A DNA stretch of 64,000 nucleotides. It comes from an uncultured Pseudomonadales bacterium. Its GTDB lineage: Bacteria; Patescibacteriota; Microgenomatia; UBA1400; UBA12028. The notes beneath the pieces were generated by a model. It was given only the letters and a program-made list of their open reading frames with translations. It ran no database searches and had not been told where the DNA came from. The stretch covers positions 167,671-231,670 of the forward strand of contig CAZDWN010000002.1 of the NCBI GenBank assembly GCA_964509365.1, in the 5' to 3' direction. A program made the translations under genes and the position numbers. Positions 1 through 64,000 of this stretch are shown here, one piece after another (position 1 is the stretch's first letter; each line of letters starts with the position of its first letter).

Positions 1-848
1 ATTTTGTCTTCAAAATATGATTCGCCAAATCCTTTCCCATCATTTTCAGTGAATTTGACTCCAAGCTCGTCGTAGATGCGAGAAAATTCTGTCCAAGACC
101 AGTCGATACATAGCTGCCAGAGCTCTCGTGCTTTCGGATCCCCATTTTCAAGTTTGGTAAACCAATTTCGGGCTTTATCCTCGAGAGATGGGTCTTTTTC
201 AGCCATTTCATGAAATTCTACATACAATTTCACGAGCTCTTTGACTGGTTCCGGAGACTGCGAAATCACCTTGCGATTTGCTTCTTCACTTCCTGCACCA
301 AGCTCTAGGATCGCCACTATTTGCTTGCCAAATTGGGTTCCCCAGTCTCCAAGATGATTATCTCTCTTCACTTCGTAGCCGGTCGCAGAGAGAAGATTCG
401 CAATTGCATCACCAATTATCGTAGATCGCAAATGGCCCACAGTAAACGGTTTGGCAATATTTGGAGACGAATATTCAACAATGGCTTGTTTTCTATCGTG
501 AAGTTTCAAAAATGCAAACTCTTGAGAGGATAGCCTGTGGAGAGTTTCCGTGAAAACATTTAGATTCACCGTGAAATTGATAAAACCTGGACCGGCGACG
601 GTGATAGTGGCGAGTTGCGAGTTGAGAGTCGCAAGTTTTCGCAGCTCCAGTATGATTCCTTCTGCGAGTGCTTTCGGCGAGCTCCATTTGGCTTTATCGA
701 CGCTGGGAAAAAGCTTCATGGCTACATTGGAGGTGAAGTCACCATACTGCGGATCAGAAGTGGGTTCGACAGATACGGACGGTACAGGAAAACCGAGTGC
801 AGTGACTGCCTGAAGAATTGAAGATTCCAACGCATGTGAAATGGACAT
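1..848 (-). CDS. argS: Arginyl-tRNA synthetase, N-terminal part (the 3' end of the gene runs off the window; start ATG at 846-848)
   Basis: Manual reverse-strand translation gives MSISHALESSILQAV...VAGPGFINF...SSPNIAKPFTVGHLRSTIIGDAIANLL...GDWGTQFGKQI. This matches the ArgRS N-terminal add-on domain and the class I HIGH region. The ORF track did not list it because it is partial. Confidence 0.85.
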   Translation of the reverse strand, partial: MSISHALESSILQAVTALGFPVPSVSVEPTSDPQYGDFTSNVAMKLFPSVDKAKWSSPKALAEGIILELRKLATLNSQLATITVAGPGFINFTVNLNVFTETLHRLSSQEFAFLKLHDRKQAIVEYSSPNIAKPFTVGHLRSTIIGDAIANLLSATGYEVKRDNHLGDWGTQFGKQIVAILELGAGSEEANRKVISQSPEPVKELVKLYVEFHEMAEKDPSLEDKARNWFTKLENGDPKARELWQLCIDWSWTEFSRIYDELGVKFTENDGKGFGESYFEDK

Positions 849-911
849 AGTGCTATTTTACCAGCCAAACTCCTTCTTGTCTGCAAAATTATTGCGAGGC
901 ATACTATAGTT

Positions 912-2021
912 ATGCTCCCAAACAGTACGGAAAATATACTACAGGACACGAAGAATGTCCCTGATACCCCTGTGCCACGTCAAACTAATACTCGGCGACT
1001 GATCGCCATACTTATTGTTATTCTCGTTATAGGTTTTACAATTCGAGCTTTTGCTTTTAAACAAACTCCATCTGCTCCCGGCATATCGCAGTCAGTTGCG
1101 ACAACTGCTTCGCCTGCTCCATTCACCGATACCTTTGTAGATACCATTTTTGGCACATTGGTCTTCTATCGCCATGGTAGTCTTGTTTCTCTTGATCTCC
1201 CGACTCGATCTGAGCACATTATCGTCGGAGTAGGAGCGAACTCTGAAGTGAAGCTTGATGACTCCTTTGCGCCAGTTTGGTCACCAGACGGTACGAAACT
1301 CGCTGTGGTGACGGGTGATCATAAGATAGTGGTCACTCAATTTGACACTGGAGCGTTTGTCGGTTCCTTTCCACTGCCTGCGAGCGCTTCGCAAAAGAAT
1401 GCTCGAATTTCCATTGATCCAGCCTCAGAAGTGTTGGCGATCGCATCAACGAGCGAGTCTGGCTCCGATCAATCCGTGCGATTCTTTTCATTGCTCACTC
1501 AAAAGGAATTGGGAGTGTATCCGAAGTGTTCTGGAAATGGAGCGTGGATGACAGGTATAGGATTTGCGATGTCGTGCGACGTAGCGGACACACACTCAAT
1601 AGTGCTCATTCGATTTGAGCCAAACTCATCGGTCATGACTCCCCTCTTGCGCGAGACGTCACAAGCAAAGTATCAGATTATTGATGAGTATAAGCCGGGA
1701 ATTTTACTCGTGCTTCGCAGTCGCGGTACTCAGAAAGATCTGATTACTCTTGCAGGGAATGGAGCTCTGACGACTATACCGCCAACACAATATAAGAGTG
1801 TCATTGACGTCGAGAAGATCGCAAATGCCCAGAGTGCGCTCATGACGCGTATTCAGACGACGTTGCAGACACATACAGTTGATGATGTAACGATTGCAAG
1901 CGACAATTCATTTGTAGTGTACCAGACTGATGAAGGGCTCTTTGCAGTCAAACTGGACCTAAAGGACACTCCCTACCGATTGAGTGACGGGACACTTGCT
2001 CGACTGAGACCACTTCCTTAG
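912..2021 (+). CDS. Hypothetical membrane-anchored protein with beta-propeller-like (TolB/WD40-like) repeats
   Basis: 369-aa ORF with an N-terminal hydrophobic segment (LIAILIVILVIGFTI). Motifs such as VWSPDGTKLAVVTGDHKIVV are typical of TolB-like propeller blades. Confidence 0.45.
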   Translation: MLPNSTENILQDTKNVPDTPVPRQTNTRRLIAILIVILVIGFTIRAFAFKQTPSAPGISQSVATTASPAPFTDTFVDTIFGTLVFYRHGSLVSLDLPTRSEHIIVGVGANSEVKLDDSFAPVWSPDGTKLAVVTGDHKIVVTQFDTGAFVGSFPLPASASQKNARISIDPASEVLAIASTSESGSDQSVRFFSLLTQKELGVYPKCSGNGAWMTGIGFAMSCDVADTHSIVLIRFEPNSSVMTPLLRETSQAKYQIIDEYKPGILLVLRSRGTQKDLITLAGNGALTTIPPTQYKSVIDVEKIANAQSALMTRIQTTLQTHTVDDVTIASDNSFVVYQTDEGLFAVKLDLKDTPYRLSDGTLARLRPLP

Positions 2022-3232
2022 ACGTCCTTCGGCTCATCCAGAAGCTCCATTCCTTTGATCTCTGGCACGACACTATTTCCTGCGAGTCCTTGTACACTTC
2101 CATAGACGTTGCCCATCGCAAGCATGAGTCGCTGCGCTTGTCCTTCTCTTGCTTTCCAAATTCGTTCCATGGCTGCACGCTCTTTTCCGATTTGTGTCGA
2201 CATTTCTTGGTAGACCTCGATAAACGACTCCACCTGCTGGCGGAATGCAGTCGACGTGATGTAGTTGTAGATAAGATCCGCCTTTCCGCCTCGGTCTTTG
2301 GCCATCGCTCGCTCGCGCGCAGAATCAATCAAAGATTTCCGAAGGGCAAGCGCTAGTGTCACATAGTTTTGAGGAGAGCAGATCCAGACACCATCCTTGT
2401 GTGTTTGGCCAGACCACTTGGGATCGTTGTAGACACTCGTAATCAAGATCGGGATGTCTGCATTCTCCGCGCGAAGATCTGTCTTGAGCTTGAGAAGCCA
2501 TCCGTCCACCCACGTTTTCGTTTGCTTCGACTCCCAAAGGATTACTCCACAGACTGTCCCACGACTACTTCTGACGATTTGTCTGACATCAGCTCCATTG
2601 ACGCCTTTGCCCACAGGCTCGACCACATCATCCCGAAACAAATCACGAAGCGTCGTCTCGAGTTCGAGCTCTCGCACTTCACCTTGGGTCTGTTGACTAC
2701 CTTGGCTCGCTTTTCGCTGCGCATCTTCTAGAGATCGTTTGAGATCCATGATGACTTTGTCTTTCTCAAGCTCTTTTTGCCGTGAAGCTTCCAAGAGCTT
2801 GGACTCAGTCGCCTCTTGGATCTTTTTGCGTTCTTCATCGAGACGTCGTTCCATTTCGAGTGTCGCCTTCTCTTCACGCTCGATCAATTCTCGCTCCTTC
2901 TTTCGTAGGAGCAGTTCCTGCTCTTCGGATGCAGCTCGACGTTTCTTCTCCTCTCTCAATTGATTTTCGAGATCGGTCAAGACCTTTTTATTATCTTCAA
3001 GTAATGATTTTCGCAGCTTGTCTTCAGTATCTTTTTGGACCGTACTCAGCTTGCTTTGGTATTCGATGCGCAGTGTCTCCTCGACACTAGAGCTAATTTG
3101 TGAAGTCAACGCCTCATCGAGTGAAATGGGAGTCTTACAGTGAGGACACGTGATAGTTGTCTTTGAGTTCATACGACGTAGTGTATCAAATGGGGAAGAC
3201 GTGAATGTAGCAAGTTTTATGCAGGCAAGCAA
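2018..3232 (-). CDS. DUF2130-like protein: N-terminal CxxC zinc ribbon, long coiled coil, conserved C-terminal domain (real start probably the internal Met near 3172)
   Basis: TCPHCKTPISLDEAL is followed by a K/E/R-rich coiled coil (EEKKRRAASEEQELLLRKKERELIEREEKATLEMERRLDEERKK) and a globular C-terminus. Confidence 0.5.
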   Translation of the reverse strand: MLACIKLATFTSSPFDTLRRMNSKTTITCPHCKTPISLDEALTSQISSSVEETLRIEYQSKLSTVQKDTEDKLRKSLLEDNKKVLTDLENQLREEKKRRAASEEQELLLRKKERELIEREEKATLEMERRLDEERKKIQEATESKLLEASRQKELEKDKVIMDLKRSLEDAQRKASQGSQQTQGEVRELELETTLRDLFRDDVVEPVGKGVNGADVRQIVRSSRGTVCGVILWESKQTKTWVDGWLLKLKTDLRAENADIPILITSVYNDPKWSGQTHKDGVWICSPQNYVTLALALRKSLIDSARERAMAKDRGGKADLIYNYITSTAFRQQVESFIEVYQEMSTQIGKERAAMERIWKAREGQAQRLMLAMGNVYGSVQGLAGNSVVPEIKGMELLDEPKDV

Positions 3233-3249
3233 GTCTTGTTTCCGTTGAT

Positions 3250-3642
3250 TTGAAATGGCACATTGGGAAGAAGAAAAGGAAATCTATGCCAACTGAATTG
3301 CAACGAAAAATTGCCAGACTCTACGGTGGAGAAGTTCAAGACGCCACTCCAGCACAAATCCATCGGACCTTGTACCCTGGCGACTATTTGGCGCCAAGCG
3401 AGCGTGAACAAATCGATGATATTGTGGCGAAAACTGGTGTCCCACTTCAAGTGGTTTTGGACTACTTTACTGCTTCAGGGCGTTACTGCGGCGAACGAAA
3501 AACTAGCTTCATTAAAGCCATAATCAATGCCAAAGAACGCCATGGAGAAAGTGTAGCCAACTACATAAAGCTCGAAGATATCAATTATCTTGGTCATCTC
3601 AAAGACTTAGGAGTCATTCTCAAACGAAGACCAAGAAATTAG
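3250..3642 (+). CDS. Hypothetical protein
   Basis: 130-aa ORF in a gene-dense context; no recognizable motif. Confidence 0.3.
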   Translation: MKWHIGKKKRKSMPTELQRKIARLYGGEVQDATPAQIHRTLYPGDYLAPSEREQIDDIVAKTGVPLQVVLDYFTASGRYCGERKTSFIKAIINAKERHGESVANYIKLEDINYLGHLKDLGVILKRRPRN

Positions 3643-3653
3643 ATCATACGAGA

Positions 3654-4934
3654 GTGTTGAGCTTGCAAAAACTTCAAATTTCAAGTCTACTAGAGAGTAG
3701 TATGGCAGAGACTCATAGGATCCTGGGGACACTCGTGCATTCGCACGTAGTCAACATATTTTTCATAGCAACGCTTTTGATAGGGACGTTTTTCGCGATC
3801 TTGGGAGTCAGATCATATCAAGACATCTCGTCACAAGCGAAATCCTTGGATGCCCAGCTGCAAACAAAGTCAATAGAACATGAGGCGACAGTGACTGATT
3901 TGCAGACACAACTTGCGAGTACGTCGGCGCAGCTAGATGACCTTGCAAACCAAGACCAAAAGAAACGAAACGATGAATTAGAGAAAAATCTCAAAAATAC
4001 CAAAGACACGTATCAGAATGTGATGAAGCTGTATGAATCGATGATTGACCTTCGTGAAGGCAAAGGGAAAGGCCTTCCGTTGGACAAGACATTTGGGGCA
4101 ATCCTCGCAGATCTGTCCACTACAAATTATTCAAGTGCCAGTGGCAAGATCGCACAGTTGACCAAGGATATCGCAGAGGAGGCGGCCAAAGTTACCGCGG
4201 CCGGAGTGCCAGCTAATGTACCAGTAAGCAATAGTGCTCCCGGTAGCGGGTATAGTCGCCAATCTGTCCAGACGTCAGCCGGGACATTTGTCATCGATAT
4301 CGTGGCTGCCGATCTCTCAAACACAAAAGTAGTGATCGATACTGCATCTGATAGCACATGCGGCAACAACTGTCCTGTCCTGCCTCTGGGTACGTACGTG
4401 GCACGCTCCAGTGCGTTTGCTGGTGTGAACGGAAGTTACTTCTGTCCTGAGTCGTATCCGACATGCGCGGGTAAGACAAACTCATTTGATCTTCTGGTGA
4501 TGAACAAGAACAAAGTCTATTTCAACTCAGACAACAATGTGTATAGTCAAAACCCTGTCGCGGTCTTTTCAAATGGTTCGGCTCGCTTCCTATCGCATGC
4601 ACAAGATTGGGGTCGAGATACTGGAGTCGACGCAGTGATCTCGAACTTTCCGCTGCTCGTCATCAATGGACAAAACCAGTTTGGAGGCAATAGTGATCCG
4701 AAGATGGGAAGCAAAGGAACTCGCGCATTTGTAGGTGCCAAAGGGAACAAAGCGTTCATTGGTGTAGTCAGAAATGTTACAGTGGCCGAGATGGCGATAG
4801 TCTTGCAGACTATTGGACTCGATCACGCTCTGAATCTTGATAGTGGTGGATCGACGGCCCTTTGGGCAAATGGGGGGTACAAAGCTGGGCCAGGTCGTAA
4901 CTTGCCAAATGTAGTATTATTTGTGAGGAGATAA
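3654..4934 (+). CDS. Phosphodiester glycosidase family protein (DUF2233/NAGPA-like) with an N-terminal TM helix and coiled coil
   Basis: The C-terminal NLDSGGSTALWANGGYKAGPGRNLPNVVLFV resembles the LDGGGS signature of the phosphodiester glycosidase family. A TM segment (IFFIATLLIGTFFAILGV) and a coiled coil precede it. Confidence 0.5.
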   Translation: MLSLQKLQISSLLESSMAETHRILGTLVHSHVVNIFFIATLLIGTFFAILGVRSYQDISSQAKSLDAQLQTKSIEHEATVTDLQTQLASTSAQLDDLANQDQKKRNDELEKNLKNTKDTYQNVMKLYESMIDLREGKGKGLPLDKTFGAILADLSTTNYSSASGKIAQLTKDIAEEAAKVTAAGVPANVPVSNSAPGSGYSRQSVQTSAGTFVIDIVAADLSNTKVVIDTASDSTCGNNCPVLPLGTYVARSSAFAGVNGSYFCPESYPTCAGKTNSFDLLVMNKNKVYFNSDNNVYSQNPVAVFSNGSARFLSHAQDWGRDTGVDAVISNFPLLVINGQNQFGGNSDPKMGSKGTRAFVGAKGNKAFIGVVRNVTVAEMAIVLQTIGLDHALNLDSGGSTALWANGGYKAGPGRNLPNVVLFVRR

Positions 4935-4937
4935 TCT

Positions 4938-5234
4938 ATGGCGATACATACATCACCGGAAATATCCAGTTCTGGAAACGACCTGAAGCAAGAAAGTGTC
5001 CCCTTTTCCAATTTTCCAGATTGGCTTAACCAGATTTTCGCTTCGAAAAAAGAAGATACAGACAAATTTCGTGAAGGAATTCGAAAAATGAAGGCATCAG
5101 AGATTCAAAAAATCGCAGACGATATTATCAACTACCGCAAAAGTCATACGCTTTCGATCGAACTTAATGGTTCCGTTACTTCATTATGGTCTGACTACCA
5201 AGATGCCCTTCGAGACAAGAATAGTACGGTATAG
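4938..5234 (+). CDS. Hypothetical protein
   Basis: 98-aa ORF immediately after the preceding gene, same strand. Confidence 0.3.
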   Translation: MAIHTSPEISSSGNDLKQESVPFSNFPDWLNQIFASKKEDTDKFREGIRKMKASEIQKIADDIINYRKSHTLSIELNGSVTSLWSDYQDALRDKNSTV

Positions 5235-5243
5235 TATACTGAA

Positions 5244-6146
5244 ATGATGATTCAACTCATCGATTGGGTGAAAACTCACAAACTCTCATCATTTTTGATC
5301 ATCGTCCTCATTTTTGTGCTCGCAAGTAGTCTCCAAAATACAAAGTCATCAAATTTTTCTACCACTTCTGTCGCTCCGATGATGGGTTCAGCGGAATTTG
5401 CGAGAACTGATGCAATAAGTGCTCCCGCTATTGGCAAAGTTGGTGTCTATGGACAAAGTCTCCCGCCAGCAGACACCCAAACGCGCATGGTGACGACGGA
5501 TACCAATCTCTCCCTCAAGGTTGATGATGTATCCCAAATCATTTCACGGATCGAATCAGTGGCAAATCAAGCCGGTGGGTACATGATCAACTCGTCGCTA
5601 TCAAAGCCGGAAGGTGCAGCGAGTGGAACAATCTCTATTCGCATTCCAGCTGACAAGCGATCTTCTACCTTGTCAGAGATTCGCGGTCTCGCGGTCAAAG
5701 TTGTCTCCGAAAATGTGAATGGGCAGGACATTACAGATCAGTACGTGGATAATGACGAGCGACTACGGATCTTGGAGTCAACCAAGACGAAATTTGAAGC
5801 AATTTTAGCTGATGCAAAAAATGTGCAAGACATGATGCAGGTGCAGTCACAGCTCCTTTCGCTTCAGAGCCAAATCGATGCTATCAAGGGAGAGCAGAAG
5901 TATCTAGAGGGATCGGCCAAACTCACTCGATTGACGATCTACCTCGCAACTGATGAACTAGCGCTACCATACGCACCAGATACGACCTGGAGACCGACGC
6001 TAGTCTTCAAAGAAGCGGTAAGATCTCTGGTCCTCTCACTTCGAAATGTTGGCTCGCTAGCCATCTGGATCCTTGTCTATTCTCCAGACGCTATCGTCTT
6101 GGCTTTGATCCTCTGGATCATCAAGAAGTTTCTTGAGAGGAAGTAG
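5244..6146 (+). CDS. DUF4349 domain protein (membrane-anchored, coiled coil)
   Basis: The coiled coil RLRILESTKTKFEAILADAKNVQDMMQVQSQLLSLQSQIDAIKGEQKYLEGSAKLTRLTIYL is followed by a C-terminal TM helix, the typical DUF4349 layout. Confidence 0.5.
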   Translation: MMIQLIDWVKTHKLSSFLIIVLIFVLASSLQNTKSSNFSTTSVAPMMGSAEFARTDAISAPAIGKVGVYGQSLPPADTQTRMVTTDTNLSLKVDDVSQIISRIESVANQAGGYMINSSLSKPEGAASGTISIRIPADKRSSTLSEIRGLAVKVVSENVNGQDITDQYVDNDERLRILESTKTKFEAILADAKNVQDMMQVQSQLLSLQSQIDAIKGEQKYLEGSAKLTRLTIYLATDELALPYAPDTTWRPTLVFKEAVRSLVLSLRNVGSLAIWILVYSPDAIVLALILWIIKKFLERK

Positions 6147-6168
6147 AAGTTTGATGTATCACAAACCC

Positions 6169-7404
6169 TTATTGTAGATATTTCTTTCCTCTAAGTTCAG
6201 CTGGGAGGAGACTCCCCGTAGAGTACGCCTCGTATCCCTTTCCATATCCCAATCCTTTCATCAGTTTTGTTGGTGCATTCCGAAGATTGAGTGGGATAGG
6301 GAGATTTCCCAATTTCTTCACGTCATCAAGGGCGGCAAAGTATGCATCATATGCTGAGCGATCCTTTTTGGCAGATGCTAGATACGCCGTTCCGTGCGCG
6401 AGATTGATTTGCGCTTCGGGGTAGCCGATCTTCGTGACTGCTTCAAATACTGCGTTCGCGACTACCAAGGCAGTGGGTTGCGCGAGTCCAATATCTTCTG
6501 AAGCAAATATGACCATGCGCCTGGCTATAAACTTTGGATCTTCCCCGCTATCGACCATGCGGGCGAGGTAATAGAGAGCAGCATCGACATTGCTTGCTCG
6601 CATCGATTTGATGTAGGCGCTGATGGTGTTGTAATGTTCTTCGCCGACTTTGTCATAGCGCAGGAGTTTGTTTTGAAGTGTGTTCTTGAGCGACTCGATA
6701 TCAAGCTTCTTATAGAGATGATACGCGTTATCTATCATCGTGATCGCTTGCCGTGCATCGCCATTTGCCATCGCCACCAACCAGTCCTTCGCATCTTCAG
6801 ACATTTCTATACTATTCGAGCGTAGTCGAGAATCACTTGCTTTGGTTCTCGAATCGACTGCGTCTCCCTCGAACAGTAAACCGTTGAGGGCTCTGTCAAT
6901 CACCTCACCCATCTCATCACTCGTCAGCGGATTTAAAACGAACACTCTGGTTCGGGAAAGCAGCGGTGCAATGACCTCAAAAGAAGGATTTTCAGTTGTC
7001 GCGCCGATCAGTGTGATTTGCCCCGACTCTACGTAGGGAAGGAGATAATCCTGCTGGGCTTTATTAAACCGATGTATCTCATCCAAAAAGAGAATTATTG
7101 GTTTATCTGACTTGCTACTTACTACTTGCTGCTTACTACCGTCCACAATCGCCCGAATATCTTCCTTTTTCGCACTGACTGCTGAGAGCTCCACAAATTC
7201 TGCATCAACAGCGTTCGCAAGGATTTTTGCGAGCGTGGTCTTCCCCACTCCTGGAGTCCCCCAAAATATCATTGAAAATATTCGTTTTTGCTCGATTGCC
7301 ACACGTAGAGGTTTTCCTGGACCGACAAGATGCGATTGACCAATATAGTCTTCCAGCGAATTTGGTCGGATTTGAACAGCAAGTGGCTGATGGGTTTCAT
7401 TCAT
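6169..7404 (-). CDS. rarA: Replication-associated recombination protein A (AAA+ ATPase RarA/MgsA)
   Basis: Walker A GTPGVGKTTLA, LDEIHRFNKAQQD, and the C-terminal MgsA helical domain. Confidence 0.85.
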   Translation of the reverse strand: MNETHQPLAVQIRPNSLEDYIGQSHLVGPGKPLRVAIEQKRIFSMIFWGTPGVGKTTLAKILANAVDAEFVELSAVSAKKEDIRAIVDGSKQQVVSSKSDKPIILFLDEIHRFNKAQQDYLLPYVESGQITLIGATTENPSFEVIAPLLSRTRVFVLNPLTSDEMGEVIDRALNGLLFEGDAVDSRTKASDSRLRSNSIEMSEDAKDWLVAMANGDARQAITMIDNAYHLYKKLDIESLKNTLQNKLLRYDKVGEEHYNTISAYIKSMRASNVDAALYYLARMVDSGEDPKFIARRMVIFASEDIGLAQPTALVVANAVFEAVTKIGYPEAQINLAHGTAYLASAKKDRSAYDAYFAALDDVKKLGNLPIPLNLRNAPTKLMKGLGYGKGYEAYSTGSLLPAELRGKKYLQ

Positions 7405-7685
7405 GCCACTACTATAGCACCGAGCAACTTATCGTGGCCATTCAGACGCGAATCTTGCTCTTCGTCCTTTTCAAAGTGTTGTGAATTATGATATGCGAGT
7501 ACGGTGGTATTTTCTTGAATATCTTTCACATCACCAGCTAAGTTTGCGACAGATGTTTTCAATTCTTCAATTTTTTGCTCAACGACATATAGTCTCTGTT
7601 CATGAGTGTCGGCCTTCTCATACACTTTTTGGAGAAGATACATGATGTCGTCATTACTAGCTTGAGGCTTTGAGGATTGCTTCAT
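7401..7685 (-). CDS. Hypothetical coiled-coil protein
   Basis: 94-aa ORF whose 3' end overlaps the rarA start by 4 nt. Confidence 0.35.
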
Positions 7686-7732
7686 GACATGATCCTATCA
7701 TGCGGTAGGGATAGAATGTCAAGATTCCTGGA

Positions 7733-10552
7733 TCACTTTCCGTGGCACTTTTTGTACTTCTTGCCTGATCCGCAAGGACAGAGATCATTGCGACCGATTT
7801 TTGGAGCGGCGACACCTGGTTCTGGCTTGTCATCAGTAGTCTTTGCAGATGCGAGCGCAGCCGCGAGATCGGAGATCGAACCCTTCGTATTTTTCGGTGC
7901 ATTCTTCTTTCCACTTTGTGAAGAGTTCGCCGTCGGTGAAAATGTTTGACTTTGGACGGCTGATCCCACAGTCACCGTGTCATGACGTGCAACAGCTTGT
8001 GGATTCACGATCACTGGTGCATTTGGTGCATCAGAGAGATGGACGCGGAAGATCTTCCTGGCGATACTACTGTCGATGGTGACGATCAACTTCTCAAACA
8101 TGACAAATGCTTCTTTCTTGTACGCAGCTTCACTCGCTTGCTTGTCTCCGCGCAACCAGATACCTTCACGCAAATTTTCCATCTCATCAAGATGATTCAT
8201 CCAATGCTCATCCATGGTCGAGAGAATAGTGTGCGATTCCAGATCGCGCATGAGTGTGCGACCGACGACTTCTTCGCGTTGGTCATATGTCGTGTGGACG
8301 ATGTTTTGGAGCACTTCAATCATCTCAGTCAATTCTTTGCTCGCCGACAGCTGAGTTCGCAATTCCTTCACTGACGCATCGTCAAACGGAATGATGGCAA
8401 CAAATTCCTTCACGATAGCATCGATTTCTTCATCGGTGAAACTGTCTGGCGCTCGACCCATGACGAGATCTTGGATTGCTTTATCGATGATCGACAAAAT
8501 CTGTTCCTTCGATTTTGGAAGCTCACCTTGCGCTTCCTTGTGTGGCTGGGCCATCAACTCTAGTAAATTACGACGACGACGGTAAATGACTTCACGCTGT
8601 TTATTCATGACGTCATCGAGTTCGACGAGTCGCTTGCGTTGGTCAAAGAAGAATCCTTCCACTTTAATTTGAGCTTGCTCGATAGCTCGACCGACCATAC
8701 CGGCTTCAATCGGTTGATTCTCATCCATTTTGAGAGCAGACATCAGTCGAGAAATCGTGTCGCCGCCGAAGATGCGCATAATCTCATCATCCAAAGCGAT
8801 ATAAAATCTCGATGATCCTGGATCGCCTTGGCGACCTGCTCGACCACGTAGCTGGTTGTCGATACGTCGTGACTCATGTCGCTCGGTGCCGATGATATGT
8901 AAGCCACCAGCATTTACGACTTCCTCGTGTCTGACTTCCCATTCCTTCAACGCTTTTTTAAACGCAGTTGCATTTTCAAAATCACGGACTTCTGGCTTTG
9001 CTCCGCCGAGGATAATGTCGACACCACGACCAGCGATGTTGGTCGCCACCGTCACGGCTCCCGGTCGACCGGCATCTGCAATGATGAACGCTTCTTTCTC
9101 ATGGTTCTTCGCATTGAGGACTTGATGAGGGATATTTCGACGGGCCATCATATCCGAGATCATTTGGTTGATATCGATCGATCTCGTGCCAAGCAAAATA
9201 GGCTGCCCTGCTTTGTGTACCGTCTCTACTTCATCAATGATAGCGTTGAACTTCGCCTCGGTCGTCTTGTAGACGACATCTTGCGAATCTTTGCGTTGCA
9301 CTGGTCGATGCGTCGGGATAGGCAGGACGTCGACTTTATAAATCTTATGGAACTCTTCGCTCTCTGTGACTGCGGTACCACTCATACCTGCTAACTTGTC
9401 ATACAGACGGAAGTAGTTTTGAAGTGTGACCGTCGCCAATGTGCGCGACTCTTGCTGGATCTTTGCTCCTTCTTTGGCTTCGATCGCTTGATGCAGTCCA
9501 TCGCTGTAGCGACGTCCATACATGAGACGACCAGTGTGTTCATCGACGATGATCACTTCGTTGTCTTTGACGATATATTCCTTATCGCGATGGAAGAGTG
9601 TCAATGCTTTGAGAGCTGCTTCGGCATGGTGGATGGTGTCAAAGCTTTGTTCGTAGAGGTTGTCTACTCCAAGCTTCATTTCCATTTTCTTGATTCCAAG
9701 ATCGGTGAGCGCTACGGATCTCATTTTCTCATCGACTTTGTAATCCTCGTCTTTGGTGAGGATGGTGACGAGTTTTGCAAACTCATAATATTTACTTGTT
9801 GGTTCAGTGTCTGGAGCTGAGATGATGAGAGGAGTGCGCGCTTCGTCGATCAATATCGAGTCAGCTTCGTCGACGATCGCAAAATAGTGTCCGCGCTGGA
9901 CGACATCAGCCAATCGTGCGGCCATGTTGTCTCGCAAATAGTCAAAGCCAAACTCATTGTTGGTCCCGTACGTGATGTCAGCAGCATAAGCTTCTTGTCG
10001 CGTCACATTGCGGAAATGTTCGAGACGATCGTCTCCTTTTTCTTTGGAGCGAAATTCTGGGTCATACAAAAATGCTTGATCGTGAATAATGACAGAGACA
10101 GTCACACCCAGGAGATGGTACAGTCCACCCATCCAGCCAGCACCAAGTTGCGCGAGATAGTCGTTCACCGTGACCAAATGAACGCCTTTGCCAGTGAGAG
10201 AGTTCAGATAAAGAGCGAGCGTCGCCGAAAGTGTCTTTCCCTCACCGGTCTTTTGCTCGGCGATTTTGCCTTGGTGAAAAGCAATACCTGCCATAAACTG
10301 CACATCATAGTGAGAGAGTCCTAGTGTACGTCCTGACGCTTCGCGGACGAGGGAGAACGCTTCTGGGAGAATATCATCAAGCGTTTCCCCCTTTTCCAAG
10401 CGCTTCTTGAGTTTCTCCGTTACTTTCGTAAAGTCCTTGTCATCAAGCTTTTTCATCTTGTCGTCAAACGAATGAATTTGCTCAATGATGGCTTTATACT
10501 GGTCCACAGTTTTGTTTGGGGTTTGGAACAAATTCGAGATAAACGAAAGCAT
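7733..10552 (-). CDS. secA: Preprotein translocase ATPase SecA
   Basis: 939 aa with DEAD motor motifs and a C-terminal zinc-binding tail [17 protein letters not shown] stop. Confidence 0.95.
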
Positions 10553-10586
10553 AGATGGCCATTCTATCAGGGAAAATACATAAAAA

Positions 10587-10622
10587 AAAGGCCCCCGATT
10601 GTTAAAGCCGGTGGGCCTTTTT
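10587..10622. terminator. Bidirectional rho-independent terminator-like hairpin (AAAGGCCC...GGGCCTTT flanked by an A-run and a T-run)
   Basis: Perfect 8-bp stem with a T-tract on both strands, directly downstream of the small histone-like gene on the minus strand. Confidence 0.5.
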
Positions 10623-10642
10623 CGATTACAGTTTCAAAACCT

Positions 10643-10779
10643 TATCGTGCAGAAGCGCGCTTGGTTGCTTTCTTCTTTGGAGCTGCTTTCTTAGCAACCT
10701 TCTTTACCACTTTCTTGACGACTTTCTTCACTGCTTTCTTGGCAACTTTTGCCTTTGCTTTTACTTTTGAGACACCCAT
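10643..10779 (-). CDS. Small lysine/alanine-rich histone H1-like DNA-binding protein (45 aa), missed by the ORF track
   Basis: Manual translation gives MGVSKVKAKAKVAKKAVKKVVKKVVKKVAKKAAPKKKATKRASAR. A strong SD (AGGAGGA) lies 7 nt upstream of the ATG and the terminator follows. Confidence 0.5.
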
Positions 10780-10921
10780 ATGGTCCTCCTTATAAATGTT
10801 TTCTCTTATGGAGAAAATAGTACTACATTCAGTTAAGAGAATTGGTGAAGCGATGTCAATAGTAGGAATACCTTTTTTGAGGGTTGTACTAATTTTCGTG
10901 TGAATTACTATTCAAGACAGG

Positions 10922-12088
10922 ATGAAATATATCGATCGTAGACCACAACTTGCTTCCGACCTATTGGTACAGGTTTCTCCAAATCTGCTCACCACGAAGG
11001 CACAAGTATCAAATAGTGCATTCGAAGCAGTTGAAGAGTATTACGCCCCAACTCAAAATCCGAAACAAACACTCACGGAGGCGGGCTTAAAAGCAAGTTA
11101 TTTTGGATCACAAGCACATCAATTGATGATGTTCTATTTTCTCTTGCAAGAAAAAAATGACTATCCTCATGAGAATGCCAAAGAAGTGAATGATTATCGA
11201 AGCACATATATCGCTGAACCTAACTTTACAGTTCTTCGGGATATTCTCGATTGCTTACATCCACTTTCTTCACATTTAAGCGTCAGAGAGCAAACAGTTC
11301 TTGCAATGAAATGTTGGTTGACAATGCAGGACTTCTCAACAAAAAAAGTTGACCTCCACTTACTTGCAGAAGATGAAAGAGCTCTTCTTCCCGAAGAGAA
11401 GAGAGTTGCACTTTGGATAGATGCTGGAAATCGTTCGAAGCTAACTTCAATTTTGGACACCATAGACGACTTAGCTAAAAATGCTCCAAAGCGTCTGCCG
11501 CGAACCGTACTGTTGGAAAGTCCACACATTGTTTCGTACCTAGACGGTGAATCGGGCATACAGTCGTGGATTCAGCCTGATCGCCTCCAATGGGCCAAAG
11601 ATAAAATGGTTGTCTTCGATTATAAATTCTCACAAAATTCCCTTCTCGAAAATGATTGGACAATTGCGGATTGGATTCAGATTGCATCTTTAGCAATTGT
11701 AGGAAGATTGCGCTCATCTGTGCTTTCGAGGCAAGAATATAGTAGCGTTCTCTCAAAGCCCGGTATGTACACTTTACCCATAGAAAATCTTCCGGAATTT
11801 ATTTGTGATGTCACCGTAGTATATGAGAATCCGCTTCGACGAGACAAAAATGGCATCGAACAAGTAGATGTTACTCTTTCGGAAGAGAAGACTGTTGCAG
11901 TGGTTGAATCACTGAAAAAAATTGCTTCAGATTTTAGACATCCCGACATGCGAAATGGATTTCGGGCATTTTTAAAACAAAGAACGTATGCTTCAAAATT
12001 GTTATCTCCCACTCCTATCCGTGGAAATTTGGAAGACAATGTTCAAGAGATCGCCCAATTAAATCTCTTGTATCAAGCGTATCGATGA
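10922..12088 (+). CDS. Hypothetical protein (388 aa, no recognizable domain)
   Basis: Long clean ORF; no motif I can identify. Confidence 0.4.
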   Translation: MKYIDRRPQLASDLLVQVSPNLLTTKAQVSNSAFEAVEEYYAPTQNPKQTLTEAGLKASYFGSQAHQLMMFYFLLQEKNDYPHENAKEVNDYRSTYIAEPNFTVLRDILDCLHPLSSHLSVREQTVLAMKCWLTMQDFSTKKVDLHLLAEDERALLPEEKRVALWIDAGNRSKLTSILDTIDDLAKNAPKRLPRTVLLESPHIVSYLDGESGIQSWIQPDRLQWAKDKMVVFDYKFSQNSLLENDWTIADWIQIASLAIVGRLRSSVLSRQEYSSVLSKPGMYTLPIENLPEFICDVTVVYENPLRRDKNGIEQVDVTLSEEKTVAVVESLKKIASDFRHPDMRNGFRAFLKQRTYASKLLSPTPIRGNLEDNVQEIAQLNLLYQAYR

Positions 12089-13338
12089 ATGATTCCCACT
12101 CTCATGTATTTTTGTAACACTTCTGGGACTCGAATACTTCCATCCTCATTTTGATAATTCTCAATGATTGCAGCCAAGAGTCGCGGCGTCGCGGCTACCG
12201 TATTATTGAGAGTGTAGACATACTTTGTCGTCCCATCACTCGCTCGGTAGCGCATATTCAGTCGTCTTGCCTGAAAATCATTAAAATATGAGGCAGAGTG
12301 CGTCTCACGAAATGCGTTTTGTCCGGGAAACCACGTCTCGATATCATATTTTTTTCGTTGTCCTGCACCCATATCTCCAGTGCACATAGCCAGTACTTGG
12401 TAGTGAAGTCCGAGTTTTGTCAGCAACTCTTCAGAATATCCCACCATTTTTTCATGCCACTCGCGTGTGACTGTTTCATCTGCCACCGTCAGCACGACTT
12501 GCTCGACTTTGGTAAATTGATGGACACGGAAAAATCCCTTGGTATCTTTGCCGTAACTTCCGACTTCACGTCGATAGCACGGCGAGATGCCCACCATTCT
12601 GACTGGCAAATCCTTTTCATTCATCGTTTCATTTTGGTGATACGCAGTGAGACTGACTTCAGCTGTGCCGATCAGTGCTTGACCGTCTTGAGTGGTGTAG
12701 TGGTCTTCTTGTCCCCATGGAAAATAGCCAGTTCCCCACATCGCTTCCTTATTGACCATCCAAGGCACACTCATCGCTTCAAATCCTTTTTCGATCATGA
12801 GGTTTAATGCAAACTGATGGACTGCCATTTCAAGCATCATCAAGTCTCCTTTGAGGATATACGAGCGACGTCCACCGATAGCGACCGCTTTTTCACTGTC
12901 ATACATACCCAATTCTTCTGCGAGTTCAAAATGCTGTTTTGGAGCAAATGAAAACGATGGTTTTTCGCCGACCGTGCGGACGACGACATTGCCACTCTCG
13001 TCTTTTCCGATCGGAGTATCATCGGAAGCTGGATTTGGAAGTTGATAGAGGAGATTTTGAAAAGCCTCTTCTGCTGTCTTGAGATCTGGTTCGACCGATG
13101 CCAATTGGTTCTTGAACGCTTTTCCTTTCAAGATTTCTTCTTCAGTTGGTTTACGACCCTTGATCGTGCTTGTGTGCTCATTTGCATTTTTTCTAATTTC
13201 TTCAACTGTCGCGATGAGTGATCGACGTTGTTCATCGACGGTCAGCAGTTTGTCTACCAGCGACACATCCATTTGCTTGTCTGCGACTGCCTTCCTATAT
13301 GCTTCTGTATGTTGTTGTATATATTTGATGTCGATCAT
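12073..13338 (-). CDS. serS: Seryl-tRNA synthetase
   Basis: N-terminal coiled-coil arm followed by a class II core (motifs 2 and 3: FRREVGSYGKDTKGFFRVHQFTKVE ... GAGQRKKYDIETWFPGQ). Confidence 0.9.
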   Translation of the reverse strand: MIDIKYIQQHTEAYRKAVADKQMDVSLVDKLLTVDEQRRSLIATVEEIRKNANEHTSTIKGRKPTEEEILKGKAFKNQLASVEPDLKTAEEAFQNLLYQLPNPASDDTPIGKDESGNVVVRTVGEKPSFSFAPKQHFELAEELGMYDSEKAVAIGGRRSYILKGDLMMLEMAVHQFALNLMIEKGFEAMSVPWMVNKEAMWGTGYFPWGQEDHYTTQDGQALIGTAEVSLTAYHQNETMNEKDLPVRMVGISPCYRREVGSYGKDTKGFFRVHQFTKVEQVVLTVADETVTREWHEKMVGYSEELLTKLGLHYQVLAMCTGDMGAGQRKKYDIETWFPGQNAFRETHSASYFNDFQARRLNMRYRASDGTTKYVYTLNNTVAATPRLLAAIIENYQNEDGSIRVPEVLQKYMRVGIIHRYA

Positions 13339-13344
13339 AGATTG

Positions 13345-13584
13345 TTAGAGCTTCTGAAATGCTATGGCACGAATTATTGTTGGGGAGAGTTCGTCCATGG
13401 ATGACGGCATCTCAATTTTCTGAGCATGAGCATAGTCGGCGAGTAAGTCCATCGCGAATGGAATTATAGATTTCTCGTCAAAGAAGGTATGTGGCTTCTC
13501 TGCTCGGACCACTTCCAAGATTGCAGCGCTAAACGCTGAAACAAATTTGAATCTCTCCTGACTGATTACTGGGATTTCTGTCAT
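13345..13584 (-). CDS. Small hypothetical protein (79 aa) between the T-box leader and serS
   Basis: ATG at 13582-13584 is preceded by GGAGGAAG. It is the C-terminal in-frame part of the 145-aa track ORF. Confidence 0.4.
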   Translation of the reverse strand: MTEIPVISQERFKFVSAFSAAILEVVRAEKPHTFFDEKSIIPFAMDLLADYAHAQKIEMPSSMDELSPTIIRAIAFQKL

Positions 13585-13599
13585 AACTTCCTCCTTTTG

Positions 13600-13805
13600 G
13601 TATAAAAAAACCACGACTAAAACATCCTGTAAGGACGCTTCCGCGTGGTGCCACCTTATTTTACCGTGTATCGAAACGAAGTTTCTGGTACTGCGGTCTT
13701 CATGCCAGCTATCTCGGGCTTGCCCGTCCCGTATTGATTGGGGATGCTTGAGATGGATGCTACTCCCTCTCATCGCGTTCAAAATTACTTTTATTGTATC
13801 ACTTT
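13600..13805 (-). promoter_or_regulatory. Putative T-box riboswitch leader (tRNA-sensing antiterminator) upstream of the small ORF and serS
   Basis: On the minus strand, GCGATGAGAGGGAGTAGCA closely resembles the B. subtilis glyQS stem I base (GCGAUGAGAAGAAGAGUA, GA/K-turn plus AG box). A short hairpin GAAACTTCGTTTC follows, then AATAAGGTGGCACCACGCGG matching the T-box consensus AANNAGGGUGGNACCGCGG. A terminator hairpin ACCACG...CGTGGT plus TTTTTTT sits right before the RBS. The UGGC bulge would pair with a G73 discriminator, as in tRNA-Ser. Confidence 0.5.
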
Positions 13806-13822
13806 CTGAGTGGGATACTGAC

Positions 13823-14149
13823 TCAGAGTATAAAATCCTTATCTACTCTAACATCGATGCCAGTTTTATACAGTATTGCGAGCCGAATATAATATTCCTT
13901 TTCTTCCTCCTTTAGCATTTCCCAGGTTCGCTTTATCGCCAGATTTTTCATATCTTGCCCATGAAGGGCCACGGCCTCGTAATAAAAGGAAAAATACTGT
14001 CCGGTCGAAAAGTGAGAAAAGATTTCAGTAGCAATCAATCGCAGCTCTAGCATTTCAAGACCGTAGGAGTTTTGTTGAGCTGATTCAAGCTGCATGTTGA
14101 GTATTAGAGTCCGATTATTTTTGCATCCTTTTGCATAGCTTCCAGACAC
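13823..14149 (-). CDS. Hypothetical protein
   Basis: 108-aa ORF. Confidence 0.3.
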   Translation of the reverse strand: MSGSYAKGCKNNRTLILNMQLESAQQNSYGLEMLELRLIATEIFSHFSTGQYFSFYYEAVALHGQDMKNLAIKRTWEMLKEEEKEYYIRLAILYKTGIDVRVDKDFIL

Positions 14150-16269
14150 ACTCTGGCCAGAGTCTCGAGATCGATATTGAGATGCTCGATGCCTTCCAGG
14201 ATCTCATCGCGAGTAGCTCCTTTTGCGAATCCTTTCTCTTTGAACTTACGCAAAACTCGTTCGAGCGTCACATCGGCAAGCTTTTTACTCGGCATGACGA
14301 GCGCGCAGGCGACTATAATACCGGTCATATGATCACATGCATACAGTGACCATTCCATGAGGGTCGATGGCAACCGTTGATTTGCGACGCGTGAGTAGTT
14401 ATGAGTGCGGACACTATCTCCCCACATGTCGTCTACTCCAAGTCTTTCCAATGCCTCACTCAGCACGACTGTATGTTGGTCAAATGCTGACTCTGTCTTC
14501 TCCCAGTCCGCATCATGGATGAGTCCAATGATCTTCCAACTTTCTTTCGATTCGTTGACTTCATTTGGTCGTTCGTTCGAAAAATAGTCCCACAAGCCGC
14601 CCATCGCCGATTCAACTGCTTTCATGTGCCCTCGCAAGCCGTTATTCTGTACCAATGATTCCAGCAAGGTCATCGCTTGGTCGCGAGAAAGACTTATTTG
14701 TTTCTTGTCATCCTGGCTTGTCCAGGATCTTTTTGGCCCGGATTCCGGACGCACTTCGTTTGCCGGAATGACGAGTTTTACATTTTTTCCCATGAGCATC
14801 TCAGTCATGCGAACTTGGTCAGCTGTCGGTCGCAAGGTCGGGAATGCGATCACTTCTTTGATCGACCATGTGTTGGTCAAGAACATCACCAGTCGATCAA
14901 TGCCCATACCGATCCCACCGAGCGGTGGCATACCATATTCCATGGCTTCGACGAAATCTTCATCGAGCGGCTGCGCTTCGTCATCTCCCTCTCGCATGTT
15001 TTTCTGTTCGTTCTCAAAACGAGCGCGCTGATCGAGACTGTCGGTGATCTCACTCCAGCCATCGGCCATTTCTTTCGTCCCGACATACAGTTCAAATCGT
15101 TCGACGAAGCCATCCGCATTGCGGTGTGCTTTTGCCAGTGGACTGACTTCTTTCGGGTAATCGATGATCCACGTCGGATTTAAGAGATTCGGCGTCACTA
15201 ACTTGTCAAATATCGCAAAGATCGCCTTGCCTCGCGAAAAAGAGCCTGTCGTCTCGAGTCTATGAGCTTTTAGTTTCTCTTGTATCTCATCATCTGATAC
15301 ATGATCCATGTTCCATGATAAATACTTCTCTATTGCATCCACCATTCGAAGCCGTGGCCAATTGCCTTCCAAACTGATCGTCGTCTCGCCTACTGAAAGT
15401 TCGAGACTCCCATTCACTTTTTCCGCGAGATGCTTGATCAGTCCCTCAGCTGTATCCATCATCGTCTGGTAGTCAGCGTAGGCGTGATACCACTCGATCA
15501 TCGTAAACTCAGGTTGGTGAGTTTGATCGATGCCCTCGTTGCGGAAGTTTCTGGCGATCTCAAACAATCGTTCATACCCACCGACGATCAATCGCTTCAA
15601 ATACAGCTCTGGAGCGATGCGCAGGTAAAAATTACTATCAAGTGCATTCATGTGGGTGGTAAATGGCTTCGCATTCGTCCCACCATACAGTGGTTGTAAG
15701 ACCGGTGTCTCTACTTCGACGAAATTATGGATATCTTGCAGGTACCTGCGCAGTTCCTTTTCGATCAAGAATCGGTCATCAAGCACTTTTTTGACCTTTG
15801 GGTCGATGAGCATGTCGAGGTATCGCTTGCGAAAACGAATTTCTTTGTCGTCTATACCTTGGAAGGTAGCTGGGACAGCCCGAAGCGCTTTGGAGAGCAC
15901 TTGATAGGAATCTGCTTCAATGGTGATCTCTCCTGTTTTTGACTCAATCACTTTACCCGAGACTCCCACGAAATCTGAGGCATCGATCAAGTTCACAAGG
16001 GTCTTGTAGTGATCTTCCCCGACATTCTCTTCCTTCACCATGACTTGGATGCTGCCACTATGGTCGGTCAGAGTTAAGAAAGTGACTTTGCCGTGCTCTC
16101 GCTTACTCATGATCCGGCCAGCAGTTTGCACGTCGCTCCCGAGCGATTCACGGCATGACTGAAGCGTAAAGGTTTTCGCGAATGAGTAGGGATGCACATT
16201 GATCCCAAGTGCTTCCAGTTGTTCTCTCTTTTGCTTCTTTGCTTGGATGGTTTCTTCGAGTCTAGACAT
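14104..16269 (-). CDS. lysS: Lysyl-tRNA synthetase (class II) fused in-frame to a C-terminal HD-domain phosphohydrolase
   Basis: Residues 1 to about 497 are a canonical LysRS (OB anticodon-binding domain, FRNEGIDQTHQPEFTMIEWY, GGIGMGIDRLVMFL, ending ...IAFPTLRP). About 45 residues of linker follow, then an HD domain (RGHMKAV ... IGLIHDADW ... CDHM). One continuous 721-aa ORF. Confidence 0.8.
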   Translation of the reverse strand: MSRLEETIQAKKQKREQLEALGINVHPYSFAKTFTLQSCRESLGSDVQTAGRIMSKREHGKVTFLTLTDHSGSIQVMVKEENVGEDHYKTLVNLIDASDFVGVSGKVIESKTGEITIEADSYQVLSKALRAVPATFQGIDDKEIRFRKRYLDMLIDPKVKKVLDDRFLIEKELRRYLQDIHNFVEVETPVLQPLYGGTNAKPFTTHMNALDSNFYLRIAPELYLKRLIVGGYERLFEIARNFRNEGIDQTHQPEFTMIEWYHAYADYQTMMDTAEGLIKHLAEKVNGSLELSVGETTISLEGNWPRLRMVDAIEKYLSWNMDHVSDDEIQEKLKAHRLETTGSFSRGKAIFAIFDKLVTPNLLNPTWIIDYPKEVSPLAKAHRNADGFVERFELYVGTKEMADGWSEITDSLDQRARFENEQKNMREGDDEAQPLDEDFVEAMEYGMPPLGGIGMGIDRLVMFLTNTWSIKEVIAFPTLRPTADQVRMTEMLMGKNVKLVIPANEVRPESGPKRSWTSQDDKKQISLSRDQAMTLLESLVQNNGLRGHMKAVESAMGGLWDYFSNERPNEVNESKESWKIIGLIHDADWEKTESAFDQHTVVLSEALERLGVDDMWGDSVRTHNYSRVANQRLPSTLMEWSLYACDHMTGIIVACALVMPSKKLADVTLERVLRKFKEKGFAKGATRDEILEGIEHLNIDLETLARVCLEAMQKDAKIIGL
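14706..14772. repeat. Copy A of a ~60-70 nt double-hairpin repeat (TGTCATCCTGGCTTGTCCAGGATCTTT...GATTCCGG...CCGGAATGAC), lying in-frame in the lysS-HD linker
   Basis: Its 28-nt core is identical to 24214-24241. It carries two internal inverted repeats (ATCCTGG/CCAGGAT and ATTCCGG/CCGGAAT) flanked by GTCAT/ATGAC. Confidence 0.7.
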
Positions 16270-16271
16270 AA

Positions 16272-16607
16272 TTATTCCCTCGGCTTTAACATCAATACCT
16301 CTTCATTTTTCACTTTTTGCCAAAACTCATTCCATTGTTTCATGGCAAGTGTAGAAATTACTTCTCCATTTACTGACATCGATACAGGTGACAATTTCTC
16401 CCCTTTGTTTGTACGCTCCACTTTGGTGAGTGGCACCGAGCCTCCACCGAAGAATTCAAAATAGAGACTTTGCAGTAAAGGATAATCGCTTGATTTTACT
16501 AAGATTTGCCGATACTTCTCGTTTTCCTTTAGAAGACGTACCGTGTCTCTCATTTCTGTTACAGTTGCCATGATCAGATTATAGCTCAAAAAACTTGACT
16601 TGCCCAA
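16272..16607 (-). CDS. Hypothetical protein
   Basis: 111-aa ORF overlapping the start of the upstream methyltransferase gene. Confidence 0.3.
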   Translation of the reverse strand: MGKSSFLSYNLIMATVTEMRDTVRLLKENEKYRQILVKSSDYPLLQSLYFEFFGGGSVPLTKVERTNKGEKLSPVSMSVNGEVISTLAMKQWNEFWQKVKNEEVLMLKPRE

Positions 16608-17085
16608 TTACTTTTGTAGGCTTTACGCCAGGGACTTCATGCACATAGCTGATAAACCATTTTGCCTTTGAAGCTTCTTGCTTCACTTTGTCATAAAGCC
16701 TTTTGGTGTGGAGAATGGTAAAAAATGTGAAGACGACATCAGCCGTATCCAGTTTTGCTGTCCAGATATCTGTCAAGTGGAGTTCGACTTTGGCACTGTA
16801 CGGACGTAGTTTCCACCATACTTGCAAAAATCGAAACGGATCGAGTTCATATCCGATGACTTTACCAGCTCCTGCATGGAGAGCTGCTTCGAGGACTTCC
16901 CCATAGCCAAAGCCAAGGTCGATGAAAATATCTCCAGGTTTCAGGACAGTGAGCGCGGACTTGACATCTTTTTGAGGAGTGGGGATGTAATTGCATCCCC
17001 GATAGACCATGTACGAGATCAACACCATGTAGGCTATGACTCCAAGGAGAACGAGTAACATGACCAACTGAAAAACAATGAGCAT
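16579..17085 (-). CDS. Membrane-anchored class I SAM-dependent methyltransferase-like protein
   Basis: N-terminal TM helix and motif I DIFIDLGFGYGEVLEAALHAGAGKVIGYELDP. Confidence 0.5.
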   Translation of the reverse strand: MLIVFQLVMLLVLLGVIAYMVLISYMVYRGCNYIPTPQKDVKSALTVLKPGDIFIDLGFGYGEVLEAALHAGAGKVIGYELDPFRFLQVWWKLRPYSAKVELHLTDIWTAKLDTADVVFTFFTILHTKRLYDKVKQEASKAKWFISYVHEVPGVKPTKVIGQVKFFEL

Positions 17086-17160
17086 ATGACTCTGATCACC
17101 TGACCCGCCTGCAAAAGCTGATGCTTTAGCATCTGCGGGCAGGTCATCTGATCTACTGGT

Positions 17161-17631
17161 CTACTCTATTTCAGCGATTTTGTATTTGACCTTGCCAGCG
17201 GGCGCTTCGACTTCGATCTCTTCGCCGACCTTTTTGCCGACCAATGCGGTACCAAGCGGAGAACTTTCAGAAATTTTCTTTTCGGCCGGATTTGCTTCCC
17301 ACTCACCGACGATCTTGTAGGTGTGCTTGGATTTACCGATGTGGACAGTGACAGTCGATCCAATTGCGACAGTGGTGCGACCTTTTTTGGTCTTTACCAC
17401 TTTCGCTTTGTTGACGAGGACTTCAAGCTCAGAGATTCGGCCCTCCATAAATGCCAAGTCTTCTCTGGCTGCGTGATATTCGCTGTTTTCGGAAAGATCG
17501 CCAAAAGATCGGGCGGTCGCCACGCGCTCGATAGCCACTGGAAGTTTCACATCCTTGAGCTCGGTGAGCTCTGTGACTATTTCGTCGTATCCTTCTTGTG
17601 TGAGCACCACATCATCGGTGATGGTGTTCAT
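17161..17631 (-). CDS. greA: Transcription elongation factor GreA
   Basis: N-terminal coiled coil LTQEGYDEIVTELTELK...SFGDLSENSEYHAAREDLAFMEGRISELE and a C-terminal FKBP-like domain. Confidence 0.85.
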   Translation of the reverse strand: MNTITDDVVLTQEGYDEIVTELTELKDVKLPVAIERVATARSFGDLSENSEYHAAREDLAFMEGRISELEVLVNKAKVVKTKKGRTTVAIGSTVTVHIGKSKHTYKIVGEWEANPAEKKISESSPLGTALVGKKVGEEIEVEAPAGKVKYKIAEIE

Positions 17632-17653
17632 AGTGACCTCCCTTGTAACAAAA

Positions 17654-17676
17654 GTCCCGCTAGAGCGGGGAAATAT
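17654..17676 (-). terminator. Rho-independent terminator downstream of atpC (CCCGCTCTAGCGGG followed by ACTTTTGTT on the minus strand)
   Basis: GC-rich hairpin plus a T-tract in the atpC-greA spacer. Confidence 0.45.
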
Positions 17677-17755
17677 TTACGTCAATTCAAGAAATTGTAC
17701 AGAGTTCTACAGCATTGTCTAGGACCTAGCATTGTTTATTAGAGGCCCCTATACT

Positions 17756-18172
17756 CTAGTGAGAATTCTTGCGACGGTTGGCCACTTTGAGCTCCAAGAT
17801 CGCTCGTCGCAGACTACTTTCGATGATCTTCATCTCTGTATTTGATAGTTTCTCATTTTGCATCGCCTCATAGGCTTTTTTGCGAGCTTCTTCGGCCTTT
17901 GCCTCATTGATGTCTTCGCTACGCACAGCTGCGTCAGCGAGCACGACGATCTTATTACCTGGCTCCACGTTGAGGAATCCCCCAGTGATCGCGAGGCTCT
18001 TCACTTGCCCTTTGATGCGGTAGACAAACTCCGTATCAGACAACTTAGTCATCAGTGGGATATGCCCTGGCAATATCGTCACTTCGCCAGTGGTGGTCAT
18101 GGCAGTGATAGAATCAACTTCTACGTTGAGAAGTTCTTTTTCTTGAGTGACGATGGTCAGTTGCATGGTCAT
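17756..18172 (-). CDS. atpC: F1Fo ATP synthase epsilon subunit
   Basis: 138 aa with a beta-sandwich N-terminus (LTIVTQEKELLNVEVDSITAMTTTGEVTILPGHIPLMTKL) and a helical C-terminus. Confidence 0.85.
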   Translation of the reverse strand: MTMQLTIVTQEKELLNVEVDSITAMTTTGEVTILPGHIPLMTKLSDTEFVYRIKGQVKSLAITGGFLNVEPGNKIVVLADAAVRSEDINEAKAEEARKKAYEAMQNEKLSNTEMKIIESSLRRAILELKVANRRKNSH

Positions 18173-18181
18173 AAATTAAAT

Positions 18182-18406
18182 TTAGTTGTGACTTGAACCT
18201 ATTATGTGTTTCCCCTGGGCCATTGAAACCAAATGAATGGAAAGTCCGTTGAGCTCACCAGTTGTACTGAGCATGTCAGCCAATGCACTCATAAATTTTG
18301 CATCACCGGAGAGTGTGGAAATGATCTCAGCCGCCTGAGAATCTAGTGATTCCTTTGCAACTGGCGCATGCACTTCGGGCACAAGTTCATTTGTTTCCAA
18401 AAACAT
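18182..18406 (-). CDS. Hypothetical protein
   Basis: 74-aa ORF within the atp gene string. Confidence 0.3.
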   Translation of the reverse strand: MFLETNELVPEVHAPVAKESLDSQAAEIISTLSGDAKFMSALADMLSTTGELNGLSIHLVSMAQGKHIIGSSHN

Positions 18407-18420
18407 ATGATCTCCAATTA

Positions 18421-18720
18421 TTAAATTGTTTTACTTGATAAATCAATGATAAGATCTTCATTATCATCGGGTGCGGCGATATTCATCCCTCGCTCTCCAC
18501 ACCGTTTACATTCAAAGACGATCTGCGTCTTCCCATTGCGGATCTTTAACCCAATCGGTCGCATCACACCTCCACATCCATTGAGTCTATCTCCCGGCTG
18601 TCTATCGACATGCAGTGACGTCAGACAGTAGTTGCAGTGATTTCGACTGCTGGTCGGATGTGGCAAGACTTGTCTGCTGCAATGCACGCACACGAATCCT
18701 TGGTTGTTTTCAATGAACAT
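18421..18720 (-). CDS. RNHCP domain protein (Cys-rich zinc-ribbon-like)
   Basis: RNHCNYC...CGGVMRPIGLKIRNGKTQIVFECKRCGE matches the RNHCP signature. Confidence 0.5.
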   Translation of the reverse strand: MFIENNQGFVCVHCSRQVLPHPTSSRNHCNYCLTSLHVDRQPGDRLNGCGGVMRPIGLKIRNGKTQIVFECKRCGERGMNIAAPDDNEDLIIDLSSKTI

Positions 18721-18754
18721 GTTTTAAAGTATCAAGTATCGATTTCTCAAGGCC

Positions 18755-18988
18755 TCATCGAATTATATGTCCGTCACGCACTAACTTTAACATTACCGTA
18801 TCTCTCAGTGCACGCAACTCACTGATTTCCTGTGGAGAAAATCCATTGGCAGCTAGTCTTGCCTCATCAAAGTCCGGGACACTCATATCCTGTACGCTCA
18901 CAGCGTTGTCCATTCTTTTTTCTGTAGCCAAACCACGAATGATTTGATTTGCAGCAGTGATTTGAGATAAGTTTTTTTCTCTATCCAT
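18755..18988 (-). CDS. Hypothetical protein
   Basis: 77-aa ORF between atpD and the RNHCP gene. Confidence 0.3.
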   Translation of the reverse strand: MDREKNLSQITAANQIIRGLATEKRMDNAVSVQDMSVPDFDEARLAANGFSPQEISELRALRDTVMLKLVRDGHIIR

Positions 18989-19015
18989 ATGTATTGGTAC
19001 TTGTTCGTTGTTACT

Positions 19016-20416
<1,401 letters not shown>

Positions 20417-21301
20417 TTATTTCAAAGCTAATGCGGCTGTGGTTATATCCAATAATTCTGACGTAATTCCTGCTTGTCGACTCTTATTATACTCGAGTTT
20501 TAGATTCCCTACGATCTCTTTTGCATTGTCCGAAGCATTCTTCATCGCGACCATACGAGCACTGTGTTCACTCGCCTTGGCTTCCAGCATGATTTGAAAG
20601 AATCCATTTTCGGTGTAAAACGGCAATAAGAAATCCAAAATATCTTGAGGTGACGGTTCGAATGTATACTCCATCTTCGAGAGAGGTTCGGTCTTTGGTT
20701 GTGGCTGCATACCCTCTGCTTCGACCTCTTTGATCGCGATCGGGAGGAGCATGTTCACTTCTGGGCTTTGAGACAACGTACTGACAAACTGCATGTGAAG
20801 TGAGCGAACACTACTAAACTCGCCTTTCAAAAATCCTTTGACGAAGATTTCTGCTATCGGCAAGATATCGGAAAGCACGAGTTTGTCACCAAGACCAGAA
20901 AAGTCTGCGACGAGGGGATAGCCATATTTGATGGCAAACTCACGCGCTCTGCGGCCGACGGCGATAATTTTTGGATTTCGCATCGTCGAAAGTAACTCAT
21001 TTGCGGCACGGAACAGATTTGTGTTCAAACTGCCAGCGAGTCCTTTATCGGTCGAGACCAAGATCAAGAGTTCGGGTGCAGTTGGGTTGCCATGCTGCAA
21101 CAAGACATGAAGTCCAGAGTCCGCATTTGAACCGATAGTATGAAGCATTTCAAGGAGTTTGTGTGTGTATGGACGGCTCGCCAAAGCTTGCTCTTGGCTT
21201 CGACGCATCTTACTTGCTGCCACCATTTCCATCGCCTTGGTGATCTTTGCGATGTTTGTAGCTGACTTGATGCGGGATTTTATGAGTCGTGCTTGCGCCA
21301 T
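20417..21301 (-). CDS. atpG: F1Fo ATP synthase gamma subunit
   Basis: 294 aa with an N-terminal MAQARLIKSRIKSATNIAKITKAMEMVAASKMRR and the C-terminal helix typical of gamma. Confidence 0.9.
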   Translation of the reverse strand: MAQARLIKSRIKSATNIAKITKAMEMVAASKMRRSQEQALASRPYTHKLLEMLHTIGSNADSGLHVLLQHGNPTAPELLILVSTDKGLAGSLNTNLFRAANELLSTMRNPKIIAVGRRAREFAIKYGYPLVADFSGLGDKLVLSDILPIAEIFVKGFLKGEFSSVRSLHMQFVSTLSQSPEVNMLLPIAIKEVEAEGMQPQPKTEPLSKMEYTFEPSPQDILDFLLPFYTENGFFQIMLEAKASEHSARMVAMKNASDNAKEIVGNLKLEYNKSRQAGITSELLDITTAALALK

Positions 21302-21376
21302 GGTTATGTAGAAGCAAGAATTAAGAAATACGAATCAAGGAAAAAATTCCATTATTCATGCTTCATGATTCTTGAT

Positions 21377-22879
21377 TCATGATTCGGTTATCATGAGCTC
21401 ACTATGAACCTCGTTGAACTTTTTGATTAATGCTTTTAAGAGCGTTTCGATTTCCTCATTCAACTTCTGCTCTTTTTTGAGAAGTGCGTAGACTTCTTGT
21501 CCTTCAGTACTCATGTATTCCAGGAACATTTTTTCCCAGGTGACGACTGATTCCTTTTTCACGGTATCCAAGAGGCCTCGTGTACCGGCATAGATGACGG
21601 CGATCTGCTCGGTGACATCCATAGGTCGATCCCAACCTTGCTTTAACAGTTCGGTGAGACGTTGTCCGCGGTCAATACTCGCTTTGGTCTTTGGATCGAG
21701 ATCCGATGAGAATTGCGAGAAAGCTTCGAGTTCACGAAATTGTGCAAGATCCAGCTTCATACTTCCGGCGACCTGTTTCATTGCCTTGATTTGGGCACTT
21801 CCACCGACACGTGACACAGATGTACCGACGTTGATGGCAGGCTTGATACCAGCGTTGAAAAGCCCTGATTCCAAGAAAATCTGCCCATCAGTGATACTGA
21901 TGACGTTTGTTGGAATGTATGCAGAAATATCATTTGCTTGGGTTTCAATGATTGGGAGAGCGGTGATCGATCCACCACCATTTTTTTCATCCAATCGACA
22001 CGCTCGTTCGAGCAAGCGACTGTGCAAGTAGAAGACATCTCCCGGATATGCTTCACGACCAGATGGACGACGAAGCAGCAAAGAGACTTCGCGATATGCG
22101 ACTGCTTGCTTTGAGAGATCATCGTAGATCACCAAAACATCCTTACCTTGGGCCAAGAAATATTCAGCGATGGCGGTACCCGCGTACGGTGCCAAGAATT
22201 GCATTGCAGCTGGATCAGATGCGGCAGCCGAGACAATCGTCGTATATTCCATGGCCCCATACTTTTCCAACAGAGCAGTCGTTTGCGCCAAGAATGATTG
22301 TTTCTGACCGATGGCGACGTAGACACAGATGACACCTTTGCCTTTTTGGTTGATCATCGTGGTGAGAGCGACAGCTGATTTGCCTGTGCCTCTGTCTCCG
22401 ATAATGAGCTCACGCTGCCCGCGACCGACGGGGATCATCGCATCAATAGATTTGATACCTGTCTGCAATGGGACGGTGACAGATTTACGATCGATGACAC
22501 CAGGAGCAATTTTCTCAAGCGGCTGATACGCACTGATATCAAATGCACCTTTCCCATCGATCACGTGACCGAGCGTATTGACGACGCGGCCGATGATCGC
22601 ATCACCGACACCGATTGAGAGAATTCTTCCTGTGGTTTTGACTTCTTGTCCAGTCGCAAGACCAGTACTGTCTGAGAGCAATATGACACCAACTTCTGTC
22701 TTTGAAAGGTTAAATGCGAGACCTTCGTTGCCATTTTCAAAGGTGACGATCTCACCCATCATTGCGTCATCCAGTCCTGAGACTTTGACGATACCGTCAC
22801 CTAAAGAAGTGATGATACCCACTGATTCGACAGTGGTTTGAAATGTGGTGGTTTTGATTTGGTCAAAGATTGTTTTCAT
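21377..22879 (-). CDS. atpA: F1Fo ATP synthase alpha subunit
   Basis: 500 aa with GDRGTGKSAVAL and a conserved C-terminal helical domain. Confidence 0.95.
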   Translation of the reverse strand: MKTIFDQIKTTTFQTTVESVGIITSLGDGIVKVSGLDDAMMGEIVTFENGNEGLAFNLSKTEVGVILLSDSTGLATGQEVKTTGRILSIGVGDAIIGRVVNTLGHVIDGKGAFDISAYQPLEKIAPGVIDRKSVTVPLQTGIKSIDAMIPVGRGQRELIIGDRGTGKSAVALTTMINQKGKGVICVYVAIGQKQSFLAQTTALLEKYGAMEYTTIVSAAASDPAAMQFLAPYAGTAIAEYFLAQGKDVLVIYDDLSKQAVAYREVSLLLRRPSGREAYPGDVFYLHSRLLERACRLDEKNGGGSITALPIIETQANDISAYIPTNVISITDGQIFLESGLFNAGIKPAINVGTSVSRVGGSAQIKAMKQVAGSMKLDLAQFRELEAFSQFSSDLDPKTKASIDRGQRLTELLKQGWDRPMDVTEQIAVIYAGTRGLLDTVKKESVVTWEKMFLEYMSTEGQEVYALLKKEQKLNEEIETLLKALIKKFNEVHSELMITES

Positions 22880-22882
22880 AAG

Positions 22883-23236
22883 TTAATCTCGTTTATCATC
22901 GTAGTATTTCTCGATGTCATGATGAAAGCCACTTATTTTTCCTGCTACACCTTTCTTTTCTTCTAATTTCTTTGCTTTCTTCTCTAGTCTTTTTTCCACT
23001 TTCGGCGCAGCTAACAGTGATCGAAAACTCATTTCGATATCGCTACCAACATCTTCCATTTGCGAGTCCGAGAGTTCGATTCCATACTTCTTGCCGAAAT
23101 ACTTCCCAAGCGCCATGTAATCACCACTCTTTTCCTCAATTTTGCTCCAGTGAGCTTTCACAAACTCAGCAATAACGTTCGAATAATTGTGCCCTCTTAA
23201 TCGATCATACGGACTGAAATTATTCGATTCAGTCAT
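22883..23236 (-). CDS. Hypothetical protein inserted between atpH and atpA
   Basis: 117-aa ORF with a K/E-rich C-terminus. An extra ORF at this operon position is unusual. Confidence 0.35.
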   Translation of the reverse strand: MTESNNFSPYDRLRGHNYSNVIAEFVKAHWSKIEEKSGDYMALGKYFGKKYGIELSDSQMEDVGSDIEMSFRSLLAAPKVEKRLEKKAKKLEEKKGVAGKISGFHHDIEKYYDDKRD

Positions 23237-23243
23237 AAGGAAC

Positions 23244-23713
23244 TTAACTTATACTTTTTGTAATTTGATTGACTTTACCTGCCAACGACAGATCTATGCG
23301 TTTGCCACCGATCGTGACACGCAAACCACCCAAGATTTCAGGGTTGACCTTGTATTCAAACTCAGACCCTTGAGATTTGAGAGTCTTCTCAATCTCTGCT
23401 TGTTGATCTTTATCAATTTTTATCGCTGATTCAATAATAATTTTCATATTTAAGTCCAATTAACAGCCGTATCAATGTCTTCCAACAATACTTTCATTCC
23501 CACAGAATTTTCTGATAGACGCACTGCATTTTCTTCTGCATAAGCAATAGTATTTATGATTTGCACCTGTCTATCACTTTCGCTGGACAACATCAGTTCA
23601 ACTGACGCTCTCAGATACTCGACAACATACAATCTCTCACTTGCTGTCAGTCCAACTGGATCGACAATACTTCTTCCAATTTTCCAAACGATTTCTTCAC
23701 AAGAACGAGCCAT
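23244..23713 (-). pseudogene. atpH: ATP synthase delta (OSCP) subunit split into two frames (N-terminal 87 aa and C-terminal ~70 aa) by a frameshift near 23450-23460
   Basis: The N-terminal ORF (23450-23713; EEIVWKIGRSIVD...IINTIAYAEENAVRLSEN) aligns with the delta N-terminal helices. The C-terminal ORF (23244-23459; IIESAIKIDKDQQAEIEKTLKSQGSEFEYKVNPEILGGLRVTIGGKRIDLSLAGKVNQI) is a clear delta C-terminal domain. The two frames differ by one nucleotide and overlap by 10 nt. Confidence 0.55.
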
Positions 23714-23716
23714 ACA

Positions 23717-24202
23717 TTAGATTGCTTTGGCTAGATCTTTGATTGATTGTGAGATCAATGACTTATGTGTCTTATCATCTACTTCTTTGCCGATGACTTT
23801 ACTTGCAATCGCAACCGAGAGCTTGAGCACTTCTTTCTCTGCATCTTCTTGCTTGCCTTTGATCTCAGCATCGATCTTTGCCATATCCTTTGCTCGCTGC
23901 GCATTCACTTCTTCCTTTGCATCCTTGGATAGCTTTGATTTGAGATCTTTAGCCTCTGATTTTGCGGCATCAATAACTGCCGCGGCATCTTTGTCAGCTT
24001 GCACTTTTGCTTTCTTTTTCATCGCATCGACTTGCTCTCGCTCACGCAGCGATTCTTCAGCTGCTCTGTTTGCTTCGTCGATTTTAGTGCGACGATCATC
24101 AAGCATCTTTGTCACTGGCTTTGTCAAGAAATAGGTCAATGCACCAAACACCACACCAAAGTTGATGAGTTGAAAGATGATTTGTAATACGTTTATTTCC
24201 AT
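23717..24202 (-). CDS. atpF: F1Fo ATP synthase b subunit (likely start MEINVLQ at 24202; the upstream in-frame extension is made of the repeat element)
   Basis: TM helix IIFQLINFGVVFGALTYFL followed by a long charged coiled coil, in the expected operon position. Confidence 0.8.
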   Translation of the reverse strand: MEINVLQIIFQLINFGVVFGALTYFLTKPVTKMLDDRRTKIDEANRAAEESLREREQVDAMKKKAKVQADKDAAAVIDAAKSEAKDLKSKLSKDAKEEVNAQRAKDMAKIDAEIKGKQEDAEKEVLKLSVAIASKVIGKEVDDKTHKSLISQSIKDLAKAI

Positions 24203-24213
24203 ACTGCGTGTAT

Positions 24214-24273
24214 TGTCATCCTGGCTTGTCCAGGATCTTTCCCAAGAAAAGATTCCGGTTAAACCGGAATGAC
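24214..24273. repeat. Copy B of the double-hairpin repeat, in the atpE-atpF spacer
   Basis: Contains TGTCATCCTGGCTTGTCCAGGATCTTT...GATTCCGGTTAAACCGGAATGAC. In the extended atpF reading frame it encodes SWERSWTSQDD, the same peptide as in the lysS linker (PKRSWTSQDD). Confidence 0.7.
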
Positions 24274-24284
24274 AACTCCTATTA

Positions 24285-25447
<1,163 letters not shown>

Positions 25448-25615
25448 AGAGCAATGAGTCTCTTCGTTATAGAGTACGACGTAAACACATTTTCAGGGGG
25501 TTTACCAATGTAGTATACAGAATTTTTCTCAAGGTGCAAGAACTTCTTCAGGTTTCTCTCAGTCGCCCTTACTCCTTTCTTACCTTCGCCACACGGTCCC
25601 AAGTATCCACATACG

Positions 25616-26035
25616 ATGTACTACAGATATATGGAAACACAAAATGTCACCAAGACAGTACAAACCAAACAAGTGGGAAATACAGCAGTGCGACAGGAGC
25701 AAGTCACTGCAGGCACTATCGTCGATCCAAATGAGTTTACGATCGCCAAAGCCTCGGACGTGCTCTGGTATTTTGGCCATTTGATCGCAGTGATTTTGGG
25801 TCTTCGCTTCGCTTTCTTGGCATTGGGGGCGAACTTACGAGGCATCGTGCTTTTCATTTACACGATTAGCAATGTCTTCGTCCTTCCTTTTCGCGGCATC
25901 TTTCCATCGCCAAGAGAAGGAGAGTTTTTCTTTGACACCGCTGCGTTACTCGGAATCGTGATGTTTTATTTGATCATTTTCTTGATCACGAGCGCCATCG
26001 CCCTGTTTTCAAAAAAGACTGATACGCAAGTCTAA
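25616..26035 (+). CDS. Hypothetical membrane protein
   Basis: 139 aa with three predicted TM helices. Confidence 0.4.
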   Translation: MYYRYMETQNVTKTVQTKQVGNTAVRQEQVTAGTIVDPNEFTIAKASDVLWYFGHLIAVILGLRFAFLALGANLRGIVLFIYTISNVFVLPFRGIFPSPREGEFFFDTAALLGIVMFYLIIFLITSAIALFSKKTDTQV

Positions 26036-26508
26036 TGCGAATTGAGATTTCCACACGCAATGATCGTAGGATCATCTTTTGTGGCAGTCACGACGACGGC
26101 GAGTCTTCCCAATGCGTGAATTTGGTCAATCGTCAGCTCCAAATCCGTCTCTGAGGTCCCTGAGTCTGGCACAGTGAGTGTAAAGACGGTATCTCCCAAA
26201 TCATCACATGCACCTTGCTTCACGAAAGAGGGTTGAATCTCTTCATCATCATCAGGGGCAGTGGGAAATTTGAGATACAAATAGGTGGTCGACGTCAACT
26301 CACGATACGTGGCCGTCCCGTCCATTCCGGAATTGCCAATCGCGTGAATAGGATAGACTTCATCAACATGCGGAGGGAGCGGAGTCGCTTTGATGAGCGA
26401 CCGTTCGTACTCATGTTGACGCTTGGCATTCACAAAGAATGTGCCAAGCACCACGATACACATACAGATGAAAACCCATCGCAACACCGTCATAGGTATT
26501 AGTGACAC
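26032..26508 (-). CDS. Hypothetical secreted or membrane-anchored protein
   Basis: 158 aa with an N-terminal hydrophobic segment; last gene of the minus-strand surface array. Confidence 0.35.
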   Translation of the reverse strand: MSLIPMTVLRWVFICMCIVVLGTFFVNAKRQHEYERSLIKATPLPPHVDEVYPIHAIGNSGMDGTATYRELTSTTYLYLKFPTAPDDDEEIQPSFVKQGACDDLGDTVFTLTVPDSGTSETDLELTIDQIHALGRLAVVVTATKDDPTIIACGNLNSH

Positions 26509-28751
26509 ATGGTCGTCCCTGAGTCAGTGAACGTCTTTCCTGCTTCAGGCACGAACTGCCAGTCGTAACTATTGGAATGAAGTGTCAATTTGAGGACCCC
26601 ATAGGTACTCTGGTCAAACACTTCACTATTTGGTTGACGGACAGCTAAAGTCGTGTGGTTTGCTCCACCAGTACCGACGACGAACTCTCGAATGCCTCGG
26701 ACAGGATCAGCGACGCCGTTTGCATCTTGCGGTGCAAATCGCTCATACGTGTGATCATGGCCTGAGAGGATGAGGTCTGCATTCTTACTATAGAGAAGTG
26801 CAAACATACTCTTCATGTTGATACTTGCGCGTCCACCAGATGAGTGCACTGGAATATGGTAATAGGCCATCGTGCACTGTGTTGGGTTATTCGCAAGATC
26901 TTGCTGCAACCACACATATTGTGGTGAATTCGCGTTACATCCACCTGCTTCTCCACAGTTGGAGTTGAGCACAACGATATGCCATGCACCTTTGTTATAA
27001 CTGTAGTACCCCTTTGTCGGATCACCGGCACTGGCACCGAAATAGTTAAAGTATCCACTGGCCATAGAATTCGTAGCGTTGCAAGCGGTAGATTCAGCTG
27101 GAGTGGCGCCGCCATCAGTCAAATACTCGTGATTACCGACAGCAGGATAGGTGATGGATTTAAATTGTCCCCAACTTGTGTCATAAGATGCATTATATGC
27201 TGCCAACGAACCACAGTAGTATTGATTGTCTCCGAGAGAGATGACTGCTGATGCGCTCATGGAAGCGATCAATGAGGCCGTCGCCTTGGCCCGGCAATTT
27301 GCACTCGTGCCGTTTCCGTTATTAAAGCTTGCGATTAATGGGTCACACGCGATATCTCCTGCAGCTGCGACCACTGGATCAGCACTTGGTGTGGCAGTCG
27401 GAGTAGGACTTGGTGTCACGGTAGGTGTCGGCGTTGGAGCTATGGTTGGGGTTGGTGTCGGGGTGGGAGTACCAGTCGTCGCGACGTTCACGACGAGTGT
27501 CGGCTTATTTACCGTTTCTCGTGATCCGTAATACACGGCATCGTTCGGTGAGGTATTCGCGATCGCGAAATCATAGGTTCCATTGCCAGTTACCGTCCCA
27601 GCTGGCAAAATAGCTTCGAGCCACAGAGCCACTTTTGATGGATTCGGGAAACTTGTAATAGCACTACCGAGAGCTGGCGCATTTGCCCATGTCAGGGTGC
27701 TTTCATTCCAACTTCCCGTTGGTCTAAAAATTTGGCCACTGATCGATGATCCATTGACTGGTGCGAGCACTTTCAGGCTCGTACTCGAGATCGTCGATCC
27801 AGCAGGAATCCCCGTGACGACGAAACGTACGAAACTCTTCATCGTGCGCGCAGCATCATTTTGGACTTTGAGATCCGGATCTGCTCCATAATTGACGTTG
27901 ACCGTGTTCGACTGAATATATGCATCTTCAGTTGAGGTAAATGTCAGCGGTCCGGTGACAACTGGAAGGGCGTCGGGGCTTGGCGATGGCATGACAGTCG
28001 GTGTCGCAGTCGGCATGATTGTTGGTGAGGGAGCTCGAGTCGGTGTCGCTGTTGGCGTCACATCTGGAGTGACTAGAGGTGTTGGGGTCGGTGTATCTGT
28101 CGGAGTGACCGTTGGCACTGGGGTTGGCGCCGCCCAAGTGAGTACCAATGTTGGTTTGTTCACCGTTTCGCGTGATCCAAAATAGATCGCGTCAGTTGGC
28201 GAAGTGTTCGCAATTACGACATCATAATTTCCGTTACCAGTCACAAACCCAGTAGGAAGTGTGGCTTGTGTCCACGTAGCGGTCTTTGAAGGATTCGGGA
28301 AACTCGTAAGAATGGTTCCCATGGCAGGAGCATTGGTCCATGTCAACGTATTTTCAGTCCAGGCTCCTGTCACTCGATAGATGGCTCCTCCAATGGCTGA
28401 TCCATTCGCAGGAGCGAACATTTTCAGAGTCGCACTCGTAATAGTCGCCCCATCTGGAATACCAGTGACACTAAATCGAACGTAGCTCCTCATGGTACGT
28501 ACGGCATCATTTTGGACTTTGAGATCTGGGTCAGCTCCGTAATTCACGTCCACGGTATTTGACTGAATAAACGCATCCTCAGTCGAGACAAAGGAGACCG
28601 CTGTATCCGCCACCGCCGGCGCCGTGAGGATCCGAGTTGCGAATACCAAAGCAGCCGCGATAGTTACTATCGCAGCTGCAAGGGCTATATATCGTTGATT
28701 TTTGGACACAATTGAGTTTTTCATATTGTGAAGTATATCACAATAACTCAA
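26499..28751 (-). CDS. Secreted protein with two tandem DNRLRE domains, P/T linkers and a C-terminal purple-acid-phosphatase-like metallophosphatase
   Basis: Two ~155-aa repeats (STEDA[FY]IQSNTV[DN]VNYGADPDLKVQNDA...SRETVNKPTLV) and PT-rich linkers. The metallophosphatase motifs AAAGDIACDP, LGDNQYYCG, AVGNHEY and SGHDHTYERF are all present. Confidence 0.7.
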   Translation of the reverse strand: MSYCDILHNMKNSIVSKNQRYIALAAAIVTIAAALVFATRILTAPAVADTAVSFVSTEDAFIQSNTVDVNYGADPDLKVQNDAVRTMRSYVRFSVTGIPDGATITSATLKMFAPANGSAIGGAIYRVTGAWTENTLTWTNAPAMGTILTSFPNPSKTATWTQATLPTGFVTGNGNYDVVIANTSPTDAIYFGSRETVNKPTLVLTWAAPTPVPTVTPTDTPTPTPLVTPDVTPTATPTRAPSPTIMPTATPTVMPSPSPDALPVVTGPLTFTSTEDAYIQSNTVNVNYGADPDLKVQNDAARTMKSFVRFVVTGIPAGSTISSTSLKVLAPVNGSSISGQIFRPTGSWNESTLTWANAPALGSAITSFPNPSKVALWLEAILPAGTVTGNGTYDFAIANTSPNDAVYYGSRETVNKPTLVVNVATTGTPTPTPTPTIAPTPTPTVTPSPTPTATPSADPVVAAAGDIACDPLIASFNNGNGTSANCRAKATASLIASMSASAVISLGDNQYYCGSLAAYNASYDTSWGQFKSITYPAVGNHEYLTDGGATPAESTACNATNSMASGYFNYFGASAGDPTKGYYSYNKGAWHIVVLNSNCGEAGGCNANSPQYVWLQQDLANNPTQCTMAYYHIPVHSSGGRASINMKSMFALLYSKNADLILSGHDHTYERFAPQDANGVADPVRGIREFVVGTGGANHTTLAVRQPNSEVFDQSTYGVLKLTLHSNSYDWQFVPEAGKTFTDSGTTMCH
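27491..28616 (-). repeat. Intragenic tandem duplication encoding the two DNRLRE domains
   Basis: The two protein repeats are about 70% identical, and DNA strings such as gtttctcgtgatcc recur at about 27515 and 28160. Confidence 0.5.
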
Positions 28752-28752
28752 T

Positions 28753-30906
28753 TTATTTTATTATAAGCATTGCTTTCCCACTGCTGGCCTCAGCTGAACG
28801 GAAGACACCAGAGGTAGAGTCGCTCGCAATGACGATCGATGTGACCTTCCCAGCACGACTTCTAAAGAGTGATGTCAAGTCGACACTATTGCCATTAAAC
28901 GTACCGATTTTTTGTCGGGTGATCGATGGTCGGGAATTCCAGGTTAGGATGTTTTCTCCCCAAGATGTATTGTTAATCCAGTACACACTCATACCGTTGG
29001 CGGAGCCTGAAGTTGCGGTCAATTTCAGCACAGCCGAGTGGATCTTGGATGACGAAATGCCGTCAAGGTCGAATTTTAAGTACACTTCCTTGCGAGGACT
29101 GTTGTCCACTTCTAGCGTCGTTGCCTTCCCATAGTTCGTATTCCCTGCAGACTGATTGACAGTCGCATCGTGGGTCGGGTAAAGCAGCTTACCAATGATA
29201 TCGTCATTGTCGCCATCGCCAGGTGGAGTTGTAGCCACTGGCGTAGCAGTCGGCCGAGTAGTCGGCGATGGAGTCGCAGTCGGCTGCGGAGTCACTGTCG
29301 GCGTCCCAAACGGAGTTGCCGTTGGGAATGGGGTCACATTTGGAGTACTCGTCGGTACCACCGTCGGAATTGGCGTCACAAATGGCGTTGCAGTCGCAAT
29401 TGTGGTCGGTGTCGGTGTGATCGCATTGCAGTTTGTCCCCAATCCAGTCGGGATACAAGCGGTGTTTGCCAAGAGCAGTAAAGTATCAATCTTCACTCCC
29501 GCTTCCTTTTGGATGAGCTTAAAGGTATGAGTACCTGCACCGAGAGCTGTAATTGTGCGATTAGTCGTGACTCCATCGCGATAGTCGATCCACTGCCAGC
29601 TATTGACAGGCATCGCCGCATTGTCACCAATGACTGCAGGACAGGTCGAGTCGACTTGGAGATAGTATGCATTTGAAGCAGTTCCGGCAGACATCATACG
29701 TGTCCAGATGGCGTATGTGCCAGCAGTGACATTCGTTGCCGTCAGTGTCGCACTTGGTAATCCGGTGACATTGACGTTACAGGCGACTGGCGTCGACGTT
29801 GGATTTGCTGTCACTGTTGGTGTCGGCGTAGCTGCACGAGGAGTGGCAGTTGCGGTTGGTTGCGGGATCGGAGTGGCTGTTGCTGGACGAGGCGTAGGAG
29901 ACGCAGTTGCTGGCGTGGTTGGAGGTGGCGTGACCACTGGTCCGCCATTATCCGAGATCGTGAAGCTGTCTCCAAATGTCCCACCTGCCGTACGCACAAA
30001 GCTGTACGTCATTTGTGTCGGCGTGACGACGAATTTGCCGATTCCATACGTCGTAATATCATACGAGTTAAAATATTGAGCTTCAGCGTCTCCGGTATTG
30101 AGTGAACGAAGCGATTGACCCCCAGTGCCGATGACATGAATGATTGTCCCAGCACCTTTGGTAAGTGAGTTTCCAGAATTGACGACACAAGTCGAATCAA
30201 ACGTGCCGGTCTTTGCACAGGTAAGTTGCTTTGATCGCTCATATCCATGCTCATGACCTTGCAAGATGACATCTACTCGCTTGTTTATCATCATTGGGAT
30301 GAGATCAGCACCAAGTTCATTCCCTTTTTCCATCATACTGATATAGTTTTTATGCATTCCGACGACGACCCATTTGATCCCTTTGGCGTGCGCATCATCG
30401 ATTGCGTTTGCAGTAAACGTATATCCTTGACTCCCGACTTTATAGTTTGTATCCATGCCGACAAAACTTCCACCAAGGCCTGGAGAGATCATAATGAAAC
30501 GAATATATGGGTTTGACGCTGGATAGTCCCAGTAGTATTGTTTGCCGTAGGTACCGGTGACGGTGGCAGCCGGAGCTAGACAGTTTGCAATATAGGTATT
30601 GATATTCCCGGAGCTACTTTCCCCACTGTCATGATTACCTGAGACGAGCATCAAATTCACTCCTGCAGTCTTCCAAGCTCCACACCATGACGCTTCAGCG
30701 GTCGTGTATGCGAGATCTCCTAGAGCGAGATGGAATGCTGGATTGATACCTTTCGCTGCAGCGACGGCGGCCTGAAAATTGCCACCATTGGCATAGTCAC
30801 CAGCGGCAGTAAATGTCACTGATTGCGCTCTCGCTACGGAACTGAAACTTACAAACAGAGCGGTCACTAAGGCGACGATTGGAAAAAGATAGGTGAGTTT
30901 TTTCAT
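28753..30906 (-). CDS. Secreted protein with an N-terminal metallophosphatase, a beta-rich middle region, P/T linkers and a C-terminal DNRLRE domain
   Basis: Signal peptide, then the motifs FTAAGDYANGG, LALGDLAYT, VSGNHD and LQGHEHGYERS. C-terminal NTNYGKATTLEVDNSPRKEVYLKFDL...WNSRP (DNRLRE). This is the reverse domain order of the neighbouring gene. Confidence 0.7.
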   Translation of the reverse strand: MKKLTYLFPIVALVTALFVSFSSVARAQSVTFTAAGDYANGGNFQAAVAAAKGINPAFHLALGDLAYTTAEASWCGAWKTAGVNLMLVSGNHDSGESSSGNINTYIANCLAPAATVTGTYGKQYYWDYPASNPYIRFIMISPGLGGSFVGMDTNYKVGSQGYTFTANAIDDAHAKGIKWVVVGMHKNYISMMEKGNELGADLIPMMINKRVDVILQGHEHGYERSKQLTCAKTGTFDSTCVVNSGNSLTKGAGTIIHVIGTGGQSLRSLNTGDAEAQYFNSYDITTYGIGKFVVTPTQMTYSFVRTAGGTFGDSFTISDNGGPVVTPPPTTPATASPTPRPATATPIPQPTATATPRAATPTPTVTANPTSTPVACNVNVTGLPSATLTATNVTAGTYAIWTRMMSAGTASNAYYLQVDSTCPAVIGDNAAMPVNSWQWIDYRDGVTTNRTITALGAGTHTFKLIQKEAGVKIDTLLLLANTACIPTGLGTNCNAITPTPTTIATATPFVTPIPTVVPTSTPNVTPFPTATPFGTPTVTPQPTATPSPTTRPTATPVATTPPGDGDNDDIIGKLLYPTHDATVNQSAGNTNYGKATTLEVDNSPRKEVYLKFDLDGISSSKIHSAVLKLTATSGSANGMSVYWINNTSWGENILTWNSRPSITRQKIGTFNGNSVDLTSLFRSRAGKVTSIVIASDSTSGVFRSAEASSGKAMLIIK

Positions 30907-30910
30907 ATGA

Positions 30911-31432
30911 TTAATCCAGTCGTAAATCGGCTACTATTTCTACGTTGTTTCCTTCGACTTCTGCAGCGATATACCCTTTGTATTCTACTCCATTGATCTC
31001 GGCTGAAATATGATCGACCTGTTCACCATTTGAAGTTGGATCGTCAGTCATCACAATTTTCCACCCTTGAGCTTTGAGTTCCGTCTCGTACCAACGCATG
31101 ATCTTTGGCACCTCATCATGCGAGATCCATAATACACGATACCCTTGATCAGGCTCACCTTCTTTATTTACTTTTGATGAAGCTTCGAGAGTCGCACCTG
31201 GATAGACGGGAAACGATGGGAAGCCAGCGACGATTTCACCTTTGTATTCAGGGAAGCTTGGATCTGTAGCTACTTCTTTTTTCTCAGTGTTTGCAGGATC
31301 AGATTGGACTTCCTGGAAAGCAAATCGAGGGGACGTTCCTGATTGCATGCCGCGCTTGTACCACATTCCGCCTGCAACGGCAAGGATGACGACTGCAAGG
31401 ATGACGGTGAGTGTGAGGAGTTGTTTATTCAT
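30911..31432 (-). CDS. Hypothetical membrane-anchored protein
   Basis: 173 aa with an N-terminal TM helix. Confidence 0.4.
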   Translation of the reverse strand: MNKQLLTLTVILAVVILAVAGGMWYKRGMQSGTSPRFAFQEVQSDPANTEKKEVATDPSFPEYKGEIVAGFPSFPVYPGATLEASSKVNKEGEPDQGYRVLWISHDEVPKIMRWYETELKAQGWKIVMTDDPTSNGEQVDHISAEINGVEYKGYIAAEVEGNNVEIVADLRLD

Positions 31433-31435
31433 AGA

Positions 31436-33628
31436 TTAGTGACAGGGGATATTTGTTCCTTTATCAGTATAACTAGAACCAGCAATTGGTACAAACTCAA
31501 AGTCGTAGCTGGATGCATGCAATACGAGCTTGAGTACGCCATAGGTGGCATCATTCTTTGCGACACTGTTTGCTGCAGTCGTCACAAACTGGGTAAAGTT
31601 GCGACCGCCAGCGCCATTGACGATCTCCACTAGGCCATTGGCGTTGTCGACTGCTCCGCTCGCTGTCATGGGCGCGAATCGCTCGTAATTATGTTCGTGC
31701 CCTGCAAGAACCAATTCGCCATGTCCATCATAAAAGGCTTTGTACAATGGTGTTTTGTCTCCACCTTCATTTGCTCTACTTCCCGAAGTCCAAAGTGGAT
31801 GGTGCACCGTCATGATCGTACACATTTTTGGATTGGCAGCCATGTCGGCACGAAGCCACTGCTCTTGAGGACTGCCTGCGCCGCATCCGCCAGCAGTACT
31901 ACAGTTACTATTCATGTTGTACACGCGCCAACTTCCAATATTGACCGCATAGTACCCTTTGGATCGATCACCAGCGCGACCACTTTGGACGCCAACGCCG
32001 TTGAAATAATCATAATACCCAGATGCGCCAGAGGTAATGTACTCGTGATTGCCGACCGTCGGATAGGTAATACTCTTAAAACGACCCCAAGACTTGTCAT
32101 AAAAGTTCATGAAATCCGCATACGAACCGGACTCATATTGAGTGTCCCCAAGGACAAGCACTGCAGCCGGATTCATTGCCGCCGCGACATTTGCGGTCTC
32201 TTGTTGTTTACACGCTGCCCCTGTGCTTCCTGCGCCGCATACAATATCACCGACTGCTGCCACTACCGGATCCGTACCTGATACTGGTGGGATCGAGGAA
32301 ATTGGTGTGGCTGGAGGTTTAGAGGTTGGAGCCGGCGTCGTGCCACTGGAGCCAGAGCCAGTTTCAAGTGCAGGAAGATTTCGGTTCAAAATGTCGACGT
32401 ACAGATTCTTAAATTGATATCCGTTTGTTTTGAGTGTAGCCGTCCCACTCGTCGTTTGATTGACTTGGTCTGCAGGTTCGACACCAGATCCTTCGCCCCA
32501 CTCGTTCCATGTCTCCGTCAGCTTCCAGGTCACATTTGAAGAGACCATTGCTTTGACGCCAGCTTCAAATGAAGCAGGATCGCGAGGCAGTCGTTCTGCA
32601 GAATTATTGAGCCAAAAGCCAGGGGAGACAAAGTACCACCAGTTGCCTTTGGTGTTCGTACGAATTGCTGGAGCATACTCGTGCCAGCCATCCATCGCCA
32701 ATGGATCGGCGCCAGCGTTGAGTGGATCCGCCTTCATGACCACATAAAAGCCAGTTAGAGCGCGAGCTTGTGACCATCGTGAGAGGTCCTCGCTTGGATT
32801 TGAGCCGGAGTGTGCTGCGTTGTAGACAAACACGACAGGTTTCCCATTGATCTTAAGGTACCCTTTTTGAGTTGCGTAGTTTGATTTGATGTAGTTGAGA
32901 TCACCGACGATTTCGCTAAGTGGCGGATTGCCAAAGCCTTCCTTTTCGTAGTAAATTGCCCAACGTAGATTCGGATATGGGTTGTCGGCTCGATTCATGA
33001 CGTCAGTGATGATGTGTCGGAAAGCTCCGTTGGTCTTGTGTGTCTGTCCCCACCATGAGGAGATCGCAACTTCTTGCTTTGCTTCAGCGAGTTTACGGAG
33101 TTGCCAATAGATGATCGAGTCATTTGAAGAGCTATAGAGCTCGTTCGCAGGATCAAACTTGGTTGGCTCTGGATCAGGAAGATACTCAGAGAACCAGTTA
33201 CCCGGGACACCATGACCGAGATCATTCCACTGACTCCACGTCCCGTCAGTGTTTGGATTTTGATACCACGGATAAAAGAACGTTGCGTAATAGGGAGCAC
33301 TTGGTTGGAATCCCACAGTGCCTGGCAGATTTGTCGGCTGTGGCGTCACCGTAGGGAGTGCTGTGGGGTTTGGAGTAACCACAGCGGTAGGAGCCGGAGT
33401 AATGACTATTCCACCAAACTGCAAATATTGCCCGTTTGAGGCCGTAGAATCCGACAGGACTTGTACAGCTCCAATCGTGGCTGAGTTTTCCGCTTCAAGC
33501 GTCGTGTACTGAGCGGCTTTTGAAAAGAAATGGGTGACGCTATTCGCGACGAGCACACCGACGAGCAAAGTAATAAATAAGACGAGTACAAGGACAAAAG
33601 ACAGTAGGTTTGGTTTTTTATTCTCCAT
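31436..33628 (-). CDS. Membrane-anchored protein with a putative glycoside-hydrolase-like (GH99/endo-alpha-mannosidase-like) TIM-barrel domain and a C-terminal metallophosphatase
   Basis: TM anchor and a PT linker. YYATFFYPWYQNPNTDGTWSQW...SSWWGQ...WAIYYE resembles GH99-type motifs; that family assignment is tentative. The C-terminus carries VAAVGDIVCGAGS, VLGDTQYESG, TVGNHEY and AGHEHNYERF. Confidence 0.6.
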   Translation of the reverse strand: MENKKPNLLSFVLVLVLFITLLVGVLVANSVTHFFSKAAQYTTLEAENSATIGAVQVLSDSTASNGQYLQFGGIVITPAPTAVVTPNPTALPTVTPQPTNLPGTVGFQPSAPYYATFFYPWYQNPNTDGTWSQWNDLGHGVPGNWFSEYLPDPEPTKFDPANELYSSSNDSIIYWQLRKLAEAKQEVAISSWWGQTHKTNGAFRHIITDVMNRADNPYPNLRWAIYYEKEGFGNPPLSEIVGDLNYIKSNYATQKGYLKINGKPVVFVYNAAHSGSNPSEDLSRWSQARALTGFYVVMKADPLNAGADPLAMDGWHEYAPAIRTNTKGNWWYFVSPGFWLNNSAERLPRDPASFEAGVKAMVSSNVTWKLTETWNEWGEGSGVEPADQVNQTTSGTATLKTNGYQFKNLYVDILNRNLPALETGSGSSGTTPAPTSKPPATPISSIPPVSGTDPVVAAVGDIVCGAGSTGAACKQQETANVAAAMNPAAVLVLGDTQYESGSYADFMNFYDKSWGRFKSITYPTVGNHEYITSGASGYYDYFNGVGVQSGRAGDRSKGYYAVNIGSWRVYNMNSNCSTAGGCGAGSPQEQWLRADMAANPKMCTIMTVHHPLWTSGSRANEGGDKTPLYKAFYDGHGELVLAGHEHNYERFAPMTASGAVDNANGLVEIVNGAGGRNFTQFVTTAANSVAKNDATYGVLKLVLHASSYDFEFVPIAGSSYTDKGTNIPCH

Positions 33629-33672
33629 ACTCTAATAATTACATACTCTTCTTACACTTGTCTACGGCCAAC

Positions 33673-36600
33673 TTACTCTGGGGTCGTGAATTGGTGATTT
33701 GCATCATAGACATAGTTCTTCCCTTGACTCATCACTTCGTAGTTATACAGAGTTCCTGGAGTCAGGCCAGTAATTTCCACACGGTGCTCGTGTACTTTGT
33801 CTGTCGATTGGACGTCTTTGCCATAATCTGCGGTGGGACCATAACTCACTTTCGAAGTCGCTAAGTGATTGGTTTTCCAGGTAACGACCATGCTCGTCGG
33901 CGTCGATGTCTCGACGTGTAACTCTGAGATCTGTGTAGGGTTGCTGTCCATGACGATCTCGGTAAAGGAAGTTTTGGTGTATGCGATCCAATCGCCAAAT
34001 CGGGAAGCAAATTGTTTTGGTGCTTGCAGTGATCTTGCGATATCGACCATCCCTCGCTGGAGGATCGCAGCGATAAATTGTCCTGCAGAGCGGGAAAATC
34101 CGAAGATCCGCGAGAGTAAGTTCATTCCTTTTTGCACTGGTACGACTGCCTGAGTTGGCTTCATTGTTGGTCCAGGCGTCTGTTCTTTCGTGATCTCAAG
34201 TTCCGCTTGCACTTTCTGCTTTTCTACTGGCGGCAACTTCTCAGTTTCTTTCTCGATAATTGCTTGTTCTTCAGGCGTTGCGACTTGAGAGATTCCTGCC
34301 ACGGTAAAATTCACGCTGAGGCTTCCTTCATTGTCCACTTGGTCACTGCCAGTCAAGGTGAGCCTGAAACTTCCAAGAGGCAGCTTCGCGCTTGGAGTAA
34401 ATTCAAATGGAGAGTACTTATTACTTTGATTGAGGGAAGTGTCAACAATCATACTTCCGGTATCTTCCCAATAATTGAGATTGAGTGCGATCGTCGTCAA
34501 ACTGTACAGCTCATACACGCCGAAACTATTTTTCTTTTCTACTCTTGCCACCACATTGCGTAGTCCAGATGCCACCCGAGATGCCACAGAGTCGCCATTG
34601 AGACGGTCAGTACTTTTCCCGAAGAACGTCGGAGTCCGATCAGTGGTCGAAAAGAGATATTGCGAGGATTGCACGTGAATATCATTGAGTTGCGAGAGCG
34701 TCACATCTGGAGCACTTGTATCGACAAAGACTGTCGCTGCCGCAGTTCGAGTGTTCCCGACGTTGTCATAGGCGACAACTTTCCAATCTCTGCTTCCTTC
34801 TTTGAGTTCGCCACCATTCTTGTCGCTTCCCCAACTCGCAGACGATTTTGTCTGGACGGAGACAAAGTTATTCGTAGGATCGCTGTCAGCAAACCCATCA
34901 AAATGGATGCGATATGTTTCATTTTCGACATCAGCGGTACCGGTCACTGGAATGTTATCGATTGAGAAGCTTCCAGTAGATCCGTTTGAGACTTCCAACC
35001 GAAAATGGCTCAAGCCACTACCAGCATCTGCATTTGCTGGCACATTCCATTGGTAGGTAGGGCGTGATGATTGAATGTACGAATGATCACTCGGATTCTT
35101 GATCGAGAAATTGAGTGGAGCAGTCGTATCGTAGATAATACTCGCGGAGTAGATGCCAGACTCGACATTGCTAGGATTTTTATAGCGGACATAGACAGTT
35201 TTGGAACCGTCGACGGTTGGACTTGCCAGTGTCCATGATTTTGAGCTAGCAAAACTCTCGTAGGACGCGCCACTCAAATCACTGTTGTTCGATATCTTCA
35301 TCGAGAGCAGATTTGAAGCATACACTCCATCACTTGCACTAAGCGTCAATGTTACTGAAGATGAATTCGTCGAAGATGCACCTCCATTGATCGTAATTGA
35401 ACCAGACGGTGTGGACGTCGAGATGGAATGAGAGCCATTGCTCGAATAGCTGGAATCATTGCCAGCTACGTCCGTCGCCTTGACTCTGAAATACCACGTT
35501 CCGTCGATGAGCGGCGTGCTATGCGTGTATGAAGTCGTCGCCGATGTTGCGCTCGATACGCCACTCAAAAACGCAGCATCTTGTGACCATTGCAATGTAT
35601 ATGGAGTACCAGTGAGTCCGCTCGAAGCATCTGATGACGCAGACCAGGTCCACGTAGGTGTTGTCAAACTCGCTGGACTCGCAGAAGTGGGAGTCCCTGG
35701 CGTCGCAGGAGCCGTGCCATCAAAATAGTATGGTCCAAGATTCACTGTCCCATTTGCGACGTCGGCGCTGTTGTAGCCTTTTACATGCAAGTACCAAGAG
35801 TTGGAATCAGATGTGGCTGTTTTTGCCAACGTGGATGAGCTCCACTGGGTTTCTGTGTCATTAAATGTATGAGTTGACGTTGTATCCCAGACGTAGCGGA
35901 AATATTGGACGGAACCTGCTCCAAATCCTAGTGTATTCGTAAACGTAAACGTCGAAGTATTTGTCCATGTCGAGGTCGCGACAGGATTCGTGACATTTCC
36001 TGAGGTTGGTGCCGTAGAGAGTGTCACTGCACTCGCGTTTGACGATGCGATACTATCTCCTGCGGCGTTTGATGCCACAACTTTCCTGGTGTAACTCGTA
36101 TTCGGTGACAATCCCGATTCTGTGCACGTAACGGTTCCACCGGTCCCCGATGAAGGTGACGCAACGGTGCATTGCGTCGTGCCACCAGTCGTCAAGACGC
36201 GGAAACCAGTTTCGTTGGAGGCATTATCGGTAAAGCTCCATGTGATCGAGGTGGTGCTGGCGGCACTTCCTGACAACGTAGATGGGGCAGACGGGACTGC
36301 TAGCGTCGTAAAGCTACGCGGAGTTTGCGTCCCGCCAAACGTATTTGACCCGCCTGGATCGATCGCGTAACTTCGCCAATAATAGGTAGTGCCATATGCG
36401 AGTGCAGATTGCACCGTGTATGTAGCTTGTGTACCGCTCGTGTAGGCTGTGCTTGTTTGCGTATTTTGACCCGACCAGCCTGTCTGACTGCTCGTTTGAT
36501 CAAAAGTCTGGCAGCCCACACTCATGCCCACATTGGTGCACAGTTCAATTTTATAGCGCAAATAATCTGATTCGGTGTCCGTTCCCGTCGTAAGAAGTGA

Positions 36601-38562
36601 GGGAGTGACGGACTGCCCAGTTGCAGCATCTGCCGGACTATCGAGCGAAGGAGTCGGTGGCGTCGCATTGATTTTCCAGGCAGCATATCGGTAGGTAGTA
36701 GCATTAATGTTGGTTTCAGATTGGCTTCCGCCAACTGAAAATCCGTTGCTCAAGAAAGCGGTCAATCGATCCGTTTGGACTGCGGTCGCGACAAAGAAAA
36801 GCGTCGAGTTACCGACTAGAGTGCTTGGTCGGAATACCGCATTGAATCCACCAGTTGACTTGTTCCACAGCAAATCTGGAGAAAATCCGATGGCAGTAAT
36901 ATTCTGAGCACTCCCTGTCCCACTATAATGGTTGACATAAAACGTTGAACTAGTCTTGAAAGAAAAGAAATTGAAGACCGTGACGGTACCGCCGTTGACA
37001 CGAGTACTTGTCCCGACTTGGAATCCATCGGAGTTAAATCCCTGGATATTGTCAGTGCTCTCCGCGACTCCGCTAAATCCCATGGAGGCATCACCCGTCT
37101 CGTCTGAGGTGCGCCACATTCCTGATGCAGCTGAGTTTGGTTTGATTGCAACTAAGTCAGGCTGAAATGGCATGCGAGAAATATTTCGATTGTCGATCGC
37201 GGCCCCAGTATACGCACCCACCATAAAGTCAGCGGCGCCTGTATTCTTTTCGGGATTAAATGCATTTCCAAATGCCTGATAGTGATATACCGTTGCATTC
37301 GTGTTGACCGTGGCATCTGCACCGACACTAAAACCCGTGCTATCCAAGGAAGTAATTCCCCCGGTAAAATTGGCAGAGGTATTTGCAAGATAGGAAGTAC
37401 TATCCCCTTTCATCATGCTTGTGCGAAATACACTCTGTGTCGCTGCGGCTGCGTCTTTGATCATCACGACATCGGGAGTGAATCCAAATCCAGACAACGA
37501 CTGTGACGTCCCATTTCCCGTATAGGTCCCAACCTTCATTTTATATGTGCCAGATCCAGAAGGATTGCTTGCGCCTCCAAACGCCGCCCAGTAGAGAGTT
37601 TTCCCACTCTCATTCGCCGCGACATCTGTACCGACGGTAAATCCGTTTGTATCCAATGATTTGATTTGACCAATTGCGTTGTTACTATCACTAAACGCTC
37701 CACTGTAATCACCAAATGTTTCAGTCAAGTTAAATTCAGCTCGCACCGGTGTCGTTGCATTCGCGTTCTTGAGCCAAACGAGGTTTGGTTTATAGCCCGG
37801 GGCGGTAATCGCTTTGTTGTCGAGCCCGTCACCAGTAAATGTGCCGACACTAAATGCATTACTGGTCGATTTAAAGGCGAAGAACCAGTAGTTGGTACTA
37901 CTAGAGTTGACTCGAGTCGCTGGGCCGACCGTAAAACCGGTACTATCAAGTGTTTTAAATACGCTCCCGTCAGAAACTTCATTCGCAGCGCTAAATGATT
38001 GCGAGTCATTGGTAGGCATGCTTGAAGTCATGTACGCGGCCGTCGTGGCTCCAGATCCTTTGATCACCACCATATTTGGAGTAAACCCAGTGCTCGTCAA
38101 CGCATGTGTCGATGCAGCATCTCCGGTATAGCTGCCGACGCAAAACGTCCCACTGGACGTACAGTCTGAGCCACGAAATGCGACCCAAGTAAATCTGACA
38201 TTCGCACCGTTGACATCGGCGTTAGTGCCCAGGGTGAAGCCATCACTATCGAGTGATTGGATGGCATCAGTTCCGATATCGGCCGTCGCATCAGCGAGAA
38301 GTGCGGACGTCTCTCCTGACATGGCTGATGACTTCCAGACTGAACCGAGTGATCCGTTTCCACTGTCATCCTTGATGATGATCAACTGTGGTTGAAATCC
38401 GACACCAGTAATGGCGCGATTATCGACGCCATCGCCCATGTAGTAGCCGGTTTGCATTTGAAAAGTCGCCGCAAACGCTTGATGACTCGTGAGCGCCAGT
38501 AAAAACAACACGCTGAGGAACGTAGCTATTTTTTTGACGATGAATGGAGCGTGAAGTCGCAT
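33673..38562 (-). CDS. Giant secreted surface protein (1629 aa) with six repeated beta modules, FN3 and Ig-like domains and a C-terminal PAP-N-like FN3 domain
   Basis: Signal peptide. Modules recur with the motif G[FY]xP[NDQ]LV.IK. FN3 modules are present (SAPSTLSGSAASTTSITWSFTDNASNETGFRV). The C-terminus LHVETSTPTSMVVTWKTNHLATSKVSYGPTADYG...GLTPGTLYNYEV resembles the N-terminal domain of purple acid phosphatases. Confidence 0.7.
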   Translation of the reverse strand: MRLHAPFIVKKIATFLSVLFLLALTSHQAFAATFQMQTGYYMGDGVDNRAITGVGFQPQLIIIKDDSGNGSLGSVWKSSAMSGETSALLADATADIGTDAIQSLDSDGFTLGTNADVNGANVRFTWVAFRGSDCTSSGTFCVGSYTGDAASTHALTSTGFTPNMVVIKGSGATTAAYMTSSMPTNDSQSFSAANEVSDGSVFKTLDSTGFTVGPATRVNSSSTNYWFFAFKSTSNAFSVGTFTGDGLDNKAITAPGYKPNLVWLKNANATTPVRAEFNLTETFGDYSGAFSDSNNAIGQIKSLDTNGFTVGTDVAANESGKTLYWAAFGGASNPSGSGTYKMKVGTYTGNGTSQSLSGFGFTPDVVMIKDAAAATQSVFRTSMMKGDSTSYLANTSANFTGGITSLDSTGFSVGADATVNTNATVYHYQAFGNAFNPEKNTGAADFMVGAYTGAAIDNRNISRMPFQPDLVAIKPNSAASGMWRTSDETGDASMGFSGVAESTDNIQGFNSDGFQVGTSTRVNGGTVTVFNFFSFKTSSTFYVNHYSGTGSAQNITAIGFSPDLLWNKSTGGFNAVFRPSTLVGNSTLFFVATAVQTDRLTAFLSNGFSVGGSQSETNINATTYRYAAWKINATPPTPSLDSPADAATGQSVTPSLLTTGTDTESDYLRYKIELCTNVGMSVGCQTFDQTSSQTGWSGQNTQTSTAYTSGTQATYTVQSALAYGTTYYWRSYAIDPGGSNTFGGTQTPRSFTTLAVPSAPSTLSGSAASTTSITWSFTDNASNETGFRVLTTGGTTQCTVASPSSGTGGTVTCTESGLSPNTSYTRKVVASNAAGDSIASSNASAVTLSTAPTSGNVTNPVATSTWTNTSTFTFTNTLGFGAGSVQYFRYVWDTTSTHTFNDTETQWSSSTLAKTATSDSNSWYLHVKGYNSADVANGTVNLGPYYFDGTAPATPGTPTSASPASLTTPTWTWSASSDASSGLTGTPYTLQWSQDAAFLSGVSSATSATTSYTHSTPLIDGTWYFRVKATDVAGNDSSYSSNGSHSISTSTPSGSITINGGASSTNSSSVTLTLSASDGVYASNLLSMKISNNSDLSGASYESFASSKSWTLASPTVDGSKTVYVRYKNPSNVESGIYSASIIYDTTAPLNFSIKNPSDHSYIQSSRPTYQWNVPANADAGSGLSHFRLEVSNGSTGSFSIDNIPVTGTADVENETYRIHFDGFADSDPTNNFVSVQTKSSASWGSDKNGGELKEGSRDWKVVAYDNVGNTRTAAATVFVDTSAPDVTLSQLNDIHVQSSQYLFSTTDRTPTFFGKSTDRLNGDSVASRVASGLRNVVARVEKKNSFGVYELYSLTTIALNLNYWEDTGSMIVDTSLNQSNKYSPFEFTPSAKLPLGSFRLTLTGSDQVDNEGSLSVNFTVAGISQVATPEEQAIIEKETEKLPPVEKQKVQAELEITKEQTPGPTMKPTQAVVPVQKGMNLLSRIFGFSRSAGQFIAAILQRGMVDIARSLQAPKQFASRFGDWIAYTKTSFTEIVMDSNPTQISELHVETSTPTSMVVTWKTNHLATSKVSYGPTADYGKDVQSTDKVHEHRVEITGLTPGTLYNYEVMSQGKNYVYDANHQFTTPE

Positions 38563-38572
38563 AGGAATGTCT

Positions 38573-39040
38573 TTACTGAACGATTACCGTTCCCTTCAAT
38601 CCTGGATGCAGGGTGTCTTCATAGGTATAGGAACCTACTTTATTAAAAATAATTTGTCCGGATTTTTTTGGAGTGATTGGAATGGTCTGCGCACCACCAG
38701 TGACTGAAATTTGATGCTTCGCTGTATCGTCATTGGTCCAGAGGATGGTGGTGCCCTTCTTGATTGACACGGGGTCAGGAGAAAAGCCAGTAGATTTGAT
38801 AGACACTTTTACATCATCCAAATATACTTCACCATGAGCAATCTCTTCTGCAGTTGGCTGATCTTCATTTTCTGCGCTTTCATCTTCTTCAAGCAGTTTG
38901 TTAACATTTTCTTTTTTGTCTGCAGGAGCGTCTTTTTGGAAAAACAATTGATATTTACTGCTGAGCTCTGTTTTTGCGAAGATCACACCGGCGCCAATTA
39001 CTATTGCGATACAGATTATAATTGGCGCCGTCTTTTTCAT
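38573..39040 (-). CDS. Small membrane-anchored cupredoxin-like protein (Cupredoxin_1-like, with no Cys ligand)
   Basis: TM helix, acidic linker, then TGFSPDPVSIKKGTTILWTNDDTAKHQI...GSYTYEDTLHPGLKGTVIVQ. This matches the cupredoxin-like pattern (FSP..[IL]T[IV]K.G...W.N.D...H...Y.[FY].C..HP.MKG.I.V), but Asp sits where the Cys ligand would be. Confidence 0.45.
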   Translation of the reverse strand: MKKTAPIIICIAIVIGAGVIFAKTELSSKYQLFFQKDAPADKKENVNKLLEEDESAENEDQPTAEEIAHGEVYLDDVKVSIKSTGFSPDPVSIKKGTTILWTNDDTAKHQISVTGGAQTIPITPKKSGQIIFNKVGSYTYEDTLHPGLKGTVIVQ

Positions 39041-39044
39041 CGTA

Positions 39045-42000
39045 TTAAGGGCCTACGCTCACATTCTGAGCGATGGCGTCATCAAATAAGATATCAAATG
39101 TTCTTCCAGTATTTACTTCACCGAGCACTAGACGACCTACATTCGTCGTTCCGAGATCATCGGAGGTGCTTGAGAACGTCGTGTCCAGCGTGCCGTCGTA
39201 CCAGACTTCATGCGTGCTTGAGGTACCGTTGATAATGCTGTGGAGTTCGACACTGTGCCAAGCATTTTGCGTTGGGACGGTCGTACTACACGTATTCGTC
39301 GCGGTCTTTTCATTGCGCAGACAGAGTTTGTTGGTAGTGCCATCGATATACACTTTGATGAGAGCTACATCACTACTATCTCGCATCGATACCAGTCCGA
39401 CACCAGATCCGACTGCTTGCGACTTCATGTTGAAGTATGTTCGCAGATACACATTTGGCTGCGAGGTCGACAACGTCTTACGCAAGTTCGTTGCAGCACT
39501 TGTCGTATTTCCCTCTGCGGCATAGGTGCCAGCGTGGACAGTCGTCGTCTGTGACGAGAAGTTGTTATTCGTCGTCCAGTAACTCAATGATCCTGACTCA
39601 AAATCTTCGCTCAAGATTAGCAGTGGCAACGCATAGTTTTGCGTTGTCGTATTGCCAGATGTCACCGTGACAGAGGCTAATTGAGTCGTGTACCCAGTTT
39701 TGCTTGCCGTTACCGTATACGTGCCTGATGCTACACCAGAGAGCGTATAGACACCTGATCCATTCGTGGTTGCAGAGCCTCCAGAGTAGGATACAGTGAC
39801 TCCACTGACTGCTGCAGACGTACCCGCGTCAGTTACTGTTCCCGTGATCGTACCGATATTGGATCCAGTCAACGCGATGTTGACTGTCGACGTACTGCCA
39901 GCGTAGACCGTGGCACTACCCGTGTTGTTCGTGTAATTGGTCTTACTCGCCGTCACAGTATAGGTTCCAGGAGCGACGTCGCTGAGCGTGTACACTCCAC
40001 TCCCATCAGCAGTGGTACTCCCACTACTGATACTGACTCCAGCTCCGCCGAGGGTCGCTGAGGATTGTGCATCAGTGATTGTTCCCGTGATCGTTCCTCC
40101 TGCACTTCCCACTCTGACATTTTGGACAACGACATCATCAAAGATGACATCGTAGGTTCGACCAGTTGTGGTCTCACCGAGATAGATTCTTCCAGTGTTG
40201 TTTGTCCCAAGATTTGCACTGCTACTCGTAAGAGTGGCAATGGATGTTCCATCGAGCCAAACTTCATGGGCACTTGCAGATGAACCATTGACGAAGACGT
40301 GCATCTCAATACTGTGCCAAGTGTTCGCCGTTGGTACCGTTGTCGAACACGTGCTTACTGCCGTAATATCATTTCTCATACAGAGCTTATTCGTTGTCCC
40401 ATCGATATAGACCTTGAACATTGCTCCGTCCGCAGCTGTTCGAGTCGCGATCAGTGAGACATTTGAGCCCGACGCCTGAGAAACAAGCTTATAATACGCT
40501 CGGTAATACACGTCGGCATACGATGATGCAAACGTTTTCTTTGCGTTCACGGCTACAGATCCAGTGGTACTTCCTTCTGCACTATACGTTCCGTAATGAA
40601 CGTTTGAAGTTTGCGCTGACATGCTTGCAGTTGAAGTCCAAGCGGTCATATTTCCTGTTTCGAAATCATCCGCAAATATTCGCAGAGGTAACGCGAAGTT
40701 TTGTGTGGTCGCAGTGGCCGCAGTGACGGTGACACTCGCTGCTTTGGTCGTATACCCCGTCTTTGATGCCGTTACGTCATAAGTGCCTGGTGTGACTCCG
40801 GTAATGGTATAGACACCTGACCCATTGGTCGTCGTGCTGCCACCTGAGTATGAGACAGTCACTCCACTGACCGCTGCAGAGGTGCCAGCATCAGTGACCG
40901 TGCCTGTGATATTTCCAGTGGTTGGAGCCAGTGAAAAGTTTTGAGTGACGGTTCCAGTCGTATTCATTGAGACATTTGGGTTCTGCGTCGTATACCCGGT
41001 CTTACTCGCAGTCACGGCAACGGTGCCTACCGGGACATTCACGAGAGTGTATGTTCCTGCGGCACTGGTGGTCGTACTTGATCCTGAGTAGGAGACAGTC
41101 ACACCACTGACATTTGCAGTTGAGAGCGAGTCAGTGACGGTCCCGGTGATCGACCCGACGGCTACACCTGACTGAGCATTTGCAAGGATGACATCATCGA
41201 AGACGACATCAAACGTGCGGCCAGAGTTCGATTCTCCCAAGAGAATTCTTCCGACATTGTTGGTACCCAGACTATCACTCGTACTCGTGAGTGAGGAGAC
41301 CGCAGTACCGTCATACCAGACTTCACGTGTACTTGAGGTACCATTGATGATGGTATGGAGTTCGACACTGTGCCAAGCATTTTGCGTTGGGACGGTCGTG
41401 CTGCACGTGTTCGTCAACGAGATTTCATTGCGATAACACAGTTTTCCTGTCGGTCCATCGATATACACTTTGTTGATTGCCGCATCAGCCGATGTGCGCA
41501 TAGCGAGCAGTCCCATACCTGATGCTGTTGACTGAGACTTCGTATAGAAATAAGTACGATAGTACAGATTGGAATATGTACTTGCCAACGTCTTTCGTAA
41601 GTTAGCAGTCGCACTTGCCACATTTCCTTCTGCAGCTTGCGTTCCAAGATTGTACGTAGTGCCCTGGACCGTTATCGCGCTACCAGTGTTGGTCGTCCAT
41701 GCACTCGTATTTCCTGATTCAAAATCATCACTGAAGATGACTGCTGGCATTGCAAAGTTTTGAGTAACGACACTTCCAGTGGTCGTCGCCACATTTGCAG
41801 ACTTTGTCTCATACCCAGACTTGCTGACAGAGATTGCCGCTGTACCAGTACCGAGACCGACAATCGCATAGTTTCCGCTTGCATCGGTCGTCGTAGATCC
41901 GCCTGGATAGGTGACTGTGGCTCCATTGACTGGACTTGTGGTCCCAGCATCAGTGACCGTACCGGTGATTGATGCATTGTTTACCAATGAGGCATTTTGA

Positions 42001-43754
42001 GTTGTCGTACTTGCTCCCCCGACAGAGACGTTGAGATTTTGAGTGATGTACGTCCCATTGCTGATGGTGACCGTGTAGTCAACCGCTGGGATATTGGTAA
42101 ACGAGTAATTTCCGCTTCCATCGGTTGTCGTACTTCCTGTCAACGCATTCCCAGTCGTTGAAGTCCCCGTGTACGATACAGTCGCTCCTGCAATTGCTGA
42201 GGACGTACCTGCATCCGTAACGGTTCCAGACATACTTCCGGCACCCTGACACGGGACGCTTCCGGAATCGAAGAGTGAACCATTGTTGATGGTGTAGAAC
42301 TCGTAGTTTGCCTTGTTTTTGGTAAACGTGAGTTTCATCGCACCGTAATCTGTCGATCCACCAAGTGAGGCCAAGACATTGGAGTCACTAGTGATGATAT
42401 TGGTTGACCCGTGACCACCAGTGCCTACCAAGAGCTCTGCTACTCCTGAGGCTGTTGCTGTTCCTGGTGACGAAAGTCCGATATTTTTCCAACTTTGGTA
42501 CGAGTGATCGTGACCGAAGAGAAAGAGAGATCCTTTGTTGTTTACCATTGAGTCCCACACTTCATTTTGAGCCGTGTCAGATCCATGTGATCCGATACTC
42601 CAGCGTGGATGATGGGCATACGCGACGATACATTTGTTTGCATTGGCGGCAAGGTCAGCATCGAGCCACGTCTGTTGTGTCGTTTTTCCACCATTGATTG
42701 TATAGGAGGTATTAGTTGAGGGAATTGACGTCCAAGCATCTTTCAATGTCAGCGTAGTTGCCGTATTACTAGCAATATAGTGAGTTTCACCACCTGAGGT
42801 CACGGTCTGGTTCACCCACTGATTAATGCGCCAGTTTTTACCTGAGTCAGTCAATATACCGACGCCACTCACACCACCATTACTAAACGTTGAGTTTGAA
42901 CTGGTGGTTGTTTGAATTTTTGAGTAGTTTGTATTCAAGGCAATGAAGTGCCATCCACCTGCGTCGTAACTATAGTAGTTTGGAATGTTATTCCAATACC
43001 ACATGTAGCCTGTAGCAGAAGTATCAGCGAGGTATTCGTGATTACCGACTACTGGGTTGGTTTTATTAGCAAACTGCCCGAATTGGACATCATAGCGGTT
43101 TCGAAATTCTTCGTAGCCACCTTCGTAGTACACATCTCCCAGATACAAAGCCATATCTGGATTCCAACCGTTCATCATATTTGAAACGGTGACGTTGTTT
43201 GTCTCATCACTACTTCCGTCTCCGACGACGGCGACGACCATATTTCCTGAAGGATTTGGTGTTGTCGGGCTAAACGTATTTGAATTCACGGGAGCTGAAG
43301 AAACGCTATTACTCAAAGTAATGGTTTGGGTTGCAGGCGTGGAGTATGAGTCTCCTCCAGCAGTGGTAATCAAGGCTTTGACACTGAGTGTCCCGTTGGT
43401 AGTGTCCACATAATGACTGGTGTGCCAAGTGAAACCTGTGGAGACACCTGAAGTGAGCTTGAAGTTACTCGCAAGGTAGACTTCAGAGCCTCCGTTCGGA
43501 GTATAGGTGAAGTACAATTGTTTGAGAGCTGCACCGTTGCGTAGAGTCAAAGAGTTGTAACTTCCAGTGACGGAAGTATCTCCGGTCAATGTGGCCGGAT
43601 TTGAAGAGGGAGCATCCAAACATACAGTGACATCGTAGTATGTTACGTCGTTAGTGGTGACACATGTCGAGGCGAATGCGTCTTTTGGAAAGAACAGAGC
43701 CAAGGCGAACACGAGTACAAGAGCACACAGGGAGGATTGAATGTGTTTCAGCAT
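39045..43754 (-). CDS. Giant secreted protein (1569 aa): N-terminal metallophosphatase, then three [CarboxypepD_reg-like beta-sandwich + ~190-aa LamG/ConA-like] repeat units
   Basis: Signal peptide, then the motifs VVAVVGDGSSDE, LYLGDVYYEGG, VVGNHEY and FGHDHSYQ. CarbopepD_reg-like modules (GTVTDAGTSAAVSGVTVSYSGGSTTTNGSGVYT) are present. Three LamG-like units begin [IF][FA][SA][DE]DFE[ST]G... and end ...G.TNN[VT]GR[IL].LGE...GRT[FY]D[VI].FDD. Confidence 0.7.
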   Translation of the reverse strand: MLKHIQSSLCALVLVFALALFFPKDAFASTCVTTNDVTYYDVTVCLDAPSSNPATLTGDTSVTGSYNSLTLRNGAALKQLYFTYTPNGGSEVYLASNFKLTSGVSTGFTWHTSHYVDTTNGTLSVKALITTAGGDSYSTPATQTITLSNSVSSAPVNSNTFSPTTPNPSGNMVVAVVGDGSSDETNNVTVSNMMNGWNPDMALYLGDVYYEGGYEEFRNRYDVQFGQFANKTNPVVGNHEYLADTSATGYMWYWNNIPNYYSYDAGGWHFIALNTNYSKIQTTTSSNSTFSNGGVSGVGILTDSGKNWRINQWVNQTVTSGGETHYIASNTATTLTLKDAWTSIPSTNTSYTINGGKTTQQTWLDADLAANANKCIVAYAHHPRWSIGSHGSDTAQNEVWDSMVNNKGSLFLFGHDHSYQSWKNIGLSSPGTATASGVAELLVGTGGHGSTNIITSDSNVLASLGGSTDYGAMKLTFTKNKANYEFYTINNGSLFDSGSVPCQGAGSMSGTVTDAGTSSAIAGATVSYTGTSTTGNALTGSTTTDGSGNYSFTNIPAVDYTVTISNGTYITQNLNVSVGGASTTTQNASLVNNASITGTVTDAGTTSPVNGATVTYPGGSTTTDASGNYAIVGLGTGTAAISVSKSGYETKSANVATTTGSVVTQNFAMPAVIFSDDFESGNTSAWTTNTGSAITVQGTTYNLGTQAAEGNVASATANLRKTLASTYSNLYYRTYFYTKSQSTASGMGLLAMRTSADAAINKVYIDGPTGKLCYRNEISLTNTCSTTVPTQNAWHSVELHTIINGTSSTREVWYDGTAVSSLTSTSDSLGTNNVGRILLGESNSGRTFDVVFDDVILANAQSGVAVGSITGTVTDSLSTANVSGVTVSYSGSSTTTSAAGTYTLVNVPVGTVAVTASKTGYTTQNPNVSMNTTGTVTQNFSLAPTTGNITGTVTDAGTSAAVSGVTVSYSGGSTTTNGSGVYTITGVTPGTYDVTASKTGYTTKAASVTVTAATATTQNFALPLRIFADDFETGNMTAWTSTASMSAQTSNVHYGTYSAEGSTTGSVAVNAKKTFASSYADVYYRAYYKLVSQASGSNVSLIATRTAADGAMFKVYIDGTTNKLCMRNDITAVSTCSTTVPTANTWHSIEMHVFVNGSSASAHEVWLDGTSIATLTSSSANLGTNNTGRIYLGETTTGRTYDVIFDDVVVQNVRVGSAGGTITGTITDAQSSATLGGAGVSISSGSTTADGSGVYTLSDVAPGTYTVTASKTNYTNNTGSATVYAGSTSTVNIALTGSNIGTITGTVTDAGTSAAVSGVTVSYSGGSATTNGSGVYTLSGVASGTYTVTASKTGYTTQLASVTVTSGNTTTQNYALPLLILSEDFESGSLSYWTTNNNFSSQTTTVHAGTYAAEGNTTSAATNLRKTLSTSQPNVYLRTYFNMKSQAVGSGVGLVSMRDSSDVALIKVYIDGTTNKLCLRNEKTATNTCSTTVPTQNAWHSVELHSIINGTSSTHEVWYDGTLDTTFSSTSDDLGTTNVGRLVLGEVNTGRTFDILFDDAIAQNVSVGP
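39047..41789 (-). repeat. Three intragenic ~1 kb duplications (about 41204-41789, 40304-40874 and 39047-39644) with long near-identical DNA stretches
   Basis: ttcgacactgtgccaagcattttgcgttgggacggtcgt occurs identically at about 41356 and about 39253; a diverged copy lies near 40300. Confidence 0.55.
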
Positions 43755-43811
43755 ACTCTCAGTATTTCGAATTTGAGAGTGAGAGTCAATAAGGAATTGT
43801 GAGGCCTATCA

Positions 43812-44195
43812 CTACTTGACTATGATTGTCCCCACATTTTGTGGCAACATTTGGTTGTGATAAGTGTACTTGCCTGCTTTGGTGAAGACATGGATTAGTG
43901 TTTGATTGGGAGCGAATCGTCCAAGGTTGAGTTCTGGATATTTTCTGTTGGCTGGGTAATCGTCCGAGTTGACTGACGCGGGGACGAGGCTAGCGTTTTT
44001 AAATCGCACTGCTTGCCCGGGTTTGATCGTCAGCTCTTGAGGACTAAAACCGCTTGACGTCAGTGTCACGGTATTTTCAGTTATGGGAGCTGCAGGATTC
44101 CCAGAAGACTGTCGTCGGTATTTGCCTTCAAATAAGAGAAAGCCAAAAAGGATGATCAATCCGCCGACGATATACATTTGCATTTTAGTGGTCAT
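43812..44195 (-). CDS. Second small membrane-anchored degenerate cupredoxin-like protein (start MTTKMQ at 44195; the ATG overlaps the TGA of the upstream giant gene as ATGA)
   Basis: GAGGAG SD 6 nt upstream, a TM helix, then SGFSPQELTIKPGQAVRFKNAS...GKYTYHNQMLPQNVGTIIVK. It is paralogous to 38573-39040 but lacks both the Cys and His ligands. Confidence 0.45.
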   Translation of the reverse strand: MTTKMQMYIVGGLIILFGFLLFEGKYRRQSSGNPAAPITENTVTLTSSGFSPQELTIKPGQAVRFKNASLVPASVNSDDYPANRKYPELNLGRFAPNQTLIHVFTKAGKYTYHNQMLPQNVGTIIVK

Positions 44196-47100
44196 TTTCT
44201 TCTCCTCACGGTGCTGGCAAGCGACTTTTGCTGCCAGAGATAATACTTCGTTTTTCGATATGGCACAAACCCAGTTCGCATGACAAAGGTACCAGACCAG
44301 TTTCCCGGTGCGCAATTGTTTTTCGCTCTGACTTTAAAGGTATAGTACGTGAATGGGCGGAGTGCTCCAATCTGGATGGGGACAGCGCCACTCGAAGAGG
44401 TGATTGGGAAGTTATATGCATAGTAGTCATCATGCCAGTTGACTCCATAGGAGACGACAAATGAGGTATACGGTCGTGTCGGAGGTGCCATATACAACGT
44501 CGCAGTTGTTGCACTTGCGTCAATTTGATAGATCACTGGCGCTCCCAATGGTGGCATATCGACACAAGTCGTTTCCGCGATCGACGTGGAACTCCCTGAT
44601 CCACTATCGGAGAGCAGGTTCTGTGTCGATACAAGAGTAAAGAGAGAGAACTGCGAGATGCTGCAAGTGATCTGGAACGCATCAAGGGAGTTGGAGCAGT
44701 TTGCTTGTGACCAGGCTCCGTTATGGTACTGCATGACCGCGATACTGGATCGATTGATCCGATTCAATTCGCTTTCACTATAGGCAATCGTCATCGAGAT
44801 CGGTTGATCAAAATCCGTGATCGTGTCAGTGATCGACGAAAATGCTTTGACGTCATACGTGTGATTGCCAATCGTGTTGTATCCATTTGGGAGGAATAGT
44901 CCTTGCAATGCAATTGATGAATCGAGCTGGTGAATTTGAAAGACTGCTGAGTGCGTACTGTACCCGATCGGCACATACAGTCTCATTCCATGACCATTCG
45001 CGTCAAAGCCATCCACGATTCCTCCTGAACTGAAGGCGACTTGTCCATCAGACTCTTTGAGGACTCCTGAATTTCCGCTACAGCCTTGCGACGTAAAGAT
45101 TTGATCGTCGCTGACGGCACTATCGCCTACATCATTGAGTGATTTGATTTGGACATGATAGGTCGAGCAATTGACGAGTCCGCTCAACGTGACCGAGTGA
45201 TTGGTTACCCCATCCAAATCTGCAGATGAGTTCGCAGTGTAAAAACTCGTGAGTCCGTACGAGAGCTCAGAGTCAGCCAGCAAATTCGTCGTCCACGTCA
45301 GGATTGCTCCAGTCGAGGTGGGAGTGATCGAAAGATCTGAGATCGTCAAATTCCCTGAGGGAGTTGGAGAAGAGGTCGCAATCATTCCAAAATTGACAGA
45401 GGTGTTTGTGGTGACTGACACATCTACTAGATTTGGCGTCGTCCCTGTATATCCATTGGGGAGCGTGTACGCCACTGTATACGTTCCTTGGTTGAGTGAC
45501 GAGAATGTGTAATTCCCACTAGAGTCCGTCGTCGTGGAGCTATTGCTGCTCCCAGATAATGAGATGAGTTGATTTGCGTATCCAGTCTCAGCATTGTCTT
45601 GCACGCCGTTTTGATTGGTATCGATATAGAGCGTACCAGTCAATGAGAATGTTGGACTTGGCGTCGGCGTTGGGGAGGTGTTGACGCCAGTCCCTTCTGG
45701 AAGATCTGGTAAGTACGTGTGGAGCACATCGATGTAATTTTCTTCAAACAGCGATCCATTTGGGTTGACTGTCGCTGAAGCAGTGCTATTTGCTTGAGAT
45801 ACTTCGACACCAGGCTCTACAGATGATCCTTCTCCCCATTCGTTCCAGGTCTCGACGAGCTTCCAAGTGGCGTTGGAAGCGACCATACTTTGAGCCGCTG
45901 TCGAGAATGCCGATAAATCGCGAGGCAGTCTGACAATATCGCCTGTGAGCCAGAACCCTGGCGAGATCATGTATGCATACGCTCCTTGACTGTCGGTACG
46001 GACTGCAGGCGCATACTGATGCCAAGAATCGGGCTGGCAAGCGTCCGTCGTATATCCTCCAAATACTTTCAACACGACGTAAAACGGCGTGACCGCAGCA
46101 TCATTAGCCTGTTTCCAACGAGCCGTCATGGTCGAATCGTTACAGTTGGTATTTGAAGTCCCTCCATCAGTTGGTGTCGCATAGACAAAGATAACTGGCT
46201 TGTTATTGATGCGCAGATACGATGATTGATTTGCATAGTTTGAAGCAATGTAATTGAGGTCGGATGTCAGTTGGCTGACACTTGGGTTGGTCGTCCCATT
46301 ACACGTTCCCCCTTCACACTCGTAGTACATCGCCCAGCGCAAATTCGGATACGGATTATCAGGTCGTGACATAAAATCGGTCAACTGGTGAGACAGGGCG
46401 ACATCCGATCGATCCCCTTGGCCCCACCAGGAAGCGATCGCGACTTCTTGCTTTGCGTGCGCCATTTTTGTGAGCTGCCATTTGAAGATGTTGTAGTCAT
46501 TTGAGCTATACAGCGACGTCGATGGAGTAAACGTATCGACCACTGGCTGCGGCAAATAGTTTGAGTACCAGTTAGCAGGTGGCACATGAGTGCCATTTGC
46601 ATCTGGATCAGCCCAAATTCCCCACTGATTCGAACCATCGGTATTCGGGTTCTTGTACCAGTTATAAAAGAACGTCGCGTAGTAGGGAGCGGCTGGCTGG
46701 AAAGCCGTGTCGACTGTTTTGATTCCGAAGTTTACCGTACTGTCATTGGTGAATGTCGCGGTAACCGGATCAGCTGTCGTAGCTGTATATCCGGCTGCAA
46801 GTCTTGCGGTGACAGAGTAACTACCTGAAGTCAAATTACTAAACGTGTAAATACCAAAGGAGTCGGTGGTCGAGGATGACGATCCGGTGCCAGACAATTT
46901 GACAGTCACACCTGCCTGCCCTGCTTCATTGAGGTCTTGCACTCCGTCGTGATTCGAGTCGAGATAGACGGTACCTGTGATCGATACTGGCACCGCTGGA
47001 GTCGGTGTCGGAGTCGGGCTCGGAGTCGGCGTGGCTGCAGCAGTCAAGAAATGACAGTCGGCGGAACCACTCTCAGTAAAAGTGCCGTTGGTAAAGTTTT

Positions 47101-50100
47101 GAGTACTAGCCGATGGGACAAATTCATAGTCAAAGCTAGATTGATGCAACGTCATCTTGAGGACGCCAAACGTAGTCGCGTCAAAGACAGCACTATTCAC
47201 GTCGAGACCATTTGAAGACAGTTGTGTGTGATTACGTCCGCCAGTCCCGACGACAAACTCAGTGATTCCATTGGTGTTATCGACAAATCCACTGTTGTTC
47301 GTAGGATAAAATCGCTCGTAATTGTGATCGTGCCCGACGAGGAACACATCAGCATGCGCTGCATAGAGATCGCCGTAGAGATTGTCCACACCAGCGTTGT
47401 GAGGTTGCTGACCTGAGGAGTAGCGAGGATGATGCGCATAGGCGAGGAGACACTTTCCAGCGTTCGCCGCTAGATCAGCCTTGAGCCACACATCTTGAGG
47501 CGAACCATTGTCACACCCACCAGCCTGCGAACAATTGGTGTTGAGAGCCATCAAGTGCCAATTGCCAATATTGTAGCTATAGTAGCCAAGCGATCTGTTC
47601 CCAGCATTGCCAGATTGGATCCCAACTCCATTGAAATAGTCGAAGTACCCTGCAGCTGATGTCGTTAGGTACTCGTGGTTTCCCACCGATGGAGCTGTTA
47701 TCGATTTAAACAGCCCCCAAGTCGGATCATAATGCGTTTGAAAATCAGCGAGTGAACCGTCTTCATATTGATTGTCTCCGAGTGGAAGTACTGCACTCGG
47801 ATTGATATCCGCTATCGTATCTGAAGTTGCTGTTTCCTGGCATGACGCACTGGTACTTCCAGCTCCGCAGGCAATGTCTCCTGCGGCGGCGATCACTGGA
47901 TCGCCAAACAAGTCAGAGAAGTCCTCAGTCCCGACGTCAGCAGCGTGCCCCAGCAGCGGAGTGAGTCCAAAAATATTTTGAATGGTCTTGACGTACGAAC
48001 TGTGAGAGTAGGTGCGACTGTTTGAATAGCCGTGCCCTTTGGTTTGCGGTGATATCGCGATCATGCCTATCGGACGATTCGTCGTGCTTCCGCTGTCTTC
48101 ATCCCACATAACAAAGATCGCAGCATGCCCCGCCTGATAGGTTGCTGAATTCAAGATTGTCGGCAAATTTGTCGAGAGCCACGTGTCGGCGTTTTTTATT
48201 TTGTCTTCGCCACCTGGACAACCTGCGTCGTGCCCATCATTACAGGTATTTGGAGTGATGAAGTTATAGTCAGCTACCCCATTGCCTGTACCAGCGAGGT
48301 CCGAGGAAAGCTGAGTAAAGTCAAACTCGTGAGCGATACAATACGTAGAGCTTGCATTTGGTGTCCCTATTCCGCCAGGAGCCAACAGTGATGAGACATC
48401 TTGGAAGAATACAAACGGACTGTGGCGAGGGATAAAGCGTGTCCCATTTCCGATTGGACAACCTGACGGTTTGTTTTCCTGATAGGCCCTCCAGACTTTC
48501 CCGGCGGTATTGAGTTGCGTAGCCAAATGAGCTGAGGACGTCGTCGACGACGACGTTGGCGTGTCGTCCACAGTAAACGTAATATCAGAAAAGATATTTG
48601 TCCCAGCTTCCATCCAGATATAATTAGGCTCAGATGGATGCAAGTATCCTGAGAGGGTTTCACTCGGCAGCACACTTCGATAATTTTGAGCGTACACGAC
48701 ATTGGAATGCACCGCATTCAAAGAGCCATCTGTATTCACACCACTGACGAGGCTATTGAGGTACGGGGCTGAAGTGGTATTGCCAATGACGTTAGCGCCA
48801 TCTTCGTTTTCAAGCACAATCGTGAATACTTTCGTGATGTTGGCTGAGAATGAGTACGGTACCACTGGTACTGGCGTCGGGACTGGTGTGGGCACCGGCG
48901 TCGGAGTTACGATGGTCGAGTTCTGGACCTGCAAGTCATCAAATGAGACACTGACAGGCATATTCGTCACTGCACCAAGTCGTCCAAGCAGTCCAATCGA
49001 GCCCGCTTGTTGCAAGATCGTAGCCGAATCTGTCGTCGTATAGTGCCAGGAGCTTGGTTCCGTATTCCCATCCAGCCACGCTCTGGCATTGATGGTCGTC
49101 GGTGCACCTCCTTGCAGTTGCACATGGACGTCCAGCCACGACCCAACCGTGTAGGTGAGCCCCGCGACTTGCGTCTCCGTCCCGAGCCCAGTCTCAGCGT
49201 TTGTGAGTATTTTTGAAGAACGTAAAAACACGTGACCTGATGGATCCACTCGTACCCATCCTCGATACTCATTGCCGCTCGAGACATGCCGTCCGATGAG
49301 GTAGACATAATTTCCAGTCGATACGTCTGGTAATTTGTCATATTTAATTTTGACCGTGTAGTCGACGTTTTGGGCACTCACATTATCAAGTCGCACTGTA
49401 CGCTGATTGGCACTTCCAGTGGCCGTCAGGACGATGGTCCCTTGTGCCCCATCGACCAAGAATGCACTTGCTGAACCTACTTGGGTATAGGAACCTCCAG
49501 TGTCTGCACTTCCCCATCCATTCGCGATGATGCGAGTAAATGTATCCATTGCAACTGTTGACGTCGTTGATTGTTGGATACCGACATTGCTCACCGTATT
49601 TGTCGAGAGTGGCACAGTGACCGGATTAGTCGTCGTCGAAAGGTACCCATTTGGGAGCGTGATTGTCTCGGTATACGTCCCCGCAGGTAGCGTCGCAAAT
49701 GTATAGTCACCGGTAGCATCGGTCGTCGTGGACGCAGACGTCGTTCCGGTAATCGAGACGGTAACGCCTTGATATCCACTTTCTGAGATGTCCTGCACGC
49801 CATTGCCATCCAAGTCCACGTACACTTTTCCACTCAGAGAATACGTTGGCGCCGCAGTTGGCGTCGGTGTCGGAGCGATCGTATCAGCGGTGAGTGAAGC
49901 GTACGTAAACAGGATTGGGGCGTTATTCACGGCTGCAGGAAGAGAGGATCGTACACCGACCGCACCTGGAGCCTGAAGACCAGATTCGGAGTCTGTCCCA
50001 GTAAAAGTCCAGCTCCCTGGCTCAGCATCACCATCTTTCCAAAGCTTCAAATTCATGGTTGTCGGATTGATCCCAGTGACCTGTGAGCGGATCCAGTAAT

Positions 50101-51340
50101 AAGTGTCAGCGACTGGCGTATCAGCCGCATTCACTTGCGTTCCGATATTGCTTTCGACTGCAGAGACCAGTTTGGTCCCCACCAATGCGATCGTCCCCGT
50201 TGTCGTGATCTTGGCACGGGCACGATATTCGTCGGATCCGATTCTTCGCAAGATGACACTGACCCCGGCATCTGCACTTGAAGCTGTCGTTGGCAATTTG
50301 TCGATCTTAAATTTAAATTTCATGTCTGCATTCTGGATGGAAACACTATTCAGGAGAGCATATCGACTGAGGCCAGCAGTGATTCCATTGATCGTCGCTT
50401 GTCCATTCGTCACAGCGTAGTCACTCGCAGTTCCTTCAAGTGTGTAATCACCTCCAGCATCTGCAGTTCCCCACCCACTGCTTACCGTACGTGCGTACGT
50501 ATCGGAAGCGCTCGAATAAATTGCCGGTGTCGGCGTCGGAGTAGGAGTTGGTGTCGCGGTAGGTGTCGGACTAGGAGTCGGTGACGGATCATTGTCAGTA
50601 AATGAGTAATCATCAAAGGTATAGAGGAGTGGAGCATTGGTAGAACTCGTAGACAAACGAGCTAAGATACCAGCGGAGCCAGCTGCCTGGAGTGCAACTG
50701 AAGAATCTGTACCAGTGTATTGAGCACTTCCAGGTTCACTATTCCCATCAGCCCAGGCTTTCATCGTCAATGTAGTAGGATTTGTCCCACTGACCGTGAA
50801 CCGAAGTTTGAGGTAATTATCCGCTGTATACGTGAGACCCGCAGCATTGCTCGATGTACCGATCACCGTCTCACTTCCTCCGACGAGGGCTGTTGCCTGG
50901 ATCGCTACCGTGCCATTGGTATTGAAGATGAGACGACCACGATACTCATTGCCTGTGGAGATATGACGGAGTGCCAGATACGCGACTTGGGTCGCTCCCG
51001 CTGAGACTTTATCAACCTTCACTTTCATGGTTGCATCACCGTCGAGCGAGCTCACGCCCGCAAGAAATGCATTTTTATTTTGATTGGCAGCCGTAAGACT
51101 CATCGTCCCTTCGCTGCCCGTGACATTAAACTCTGCAGCAGTACTGATACCGGTCCCGCTGACGGTCCATGCGCCTCCAGTGGTAGCAGTTCCCCACCCG
51201 CTGCTCACTGATCGCGTGAACGAATCCGACGCAGGAGTACCAGCTCCAAAGACGACGGCTCTCGAGAGACCAAAAAATATCGCGAGCATGATGGCGACAA
51301 TAGGGATAAATAGAGCTGGTCGATCGATCGTTCTGTGCAT
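44192..51340 (-). CDS. Giant secreted multi-enzyme megaprotein (2382 aa): three ~220-aa N-terminal repeats, three Cna-B/SdrD-B domains, a PLC/AcpA-type phosphoesterase, a metallophosphatase, a GH99-like domain, FN3 domains and a basic C-terminal tail
   Basis: Signal/TM at the N-terminus. The N-terminal repeats share [FY][TA]R.VSSGWG[TS]A..GG.[WY]T. SdrD-B-like domains are present (KVYVDLDGNGVQDISESGYQGVTVSITG...DATGDYTF). The phosphoesterase region has TIVLENEDGANVIG...FVMWDEDSG. The metallophosphatase has AAAGDIACGAGS, LGDNQYEDG, SVGNHEY and VGHDHNYERF. A GH99-like YYATFFYNWYKNPNTDGSNQW...ASWWGQ region and P/T linkers are also present. Confidence 0.75.
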   Translation of the reverse strand: MHRTIDRPALFIPIVAIMLAIFFGLSRAVVFGAGTPASDSFTRSVSSGWGTATTGGAWTVSGTGISTAAEFNVTGSEGTMSLTAANQNKNAFLAGVSSLDGDATMKVKVDKVSAGATQVAYLALRHISTGNEYRGRLIFNTNGTVAIQATALVGGSETVIGTSSNAAGLTYTADNYLKLRFTVSGTNPTTLTMKAWADGNSEPGSAQYTGTDSSVALQAAGSAGILARLSTSSTNAPLLYTFDDYSFTDNDPSPTPSPTPTATPTPTPTPTPAIYSSASDTYARTVSSGWGTADAGGDYTLEGTASDYAVTNGQATINGITAGLSRYALLNSVSIQNADMKFKFKIDKLPTTASSADAGVSVILRRIGSDEYRARAKITTTGTIALVGTKLVSAVESNIGTQVNAADTPVADTYYWIRSQVTGINPTTMNLKLWKDGDAEPGSWTFTGTDSESGLQAPGAVGVRSSLPAAVNNAPILFTYASLTADTIAPTPTPTAAPTYSLSGKVYVDLDGNGVQDISESGYQGVTVSITGTTSASTTTDATGDYTFATLPAGTYTETITLPNGYLSTTTNPVTVPLSTNTVSNVGIQQSTTSTVAMDTFTRIIANGWGSADTGGSYTQVGSASAFLVDGAQGTIVLTATGSANQRTVRLDNVSAQNVDYTVKIKYDKLPDVSTGNYVYLIGRHVSSGNEYRGWVRVDPSGHVFLRSSKILTNAETGLGTETQVAGLTYTVGSWLDVHVQLQGGAPTTINARAWLDGNTEPSSWHYTTTDSATILQQAGSIGLLGRLGAVTNMPVSVSFDDLQVQNSTIVTPTPVPTPVPTPVPVVPYSFSANITKVFTIVLENEDGANVIGNTTSAPYLNSLVSGVNTDGSLNAVHSNVVYAQNYRSVLPSETLSGYLHPSEPNYIWMEAGTNIFSDITFTVDDTPTSSSTTSSAHLATQLNTAGKVWRAYQENKPSGCPIGNGTRFIPRHSPFVFFQDVSSLLAPGGIGTPNASSTYCIAHEFDFTQLSSDLAGTGNGVADYNFITPNTCNDGHDAGCPGGEDKIKNADTWLSTNLPTILNSATYQAGHAAIFVMWDEDSGSTTNRPIGMIAISPQTKGHGYSNSRTYSHSSYVKTIQNIFGLTPLLGHAADVGTEDFSDLFGDPVIAAAGDIACGAGSTSASCQETATSDTIADINPSAVLPLGDNQYEDGSLADFQTHYDPTWGLFKSITAPSVGNHEYLTTSAAGYFDYFNGVGIQSGNAGNRSLGYYSYNIGNWHLMALNTNCSQAGGCDNGSPQDVWLKADLAANAGKCLLAYAHHPRYSSGQQPHNAGVDNLYGDLYAAHADVFLVGHDHNYERFYPTNNSGFVDNTNGITEFVVGTGGRNHTQLSSNGLDVNSAVFDATTFGVLKMTLHQSSFDYEFVPSASTQNFTNGTFTESGSADCHFLTAAATPTPSPTPTPTPAVPVSITGTVYLDSNHDGVQDLNEAGQAGVTVKLSGTGSSSSTTDSFGIYTFSNLTSGSYSVTARLAAGYTATTADPVTATFTNDSTVNFGIKTVDTAFQPAAPYYATFFYNWYKNPNTDGSNQWGIWADPDANGTHVPPANWYSNYLPQPVVDTFTPSTSLYSSNDYNIFKWQLTKMAHAKQEVAIASWWGQGDRSDVALSHQLTDFMSRPDNPYPNLRWAMYYECEGGTCNGTTNPSVSQLTSDLNYIASNYANQSSYLRINNKPVIFVYATPTDGGTSNTNCNDSTMTARWKQANDAAVTPFYVVLKVFGGYTTDACQPDSWHQYAPAVRTDSQGAYAYMISPGFWLTGDIVRLPRDLSAFSTAAQSMVASNATWKLVETWNEWGEGSSVEPGVEVSQANSTASATVNPNGSLFEENYIDVLHTYLPDLPEGTGVNTSPTPTPSPTFSLTGTLYIDTNQNGVQDNAETGYANQLISLSGSSNSSTTTDSSGNYTFSSLNQGTYTVAYTLPNGYTGTTPNLVDVSVTTNTSVNFGMIATSSPTPSGNLTISDLSITPTSTGAILTWTTNLLADSELSYGLTSFYTANSSADLDGVTNHSVTLSGLVNCSTYHVQIKSLNDVGDSAVSDDQIFTSQGCSGNSGVLKESDGQVAFSSGGIVDGFDANGHGMRLYVPIGYSTHSAVFQIHQLDSSIALQGLFLPNGYNTIGNHTYDVKAFSSITDTITDFDQPISMTIAYSESELNRINRSSIAVMQYHNGAWSQANCSNSLDAFQITCSISQFSLFTLVSTQNLLSDSGSGSSTSIAETTCVDMPPLGAPVIYQIDASATTATLYMAPPTRPYTSFVVSYGVNWHDDYYAYNFPITSSSGAVPIQIGALRPFTYYTFKVRAKNNCAPGNWSGTFVMRTGFVPYRKTKYYLWQQKSLASTVRRRK
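48910..51235 (-). repeat. Three diverged intragenic repeats encoding the ~220-aa N-terminal modules of the megaprotein
   Basis: The protein repeats span residues about 35-250, 270-490 and 590-810, separated by PTPTPT linkers. Confidence 0.5.
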
Positions 51341-51400
51341 TTCAATGAATATTCAGTACTGGATCACTATAACAATTTTGGAGAGGAAATGTAATCGCTA

Positions 51401-52108
51401 TCACTGTATGAACTCAAAGTTATTCATAAGCGTGGCTAGGAACGCATCATCGACTGGTTTGCCGGCAATAATGAGGTTGTATTGCAAATTGTTCTTGATA
51501 AAGTACAGTCGAGTCTCGCCTTTGGAGCTGCAGGTAATATTCTTAAACAAGAGACCGGAGACTCCGGCGATCGAGACTGGCTCGCCTTTGAGTGTCTCCA
51601 CGTCTTCACACTCGGAGCTATTGAGCACGTAGTCATGCACAGTCTGCGGAACAAGATTTTGACTATACTGCAACAGGACATATGGAGCTTTATTCAAAGT
51701 AGGAGAGTCAAGCTCGACGACATTAGAAACTGGATGGTACGAAGTCGTATTTCTCACGTGCACATAATTGACGTGAATGATCAAATCTGAGGGGTACTTG
51801 AGGCGAAATTTTCCGTCGTTGCTTTCATACACGGTCAGTCCAGTCACTTTGTCCACCGTGAGGATTGGTTTTGGCTCATTCGTATCTGCAAAACTCATTT
51901 GTGATCGACGAATATTGATCGACGCGACGCGAAAGACGAGATAGGCAAGGACGATATACCCACCCCAGAGGATTATTTTTTGTGACGGGACGGATGTCTT
52001 CATATTGCTACAATACACTATGGTCCATCCTTCAGACAAGATTCGATACCGACACCTCTTCTCGGAGACTACTCGCCCGTTGCCACTGAAAGTGGAAGTG
52101 AACGACAC
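51401..52108 (-). CDS. Hypothetical membrane-anchored protein (likely start MKTSV near 52003)
   Basis: TM helix IILWGGYIVLAYLVF. Divergent from the plus-strand metallophosphoesterase gene. Confidence 0.4.
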   Translation of the reverse strand: MSFTSTFSGNGRVVSEKRCRYRILSEGWTIVYCSNMKTSVPSQKIILWGGYIVLAYLVFRVASINIRRSQMSFADTNEPKPILTVDKVTGLTVYESNDGKFRLKYPSDLIIHVNYVHVRNTTSYHPVSNVVELDSPTLNKAPYVLLQYSQNLVPQTVHDYVLNSSECEDVETLKGEPVSIAGVSGLLFKNITCSSKGETRLYFIKNNLQYNLIIAGKPVDDAFLATLMNNFEFIQ

Positions 52109-52766
52109 TACTCGTGTGGCAATATTCTCTGACAGTCATTTGGATCTTCAATTTGATTTTGAGCGTTTGCAAAAATTAAAGTCCATGATTGAAAACTGCG
52201 ATCTCGTCGTGATCAATGGTGATTTTTGGTTTGATCAAAATACGACGTTTGAAGCATTTCTGACATCACCATGGTCAGAACTCTTTCCACTTTTACGCTC
52301 AAAAAATACGGTCTATTTGTTTGGAAATCACGACATGCCGCAATTTTCCGACGAGAGAATAGAATTGTTCAGTTCTCAAGCTGGTTTTGAACTAGATTTG
52401 ACTGCAGGAAAATTAAAATTTCATATCGAGCATGGGCATCGCTTATCGTCATGGAGCGTGCGACAGGTGCTCCAACTTTTTGAGTCTCATCCTATGGCTC
52501 TCGGACGCCTGACATCTCCATTCGGAGCAATCACAAATCTGATTATAAACACTGGCAAGCGTCGGCCAAAAGGACTTTCAAAACTTGCAAATGACGCCTT
52601 CAAGCGAAGGTACCAAAACAAGGGTGAGGACTTTTTTGTCATGGGACACACGCATGTCGCCGAAGTCGATGTGGTGGCAAAGTACATCAATCTTGGTCGG
52701 ACTCACGGTAGGGATTTTTCCCTTCTGACGATTGTGGGAAATCAGTACAGCTTGCACGCAACCTAA
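52005..52766 (+). CDS. Cytoplasmic metallophosphoesterase (calcineurin-like; LpxH/YfcE-type)
   Basis: Motifs VAIFSDSHLD, VINGDFWFD, LFGNHDM and VMGHTHVAE. Confidence 0.6.
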   Translation: MLQYTMVHPSDKIRYRHLFSETTRPLPLKVEVNDTTRVAIFSDSHLDLQFDFERLQKLKSMIENCDLVVINGDFWFDQNTTFEAFLTSPWSELFPLLRSKNTVYLFGNHDMPQFSDERIELFSSQAGFELDLTAGKLKFHIEHGHRLSSWSVRQVLQLFESHPMALGRLTSPFGAITNLIINTGKRRPKGLSKLANDAFKRRYQNKGEDFFVMGHTHVAEVDVVAKYINLGRTHGRDFSLLTIVGNQYSLHAT

Positions 52767-52786
52767 TTGTTGTTCGAAAGCATTTA

Positions 52787-53155
52787 TCAACGCTTCGTGA
52801 TTATCGATTTCACTTTCGATAAAAGTTCATCCATTTCAAATGGTTTGGCGATAAAATCGTCAGCACCGGCAGCTTTCGCTGATTCCTTGACGTCGCGACT
52901 TGCCGATACCATGATGATTGGCAGTGCCGCAGTCGACTTCTTTCCTTTCAAATACTTGCAAACATCTCTCCCATCTGCTCCCGAGAGCCAAATGTCCAGG
53001 AGTATCAAGTCAGGCAGCGGCGCAGACAGCGCTCTGACCACCTTGGTGTCATCGGTGGTGCGCACGCTATATCCTTCAGTTTCCAAGATCATGGTCATAG
53101 CGTCGGCGATCGCTGGATCATCTTCGGCAACGAGGATAGCATATGGTGAGTTCAT
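52787..53155 (-). CDS. Stand-alone response-regulator receiver domain (CheY-like)
   Basis: ILVAEDDPAIADAM...LILLDIWLSGADG...PIIMVSA...GADDFIAKPF has the full acidic pocket and conserved Lys. Confidence 0.8.
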   Translation of the reverse strand: MNSPYAILVAEDDPAIADAMTMILETEGYSVRTTDDTKVVRALSAPLPDLILLDIWLSGADGRDVCKYLKGKKSTAALPIIMVSASRDVKESAKAAGADDFIAKPFEMDELLSKVKSIITKR

Positions 53156-54774
53156 AGGGTTGATCGTTTCTTTGAATGCTTTCGTTCGGACTGGACTGGA
53201 AGTGTAAAAAAGAACTGTGAACCTCCCGCCTCACCACTTTGCACCCAAATCTTCCCTCCTTCGCGCTTGATAATTTCTGAGGAGATAAAGAGTCCTAGTC
53301 CTGGATACGTATTTTGGTCAGGTCCGCTGACGCGAAAAAATTGTTCAAATACTTTACTTTGCTTCTCTTTGGGAATTCCAATCCCAAAATCTTGGACACA
53401 GAGCGTGATCTTGTCAGACAATGTGGAGGTAACGATTATTTTCGTTCCTTCTGAAGAATACTTAATTGCGTTGGAGAGTAAATTGGTGATGACTTGACCC
53501 ACTCGTTCACGATCTGCATGTATCATCGCAGACTTGTCTAATTTCGATAGTATGGTGTGTTTTTCCGTTGTGATTTGAAGCTCATCGACCACTTCTTTGA
53601 CGAGCTCATTAAAATCAAAATCTGCTTCATGGAATTCCAGTCGACCAGATTGAATTTTCGTCACATCGAGAAGATCACCGATGAGATTGGTGAGTTTATT
53701 GATTTGGGCATCCATTTTTTCAAGCTGCGCCACAGCGAGCTTATCTCCTTTTCGCGAGAAGATGGTCTGCAAGACTTGACCGTACGCTTTGATACTGGTC
53801 ACCGGTGTCTTGAGTTCATGACTTGCGATCCCTAAAAATTGATCCTTTTGACGTTCGAGATCCTTCTGTCTAGTGACATCACTGATGATAGATGCAGCCG
53901 CGATGACCACGTGTGATTTGTTGTGAATCGGTGCCGAGCTCACTTGCAACGATACTTTTTTACCATCTCTTCGCTCAAACTCCATCTCTTTCCCAATGAT
54001 TGGCTTTCCGGTTTTGAGAGCTTGAAATAATGGAGATTGGTTTGGATTCAAGGGTTTCCCGTTTATTTTTTCGTCACTCAGTGAGTCTTTCCCAATGATG
54101 AAACCAAGTGGAATCTGTACTCCTATTATTTCATCGATTTTTTGATTTCGCTTTGTGACTCTCCCTTCGCTGTCGGTAATGATAACGCCAACTGGCAACT
54201 GCGCAATAATCGTCTCCAGTCTTCGTCTCCCGTCAGATTCCTTCTCGATCAGCTGATCAATACTTTGCTTCAGCCAGCCGATGACGCCAGCAAGGAAGTA
54301 ATACAGTGCCGAAAGCGCAAATGTCGTCTCGATCGCTGCATCAAGTTGCTCGCCACTATACCCACGCGTATATATGATGTACATGAAATAGGCAATGGTG
54401 ACACTGGCGGAAATGAAGCCACCTCGAATTCCATCCCGAAAAGCAAAGTAGATGGCTAAAGAGGCACTGATGAAAATGATATATGCCCCGACGATATTTG
54501 GATTGTGAAGTATTCCGAGTGCCAAGACTTCCGACAAGATAGCCATGCCTAGCGTCGCCAAAAAAGGTAAGACTATTGAGTACTTTCCTTCACCGAGATG
54601 CGCCATGGGATTGAGATACGAGATAAGGCGCTTCATAAAGTCGTTGGCGATAAGGCCTCGGTAGCAGGGCCATGGATGACTTCTCCCGACGATGTAAATC
54701 GAGACCCATGGCAAGGACAGTCCCATGATCGCTCCATCGTATTCCAGTTCACTGCACAACCCATGTGCGTGCAC
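53152..54774 (-). CDS. Membrane sensor histidine kinase with a PAS domain (likely start MKRLISY at 54636)
   Basis: Multiple TM helices, a PAS-like region, an H-box IASHELKTPVTSIKAY, an N-box NLLSNAIKYS and a G-box DFGIGIP...GLGLFIS. Confidence 0.8.
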   Translation of the reverse strand: MHAHGLCSELEYDGAIMGLSLPWVSIYIVGRSHPWPCYRGLIANDFMKRLISYLNPMAHLGEGKYSIVLPFLATLGMAILSEVLALGILHNPNIVGAYIIFISASLAIYFAFRDGIRGGFISASVTIAYFMYIIYTRGYSGEQLDAAIETTFALSALYYFLAGVIGWLKQSIDQLIEKESDGRRRLETIIAQLPVGVIITDSEGRVTKRNQKIDEIIGVQIPLGFIIGKDSLSDEKINGKPLNPNQSPLFQALKTGKPIIGKEMEFERRDGKKVSLQVSSAPIHNKSHVVIAAASIISDVTRQKDLERQKDQFLGIASHELKTPVTSIKAYGQVLQTIFSRKGDKLAVAQLEKMDAQINKLTNLIGDLLDVTKIQSGRLEFHEADFDFNELVKEVVDELQITTEKHTILSKLDKSAMIHADRERVGQVITNLLSNAIKYSSEGTKIIVTSTLSDKITLCVQDFGIGIPKEKQSKVFEQFFRVSGPDQNTYPGLGLFISSEIIKREGGKIWVQSGEAGGSQFFFTLPVQSERKHSKKRSTL

Positions 54775-56144
54775 ACTGCAGACAATGCGCAGACTTTGCC
54801 ATGTTCATCTCTGCTAACCGCAATCGGCTTGCCTCCACGAGATATGACAGTACCTTCGCCCTTTCGCAATGATGTGAGATTGACGTCGTCGTGAGGAAGG
54901 ATCCGAGAAGAATAACCTTTGACTACTCCACAACTGAGATCTTTGAGCTCACCTACCATAGCCAACGGTTTCAAGCGTGTAGGATCATACAGCGATGCCC
55001 ACTCATTTTCCTTTTCGGTGATGAGATCAGCAAGAAGCATGCCAGAGAGCACCCCAGTACTCATCCCCCACTCGCCAAACCCAGTGACTACAAAGATGTG
55101 ATCAGCCGATGGCATTTTCCCGATGAGTGGCACACGATCAAGCGAGCCAGCGTCTTGCGCTGACCACTCAAAATCTACCTTCTTGAGAGAAAATCGAGTC
55201 ATGACCGCAGTTTTGAACTCGTCAAAATACGCTTGCGTGTCAGCATGTTGTCCTGCCGGATGCGCTTGACCTCCCACGATCAGCCAACGCGTATCTCCAT
55301 CCGTAAACGAGCGATAGGTGTACTCGTCATCACCGAGTCCAATATACATATCAGTTGGGAATTCATCTGGACAAATAAAAGCGAGTGCGTACGAACGCAT
55401 TTGGTTGAGTCGAAGGTACAGATGATCGTGGTCAAAGATGGGGTAATTGGTTGCGATGACGACATCATCGGCAGTTATGGCATGTGACCCGGACTCTAGG
55501 AGGATCGGAGACTCATTTTTGACCGTTTTGACTGTTGTGATCCTGGTGTGCTCAAATATTTGACCTCCGTTGTCCACAAAACGTTTGGCCAGCTCCAGTA
55601 AAAATGCTCGCGGATGAAACTGCGCTTGATTCTCGATTTTCAGAGCAGAGGTAATTTTCGCAGGGAAGTGATCGACTACATCTACGAGCTCGATCGGTAA
55701 CTTGGACTTTTGAAGCACATCGAACTCGCTTTAGATGCTCTCTTCTTGGCCACTAGACCCGGTATACAGATACGCACTTCGTCGTTCAAATCCACACTCG
55801 ATGTGTTCTTTTGTGATGACTTCTGCCAGATGATCGATCGCCTGTTGATTCGATCGGGCGTACATCAAGGCTTTGTCTTCACCAAAATGAGACTTGAGAA
55901 AGCCATACTTTGCGTCATGCAAGATTGTTACTTTGGCCGTCGTAAAACTGGTCGTCCCTTGCCCTATTCGGCCAGCTTCAAACAGGGCGACTTTTTTTCC
56001 TCGAAATTGCAACTCGTAGGCACTCATCAAACCAGCTATGCCGCCTCCTATGACCGCCACTTCAACTTGTAGATTTTTTGACAATTTTGGATACGAGGAT
56101 TTGGCAGAGGTTGCGGTCCAGACGGATTGATGACGAGATTCCAT
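54633..56144 (-). pseudogene. FAD-dependent oxidoreductase (DAO family) fused to a C-terminal Rieske [2Fe-2S] domain, interrupted by a single in-frame TAA at 55731-55733
   Basis: The upstream fragment (55731-56144) has the FAD dinucleotide fold VAVIGGGIAGLMSAYEL...VALFEA. The downstream fragment (54633-55718, GTG start in the same frame) continues the DAO fold and ends with the Rieske motifs CTHMGC...CPCHGSRF. The order ...EESI-TAA-SEFDV... is in one frame. Confidence 0.5.
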
Positions 56145-56209
56145 CGCTATAGCATACGTTCGACACGTAAGAAAAATGTAAAAATCGAGTGAGAATGGTA
56201 AAATAAGAA

Positions 56210-56566
56210 ATGCCTTCAGAAAAAGACAACTTCGACCTTTCAGATTTAGCAAACCAGTTCACCGACGAAGCAGATGAGTCAGTGAGAGCGTTTGAGAAGC
56301 TCACAAACATCGTAGGAGGTGAGAGGGAAGCGAAATGTTTGCAAGTCCTCAAACATGCTCCACTGGTCATTCGAACAAAAATTGATCCCAGCTCTACTCA
56401 TGACGTCAGAATTGCGTCTGAGCTCGATTTTGACATCGGTGAAGCTGCTATGTCCCTGTGTTCACAAGGATTTGCAGCGGAGACTGCTGCCCCCTCTGAT
56501 TTGACAGTCCAGTCAGTATCAATTACAGAAAAAGGGAAACAAGTACTTTCAGATCTTGGTTTGTAA
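56210..56566 (+). CDS. Hypothetical protein
   Basis: 118-aa ORF. Confidence 0.3.
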   Translation: MPSEKDNFDLSDLANQFTDEADESVRAFEKLTNIVGGEREAKCLQVLKHAPLVIRTKIDPSSTHDVRIASELDFDIGEAAMSLCSQGFAAETAAPSDLTVQSVSITEKGKQVLSDLGL

Positions 56567-56851
56567 GGTGAATTGCTCCAGAGCCTTTGCGTAGGCTTCT
56601 TCTGTATCGTGAGTATGATACGAATACGCCATCCAATCAGTAGTGCAAAATTGCTCCCAATACCTTTCAAACCCTCCACACAGTTCGACACGAAGAAGTG
56701 CCCTCTGCACATTGTCGGCTGCCCGTCTTTGCGATTCTGGAGTTGGTTCAATACCCCGAAACGTCACAGAATTGGTTCGTACAAGATCAACCCAGAGCAT
56801 CTCCTGAGGATTTTTCATTTCCTCTTGTGAAAGTGTGAGCACTTCAGTCAT
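56549..56851 (-). CDS. Hypothetical protein
   Basis: 100-aa ORF. Confidence 0.3.
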   Translation of the reverse strand: MTEVLTLSQEEMKNPQEMLWVDLVRTNSVTFRGIEPTPESQRRAADNVQRALLRVELCGGFERYWEQFCTTDWMAYSYHTHDTEEAYAKALEQFTLQTKI

Positions 56852-56896
56852 GCATGTGAGTGTATCGTGTGACAGACAGTCTGTACGTGATATCGC

Positions 56897-57934
56897 TCAC
56901 TGATCTGCGAGGACGATCGCTTCATTTTCAAGAAATGGTAGCAATTCATTGAGCGATTTTGCGGCGTGACTTATCTCTTCAGGGAGTCCGATCGCCAGTT
57001 GGCGCACTCGACCCTCTTCTGCAAAATACTGGTCGACGTGATCGAGAGCAAATTCTTCTCTCGTTTCATAGATTGGAGCGAGTGTCGTCAGCGCAAGTTT
57101 GAGTGGAGCCGATTCGTAGATTCGCAAACCGATATTTGAGCCGCCGGGTGAAAGTCGAACCTCTTTGGTATGTAGCGATTCCTTGCCTAGCAATTTTTCA
57201 TGTCCAAATTGCCGTGGCAGTCCATTCGCATCGATAAACACCGGATACTTTGGCACTTCCATCATCGTAGTCGGTAAGATCACATCGACAGGTGCCTTTA
57301 CCTCGTGGAGGACATACTGACACAGCAGTGAAAGTTCGATGGTACTTGCGGAAGTGACGTCACCTCCAAAATGAGTGACTACATACGGTCTACCAGTAAT
57401 TACTTCTAGATGTTGGAGCAGCGCATCTGCATGACCAAATGGTTTCTCTTTTCCCGGTCGGATCTCTTGCTTCAGTAAGAGTGAGTTCTGGATACCTGCA
57501 CCAGTGGTAATGTCTTTGATTTCATTCACTTCATTTGCTTGTCCGTAGATGAGCACGTGCGCTGCACCAGCCTTATGACTCACGAGATTGCGCACGCCGT
57601 ACAGATTGTATGCGAGGATTGGAATTCGCTCGCCAGTGTACGTGTTCGTGAGCAAATTCGGAACCAGAGCCAGAAACCGAGACTTCCCTCTGACTATTCC
57701 ATACTTCATGGCCACTTGAGCCCCCTCAGGATCATCAAATGACTTGTCCCATCGACTCGCTGCACCACCCACGATGGTGACGACAGTCGTCTGTGGTGCG
57801 ACATTCTTCAAAAAATCTTCCATCGAATCAAATGCGGCCAACTTCAATAGTACTTCTTCGAGCTCGTCTCGTCGTTCACGGGCTTGCTTCCAATCGGTTG
57901 TAATCAATTTTTCAAGTATTTCGGCGAGTTCCAT
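56897..57934 (-). CDS. Putative nucleotide-sugar pyrophosphorylase of the UDPGP family (UDP-sugar/UDP-GlcNAc pyrophosphorylase-like)
   Basis: TIVGGAASRW and KPFGHADAL resemble the UDPGP-family Gly-rich loop and the KPxGHGD motif. The assignment is tentative. Confidence 0.4.
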   Translation of the reverse strand: MELAEILEKLITTDWKQARERRDELEEVLLKLAAFDSMEDFLKNVAPQTTVVTIVGGAASRWDKSFDDPEGAQVAMKYGIVRGKSRFLALVPNLLTNTYTGERIPILAYNLYGVRNLVSHKAGAAHVLIYGQANEVNEIKDITTGAGIQNSLLLKQEIRPGKEKPFGHADALLQHLEVITGRPYVVTHFGGDVTSASTIELSLLCQYVLHEVKAPVDVILPTTMMEVPKYPVFIDANGLPRQFGHEKLLGKESLHTKEVRLSPGGSNIGLRIYESAPLKLALTTLAPIYETREEFALDHVDQYFAEEGRVRQLAIGLPEEISHAAKSLNELLPFLENEAIVLADQ

Positions 57935-57991
57935 ATTATGTAGTATAAAGGAAAAAATTGTCGTCTACCTATAATCTTGTAATTTTGTGAT

Positions 57992-59473
57992 TTGCCTCAT
58001 ATAATCGCGACAGTACCTGCTAGTGATAAAGAGCAACCTATGGAACCAAATTCGATGAAAGCTCAACCACAGAGAACACTTCGGATTGCAGGGATTGCTC
58101 TAGGATTACTTCTCATCATTGTCACTGCCAGTGCATTTTCCCGTACTGATTCGTCATTCGTTTCCCAAGCATATGGGACATTTCGCTCATGGACTTTGCG
58201 TCTTGGTGATCGTCGCCTCGTGCAGTGTCTTGATGGTGAAGTGCAAGCGACACCTGAAAATCCAACCTCAAAGAAATCAATGTATATCTCGTGTGTTGCA
58301 AAGCTTATGACACCGGCGCCAACTGGTATGTCCATGCAGCCTACCTCAAATCCTATCGCGAGTAGTACACCTGCTCCGTTGACGCATGAGACTGCATTTG
58401 GAAAATGTGGAGAGCCAAATGATCGTTGGCATCCACCGGTCATCACACAAAAATATGCAGATTCAGTACGACTTGTCGCCCCAAACATCCAAGTTGGATG
58501 TGCGACTGGTCATACGCATGGCGATGAGCCACCGTCATGGATTGCAAACGCTCCAGACGTCACCGGGCTTCGCTACACTGGACATCTTGGCAATTTGAAT
58601 ACGGCAGGAATTGAAAATCTCTCAGGGATGACGGGGATGATGCTCAATGGGAAGCACACGTCGATGAAAGGATACTTGGCTACATTTCCAACAAGAGATG
58701 GACAGAAGGAAACCGTCTATTTCCGGCACCATTTCTCTTCTGTCCCATCTGAGCGATTTGGACAGTATCACTCGATCGAATGGTGGATCAAAGATGCGAC
58801 TGGAGCAGTCTCTCATGGCCAATCGTGGACAGATGTCGGTGATCCACTTTCAGGATCGCGTTGTGAGATGGTACCTGGCATGACTGAAGATCGATGTAAA
58901 TCGTTGACGGATGCGACGAATGAGCCACTCCTGTTGGTGGTGAATGATGAGACCCGCAAGACCGGTCGCACGTGCGAAGTGTGGTACAACGAAGGCTTTG
59001 GATTCTTCAGTGCCGCATTAATCGATTGTGATGTGCAAGTCGATTACAGCCGATCATTGGAAAGTACCAGTACTGATGCATTTAACACTGCCAATTGGGC
59101 AGGTCGTATTCACGGCAAAGGTCTTGCAAACGAGCAGTTGGATACAGCGCACGCATATCTTGGAGACAACGGCACTCCAAATACGCATACGGAGTACCCT
59201 CGAGGGACTCTGTTCTGGACGAATCAATTCGGAAAGTTGATTGGCACAGGGACGACGATGCCGGATAAATTGGAGTGTAGAGGCCAGGTCATCACAGGAC
59301 CAAATGGCAAAGACTATCCAAGTGTTTGTCTCTCGCAGTATATTCAATCGACACTCAAATCGATCACGTTTCCAGGCAACTCTACCGCAGGTCGCGATTA
59401 TGGACACAGTTATATCGATGCAAACGGCACGACCGTAAACGTCGACACGTCAGGCGTCCAAGTACCAAACTAA
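57992..59473 (+). CDS. Hypothetical secreted or membrane-anchored protein (493 aa)
   Basis: N-terminal TM/signal LRIAGIALGLLLIIVTASAFS. Cys-containing, no known domain. Confidence 0.45.
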   Translation: MPHIIATVPASDKEQPMEPNSMKAQPQRTLRIAGIALGLLLIIVTASAFSRTDSSFVSQAYGTFRSWTLRLGDRRLVQCLDGEVQATPENPTSKKSMYISCVAKLMTPAPTGMSMQPTSNPIASSTPAPLTHETAFGKCGEPNDRWHPPVITQKYADSVRLVAPNIQVGCATGHTHGDEPPSWIANAPDVTGLRYTGHLGNLNTAGIENLSGMTGMMLNGKHTSMKGYLATFPTRDGQKETVYFRHHFSSVPSERFGQYHSIEWWIKDATGAVSHGQSWTDVGDPLSGSRCEMVPGMTEDRCKSLTDATNEPLLLVVNDETRKTGRTCEVWYNEGFGFFSAALIDCDVQVDYSRSLESTSTDAFNTANWAGRIHGKGLANEQLDTAHAYLGDNGTPNTHTEYPRGTLFWTNQFGKLIGTGTTMPDKLECRGQVITGPNGKDYPSVCLSQYIQSTLKSITFPGNSTAGRDYGHSYIDANGTTVNVDTSGVQVPN

Positions 59474-59474
59474 T

Positions 59475-59771
59475 ATGAGTAGCAGGACAAAAATTGTTGC
59501 ACTATGCATCATCGTGCTCACAGCTGCCAGTTTCCTCGCCTGGCGTGAGCAGTCCACGGCACAGACTCTCTATTGTTTCAATTCGCGCGCCGATATGACG
59601 AGCCGGATTTTGATTCGCTCAGGCGAAGTAACATCAAATGGCTATACGTGTGAGTGTGCCTTCGATCAGTCTCAACGCAAGCTGATTGGCAAGTGGTATT
59701 CCATTGACTCTTCGTCACATGAAATGAAATATCTTCGTTCTTCTGACTGTGTCTCAGAATACGTTAAGTGA
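59475..59771 (+). CDS. Small secreted Cys-containing hypothetical protein
   Basis: 98 aa with a signal-like N-terminus and 4 Cys. Its start lies 2 nt after the stop of the upstream gene. Confidence 0.35.
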   Translation: MSSRTKIVALCIIVLTAASFLAWREQSTAQTLYCFNSRADMTSRILIRSGEVTSNGYTCECAFDQSQRKLIGKWYSIDSSSHEMKYLRSSDCVSEYVK

Positions 59772-59856
59772 TCCCCATCACATTTGCCACTTGTTTGCTC
59801 CTTTTACTTACTGATACTGTTATCGCAGTATTAAGCTAACAAGGAGCAGCCAGGTT

Positions 59857-60639
59857 ATGTACACCTCACTACTTTCCAAAAGATTCTTCGGAGCATCAGT
59901 CGGTCTGATGACTCTAGCAGGGGCACTTATTGCACCTGCATCTGCATTTGCATCACCAGTTCGTCAGCAGCAGCTCACGGGAATTTGGGGTGTCAATGAT
60001 GATAATGGTGGTTCAGGAAACTGTGTCAGCCCTTCGACTGCAACCTTTACCTTAAACTTCGTCCATTCAGGGGCACTTATCATTGCAGGCATCGGTTACA
60101 AAGGTGCATACACTTCGACAGTTCCTGCTCCTACAGATAGTGAAGGAAACACGTACTCACTGATCGTGTCAAATGGAGTGAATGCAGGATCCAATTCATC
60201 AAGGTCGATGGCCATGTATTCGACAGTCGCGCAGACTGGTGGAACCATGCACTTTACCGTTGAATGTCCTCCAAACCAAGGAAATGCCAACATGTTGCCA
60301 CAAGTCGTGATCTCTGAGGTGGTTGGTCAAGATTCGACATCTCCTATTCGACATGTCTTAGGTGGGACAGGCAACTCAGCCAGTCCAAACTTTGGAATCT
60401 TGTCGACATCACTCTGGTCATCAGGAAACTTGTTCTTGGCTGATCTCATGTCTGTGAATGAAGTTGGTACACCAAGTACTGATACAGGCTGGAATCAGAC
60501 ATGCGTGCAAGGAAGTCTCAAAGGGAGCATCTGTACGATATTCAAGTCACTAGATTCGTCTGACGTGAACACCACGTTTGGTGCACTCTATCTTCCTTCA
60601 AGCAAGTTGTATGCAGAAACAGGAGTCGTAATCCAATAG
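59857..60639 (+). CDS. Hypothetical secreted protein (260 aa)
   Basis: AAGGAG SD 7 nt upstream and a signal peptide (LMTLAGALIAPASAFA). The terminator follows. Confidence 0.45.
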   Translation: MYTSLLSKRFFGASVGLMTLAGALIAPASAFASPVRQQQLTGIWGVNDDNGGSGNCVSPSTATFTLNFVHSGALIIAGIGYKGAYTSTVPAPTDSEGNTYSLIVSNGVNAGSNSSRSMAMYSTVAQTGGTMHFTVECPPNQGNANMLPQVVISEVVGQDSTSPIRHVLGGTGNSASPNFGILSTSLWSSGNLFLADLMSVNEVGTPSTDTGWNQTCVQGSLKGSICTIFKSLDSSDVNTTFGALYLPSSKLYAETGVVIQ

Positions 60640-60669
60640 TCGATAGAGACTGGAGATAGAACGAAATCG

Positions 60670-60700
60670 AAATCCCCCGGAGCAATCCGGGGGATTTTTT
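60670..60700. terminator. Bidirectional rho-independent terminator (AAATCCCCCGG-agcaa-TCCGGGGGATTTTTT)
   Basis: Perfect 10-11 bp GC-rich stem with a 5-nt loop and a T-tract, placed between two convergent genes. Confidence 0.7.
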
Positions 60701-60734
60701 AATGAGAATGAAAGTTACGGACAGACATAGTCAG

Positions 60735-62648
60735 CTATTTTGCATAAACTTTTTTGATTGATTTTGACCATTTTGGTTGCGTTTTTATTTTCAATGTATT
60801 TCCGTAAGTTCCCAAAGTGCAGATATTTCCCCCAGCGACTCTAAAAAAGTACGTCGTGTTCGGACGCAATGAGCCGATTTTTCTTGAAAGTACTCCCGTA
60901 CTGCTTCCTTGATCCCAGATATCACCGAACAAAAACGAGTTCTCTTTCTCACCATACGAAACAGAGTAAAATGACACTGGGCTTCGCACAGGAGAGAAGT
61001 AGAGTTGAGCCGAGTTTGAGCTCACATTTGCTTGAAAGAGGAAGGGACTCCCAAAGGGTGGAAATGCCGTACAGACAAATGGACCTGGAGTTGAGTTAGT
61101 GGATTGAGACGAAGTAGACGAGGATGAACCTGACGACGATACCTCAGTCTGCAAAAGTTTGATGAGATACCCGTCTGGATTTCCGTCATTTGCACCCGCA
61201 GTGTGTATATCCGCTTCTGCAAATGGATTAAAGTCTGCGACTCCGATGACAGAGCCGGCGAAATAAATCGAATTGGCAGCATCAATGACGATTGCTCTAT
61301 CTGTGTTTGCATAGAAGTAGTCTCCTACGGTCCGAGTGCCACCGAAAGTGTAACTGGCAAGATACGTTCCGTCACTGGAGAATTTGCTGACAAACACATC
61401 GTCACCTCCGCCTGCAGTCTGGATATCGGTCCCGGCAGTAGGGTCCAGATCGACCGTCTCCTCAAAATTGCCAACCATATACACGTTGTTCCCAGAATCA
61501 GTTATCACGCTGTACCCATTATCATAGTTATTGCCTCCGACTGCACGGCTGTATCCATACGTTCCATCTGGCATGATTTTAGTGAGAAAGCTATCTGACT
61601 GACCGTGTGACGTAAAATTGTCCACCCCACCCGTCGGATCTAGATCTACTGTATCTCCAAACCAACCAGTCAAATAAACGGCACCTTGCGAGTCTGTAGT
61701 GATACCGTACACCTCATCATCGTTGGCATTTCCGATGGTATACGTGTACGCGTAGGATCCGTCTGCATTGAATTTCATTAAAAAACCGTCCAAACCTCCA
61801 TTACTCACATGCGTATCGGTACCGCTTGTCGGATCAAAGTCGACACTATCTCCGTAGTAGCCACCAACATAGATAGTGTTGTTCCCGTCGACAGCCAATG
61901 AAGTCGACGATTCTTGAGTCGCTCCACCCCAGGTGTACGTGTACCCGTAACTACCGTCACTGAGGATTTTCGTGAGGAATGCGTCGTTGCCGGCAATAGC
62001 AGCATGCACATCCGTGCCACCACTCGGATCAAAGTCAATCGACTGCTGAAATGTGCCCGTGATATACAGGGCATTGGTACTATCAAAAGCCAGAGAGCGG
62101 GAATAGTCACCATAGATGCCGCCGAGCGTAAAGGTACGATCGTATGTCCCGTTTGCATGAATTTTGGTGACAAAGATATCATAGTCGCCGTTCGACGTAT
62201 GCTCATCAGTGCCGGCGGTAGGGTCAAAGTCGACGGTCTCATTAAATTGACCTGTCACGTACACTTCCCCATTTCCGTCTATCGCGATGGAACTATCTGA
62301 GTCAGTAGTCGCATTTCCCCAAGAATAACTGTACGCATAACTGCCATCATTGTTCAGTTTCGTCAAAAATATGTCCGTTCCTCCATTGCTGGTATGCATA
62401 TCTGTACCACTCGTCGGATCTAGATCGACCGTATCAGAAAAATACCCGAGCATATAGATATTTCCAGATTGATCTTTGGCGATGGAGTCAACGGAATCGG
62501 TCGAAATCCCCCCGATATTGTATCCATAACCGTAGGAAGTCGTACTGGCCGCTTGAGTTGATCTTCGGGGGTAAAAAATGAGTGAGATAAAAAGGCACGA
62601 AAGCATCAATGCTATTAGCACTGCATGCAGTCGATTCAGTTTCATCAT
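60735..62648 (-). CDS. Secreted SBBP-repeat beta-propeller protein with a C-terminal FN3 domain
   Basis: Signal peptide. About ten repeats of the type Y.TG.F...[VI]DFDP[TS].G[TV]D.H.S.G..D.F[LV]TK[IL]..DG[ST]Y.Y[TS]...GG match the SBBP pattern. The C-terminal domain YFSPVRSPVSFYSVSYGEK...PNTTYFFRVAGGN is FN3-like. Confidence 0.6.
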   Translation of the reverse strand: MMKLNRLHAVLIALMLSCLFISLIFYPRRSTQAASTTSYGYGYNIGGISTDSVDSIAKDQSGNIYMLGYFSDTVDLDPTSGTDMHTSNGGTDIFLTKLNNDGSYAYSYSWGNATTDSDSSIAIDGNGEVYVTGQFNETVDFDPTAGTDEHTSNGDYDIFVTKIHANGTYDRTFTLGGIYGDYSRSLAFDSTNALYITGTFQQSIDFDPSGGTDVHAAIAGNDAFLTKILSDGSYGYTYTWGGATQESSTSLAVDGNNTIYVGGYYGDSVDFDPTSGTDTHVSNGGLDGFLMKFNADGSYAYTYTIGNANDDEVYGITTDSQGAVYLTGWFGDTVDLDPTGGVDNFTSHGQSDSFLTKIMPDGTYGYSRAVGGNNYDNGYSVITDSGNNVYMVGNFEETVDLDPTAGTDIQTAGGGDDVFVSKFSSDGTYLASYTFGGTRTVGDYFYANTDRAIVIDAANSIYFAGSVIGVADFNPFAEADIHTAGANDGNPDGYLIKLLQTEVSSSGSSSSTSSQSTNSTPGPFVCTAFPPFGSPFLFQANVSSNSAQLYFSPVRSPVSFYSVSYGEKENSFLFGDIWDQGSSTGVLSRKIGSLRPNTTYFFRVAGGNICTLGTYGNTLKIKTQPKWSKSIKKVYAK

Positions 62649-62794
62649 GCTAGCGTATCATGCGAAGATGATCTCTGTCACAAATATTTGCGGGAGCGAA
62701 ACTGCGATTAGCACAAATGGCCTTGGCTTCCAGCAACTTTTGATACGATATAATACTTTCGATCCGCCAATCTGTATTCACTGGAGGAGCTACT

Positions 62795-63556
62795 ATGAGT
62801 ATCAAAGAAAAAAATTCAGGCATTCGAATTCAGGCTAAACCAGTTCTAGATATACCGTATGCACCGGGGCTCATTGAATTTCTGAGGTCGGATAAAAACC
62901 AGCGACAGAAAAAACTCGGAGCATATGAAGAACTTCCGGAGTTTGTTCAAACCGAGATACTGATCGCACCAATATCCTACGAAGATTTTTCAAAACGGTA
63001 TACCATATCCCCTCACGTTGAGAAACTACTTGGATACGTGCACAGCCGCAAAAGATTCGAGGAAAGTTCTCGAGATCTTCTAGCCGCGATTCGATCCAGA
63101 CGAGAGCTCCTTTTAGATTCGATTCCAGCTGGCGAGATCATTGAGCTTTTGGTTGCGCAACATGGGCATCTCCAAGAATATGCTCTGCAGACTACACTTC
63201 GTGACGTCGGGAGTGCCGCTGAAAATATTATCATTCTTGAGGAAATGCTAGGAGATCAGTTACTAGAGGAATGCATTCAAGCAGGATTGATTGCGGAACG
63301 GTTCAAAATTGAGACAGAAGTTAATGCGCTTCTTTTGGTCGAAAATCGAAAACTGGGTGAGTATGCGGATAGACTTGAAGACAGTCTCTCCTATATTCAT
63401 TTTGATCGACGAGATCGTGAAATTCAGTTGGCTTCACCAAAAGTGGATGTTGCCATCATCGATGAGATGCGAGCGCGAACAAACTATGTCAAAGATCTCT
63501 TAAAGATGAAAAGTGATGAGATATACGGCATTTCGTACTTTCGAAGAGACTCTTGA
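62795..63556 (+). CDS. Hypothetical protein (253 aa)
   Basis: Clean ORF with no recognizable domain. Confidence 0.35.
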   Translation: MSIKEKNSGIRIQAKPVLDIPYAPGLIEFLRSDKNQRQKKLGAYEELPEFVQTEILIAPISYEDFSKRYTISPHVEKLLGYVHSRKRFEESSRDLLAAIRSRRELLLDSIPAGEIIELLVAQHGHLQEYALQTTLRDVGSAAENIIILEEMLGDQLLEECIQAGLIAERFKIETEVNALLLVENRKLGEYADRLEDSLSYIHFDRRDREIQLASPKVDVAIIDEMRARTNYVKDLLKMKSDEIYGISYFRRDS

Positions 63557-64000
63557 GAGCACTTGTGAACTGAAGGAACTTCGTGAGCAGGTATGCAAGC
63601 GCAACGAACGGGATGAAGAGGTGGGATCGGGCTTGGTAGCCAAAACCCACCTCAGCAGCAAAGGATGCCTTCTGCCTTTTGTGAACTCACTGGTTCTGGG
63701 GTGGAACACTTTCTTAGAAGTTGTATTGAAATAACTGATAAAGTACAGAAAATCACAAAACTCTTGAACGCCGAGATAGGTTCGCCGCATAGGTAAAACT
63801 ATGAAACAGTTTATTAAAATCAGCATCAGTGGAGTGATAGATATTGTCCCCTTCAAAAAAATCTACGAGCGTTTCATATATTCTCGCTAATTCTTTCAGT
63901 CGTAATGTATTTTTTTTGTCATCCAAGCTATATGAAAGTAGTTCCAACGCACGATAAAATGCTTGTCTTGAATATGCTTGATTACCTTTCTGTTTCCACT

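Follow-up and report, generated by a model that had tools for sequence, protein, structure and literature searches.

Ultrasmall episymbiotic bacteria rely on large surface proteins, and how these are retained and assembled is little understood. In a 64,000-nucleotide stretch of DNA from an uncultured member of the Patescibacteriota (the window), two genes for very large proteins (giant1 and giant2) are each followed by a gene for a small protein with a degenerate cupredoxin domain (small1 and small2, respectively). This arrangement raises the question of whether the small proteins carry electrons, bind metal, serve the giants beside them or simply happen to be their neighbours; giant2-small2 offers a concrete pair with which to address it.

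A row of genes for secreted proteins

All genes of the locus lie on the minus strand, and their order in plus-strand coordinates is giant3, small2, giant2, small1, giant1, as a sequence-only reading of the locus had it (Table 1). small1 and small2 are located within a 10-gene co-directional row that encodes secreted phosphoesterases, glycosidases and repeat proteins. giant1 contains three SdrD_B domains, a CarboxypepD_reg domain, a GH99-like domain, a metallophosphoesterase-like region (1180-1430, matching the giant2 orthologue) and a C-terminal fn3-like domain. In giant2 there are a signal peptide, a metallophosphoesterase domain and six CarboxypepD_reg domains, along with a ~350-aa repeat unit, present three times, that has no Pfam assignment and is possibly lectin-like. 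Although giant2 had been taken for one of the two largest proteins, it is the third largest, giant3 being 1629 aa. The rest of the row encodes proteins of 730 aa (GH99 and metallophosphoesterase), 717 aa and 750 aa (metallophosphoesterase and CBM96), and two TM proteins of 173 aa and 158 aa. The latter two were ruled out as further cupredoxins by the absence of Pfam or NCBIfam matches and by hhalign probabilities below 9%. No tRNA or Rfam matches were found in the window.

The locus had been drawn to end at 44315, which is merely the first TTG of a mechanically called ORF. small1 begins instead at the Met encoded by the ATG at 44195, a few bases downstream of a GAGGAG Shine-Dalgarno-like site; its homologues begin at the same Met, and exactly this 127-aa product is on record.

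Table 1. Coordinates of genes and sequence elements of the locus within the window
Feature	Position	Strand	Description	Basis
giant1	44192..51340	-	2382 aa, secreted multidomain protein	ORF, Pfam
ATGA stop/start overlap, giant1/small1	44192..44195	-		sequence reading
small1	43812..44195	-	127 aa, N-terminal helix and Cys-less cupredoxin domain	
small1 hydrophobic N-terminal helix	44121..44189	-	aa 3-25	AF2 secondary structure; sequence
small1 cupredoxin beta-sandwich	43815..44078	-	aa 40-127	Pfam, AF2, Foldseek
small1 loop motif SVNSDDYPAN	43947..43976	-	aa 74-83	alignments
small1 H113-N114-Q115	43851..43859	-	Asn at copper Cys position	alignments
small1/giant2 gap	43755..43811	-	57 nt	
giant2	39045..43754	-	1569 aa	ORF, Pfam
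giant2 TAA/small2 ATG spacer	39041..39044	-	4 nt, 'tacg'	
small2	38573..39040	-	155 aa, ATG at 39040	
small2 N-terminal helix	38969-39028	-	aa 5-24	
small2 linker	38834-38968	-	aa 25-69	
small2 cupredoxin domain	38576-38833	-	aa 70-155	
small2 H109	38714-38716	-	first His ligand position	
small2 D142...H145...L148	38597..38617	-	Cys, His and Met copper-ligand positions	codons read
giant3	33673..38562	-	1629 aa; DUF7483, fn3, Pur_ac_phosph_N; ATG at 38562, 10 nt past small2	
Rest of co-directional row	26032..33628	-	gaps of 3, 4, 1 and -10 nt	

The ATGA overlap and the 4-nt spacer are both present in the sequence, but the conclusion drawn from them, that giant and small protein are translationally coupled, was overstated. 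A gap of 4 nt or less separates 17 of the 38 same-strand ORF pairs in the window and gaps in the 10-gene row range from -10 to 57 nt, so the tight spacing of the giant/small pairs is nothing special. While an overlap or short spacer is found, as coupling would require, the spacing is neither distinctive for the pair nor kept in orthologues, one giant2-small2 gap being 32 nt. The small1/giant2 gap contains a promoter-like TTGACT-17-AATACT element (43761-43789; a consensus match only) and a 7-nt inverted repeat, and the giant2-small2-giant3 segment may have its own start of transcription. A scan for promoters and terminators gave counts no higher than in shuffled sequence.

Fold and copper-ligand positions

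Both small proteins match the Pfam Cupredoxin_1 profile (PF13473) above its gathering score of 27 (small2 38.7 bits, small1 35.1 bits), which upholds the proposal of a cupredoxin-like fold. AF2 models of both contain an N-terminal helix and a beta-sandwich, with a domain pLDDT of about 90-97. The small1 model has a pLDDT of 80; in small2 the domain has a pLDDT of about 96 and the linker, an acidic, disordered stretch of about 45 residues, one below 50. The top Foldseek matches were amicyanin, plastocyanin and a Nitrosopumilus cupredoxin (E about 1e-8, TM 0.69-0.79). Amicyanin and plastocyanin are the best matches to small1 and small2 in both sequence and fold (E 1e-7 to 1e-10, TM 0.7-0.79; small2 against amicyanin, E 7.6e-8). 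All have the Greek-key sandwich, with the ligand loops in the same place. The hydrophobic segment at the N-terminus of each protein may serve as a signal anchor or be cleaved off as a signal peptide.

The two proteins had been called paralogous. They are indeed homologous (BLASTP E 4e-8; hhalign probability of 99.1% between family profiles), but a local duplication is not supported: they belong to different subfamilies, share 27% identity and are distant homologues rather than recent paralogs.

Alignment to amicyanin and plastocyanin located the four copper-ligand positions in each protein and confirmed that both have lost the Cys, that small2 keeps His and that small1 keeps neither. In small2 (H109/D142/H145/L148) both His are retained, the Cys thiolate is replaced by Asp and the axial Met by Leu. 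In small1 (A73/N114/L117/N120) all four ligands are gone, with Asn in place of Cys. Alignments show that the Cys ligand is also absent throughout the small1 and small2 families, and neither soluble domain contains any Cys. Further differences from amicyanin and plastocyanin are the N-terminal membrane helix and the lack of a redox partner nearby.

These residues bear directly on the idea that small1 and small2 are electron carriers of the plastocyanin/amicyanin type. JGI names two related proteins (P0002 and P0062) 'plastocyanin', and papers on CPR bacteria assign single-domain cupredoxins the task of passing electrons to NirK (PMC5581439, PMC12931201). Against this, the Cys ligand is missing from both proteins and from their whole families, and the NCBIfam equivalogs for amicyanin and plastocyanin (TIGR02656/TIGR02657) score only 18-28 bits, far short of their cut-offs (87.9 and 110.2). 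On these two grounds we reject the electron-carrier reading and give it almost no credence: small1 and small2 cannot be blue-copper electron carriers, and the database label is wrong for them. The scanned ORFs of the window included neither NirK nor any respiratory partner. Because an entire clade lacks the copper Cys, electron-carrier (NirK) inferences from single cupredoxin genes need a check of the ligand residues. The term 'redox-inactive', applied earlier to both proteins, is safe for blue-copper chemistry; for small2, which keeps the His/Asp/His set, it may not hold in the wider sense.

That set invites a different reading, in which metal is held at a non-classical site, through His109, Asp142 and His145 in small2 and through four His (HPTH and HNH) in the ancestral small1 family. 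The proteins would then be extracytoplasmic metal chaperones or buffers, loading for example the metallophosphoesterase domains of their neighbours, or would house an unusual copper centre. All four ligand residues of small2 (His, Asp, His, Leu) are those of the engineered azurin C112D/M121L ('type zero' copper), which binds Cu(II) (PDB 3FPY, cited in PMC8915257; reference 43 of PMC11966278). Natural Cys-less cupredoxins can bind Cu2+ as well: for FtrB of the FtrABCD iron transporter, which lacks the His-His-Cys set, Cu2+ binding at a site of non-classical type has been proposed (PMC11966278). Moreover, a Bacillus anthracis protein of the same Pfam family (4hcf, 4hcg, 4hci; TM 0.68-0.76, about 17-23% identity), itself uncharacterised, was crystallised with Cu and with Zn (4hcf, 4hcg), and metallophosphoesterase domains are found in giant1, giant2 and most of the row.

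However, the ligand positions read H/S/E/M in one small2 orthologue (P0062) and H/D/D/V in the other (P0105); therefore only the first His is invariant, and a conserved metal site in small2 is unlikely. The family His have fared no better in small1. Two were lost from its loop, since SVNSD-HPTH stands there in the wider family, and a third from H113-N114-Q115, since the wider family has H-N-H, so that three of the four are missing in the subclade to which small1 belongs. With these observations we regard a non-classical metal site as distinctly unlikely. A metallochaperone dedicated to phosphoesterase domains is likewise improbable, both for the variable ligand positions and because the partners at three other loci (L007, L013 and L060) have no such domain. 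FtrB differs in being a periplasmic protein of Gram-negative bacteria whose gene accompanies that of a permease; the row has no Ftr or Efe genes, and no Ftr1-like permease (EfeU/FtrC) was found among its proteins or in the scanned flanks. CupA of Streptococcus pneumoniae also joins a single N-terminal membrane helix to an extracytoplasmic-type cupredoxin fold that does not serve electron transfer. Its Cu(I) ligands are Cys and Met, and its gene belongs to the cop operon alongside those for CopA and CopY, whereas the window domains have no Cys and their neighbours are surface enzymes rather than CopA or CopY.

Genomic context of the two families

Two very large protein sets were searched for small2 orthologues, and only P0062 and P0105 were found. 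Both directly follow giant2 orthologues (59% identical in L053 and 79% in L054), with gaps of 2 and 32 nt, and the giant2-small2 adjacency is kept in 3/3 genomes of this sample of three. The relative positions of giant3, giant1 and the ATP synthase operon differ among these genomes; in L053, for instance, the giant3 orthologue is upstream of giant2. Because the orthologues stay adjacent while the surrounding genes have been shuffled, we conclude that the pair is conserved, and that small2, an accessory gene restricted to this lineage, and giant2 are inherited as a unit. This joint inheritance suggests a non-redox helper or tether role. small2 evolves at 2-4 times the rate of its partner.

The adjacency to giant genes expected in relatives holds for small2 but is not general in the small1 family. 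Among 45 distinct members of the latter, 25 are flanked by rmuC and a uvrD-like helicase and have no giant close by; only three directly follow an SdrD_B surface protein, all of them in one subclade. At L007 and L013, small1-type genes follow non-orthologous SdrD_B proteins of 382 aa (14-nt overlap) and 996 aa (12-nt gap), respectively; since the next downstream gene is on the other strand, the upstream gene must be the partner. A neighbour-joining tree, computed without bootstrap support, groups these two copies with the small1 of the window. The best explanation is that the widespread family to which small1 belongs normally resides between rmuC and the uvrD-like helicase, and that one of its subclades moved to a position directly behind SdrD_B surface proteins.

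Other Cys-less cupredoxin genes extend the picture. A third type (P0190) follows a 767-aa Big_7/fn3 protein after a 14-nt gap, and CarbopepD_reg_2 weakly matches the C-terminus of that upstream protein; in another clade the gene is placed between FBP aldolase and DUF3105. A scan of the genome collection found only 4 loci. An SdrD_B-like HMM matched 8 of the 675 ORFs of the sampled loci, all eight of which adjoin a small cupredoxin gene or lie one gene away from it (p about 3e-4 for four independent partner types, a rough estimate from counts). Within the window, only the two large surface proteins that exceed the Pfam cut-off for CarboxypepD_reg/SdrD_B repeats have a cupredoxin gene behind them.

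Much of this can also be accommodated without any specific pairing. The small proteins would then be envelope proteins in their own right, with a generic ligand such as a lipid, a metal ion or some component of the cell wall. Their place in a dense operon would be chance, and their adjacency to giants a product of genome compaction and descent. The rmuC/uvrD and FBP aldolase/DUF3105 placements fit this account, as do the general tightness of gene spacing and the 32-nt spacer of one giant2-small2 pair. So does the conserved loop of small1, in which V75, N76, S77, D78, D79, Y80, P81 and N83 are invariant in a 12-sequence alignment (A2), S74 is nearly so and position 82 holds A in small1 and T in most members: VNSDDYP and N83 are identical beside giants and at the rmuC/uvrD site, which argues for a generic ligand, not a partner-specific one. 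On the other hand, giant2 and small2 remain together in every genome of the sample despite rearranged surroundings, Cys-less cupredoxin genes follow three further non-orthologous repeat proteins, either overlapping them or within 14 nt, and no SdrD_B-like ORF of the sampled loci lies apart from such genes. Mere co-residence is, in our view, a serious but rather unlikely account.

A candidate role as membrane-tethered binding proteins

The reading that we prefer, while placing it a little short of an even chance, is that small1 and small2 assist secreted repeat proteins as membrane-tethered beta-sandwich accessories without a redox role. They would be two diverged members of a clade of tethered, Cys-less cupredoxin-fold proteins and most likely act as non-redox extracytoplasmic binding modules. 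The N-terminal helix would keep the module in the membrane, with the flexible linker following it in small2, and the beta-sandwich would bind, tether or help to assemble a secreted protein rich in transthyretin-like (CarboxypepD_reg/SdrD_B) repeats that is probably made from the same transcript. Both the physical interaction and the tether or assembly function are inferred.

Several observations count against such a partner role. The 25 small1-family members at the rmuC/uvrD site have no giant neighbour; the partners share no orthology, and the repeat type that they have in common is frequent in such surface proteins. The giants' own N-terminal hydrophobic segments could already anchor them. 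Gene order in these genomes can also persist without a functional link, of which the rmuC-cup-uvrD block may itself be an example.

Cupredoxin folds have been turned to other uses elsewhere. Plant early-nodulin-like phytocyanins, which we group with the ephrins in this respect, keep the fold, have lost the copper site and are anchored. Ephrins derive from monodomain cupredoxins through loss of the copper site and acquisition of a membrane anchor, and they function as protein ligands (PMC6485061). By analogy, the ephrin receptor-binding domain may be the closest guide to how the window proteins work, although ephrins are eukaryotic, are anchored at the C-terminus or by GPI and have no detectable specific relationship to them. 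It is a long shot that the Cys-less tethered cupredoxins form an undescribed class of dedicated partners (anchors or assembly factors) for giant transthyretin-repeat surface proteins in ultrasmall Patescibacteria, or that the small2 site is a natural counterpart of 'type zero' copper. If true, the partner class would mirror in prokaryotes the path that led from cupredoxin to ephrin.

The family shows metal sites decaying step by step, from a true His/Cys/His/Met site to a form that has no Cys but conserves four other His, and on to one with a single His. Strong purifying selection still acts on the one-His form represented by small1 (dN/dS 0.033 in comparison with the L011 copy, with 48 synonymous and 9 non-synonymous changes), which clearly illustrates how a redox fold can be put to another use.

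Small1 and small2 are cupredoxins without a blue-copper site

Small1 and small2 are encoded between three giant secreted proteins, giant1 to giant3. The sequence-only reading had likened both to Cupredoxin_1, and that Pfam profile indeed recognised small2 (38.7 bits) and small1 (35.1 bits) above its gathering score of 27; small2 also matched amicyanin from sequence alone (E 7.6e-8). The AF2 model of small1 has a helix at aa 3-25 and a nine-strand sandwich (mean pLDDT 80), while in that of small2 a disordered acidic linker (aa 25-69) connects the helix (aa 5-24) to the sandwich (aa 70-155, pLDDT ~96). The top Foldseek matches were cupredoxins for each, and each protein has a cupredoxin sandwich preceded by a putative membrane helix at its N-terminus.

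Alignment to amicyanin and plastocyanin placed H109, D142, H145 and L148 of small2, and A73, N114, L117 and N120 of small1, at the His, Cys, His and Met ligand positions. The alignments bear out the initial observation that the copper Cys is lost from both proteins, with small2 keeping His and small1 keeping neither residue, and show that the blue-copper site is absent. Against the NCBIfam equivalogs of amicyanin and plastocyanin, scores fell far under cut-off. Because defining ligands were looked for and found to be missing, we place both proteins within Pfam Cupredoxin_1 and outside the plastocyanin/amicyanin families. Papers on CPR bacteria have taken lone cupredoxin genes to encode plastocyanin-like proteins that pass electrons to NirK (PMC5581439, PMC12931201), and two related proteins, P0002 and P0062, are named 'plastocyanin' in their source databases; for small1 and small2, electron transfer appears extremely improbable.

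A non-classical metal role was also considered. The His/Asp/His/Leu set of small2 is that of the engineered copper site of azurin C112D/M121L, which PMC8915257 describes as binding Cu(II) (compare 'type zero copper', reference 43 of PMC11966278). The likeness is a curiosity, since the set is not conserved: the small2 orthologues P0062 and P0105 have H/S/E/M and H/D/D/V, leaving the first His as the sole ligand position kept. A conserved metal site in the small2 type is therefore unlikely, and we regard a metal role as improbable.

Small1 and small2 share 27% identity, and their family profiles align at an hhalign probability of 99.1%. They are different subfamilies within one Cys-less clade, linked by the intermediates P0190 (YHDE) and P0196 (YHDH). 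An exhaustive HMMER search returned 7373 relatives of small2, most of them true copper proteins and many with 3-10 tandem cupredoxin domains; among these, only P0062 and P0105 share its architecture of TM helix, acidic linker, YGETYLDD motif and Cys-less domain. The closest relatives of the small2 domain include P0014, P0017, P0022 and other matches (500-1150 aa, up to 10 tandem domains). P0014, the one multidomain sequence read, has the copper ligands Cys..His..Met intact in its repeats, and in some tandem-cupredoxin relatives Big_2, cadherin-like or fn3 domains are part of the same chain.

In the loci retrieved, the small1 family numbered 45 distinct members, most of which carry SVNSD-HPTH..P-LNLG and YTYHNH. 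Four His are conserved in the wider family, none being a type-1 ligand, and three of them are lost in the subclade of small1 (SVNSDDYPTN and YTYHNQ). Small1 differs from a 97%-identical copy in a related locus, L011, by 48 synonymous and 9 non-synonymous changes (dN/dS 0.033); it is maintained by selection and shows no decay.

The gene row and its spacing

The ORF reading of the window gave ten co-directional genes from 51340 down to 26032. Its large proteins have signal-like segments at the N-terminus and Pfam domains including SdrD_B, CarboxypepD_reg, metallophosphoesterase, GH99-like, CBM96, fn3 and DUF7483. Giant2, initially counted among the two largest giants, ranks third by size. Housekeeping genes lie in the flanks (ATP synthase operon, SecA, seryl- and lysyl-tRNA synthetases, GreA), and no rRNA or tRNA was found in the window. 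A genome with the title Candidatus Woesebacteria supplied one related locus, which with the flanking genes points to a probable Patescibacteria/CPR source.

Features of the window and of the ten-gene row, in row order
Feature	Positions	Strand	Remark
DAO FAD-dependent oxidoreductase with C-terminal Rieske domain	54633-56252	minus	ORFs 55731-56252 and 54633-55718
TM protein	51401-52108	minus	235 aa; upstream of giant1
giant1	51340-44192	minus	2382 aa; row
small1	43812-44195	minus	127 aa; row
small1/giant2 gap	43755-43811	minus	57 nt
giant2	43754-39045	minus	1569 aa; row
small2	38573-39040	minus	155 aa; row
small2 ligand-position residues	38597-38617 and 38714-38716	minus	
giant3	38562-33673	minus	1629 aa; row
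Enzyme		minus	730 aa; row
TM protein	30911-31432	minus	173 aa; row
Enzyme		minus	717 aa; row
Enzyme		minus	750 aa; row
TM protein	26032-26508	minus	158 aa; row

The small1 ATG (44195) is that of an ATGA holding the giant1 stop codon, with GAGGAG just upstream; the small2 ATG (39040) lies 4 nt past the giant2 TAA, and the giant3 ATG 10 nt past the small2 stop. The overlap and the 4-nt spacer, earlier taken to imply translational coupling, are real but uninformative, such spacing being common in the window: gaps of 4 nt or less separate 17 of 38 same-strand ORF pairs, and other row junctions measure 3, 4, 1 and -10 nt. The spacer is 32 nt in one orthologous giant2-small2 pair. The small1/giant2 gap contains a promoter-like TTGACT-17-AATACT and a 7-nt inverted repeat (ACTCTCA...TGAGAGT) that closely precedes the giant2 start codon; promoter-like matches are no commoner here than in shuffled sequence.

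The 173-aa and 158-aa proteins, each with an N-terminal TM helix, directly follow large secreted phosphoesterases (gaps 3 and -10 nt), so that a large secreted enzyme followed by a small TM protein occurs four times in the row. As cupredoxins they were rejected, having no Pfam or NCBIfam match and with hhalign against. The DAO/Rieske gene is seemingly split, which could reflect a frameshift or the way start codons were chosen in the mechanical ORF list.

Neighbours of the small genes in related loci

In the related locus L053, the small2 orthologue begins 2 nt after a 1580-aa protein with full-length 59% identity to giant2; a giant3 orthologue lies upstream of this protein, and after the small gene comes the ATP synthase operon. 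In L054-L057, 32 nt separate a 79%-identical giant2 orthologue from the small2 orthologue, after which come a 196-aa protein and a giant1 orthologue. Giant2 and small2 thus stay together in all three genomes though their surroundings are rearranged, and small2 is co-inherited with giant2. The predicted giant/small adjacency holds for this pair, but for small1 it is not family-wide. Small2 evolves at a higher rate than giant2 (dN 0.67-0.72 vs 0.19-0.35), its orthologues sharing 40-49% identity in the cupredoxin domain. The 196-aa protein (L054 3108-3698), whose gene in L054/L055 immediately precedes the giant1 orthologue, is by eye a counterpart of the 235-aa TM protein, and makes another small/giant adjacency kept between genomes.

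Most small1-family genes, 25 of the 45, directly follow rmuC and/or directly precede the gene of a ~960-aa UvrD/PD-(D/E)XK helicase, within a longer VanW-DUF192-TsaD-RmuC-cupredoxin-UvrD block. This is an odd place for an extracytoplasmic protein; examples include L001, L003, L004, L014, L015, L020, L022 and L026, with the small gene at ~10000 per locus. Three members (the window type, L007 and L013) lie directly downstream of an SdrD_B protein, one is divergent from such a protein, and 16 have another or unresolved context. The three form one clade in a neighbour-joining tree built without bootstrapping. In L007 and L013 the next gene downstream has the opposite orientation, which ties the link to the upstream gene; the upstream partners of the three are non-orthologous, with SdrD_B repeats as the only shared feature.

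P0190, a third Cys-less type, is encoded 14 nt after a 767-aa Big_7/fn3 protein with a weak CarboxypepD_reg-like match at its C-terminus. Of 675 ORFs in the loci sampled, eight matched an SdrD_B-like HMM, and every one of these is adjacent to a small cupredoxin gene or one gene away from it. In the window, only two large proteins exceed the Pfam cut-off for transthyretin-like repeats, and only these have a cupredoxin gene next. Cys-less cupredoxin genes recur behind non-orthologous repeat-rich secreted proteins. That there is no specific pairing is a real, if rather unlikely, alternative: the invariant small1 loop motif is identical whether or not a member lies beside a giant, which argues against a partner-specific role for small1 and suggests that its ligand may be generic.

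Proposed role and further neighbours

The sequence-only reading stands as to its observation and, in part, as to its interpretation. These proteins form a clade of membrane-tethered cupredoxins without copper, in which one lineage stays coupled to a giant surface protein. Our tentative preference, held at a little under even, is an accessory or tether function: the sandwich would act as a non-redox binding module that tethers its secreted partner, or helps to assemble it, at the cell surface. Such a history would parallel that of ephrins, protein ligands that have shed the copper site and acquired a membrane anchor (PMC6485061). Unlike CupA, small1 and small2 have neither a Cys/Met site nor a cop operon, and unlike EfeO/FtrB they have no permease context. 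In the papers searched, no pairing of Cys-less cupredoxins with giant surface proteins was described. The practical value lies in a warning for annotation and a concrete giant/small pair for experiments, the function being a proposal only.

One small1-family clade has a Cys after small residues in its N-terminal regions, a candidate lipoprotein signal (L024 6296-7332; L029 8045-9041; L038 9851-10844; L033 2-394 with the gene after it). Pfam identifies the neighbours in L024 and L029 as a class-II FBP aldolase and a DUF3105 protein, with the small gene between them (gaps -1 and 19 nt); in L038 and L033 a similar-sized gene follows the small gene at -14 and 7 nt. This arrangement may be a second conserved small-gene pair. 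The title 'uncultured Gammaproteobacteria bacterium' on the L012 and L014 records, which carry the CPR-type gene block, is probably a source mislabel.

Follow-up and report, generated by a model that had tools for sequence, protein, structure and literature searches.

Phosphate is scavenged from wall teichoic acid by the PhoD/GlpQ-type enzymes of Bacillus subtilis, and we know of no glycosidase partner of PhoD. Purple acid phosphatases (PAPs) are phosphatases of broad specificity. SapM of Mycobacterium tuberculosis is a broad-specificity monoesterase that acts on phosphoinositides (PMC6635428). The glycosidases of family GH99 carry the catalytic motif EW[H/G]E, and the aromatic residue of their -2 subsite separates a mannanase type (W) from a glucose type (Y) (PMC11025385); in BxGH99, catalytic roles are filled by E333 and E336, as the general base on O2 and the general acid (PMC6001782). 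A literature search found no report of characterised GH99 enzymes being paired with PAP-like phosphatases.

In this study, a stretch of DNA of 64,000 nucleotides, hereafter the window, was analysed around one gene whose product, a megaprotein, joins domains of the SapM/AcpA, PAP and GH99 types. The features are listed in Table 1.

Table 1 Features of the megaprotein and its neighbouring genes, in window coordinates
Feature	Residues (aa)	Position	Strand	Basis
Signal peptide or signal anchor, MHRTIDRPALFIPIVAIMLAIFFGLSRAVVFGAG	1-33	51242..51340	-	Kyte-Doolittle scan
ConA-like repeat R1	36-250	50591..51235	-	Repeat alignment, family search
ConA-like repeat R2	277-488	49877..50512	-	Repeat alignment
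SdrD B-like stalk domain 1	501-592	49565..49840	-	PF17210/PF13620
ConA-like repeat R3 (modelled copy)	596-808	48917..49555	-	AF2, Foldseek
SapM/AcpA-type PF04185 phosphoesterase domain	829-1147	47900..48856	-	Pfam, alignment, AF2/Foldseek
PAP-type metallophosphatase domain	1148-1432	47045..47899	-	Motifs, profile search against PDB
SdrD B-like stalk domain 2	1452-1541	46718..46987	-	Pfam scan
GH99-like TIM-barrel domain	1545-1880	45701..46708	-	Pfam, PDB matches, alignment
SdrD B-like stalk domain 3	1898-1988	45377..45649	-	Pfam scan, PDB match
FN3 domain	1996-2082	45095..45355	-	PF00041, 30.6 bits
~170-aa domain without family match	2083-2250	44591..45094	-	Conserved in homologues P0001, P0002, P0003, P0033, P0044
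FN3-like domain, then basic tail	2258-2357	44270..44569	-	19.6 bits, under cut-off
Small TM + cupredoxin-like protein		43812..44195	-	Conserved downstream of orthologue P0002
235-aa protein without family, upstream of megaprotein		51401..52108	-	Adjoins both orthologues
Paralogue, GH99-like + PAP-like fusion, first cassette gene		31436..33628	-	Domain comparison
~170-aa membrane-anchored protein, middle cassette gene		30911..31432	-	Homologues in loci L006, L010, L012, L015, L029
PAP-like Metallophos + Metallophos_C + CBM96, third cassette gene		28753..30906	-	Pfam, motifs
CBM96 x2 + PAP-like domain		26499..28751	-	48% identity to the megaprotein's PAP-like domain
1569-aa PAP-like Metallophos + 6 CarboxypepD_reg domains		39045..43754	-	Same co-directional array

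Integrity and architecture of the megaprotein

The megaprotein gene is a single ORF (44192..51340, minus strand) that starts with ATG and encodes 2382 aa and a stop, in agreement between the ORF listing of the window and an earlier sequence-only reading. The domain order runs from a signal or anchor segment and three ~215-aa repeats, through three SdrD_B domains, PT linkers and the PF04185, PAP-like and GH99-like domains, to FN3; the spacers and PT linkers had been described correctly. A very long, repetitive and modular protein with PT linkers might be an assembly or annotation artefact, that is, a collapsed-repeat chimera, as the earlier reading had allowed for, or a read-through joining separate genes. 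This explanation is highly improbable. Collapsed repeats are no concern, because the DNA repeats inside the ORF are only 63-81% identical and each shorter than 60 nt (at most 59 nt), and the reading frame is uninterrupted. In addition, two independent metagenomic orthologues retain the identical domain order and the flanking genes, with 56% identity over aa 277-2367 (P0001) and 60% over aa 551-2362 (P0002). The megaprotein is real and not an assembly chimera. Its best relatives come from Patescibacteria MAGs, and from these best hits the host bacterium is probably a member of Patescibacteria (CPR).

The N-terminal segment is the sole hydrophobic segment of the megaprotein in the Kyte-Doolittle scan. 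The repeats that follow it, previously described as being of unknown fold, are ConA-like lectin-fold modules: the AF2 model of R3 (pLDDT 96.3) is a ConA-like jelly roll, and Foldseek against the PDB gave 398 matches at E<=1e-3 (TM 0.55-0.65, ~9% identity), the best being a GH43 C-terminal domain, legume and L-type lectins and BoNT Hc. Such modules are of the carbohydrate-binding type, and binding by the repeats is putative. The Pfam scan gave no Pfam or CBM family match for the repeats, and public data contain about 9,700 cluster representatives of this ~210-aa module, a large family that awaits a Pfam model. The three stalk domains matched PF17210 (152 bits, three copies) and SdrD in the PDB (E 1.4e-12). 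At the C-terminus, where FN3 domains had been proposed, one clear FN3 domain was found; the second is only weakly FN3-like, and the ~170 aa between them gave no match in a Pfam search. The gene 60735..62648 ends in a domain paralogous to this FN3-like domain.

Catalytic domains

All three hydrolase assignments made by the sequence-only reading hold up in profile, structure and catalytic-residue checks, although the Pfam/NCBIfam scans of the whole megaprotein reported neither PF04185 nor Metallophos. The PF04185 match was obtained only when aa 826-1148 were scanned alone (60.6 bits, cut-off 23, E 1.9e-16). The domain has 2712 homologues, many labelled phosphatidylinositol-3-phosphatase. A sequence-level PDB search with the single domain gave no match, and its AF2 model (pLDDT 90.7) found AcpA (2d1g) as the best Foldseek match (E 1e-13, TMq 0.65); PLC/NPC structures ranked next. 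Residues E844, N845, S903, H973, H1037, D1080 and E1081 do not vary among 47 aligned homologues and correspond to SapM E59, N60, S95, H160, H204, D238 and E239, the mutation of which abolishes activity (PMC6635428). Accordingly placed are both metal-binding pairs, E844 N845 and D1080 E1081, and S903 within HPSEPNY, which occupies the Ser nucleophile position of the SapM PSE motif; SapM K159 is conservatively replaced by R972, next to H973, where the family consensus is K. Of the former label, PLC/acid-phosphatase (AcpA) family, the PF04185 membership and the AcpA-like fold are retained, and the domain is predicted to be not a phospholipase C but a phosphomonoesterase of a short SapM-like subfamily.

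The PAP-like domain is joined to the PF04185 domain directly, with no linker (LFGDP/VIAAAGD). Pfam Metallophos (PF00149) gave no match in aa 1145-1436 even at E<=10; the same model does match the window paralogues and orthologue P0002. The ligands D1155, D1189, Y1192, N1221 (followed by H1222), H1303, H1337 and H1339 lie in the motifs GD / GDxxY / GNH / H / GHxH, which are invariant in 14 related domains. Against the PDB, the single sequence reached rat PAP at E 2e-4, and a profile of these 14 domains gave 16 significant matches, all of them PAPs (6gja, E 1e-28). With all seven metal ligands in place, the domain is predicted to be an active PAP-type metallophosphatase.

The GH99-like domain exceeded the PF16317 cut-off of 33 bits both in the whole megaprotein (37.9 bits) and alone (43.4 bits), with a match that spans only positions 5-162 of the 341 in the profile, its N-terminal half; the C-terminal part of the domain matches PF14307 (WbsX). 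Among PDB structures of GH99, 4acy was matched at E 8e-12, and the phmmer alignment to 5lyr covers domain aa 12-307. The expected Glu pair is present in E1834-W-G-E1837: NEWGEG aligns with NEWHEG of Bt/BxGH99, and thereby with BxGH99 E333/E336. SWWGQGD, containing WW1638-1639, aligns with tWWGesd / tWWNeqd of Bt/BxGH99, which suggests that the -2 subsite W is kept. The GH99 motif H[I/L]EPY was not found in the aligned stretch, YYECE, where only the Glu (E1674) is conserved. The domain is thus best described as a distant GH99 domain with an EWGE motif and predicted glycosidase activity, and its specificity may differ from alpha-mannan because of its distance from the characterised enzymes and the change from H[I/L]EPY to YYECE.

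Genomic context and proposed function

The start codon of the downstream gene overlaps the megaprotein stop (ATGA), with GGAG 6 nt upstream, and the product of the upstream gene is 33% identical to the upstream gene product at locus L001 and 39% to a gene product of L002. Beside the megaprotein gene, the window contains a conserved three-gene cassette (28753..33628, minus strand), and the fusion protein encoded by its first gene shares 51% and 53% identity with the GH99-like and PAP-like domains of the megaprotein, respectively. This GH99+PAP fusion and four more PAP-like proteins, all with predicted export, form one co-directional array. CBM96, which occurs in this array, has been shown to bind alginate, an anionic polymer (PMC9971899). 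A nearby histidine kinase is generically WalK/PnpS/PhoR-like and falls under all cut-offs.

Elsewhere, 24 GH99-like loci were compared at the level of species, from several bacterial phyla and one archaeon. A PAP-like domain accompanies the GH99-like domain in 17 of them, sharing its ORF in 8 and being encoded by an adjacent gene in 9. Lineages with the pair include Gammaproteobacteria, Chloroflexota, Actinomycetota, Patescibacteria and a Nitrososphaerales archaeon. The GH99-like and PAP-like genes are separated, in several lineages, by a gene for a ~170-aa membrane protein. PF04185 joins the pair in at least three other arrangements, namely, GH-MPP-PE in one ORF (L023), MPP, PE and GH-PE as neighbouring genes (L007) and a GH-PE fusion (P0315). 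The combination, which had been called very unusual, therefore recurs in other orders and lineages, and its GH99-like and PAP-like part is common across phyla. Fusion is nevertheless the exception, because most PF04185 homologues and about 118 of the 120 close GH99-like homologues among the matches listed are stand-alone single-domain proteins. The surrounding gene contexts in other genomes are heterogeneous and gave no transporter or regulator clue.

We propose, with a probability of about 55%, that the megaprotein is an exported three-enzyme protein that acts on a phosphorylated glycan, probably one containing mannose, by removing its phosphate and cleaving it. After export by Sec, it would either be released or stay attached through its one hydrophobic helix, at the N-terminus, and the three ConA-like modules and Ca-binding SdrD-B stalks would hold out three active enzymes: a SapM-type serine/metal phosphomonoesterase fused to a PAP-type binuclear metallophosphatase and, on a separate stalk, a GH99-type retaining endo-alpha-mannosidase-like glycosidase. 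These enzymes may act jointly on one extracellular substrate class of phosphorylated, probably alpha-mannose-containing glycans or glycolipids, for which fungal phosphomannan, actinobacterial PIM/lipomannan and glycosyl-phosphate wall polymers are candidates. Removal of phosphate by the phosphatases and cleavage of the glycan by the GH99 domain would supply a cell of limited biosynthetic capacity with both phosphate and oligosaccharides. Nothing supports the processivity that the sequence-only reading had ascribed to such a degradative machine.

The enzymes may instead be a generic phosphate-scavenging exoenzyme, in which the phosphatases mineralise any organic phosphate and have only the scaffold, and no substrate, in common with the GH99-like domain and the lectin-like repeats. 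The two phosphatase families, mainly known as broad monoesterases like SapM (PMC6635428), fit this explanation, as do the locus, where five other exported PAP-like proteins carry varied binding modules, and the stand-alone state of most homologues of each domain. We nevertheless consider it rather unlikely and favour functional coupling, because GH99-like and PAP-like domains have come together repeatedly and independently, fused or adjacent, in varied orders and in two domains of life, which is otherwise hard to account for; carbohydrate-binding-type modules (ConA-like, CBM96, LamG) also accompany the phosphatases. Less probable still is host attack or attachment by an epibiotic CPR bacterium, whose lectin-like repeats would bind the host surface while the enzymes dismantle envelope phospho-glycoconjugates (teichoic-type polymers, PIM/lipomannan) for access or nutrients. 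The Patescibacteria relatives, the MSCRAMM-like SdrD-B stalk architecture, the action of SapM on phosphoinositides (PMC6635428) and a NAGPA phosphodiester glycosidase, present in the window and, in two related contigs, close to GH99-like genes, are consistent with it, but the GH99-like/PAP-like pair also occurs in lineages of the free-living type (Gammaproteobacteria, Chloroflexota, Nitrososphaerales). Maturation or turnover of the cell's own surface glycan or phosphoglycan is improbable: the WbsX match (a family named from O-antigen clusters) and a GT4 glycosyltransferase two genes upstream of the GH99-like gene in Saccharibacteria locus L022 point in that direction, whereas no glycan-biosynthesis genes were found around the megaprotein within the 64-kb window and the contexts in other genomes vary.

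Beyond the joint action of the three enzymes proposed here, we tentatively suggest a broader, more doubtful reading, in which GH99-like and PAP-like proteins (often with CBM96) and a facultative SapM-like enzyme would constitute an unrecognised, widespread extracellular pathway that mineralises phosphorylated mannose-type glycans (phosphomannan, PI-mannosides/lipomannan, glycosyl-phosphate wall polymers). The pathway might range from Gammaproteobacteria to ammonia-oxidising archaea and be welded, in some CPR, into one lectin-targeted stalked megaprotein. The recurrence of the trio in distant microbes points to an undescribed shared role in the breakdown of phosphate-bearing sugar polymers. If the three enzymes share one substrate, this points to the recovery of phosphate and sugar from phosphorylated glycans, a poorly understood pool of organic phosphorus, by soil and groundwater microbes, among them ammonia-oxidising archaea and CPR bacteria with reduced genomes. 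For a large GH99 subfamily, in which at least 800 relatives were detected and none has been characterised, the analysis also offers a candidate function, and it reveals an annotation blind spot, in that whole-protein Pfam scans missed two of three catalytic domains.

Comparison with known systems

The megaprotein shares PF04185 with M. tuberculosis SapM and F. tularensis AcpA of the AcpA/PLC superfamily (alkaline-phosphatase fold). The ~300-aa format, the PSE nucleophile, the E-N and D-E ligands and the two substrate histidines are SapM-like, and the predicted fold is nearest to AcpA, with ~15% identity to solved structures; unlike these free secreted enzymes, the domain is embedded in a multi-enzyme protein. 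With PAPs such as kidney bean PAP, the wheat PAP phytase 6gja and mammalian TRAP/ACP5, the adjoining domain shares seven ligands and five motifs, including the Tyr of GDxxY. It differs in its Cys-rich inserts (GDIACG...SC, NTNCSQAGGC) and in the absence of the FN3-like N-terminal domain of plant-type PAPs, in place of which the PF04185 domain abuts directly.

The GH99-like domain aligns over the full catalytic domain with the Bacteroides endo-alpha-1,2-mannanases (BtGH99 4acy, BxGH99 5lyr) and human MANEA, and resembles the former in its EWGE residues and apparent mannanase-type Trp. It differs from characterised GH99 enzymes in its low identity to them, the YYECE stretch, a half-length PF16317 match and PF14307 at its end. 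Its subfamily is large, consists of ~400-aa proteins from soil and groundwater, and typically occurs together with a PAP-like phosphatase. Staphylococcal Sdr/MSCRAMM adhesins have the same SdrD B-like Ca-binding stalk domains; unlike them, the megaprotein has no A-domain, SD repeats or LPXTG motif, its NCBIfam scores are far under the MSCRAMM cut-offs, and its stalks are spacers between enzymes. With PhoD/GlpQ-type scavenging, the common concept is that of secreted phosphoesterases with PAP-like sites mining phosphate from anionic cell-wall polymers, a theme that CBM96 in the neighbouring paralogues may echo.

Gene layout and orthologues of the megaprotein

The 2382-aa megaprotein is encoded by a single, uninterrupted reading frame in the ORF listing, and the GC content of the gene is unremarkable relative to the window. 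Its layout and surroundings are summarised in the table below. Promoter and terminator scans yielded chance-level matches only. As the sole hydrophobic segment is located at aa ~8-30 and is preceded by basic residues, the protein is probably exported through the Sec pathway, with an N-terminus that would be cleaved or serve as an anchor. No Pfam or PDB sequence match was obtained for the ~170-aa domain that the two FN3-type domains enclose, and an FN3-X-FN3 C-terminal module was also observed in other large proteins (P0003, P0033, P0044, P0049 and P0061 in the database searches).

Features of the megaprotein and of neighbouring genes in the window
Feature	Megaprotein (aa)	Window (nt, strand)	Remark
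Megaprotein ORF		44192..51340 (-)	ATG start
Putative signal peptide or anchor	1-33		
Three repeats, ~210 aa	36-250, 277-488, 596-808	48917..51235 (-)	F.R.v..GWG.Ad.GG.yt ... PTT ... W..G..EP
Three SdrD-B stalks	501-592, 1452-1541, 1898-1988		PF17210, 152 bits
Pro/Thr linkers			five positions, between modules
PF04185 domain	829-1147		
PAP-like domain	1148-1432		abuts PF04185 domain without linker (..LFGDP/VIAAAGD..)
GH99-like domain	1545-1880		
FN3	1996-2082		30.6 bits
Domain without match	2083-2250	44591..45094 (-)	
Weak FN3-like domain	2258-2357		
Basic tail	2358-2382		
Cupredoxin-like		43812..44195 (-)	TM, PF13473
PAP-like + 6 CarboxypepD_reg		39045..43754 (-)	1569 aa
Second cupredoxin-like		38573..39040 (-)	TM, PF13473
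DUF7483 x5 + FN3 + PAP_N(-like)		33673..38562 (-)	1629 aa
Three-gene cassette		28753..33628 (-)	
GH99-like + PAP-like fusion		31436..33628 (-)	51% and 53% identical to megaprotein's domains
Membrane protein		30911..31432 (-)	173 aa
PAP-like + CBM96		28753..30906 (-)	
CBM96 x2 + PAP-like		26499..28751 (-)	
PAS-HisKA-HATPase sensor kinase		53152..54774 (-)	
DAO + Rieske, two ORFs		54633..56252 (-)	
NAGPA (PF09992)		3654..4934 (+)	

Two orthologues were retrieved from databases; an exact-sequence search of the public collection gave no record of the megaprotein itself. For the whole protein and for its domains, the nearest homologues are from Patescibacteria MAGs and metagenomes, which makes Patescibacteria the probable taxon. 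P0001 (2238 aa, NCBI metagenome assembly) matches aa 277-2367 with 56% identity and has the same domain order with one repeat fewer, and P0002 (JGI) aligns to aa 551-2362 with 60% identity. Homologues of the 235-aa upstream protein are located beside both orthologues, and the small downstream cupredoxin gene is also kept after P0002. Within the ORF, repeated DNA stretches reach no more than 81% identity and are no longer than 59 nt. This conserved layout and neighbourhood, together with the limited internal repeats, argue against an assembly chimera of collapsed repeats, a risk that the sequence-only reading had named. A frameshifted C-terminus, considered against the longer tails of the orthologues, was rejected because the next frame is a separate conserved cupredoxin-like gene. 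The ATG of this gene overlaps the megaprotein stop codon (ATGA) behind an upstream GGAG, which suggests translational coupling.

Catalytic domains and N-terminal repeats

The three hydrolase domains proposed from the sequence were assessed separately, and routine searches recovered them unevenly. In whole-protein Pfam and NCBIfam scans, as in the Pfam lists precomputed for P0001 and P0002, the PF04185 domain was missed and the metallophosphatase was missed or weakly detected; NCBIfam added nothing for the catalytic domains of the megaprotein. Routine annotation would thus label these proteins as SdrD/CarboxypepD_reg/GH99 proteins, overlooking two of the three enzymes.

For the purple acid phosphatase (PAP)-like domain, Pfam gave no match whatever in the megaprotein copy, and a single-sequence search reached no better than E 2e-4 to a mammalian PAP. 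All five PAP motifs are present (GD1155, GD1189xxY1192, GN1221H, H1303 and GH1337xH1339) and stay invariant when 14 related domains, taken from the window and from other genomes, are aligned. Searched as a profile, this alignment matched no proteins other than purple acid phosphatases, the best being wheat PAP phytase (6gja, E 1e-28), so that the proposed metallophosphatase is upheld and the region is assigned, from its motifs and profile, as a predicted PAP-type binuclear metallophosphatase. PAPs are broad phosphatases.

The PF04185 domain, when scanned alone, scored 60.6 bits (cut-off 23). The homologue search with this domain returned 2712 relatives, nearly all of which are single-domain PF04185 proteins of 280-400 aa; many carry the JGI label phosphatidylinositol-3-phosphatase, which suggests SapM-like enzymes. 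Residues E844, N845, S903 (in HPSEPNY), H973, H1037, D1080 and E1081 are invariant across a 47-sequence alignment. They follow the same order and motif context as E59, N60, S95 ('PSE' motif), H160, H204, D238 and E239 of SapM from M. tuberculosis, each of which is essential in that enzyme, while K159 of SapM, which contributes to phosphoinositide binding, is replaced by R972 in the megaprotein (PMC6635428). SapM hydrolyses phosphoinositides and many monoesters (PMC6635428). A single-sequence PDB search with the domain gave no match, and the 47-sequence profile gave weak phospholipase C matches only; the fold was therefore obtained from an AlphaFold model (pLDDT 90.7) searched with Foldseek. 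Among PDB structures, Francisella AcpA matched best (2d1g, E 1e-13); phospholipases C, non-specific and bacterial, came next. The family proposed at the outset therefore stands. Within it, a PSE nucleophile motif and short SapM-like proteins as nearest relatives make a phospholipase C the less likely reading, and the subfamily suggests a phosphomonoesterase instead.

The GH99-like assignment was likewise borne out, for a distant member of the family. PF16317 scored 37.9 bits with the whole protein and 43.4 bits with the domain (cut-off 33), covering the N-terminal half of the profile only, and the C-terminal end matched the related PF14307. By phmmer, nearly the whole domain aligned to Bacteroides GH99 structures (E 8e-12 to 1e-7), thereby placing NEWGEG of the megaprotein on NEWHEG of the Bacteroides enzymes. 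In BxGH99, E333 acts as base on O2, with E336 as the acid/base (PMC6001782), and EW[H/G]E is the catalytic motif throughout the family (PMC11025385). WW1638-1639 aligns with the Trp typical of a mannanase-type -2 subsite, whereas the H[I/L]EPY motif of GH99 is YYECE in the megaprotein, with the Glu alone retained. In known GH99 chemistry, the -1 sugar must have the alpha-manno configuration (PMC6001782). The domain is thus a plausible catalyst of uncertain specificity.

The three N-terminal repeats share 35-45% mutual identity and had no Pfam match. Their fold, initially described as unknown, can now be named: repeat 3, modelled with AF2 on a 32-sequence alignment (pLDDT 96.3), matched concanavalin-A-like domains, including the GH43 C-terminal domain, L-type/legume lectins and botulinum toxin Hc (TM-scores 0.55-0.65, ~9% identity). 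A carbohydrate-targeting role is likely from this model. An exhaustive HMMER search returned 9659 cluster representatives at E<=1e-3 (6375 at E<=1e-10), usually large proteins with two or three tandem copies, from Patescibacteria, Chloroflexota and Actinomycetota ('PKD domain-containing proteins' of Microbacteriaceae). Further family members are P0004-P0060 and P0320-P0462.

Gene array and recurrence in other genomes

The megaprotein gene is the first in an array of paralogues that encode exported proteins and share one orientation; the wider setting consists of bacterial housekeeping genes (SecA, SerRS, LysRS, GreA and the F-type ATP synthase operon), and no tRNAs were found in the window. 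On metagenomic contig L028 (1..5812), orthologues of the 1629-aa and 1569-aa proteins lie side by side next to a GH99+FN3 gene, so that conservation in a relative extends to the whole array. Each of the two cupredoxin-like genes comes after a gene for a giant exported phosphatase. The Cys that usually binds copper is not apparent in their C-terminal motif (YTYHNQM / DTLHPG), and loading of metal into the PAP site is our guess at their role. The sensor kinase upstream of the array scored similarly against the WalK, PnpS and PhoR models, below every cut-off, and no response-regulator gene was recognised beside it. We also observed that an FAD-dependent oxidoreductase (DAO) and Rieske protein is seemingly split: ORF 55731..56252 covers DAO profile positions 2-94, and ORF 54633..55718, which overlaps the histidine-kinase ORF by ~140 nt, covers positions 126-353 and the Rieske domain. 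This may reflect a frameshift, a pseudogene or a misplaced start.

One genome per species was scanned with peptide patterns derived from GH99 and PF04185, a source that leaves the scan unbiased towards phosphatases, and 24 loci with this GH99 subfamily were recovered. A local HMM detected PAP-like domains in the same ORF in eight loci (L006, L013, L014, L017, L019, L023, L025 and L026) and in an adjacent gene in nine (L007, L010, L012, L015, L016, L020, L021, L022 and L027), and found no phosphatase near the GH99-like gene in the remaining 7/24. Pfam confirmed GH99-Metallophos in a gammaproteobacterial MAG, GH99-Metallophos-CBM96 in Ca. Flexifilum, GH99 followed by a Metallophos-CBM96 gene in a Saccharibacteria chromosome and Metallophos-LamG-GH99 in a Nitrososphaerales archaeon. 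PF04185 also joins, as GH99-like, PAP-like and PF04185 domains in one ORF (L023), as successive PAP-like, PF04185 and GH99-like/PF04185 genes (L007) and as a GH99-like/PF04185 fusion (P0315).

The cassette in the window recurs in L006, L010, L012, L015 and L029, spanning Gammaproteobacteria and Patescibacteria-type contigs. It consists of a GH99-like gene (sometimes fused to PAP-like), a ~170-aa N-terminally anchored membrane protein (PF27226 AF_1845 in L029) and a PAP-like gene. Pfam, run on this last gene in the window and in L010, showed CBM96 in both. CBM96 binds an anionic polysaccharide (PMC9971899).

A gene for NAGPA, an uncovering-enzyme-like 'phosphodiester glycosidase', was observed in the window and, 3-4 kb from the GH99-like gene, on the small-genome CPR-like contigs L028 (11848..13041) and L030 (2065..3036). 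Its presence fits processing of sugar-1-phosphodiester polymers. NAGPA was rejected as a general GH99-like partner, being absent from the other 25 loci.

Proposed function and comparison with known systems

Domain orders differ across lineages and therefore indicate repeated, independent fusion, which is classic evidence that enzymes work in a common process. When the lectin-fold and CBM modules are also considered, a shared substrate that is both glycosidic and phosphorylated is favoured. We propose that the exported enzymes would dephosphorylate and cleave phosphorylated mannose-type glycoconjugates outside the cell for nutrient acquisition; the mannose-type proposal draws on the alpha-manno requirement of GH99, the phosphoinositide and monoester range of SapM, the broad PAPs and the anionic ligand of CBM96. 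The 'processive' action first suggested for the megaprotein found no support.

Caution against over-reading the fusions is warranted, since most close GH99-like and PF04185 homologues, among those listed, are stand-alone proteins and some loci have no phosphatase nearby. Generic phosphate scavenging by uncoupled enzymes is accordingly given some weight, while we consider it unlikely beside the repeated fusions. Attack on a host surface by an epibiont appears somewhat less probable, and remodelling of the cell's own envelope is improbable. The chance of an assembly or annotation artefact is negligible, given the conserved orthologues. Cooperative extracellular processing of a phosphorylated glycoconjugate thus remains our preferred reading.

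In the literature searched on GH99 with metallophosphoesterase, Patescibacteria with purple acid phosphatase and PF16317, no paper on the pairing, the architecture or the lectin-fold family was found, nor was the three-gene cassette described. The megaprotein is not a new kind of enzyme because each catalytic domain falls in a known family. What is new is its architecture, the recurrent association of GH99-like and PAP-like (and SapM-like) enzymes with the cassette, and a previously unmodelled lectin-fold family.
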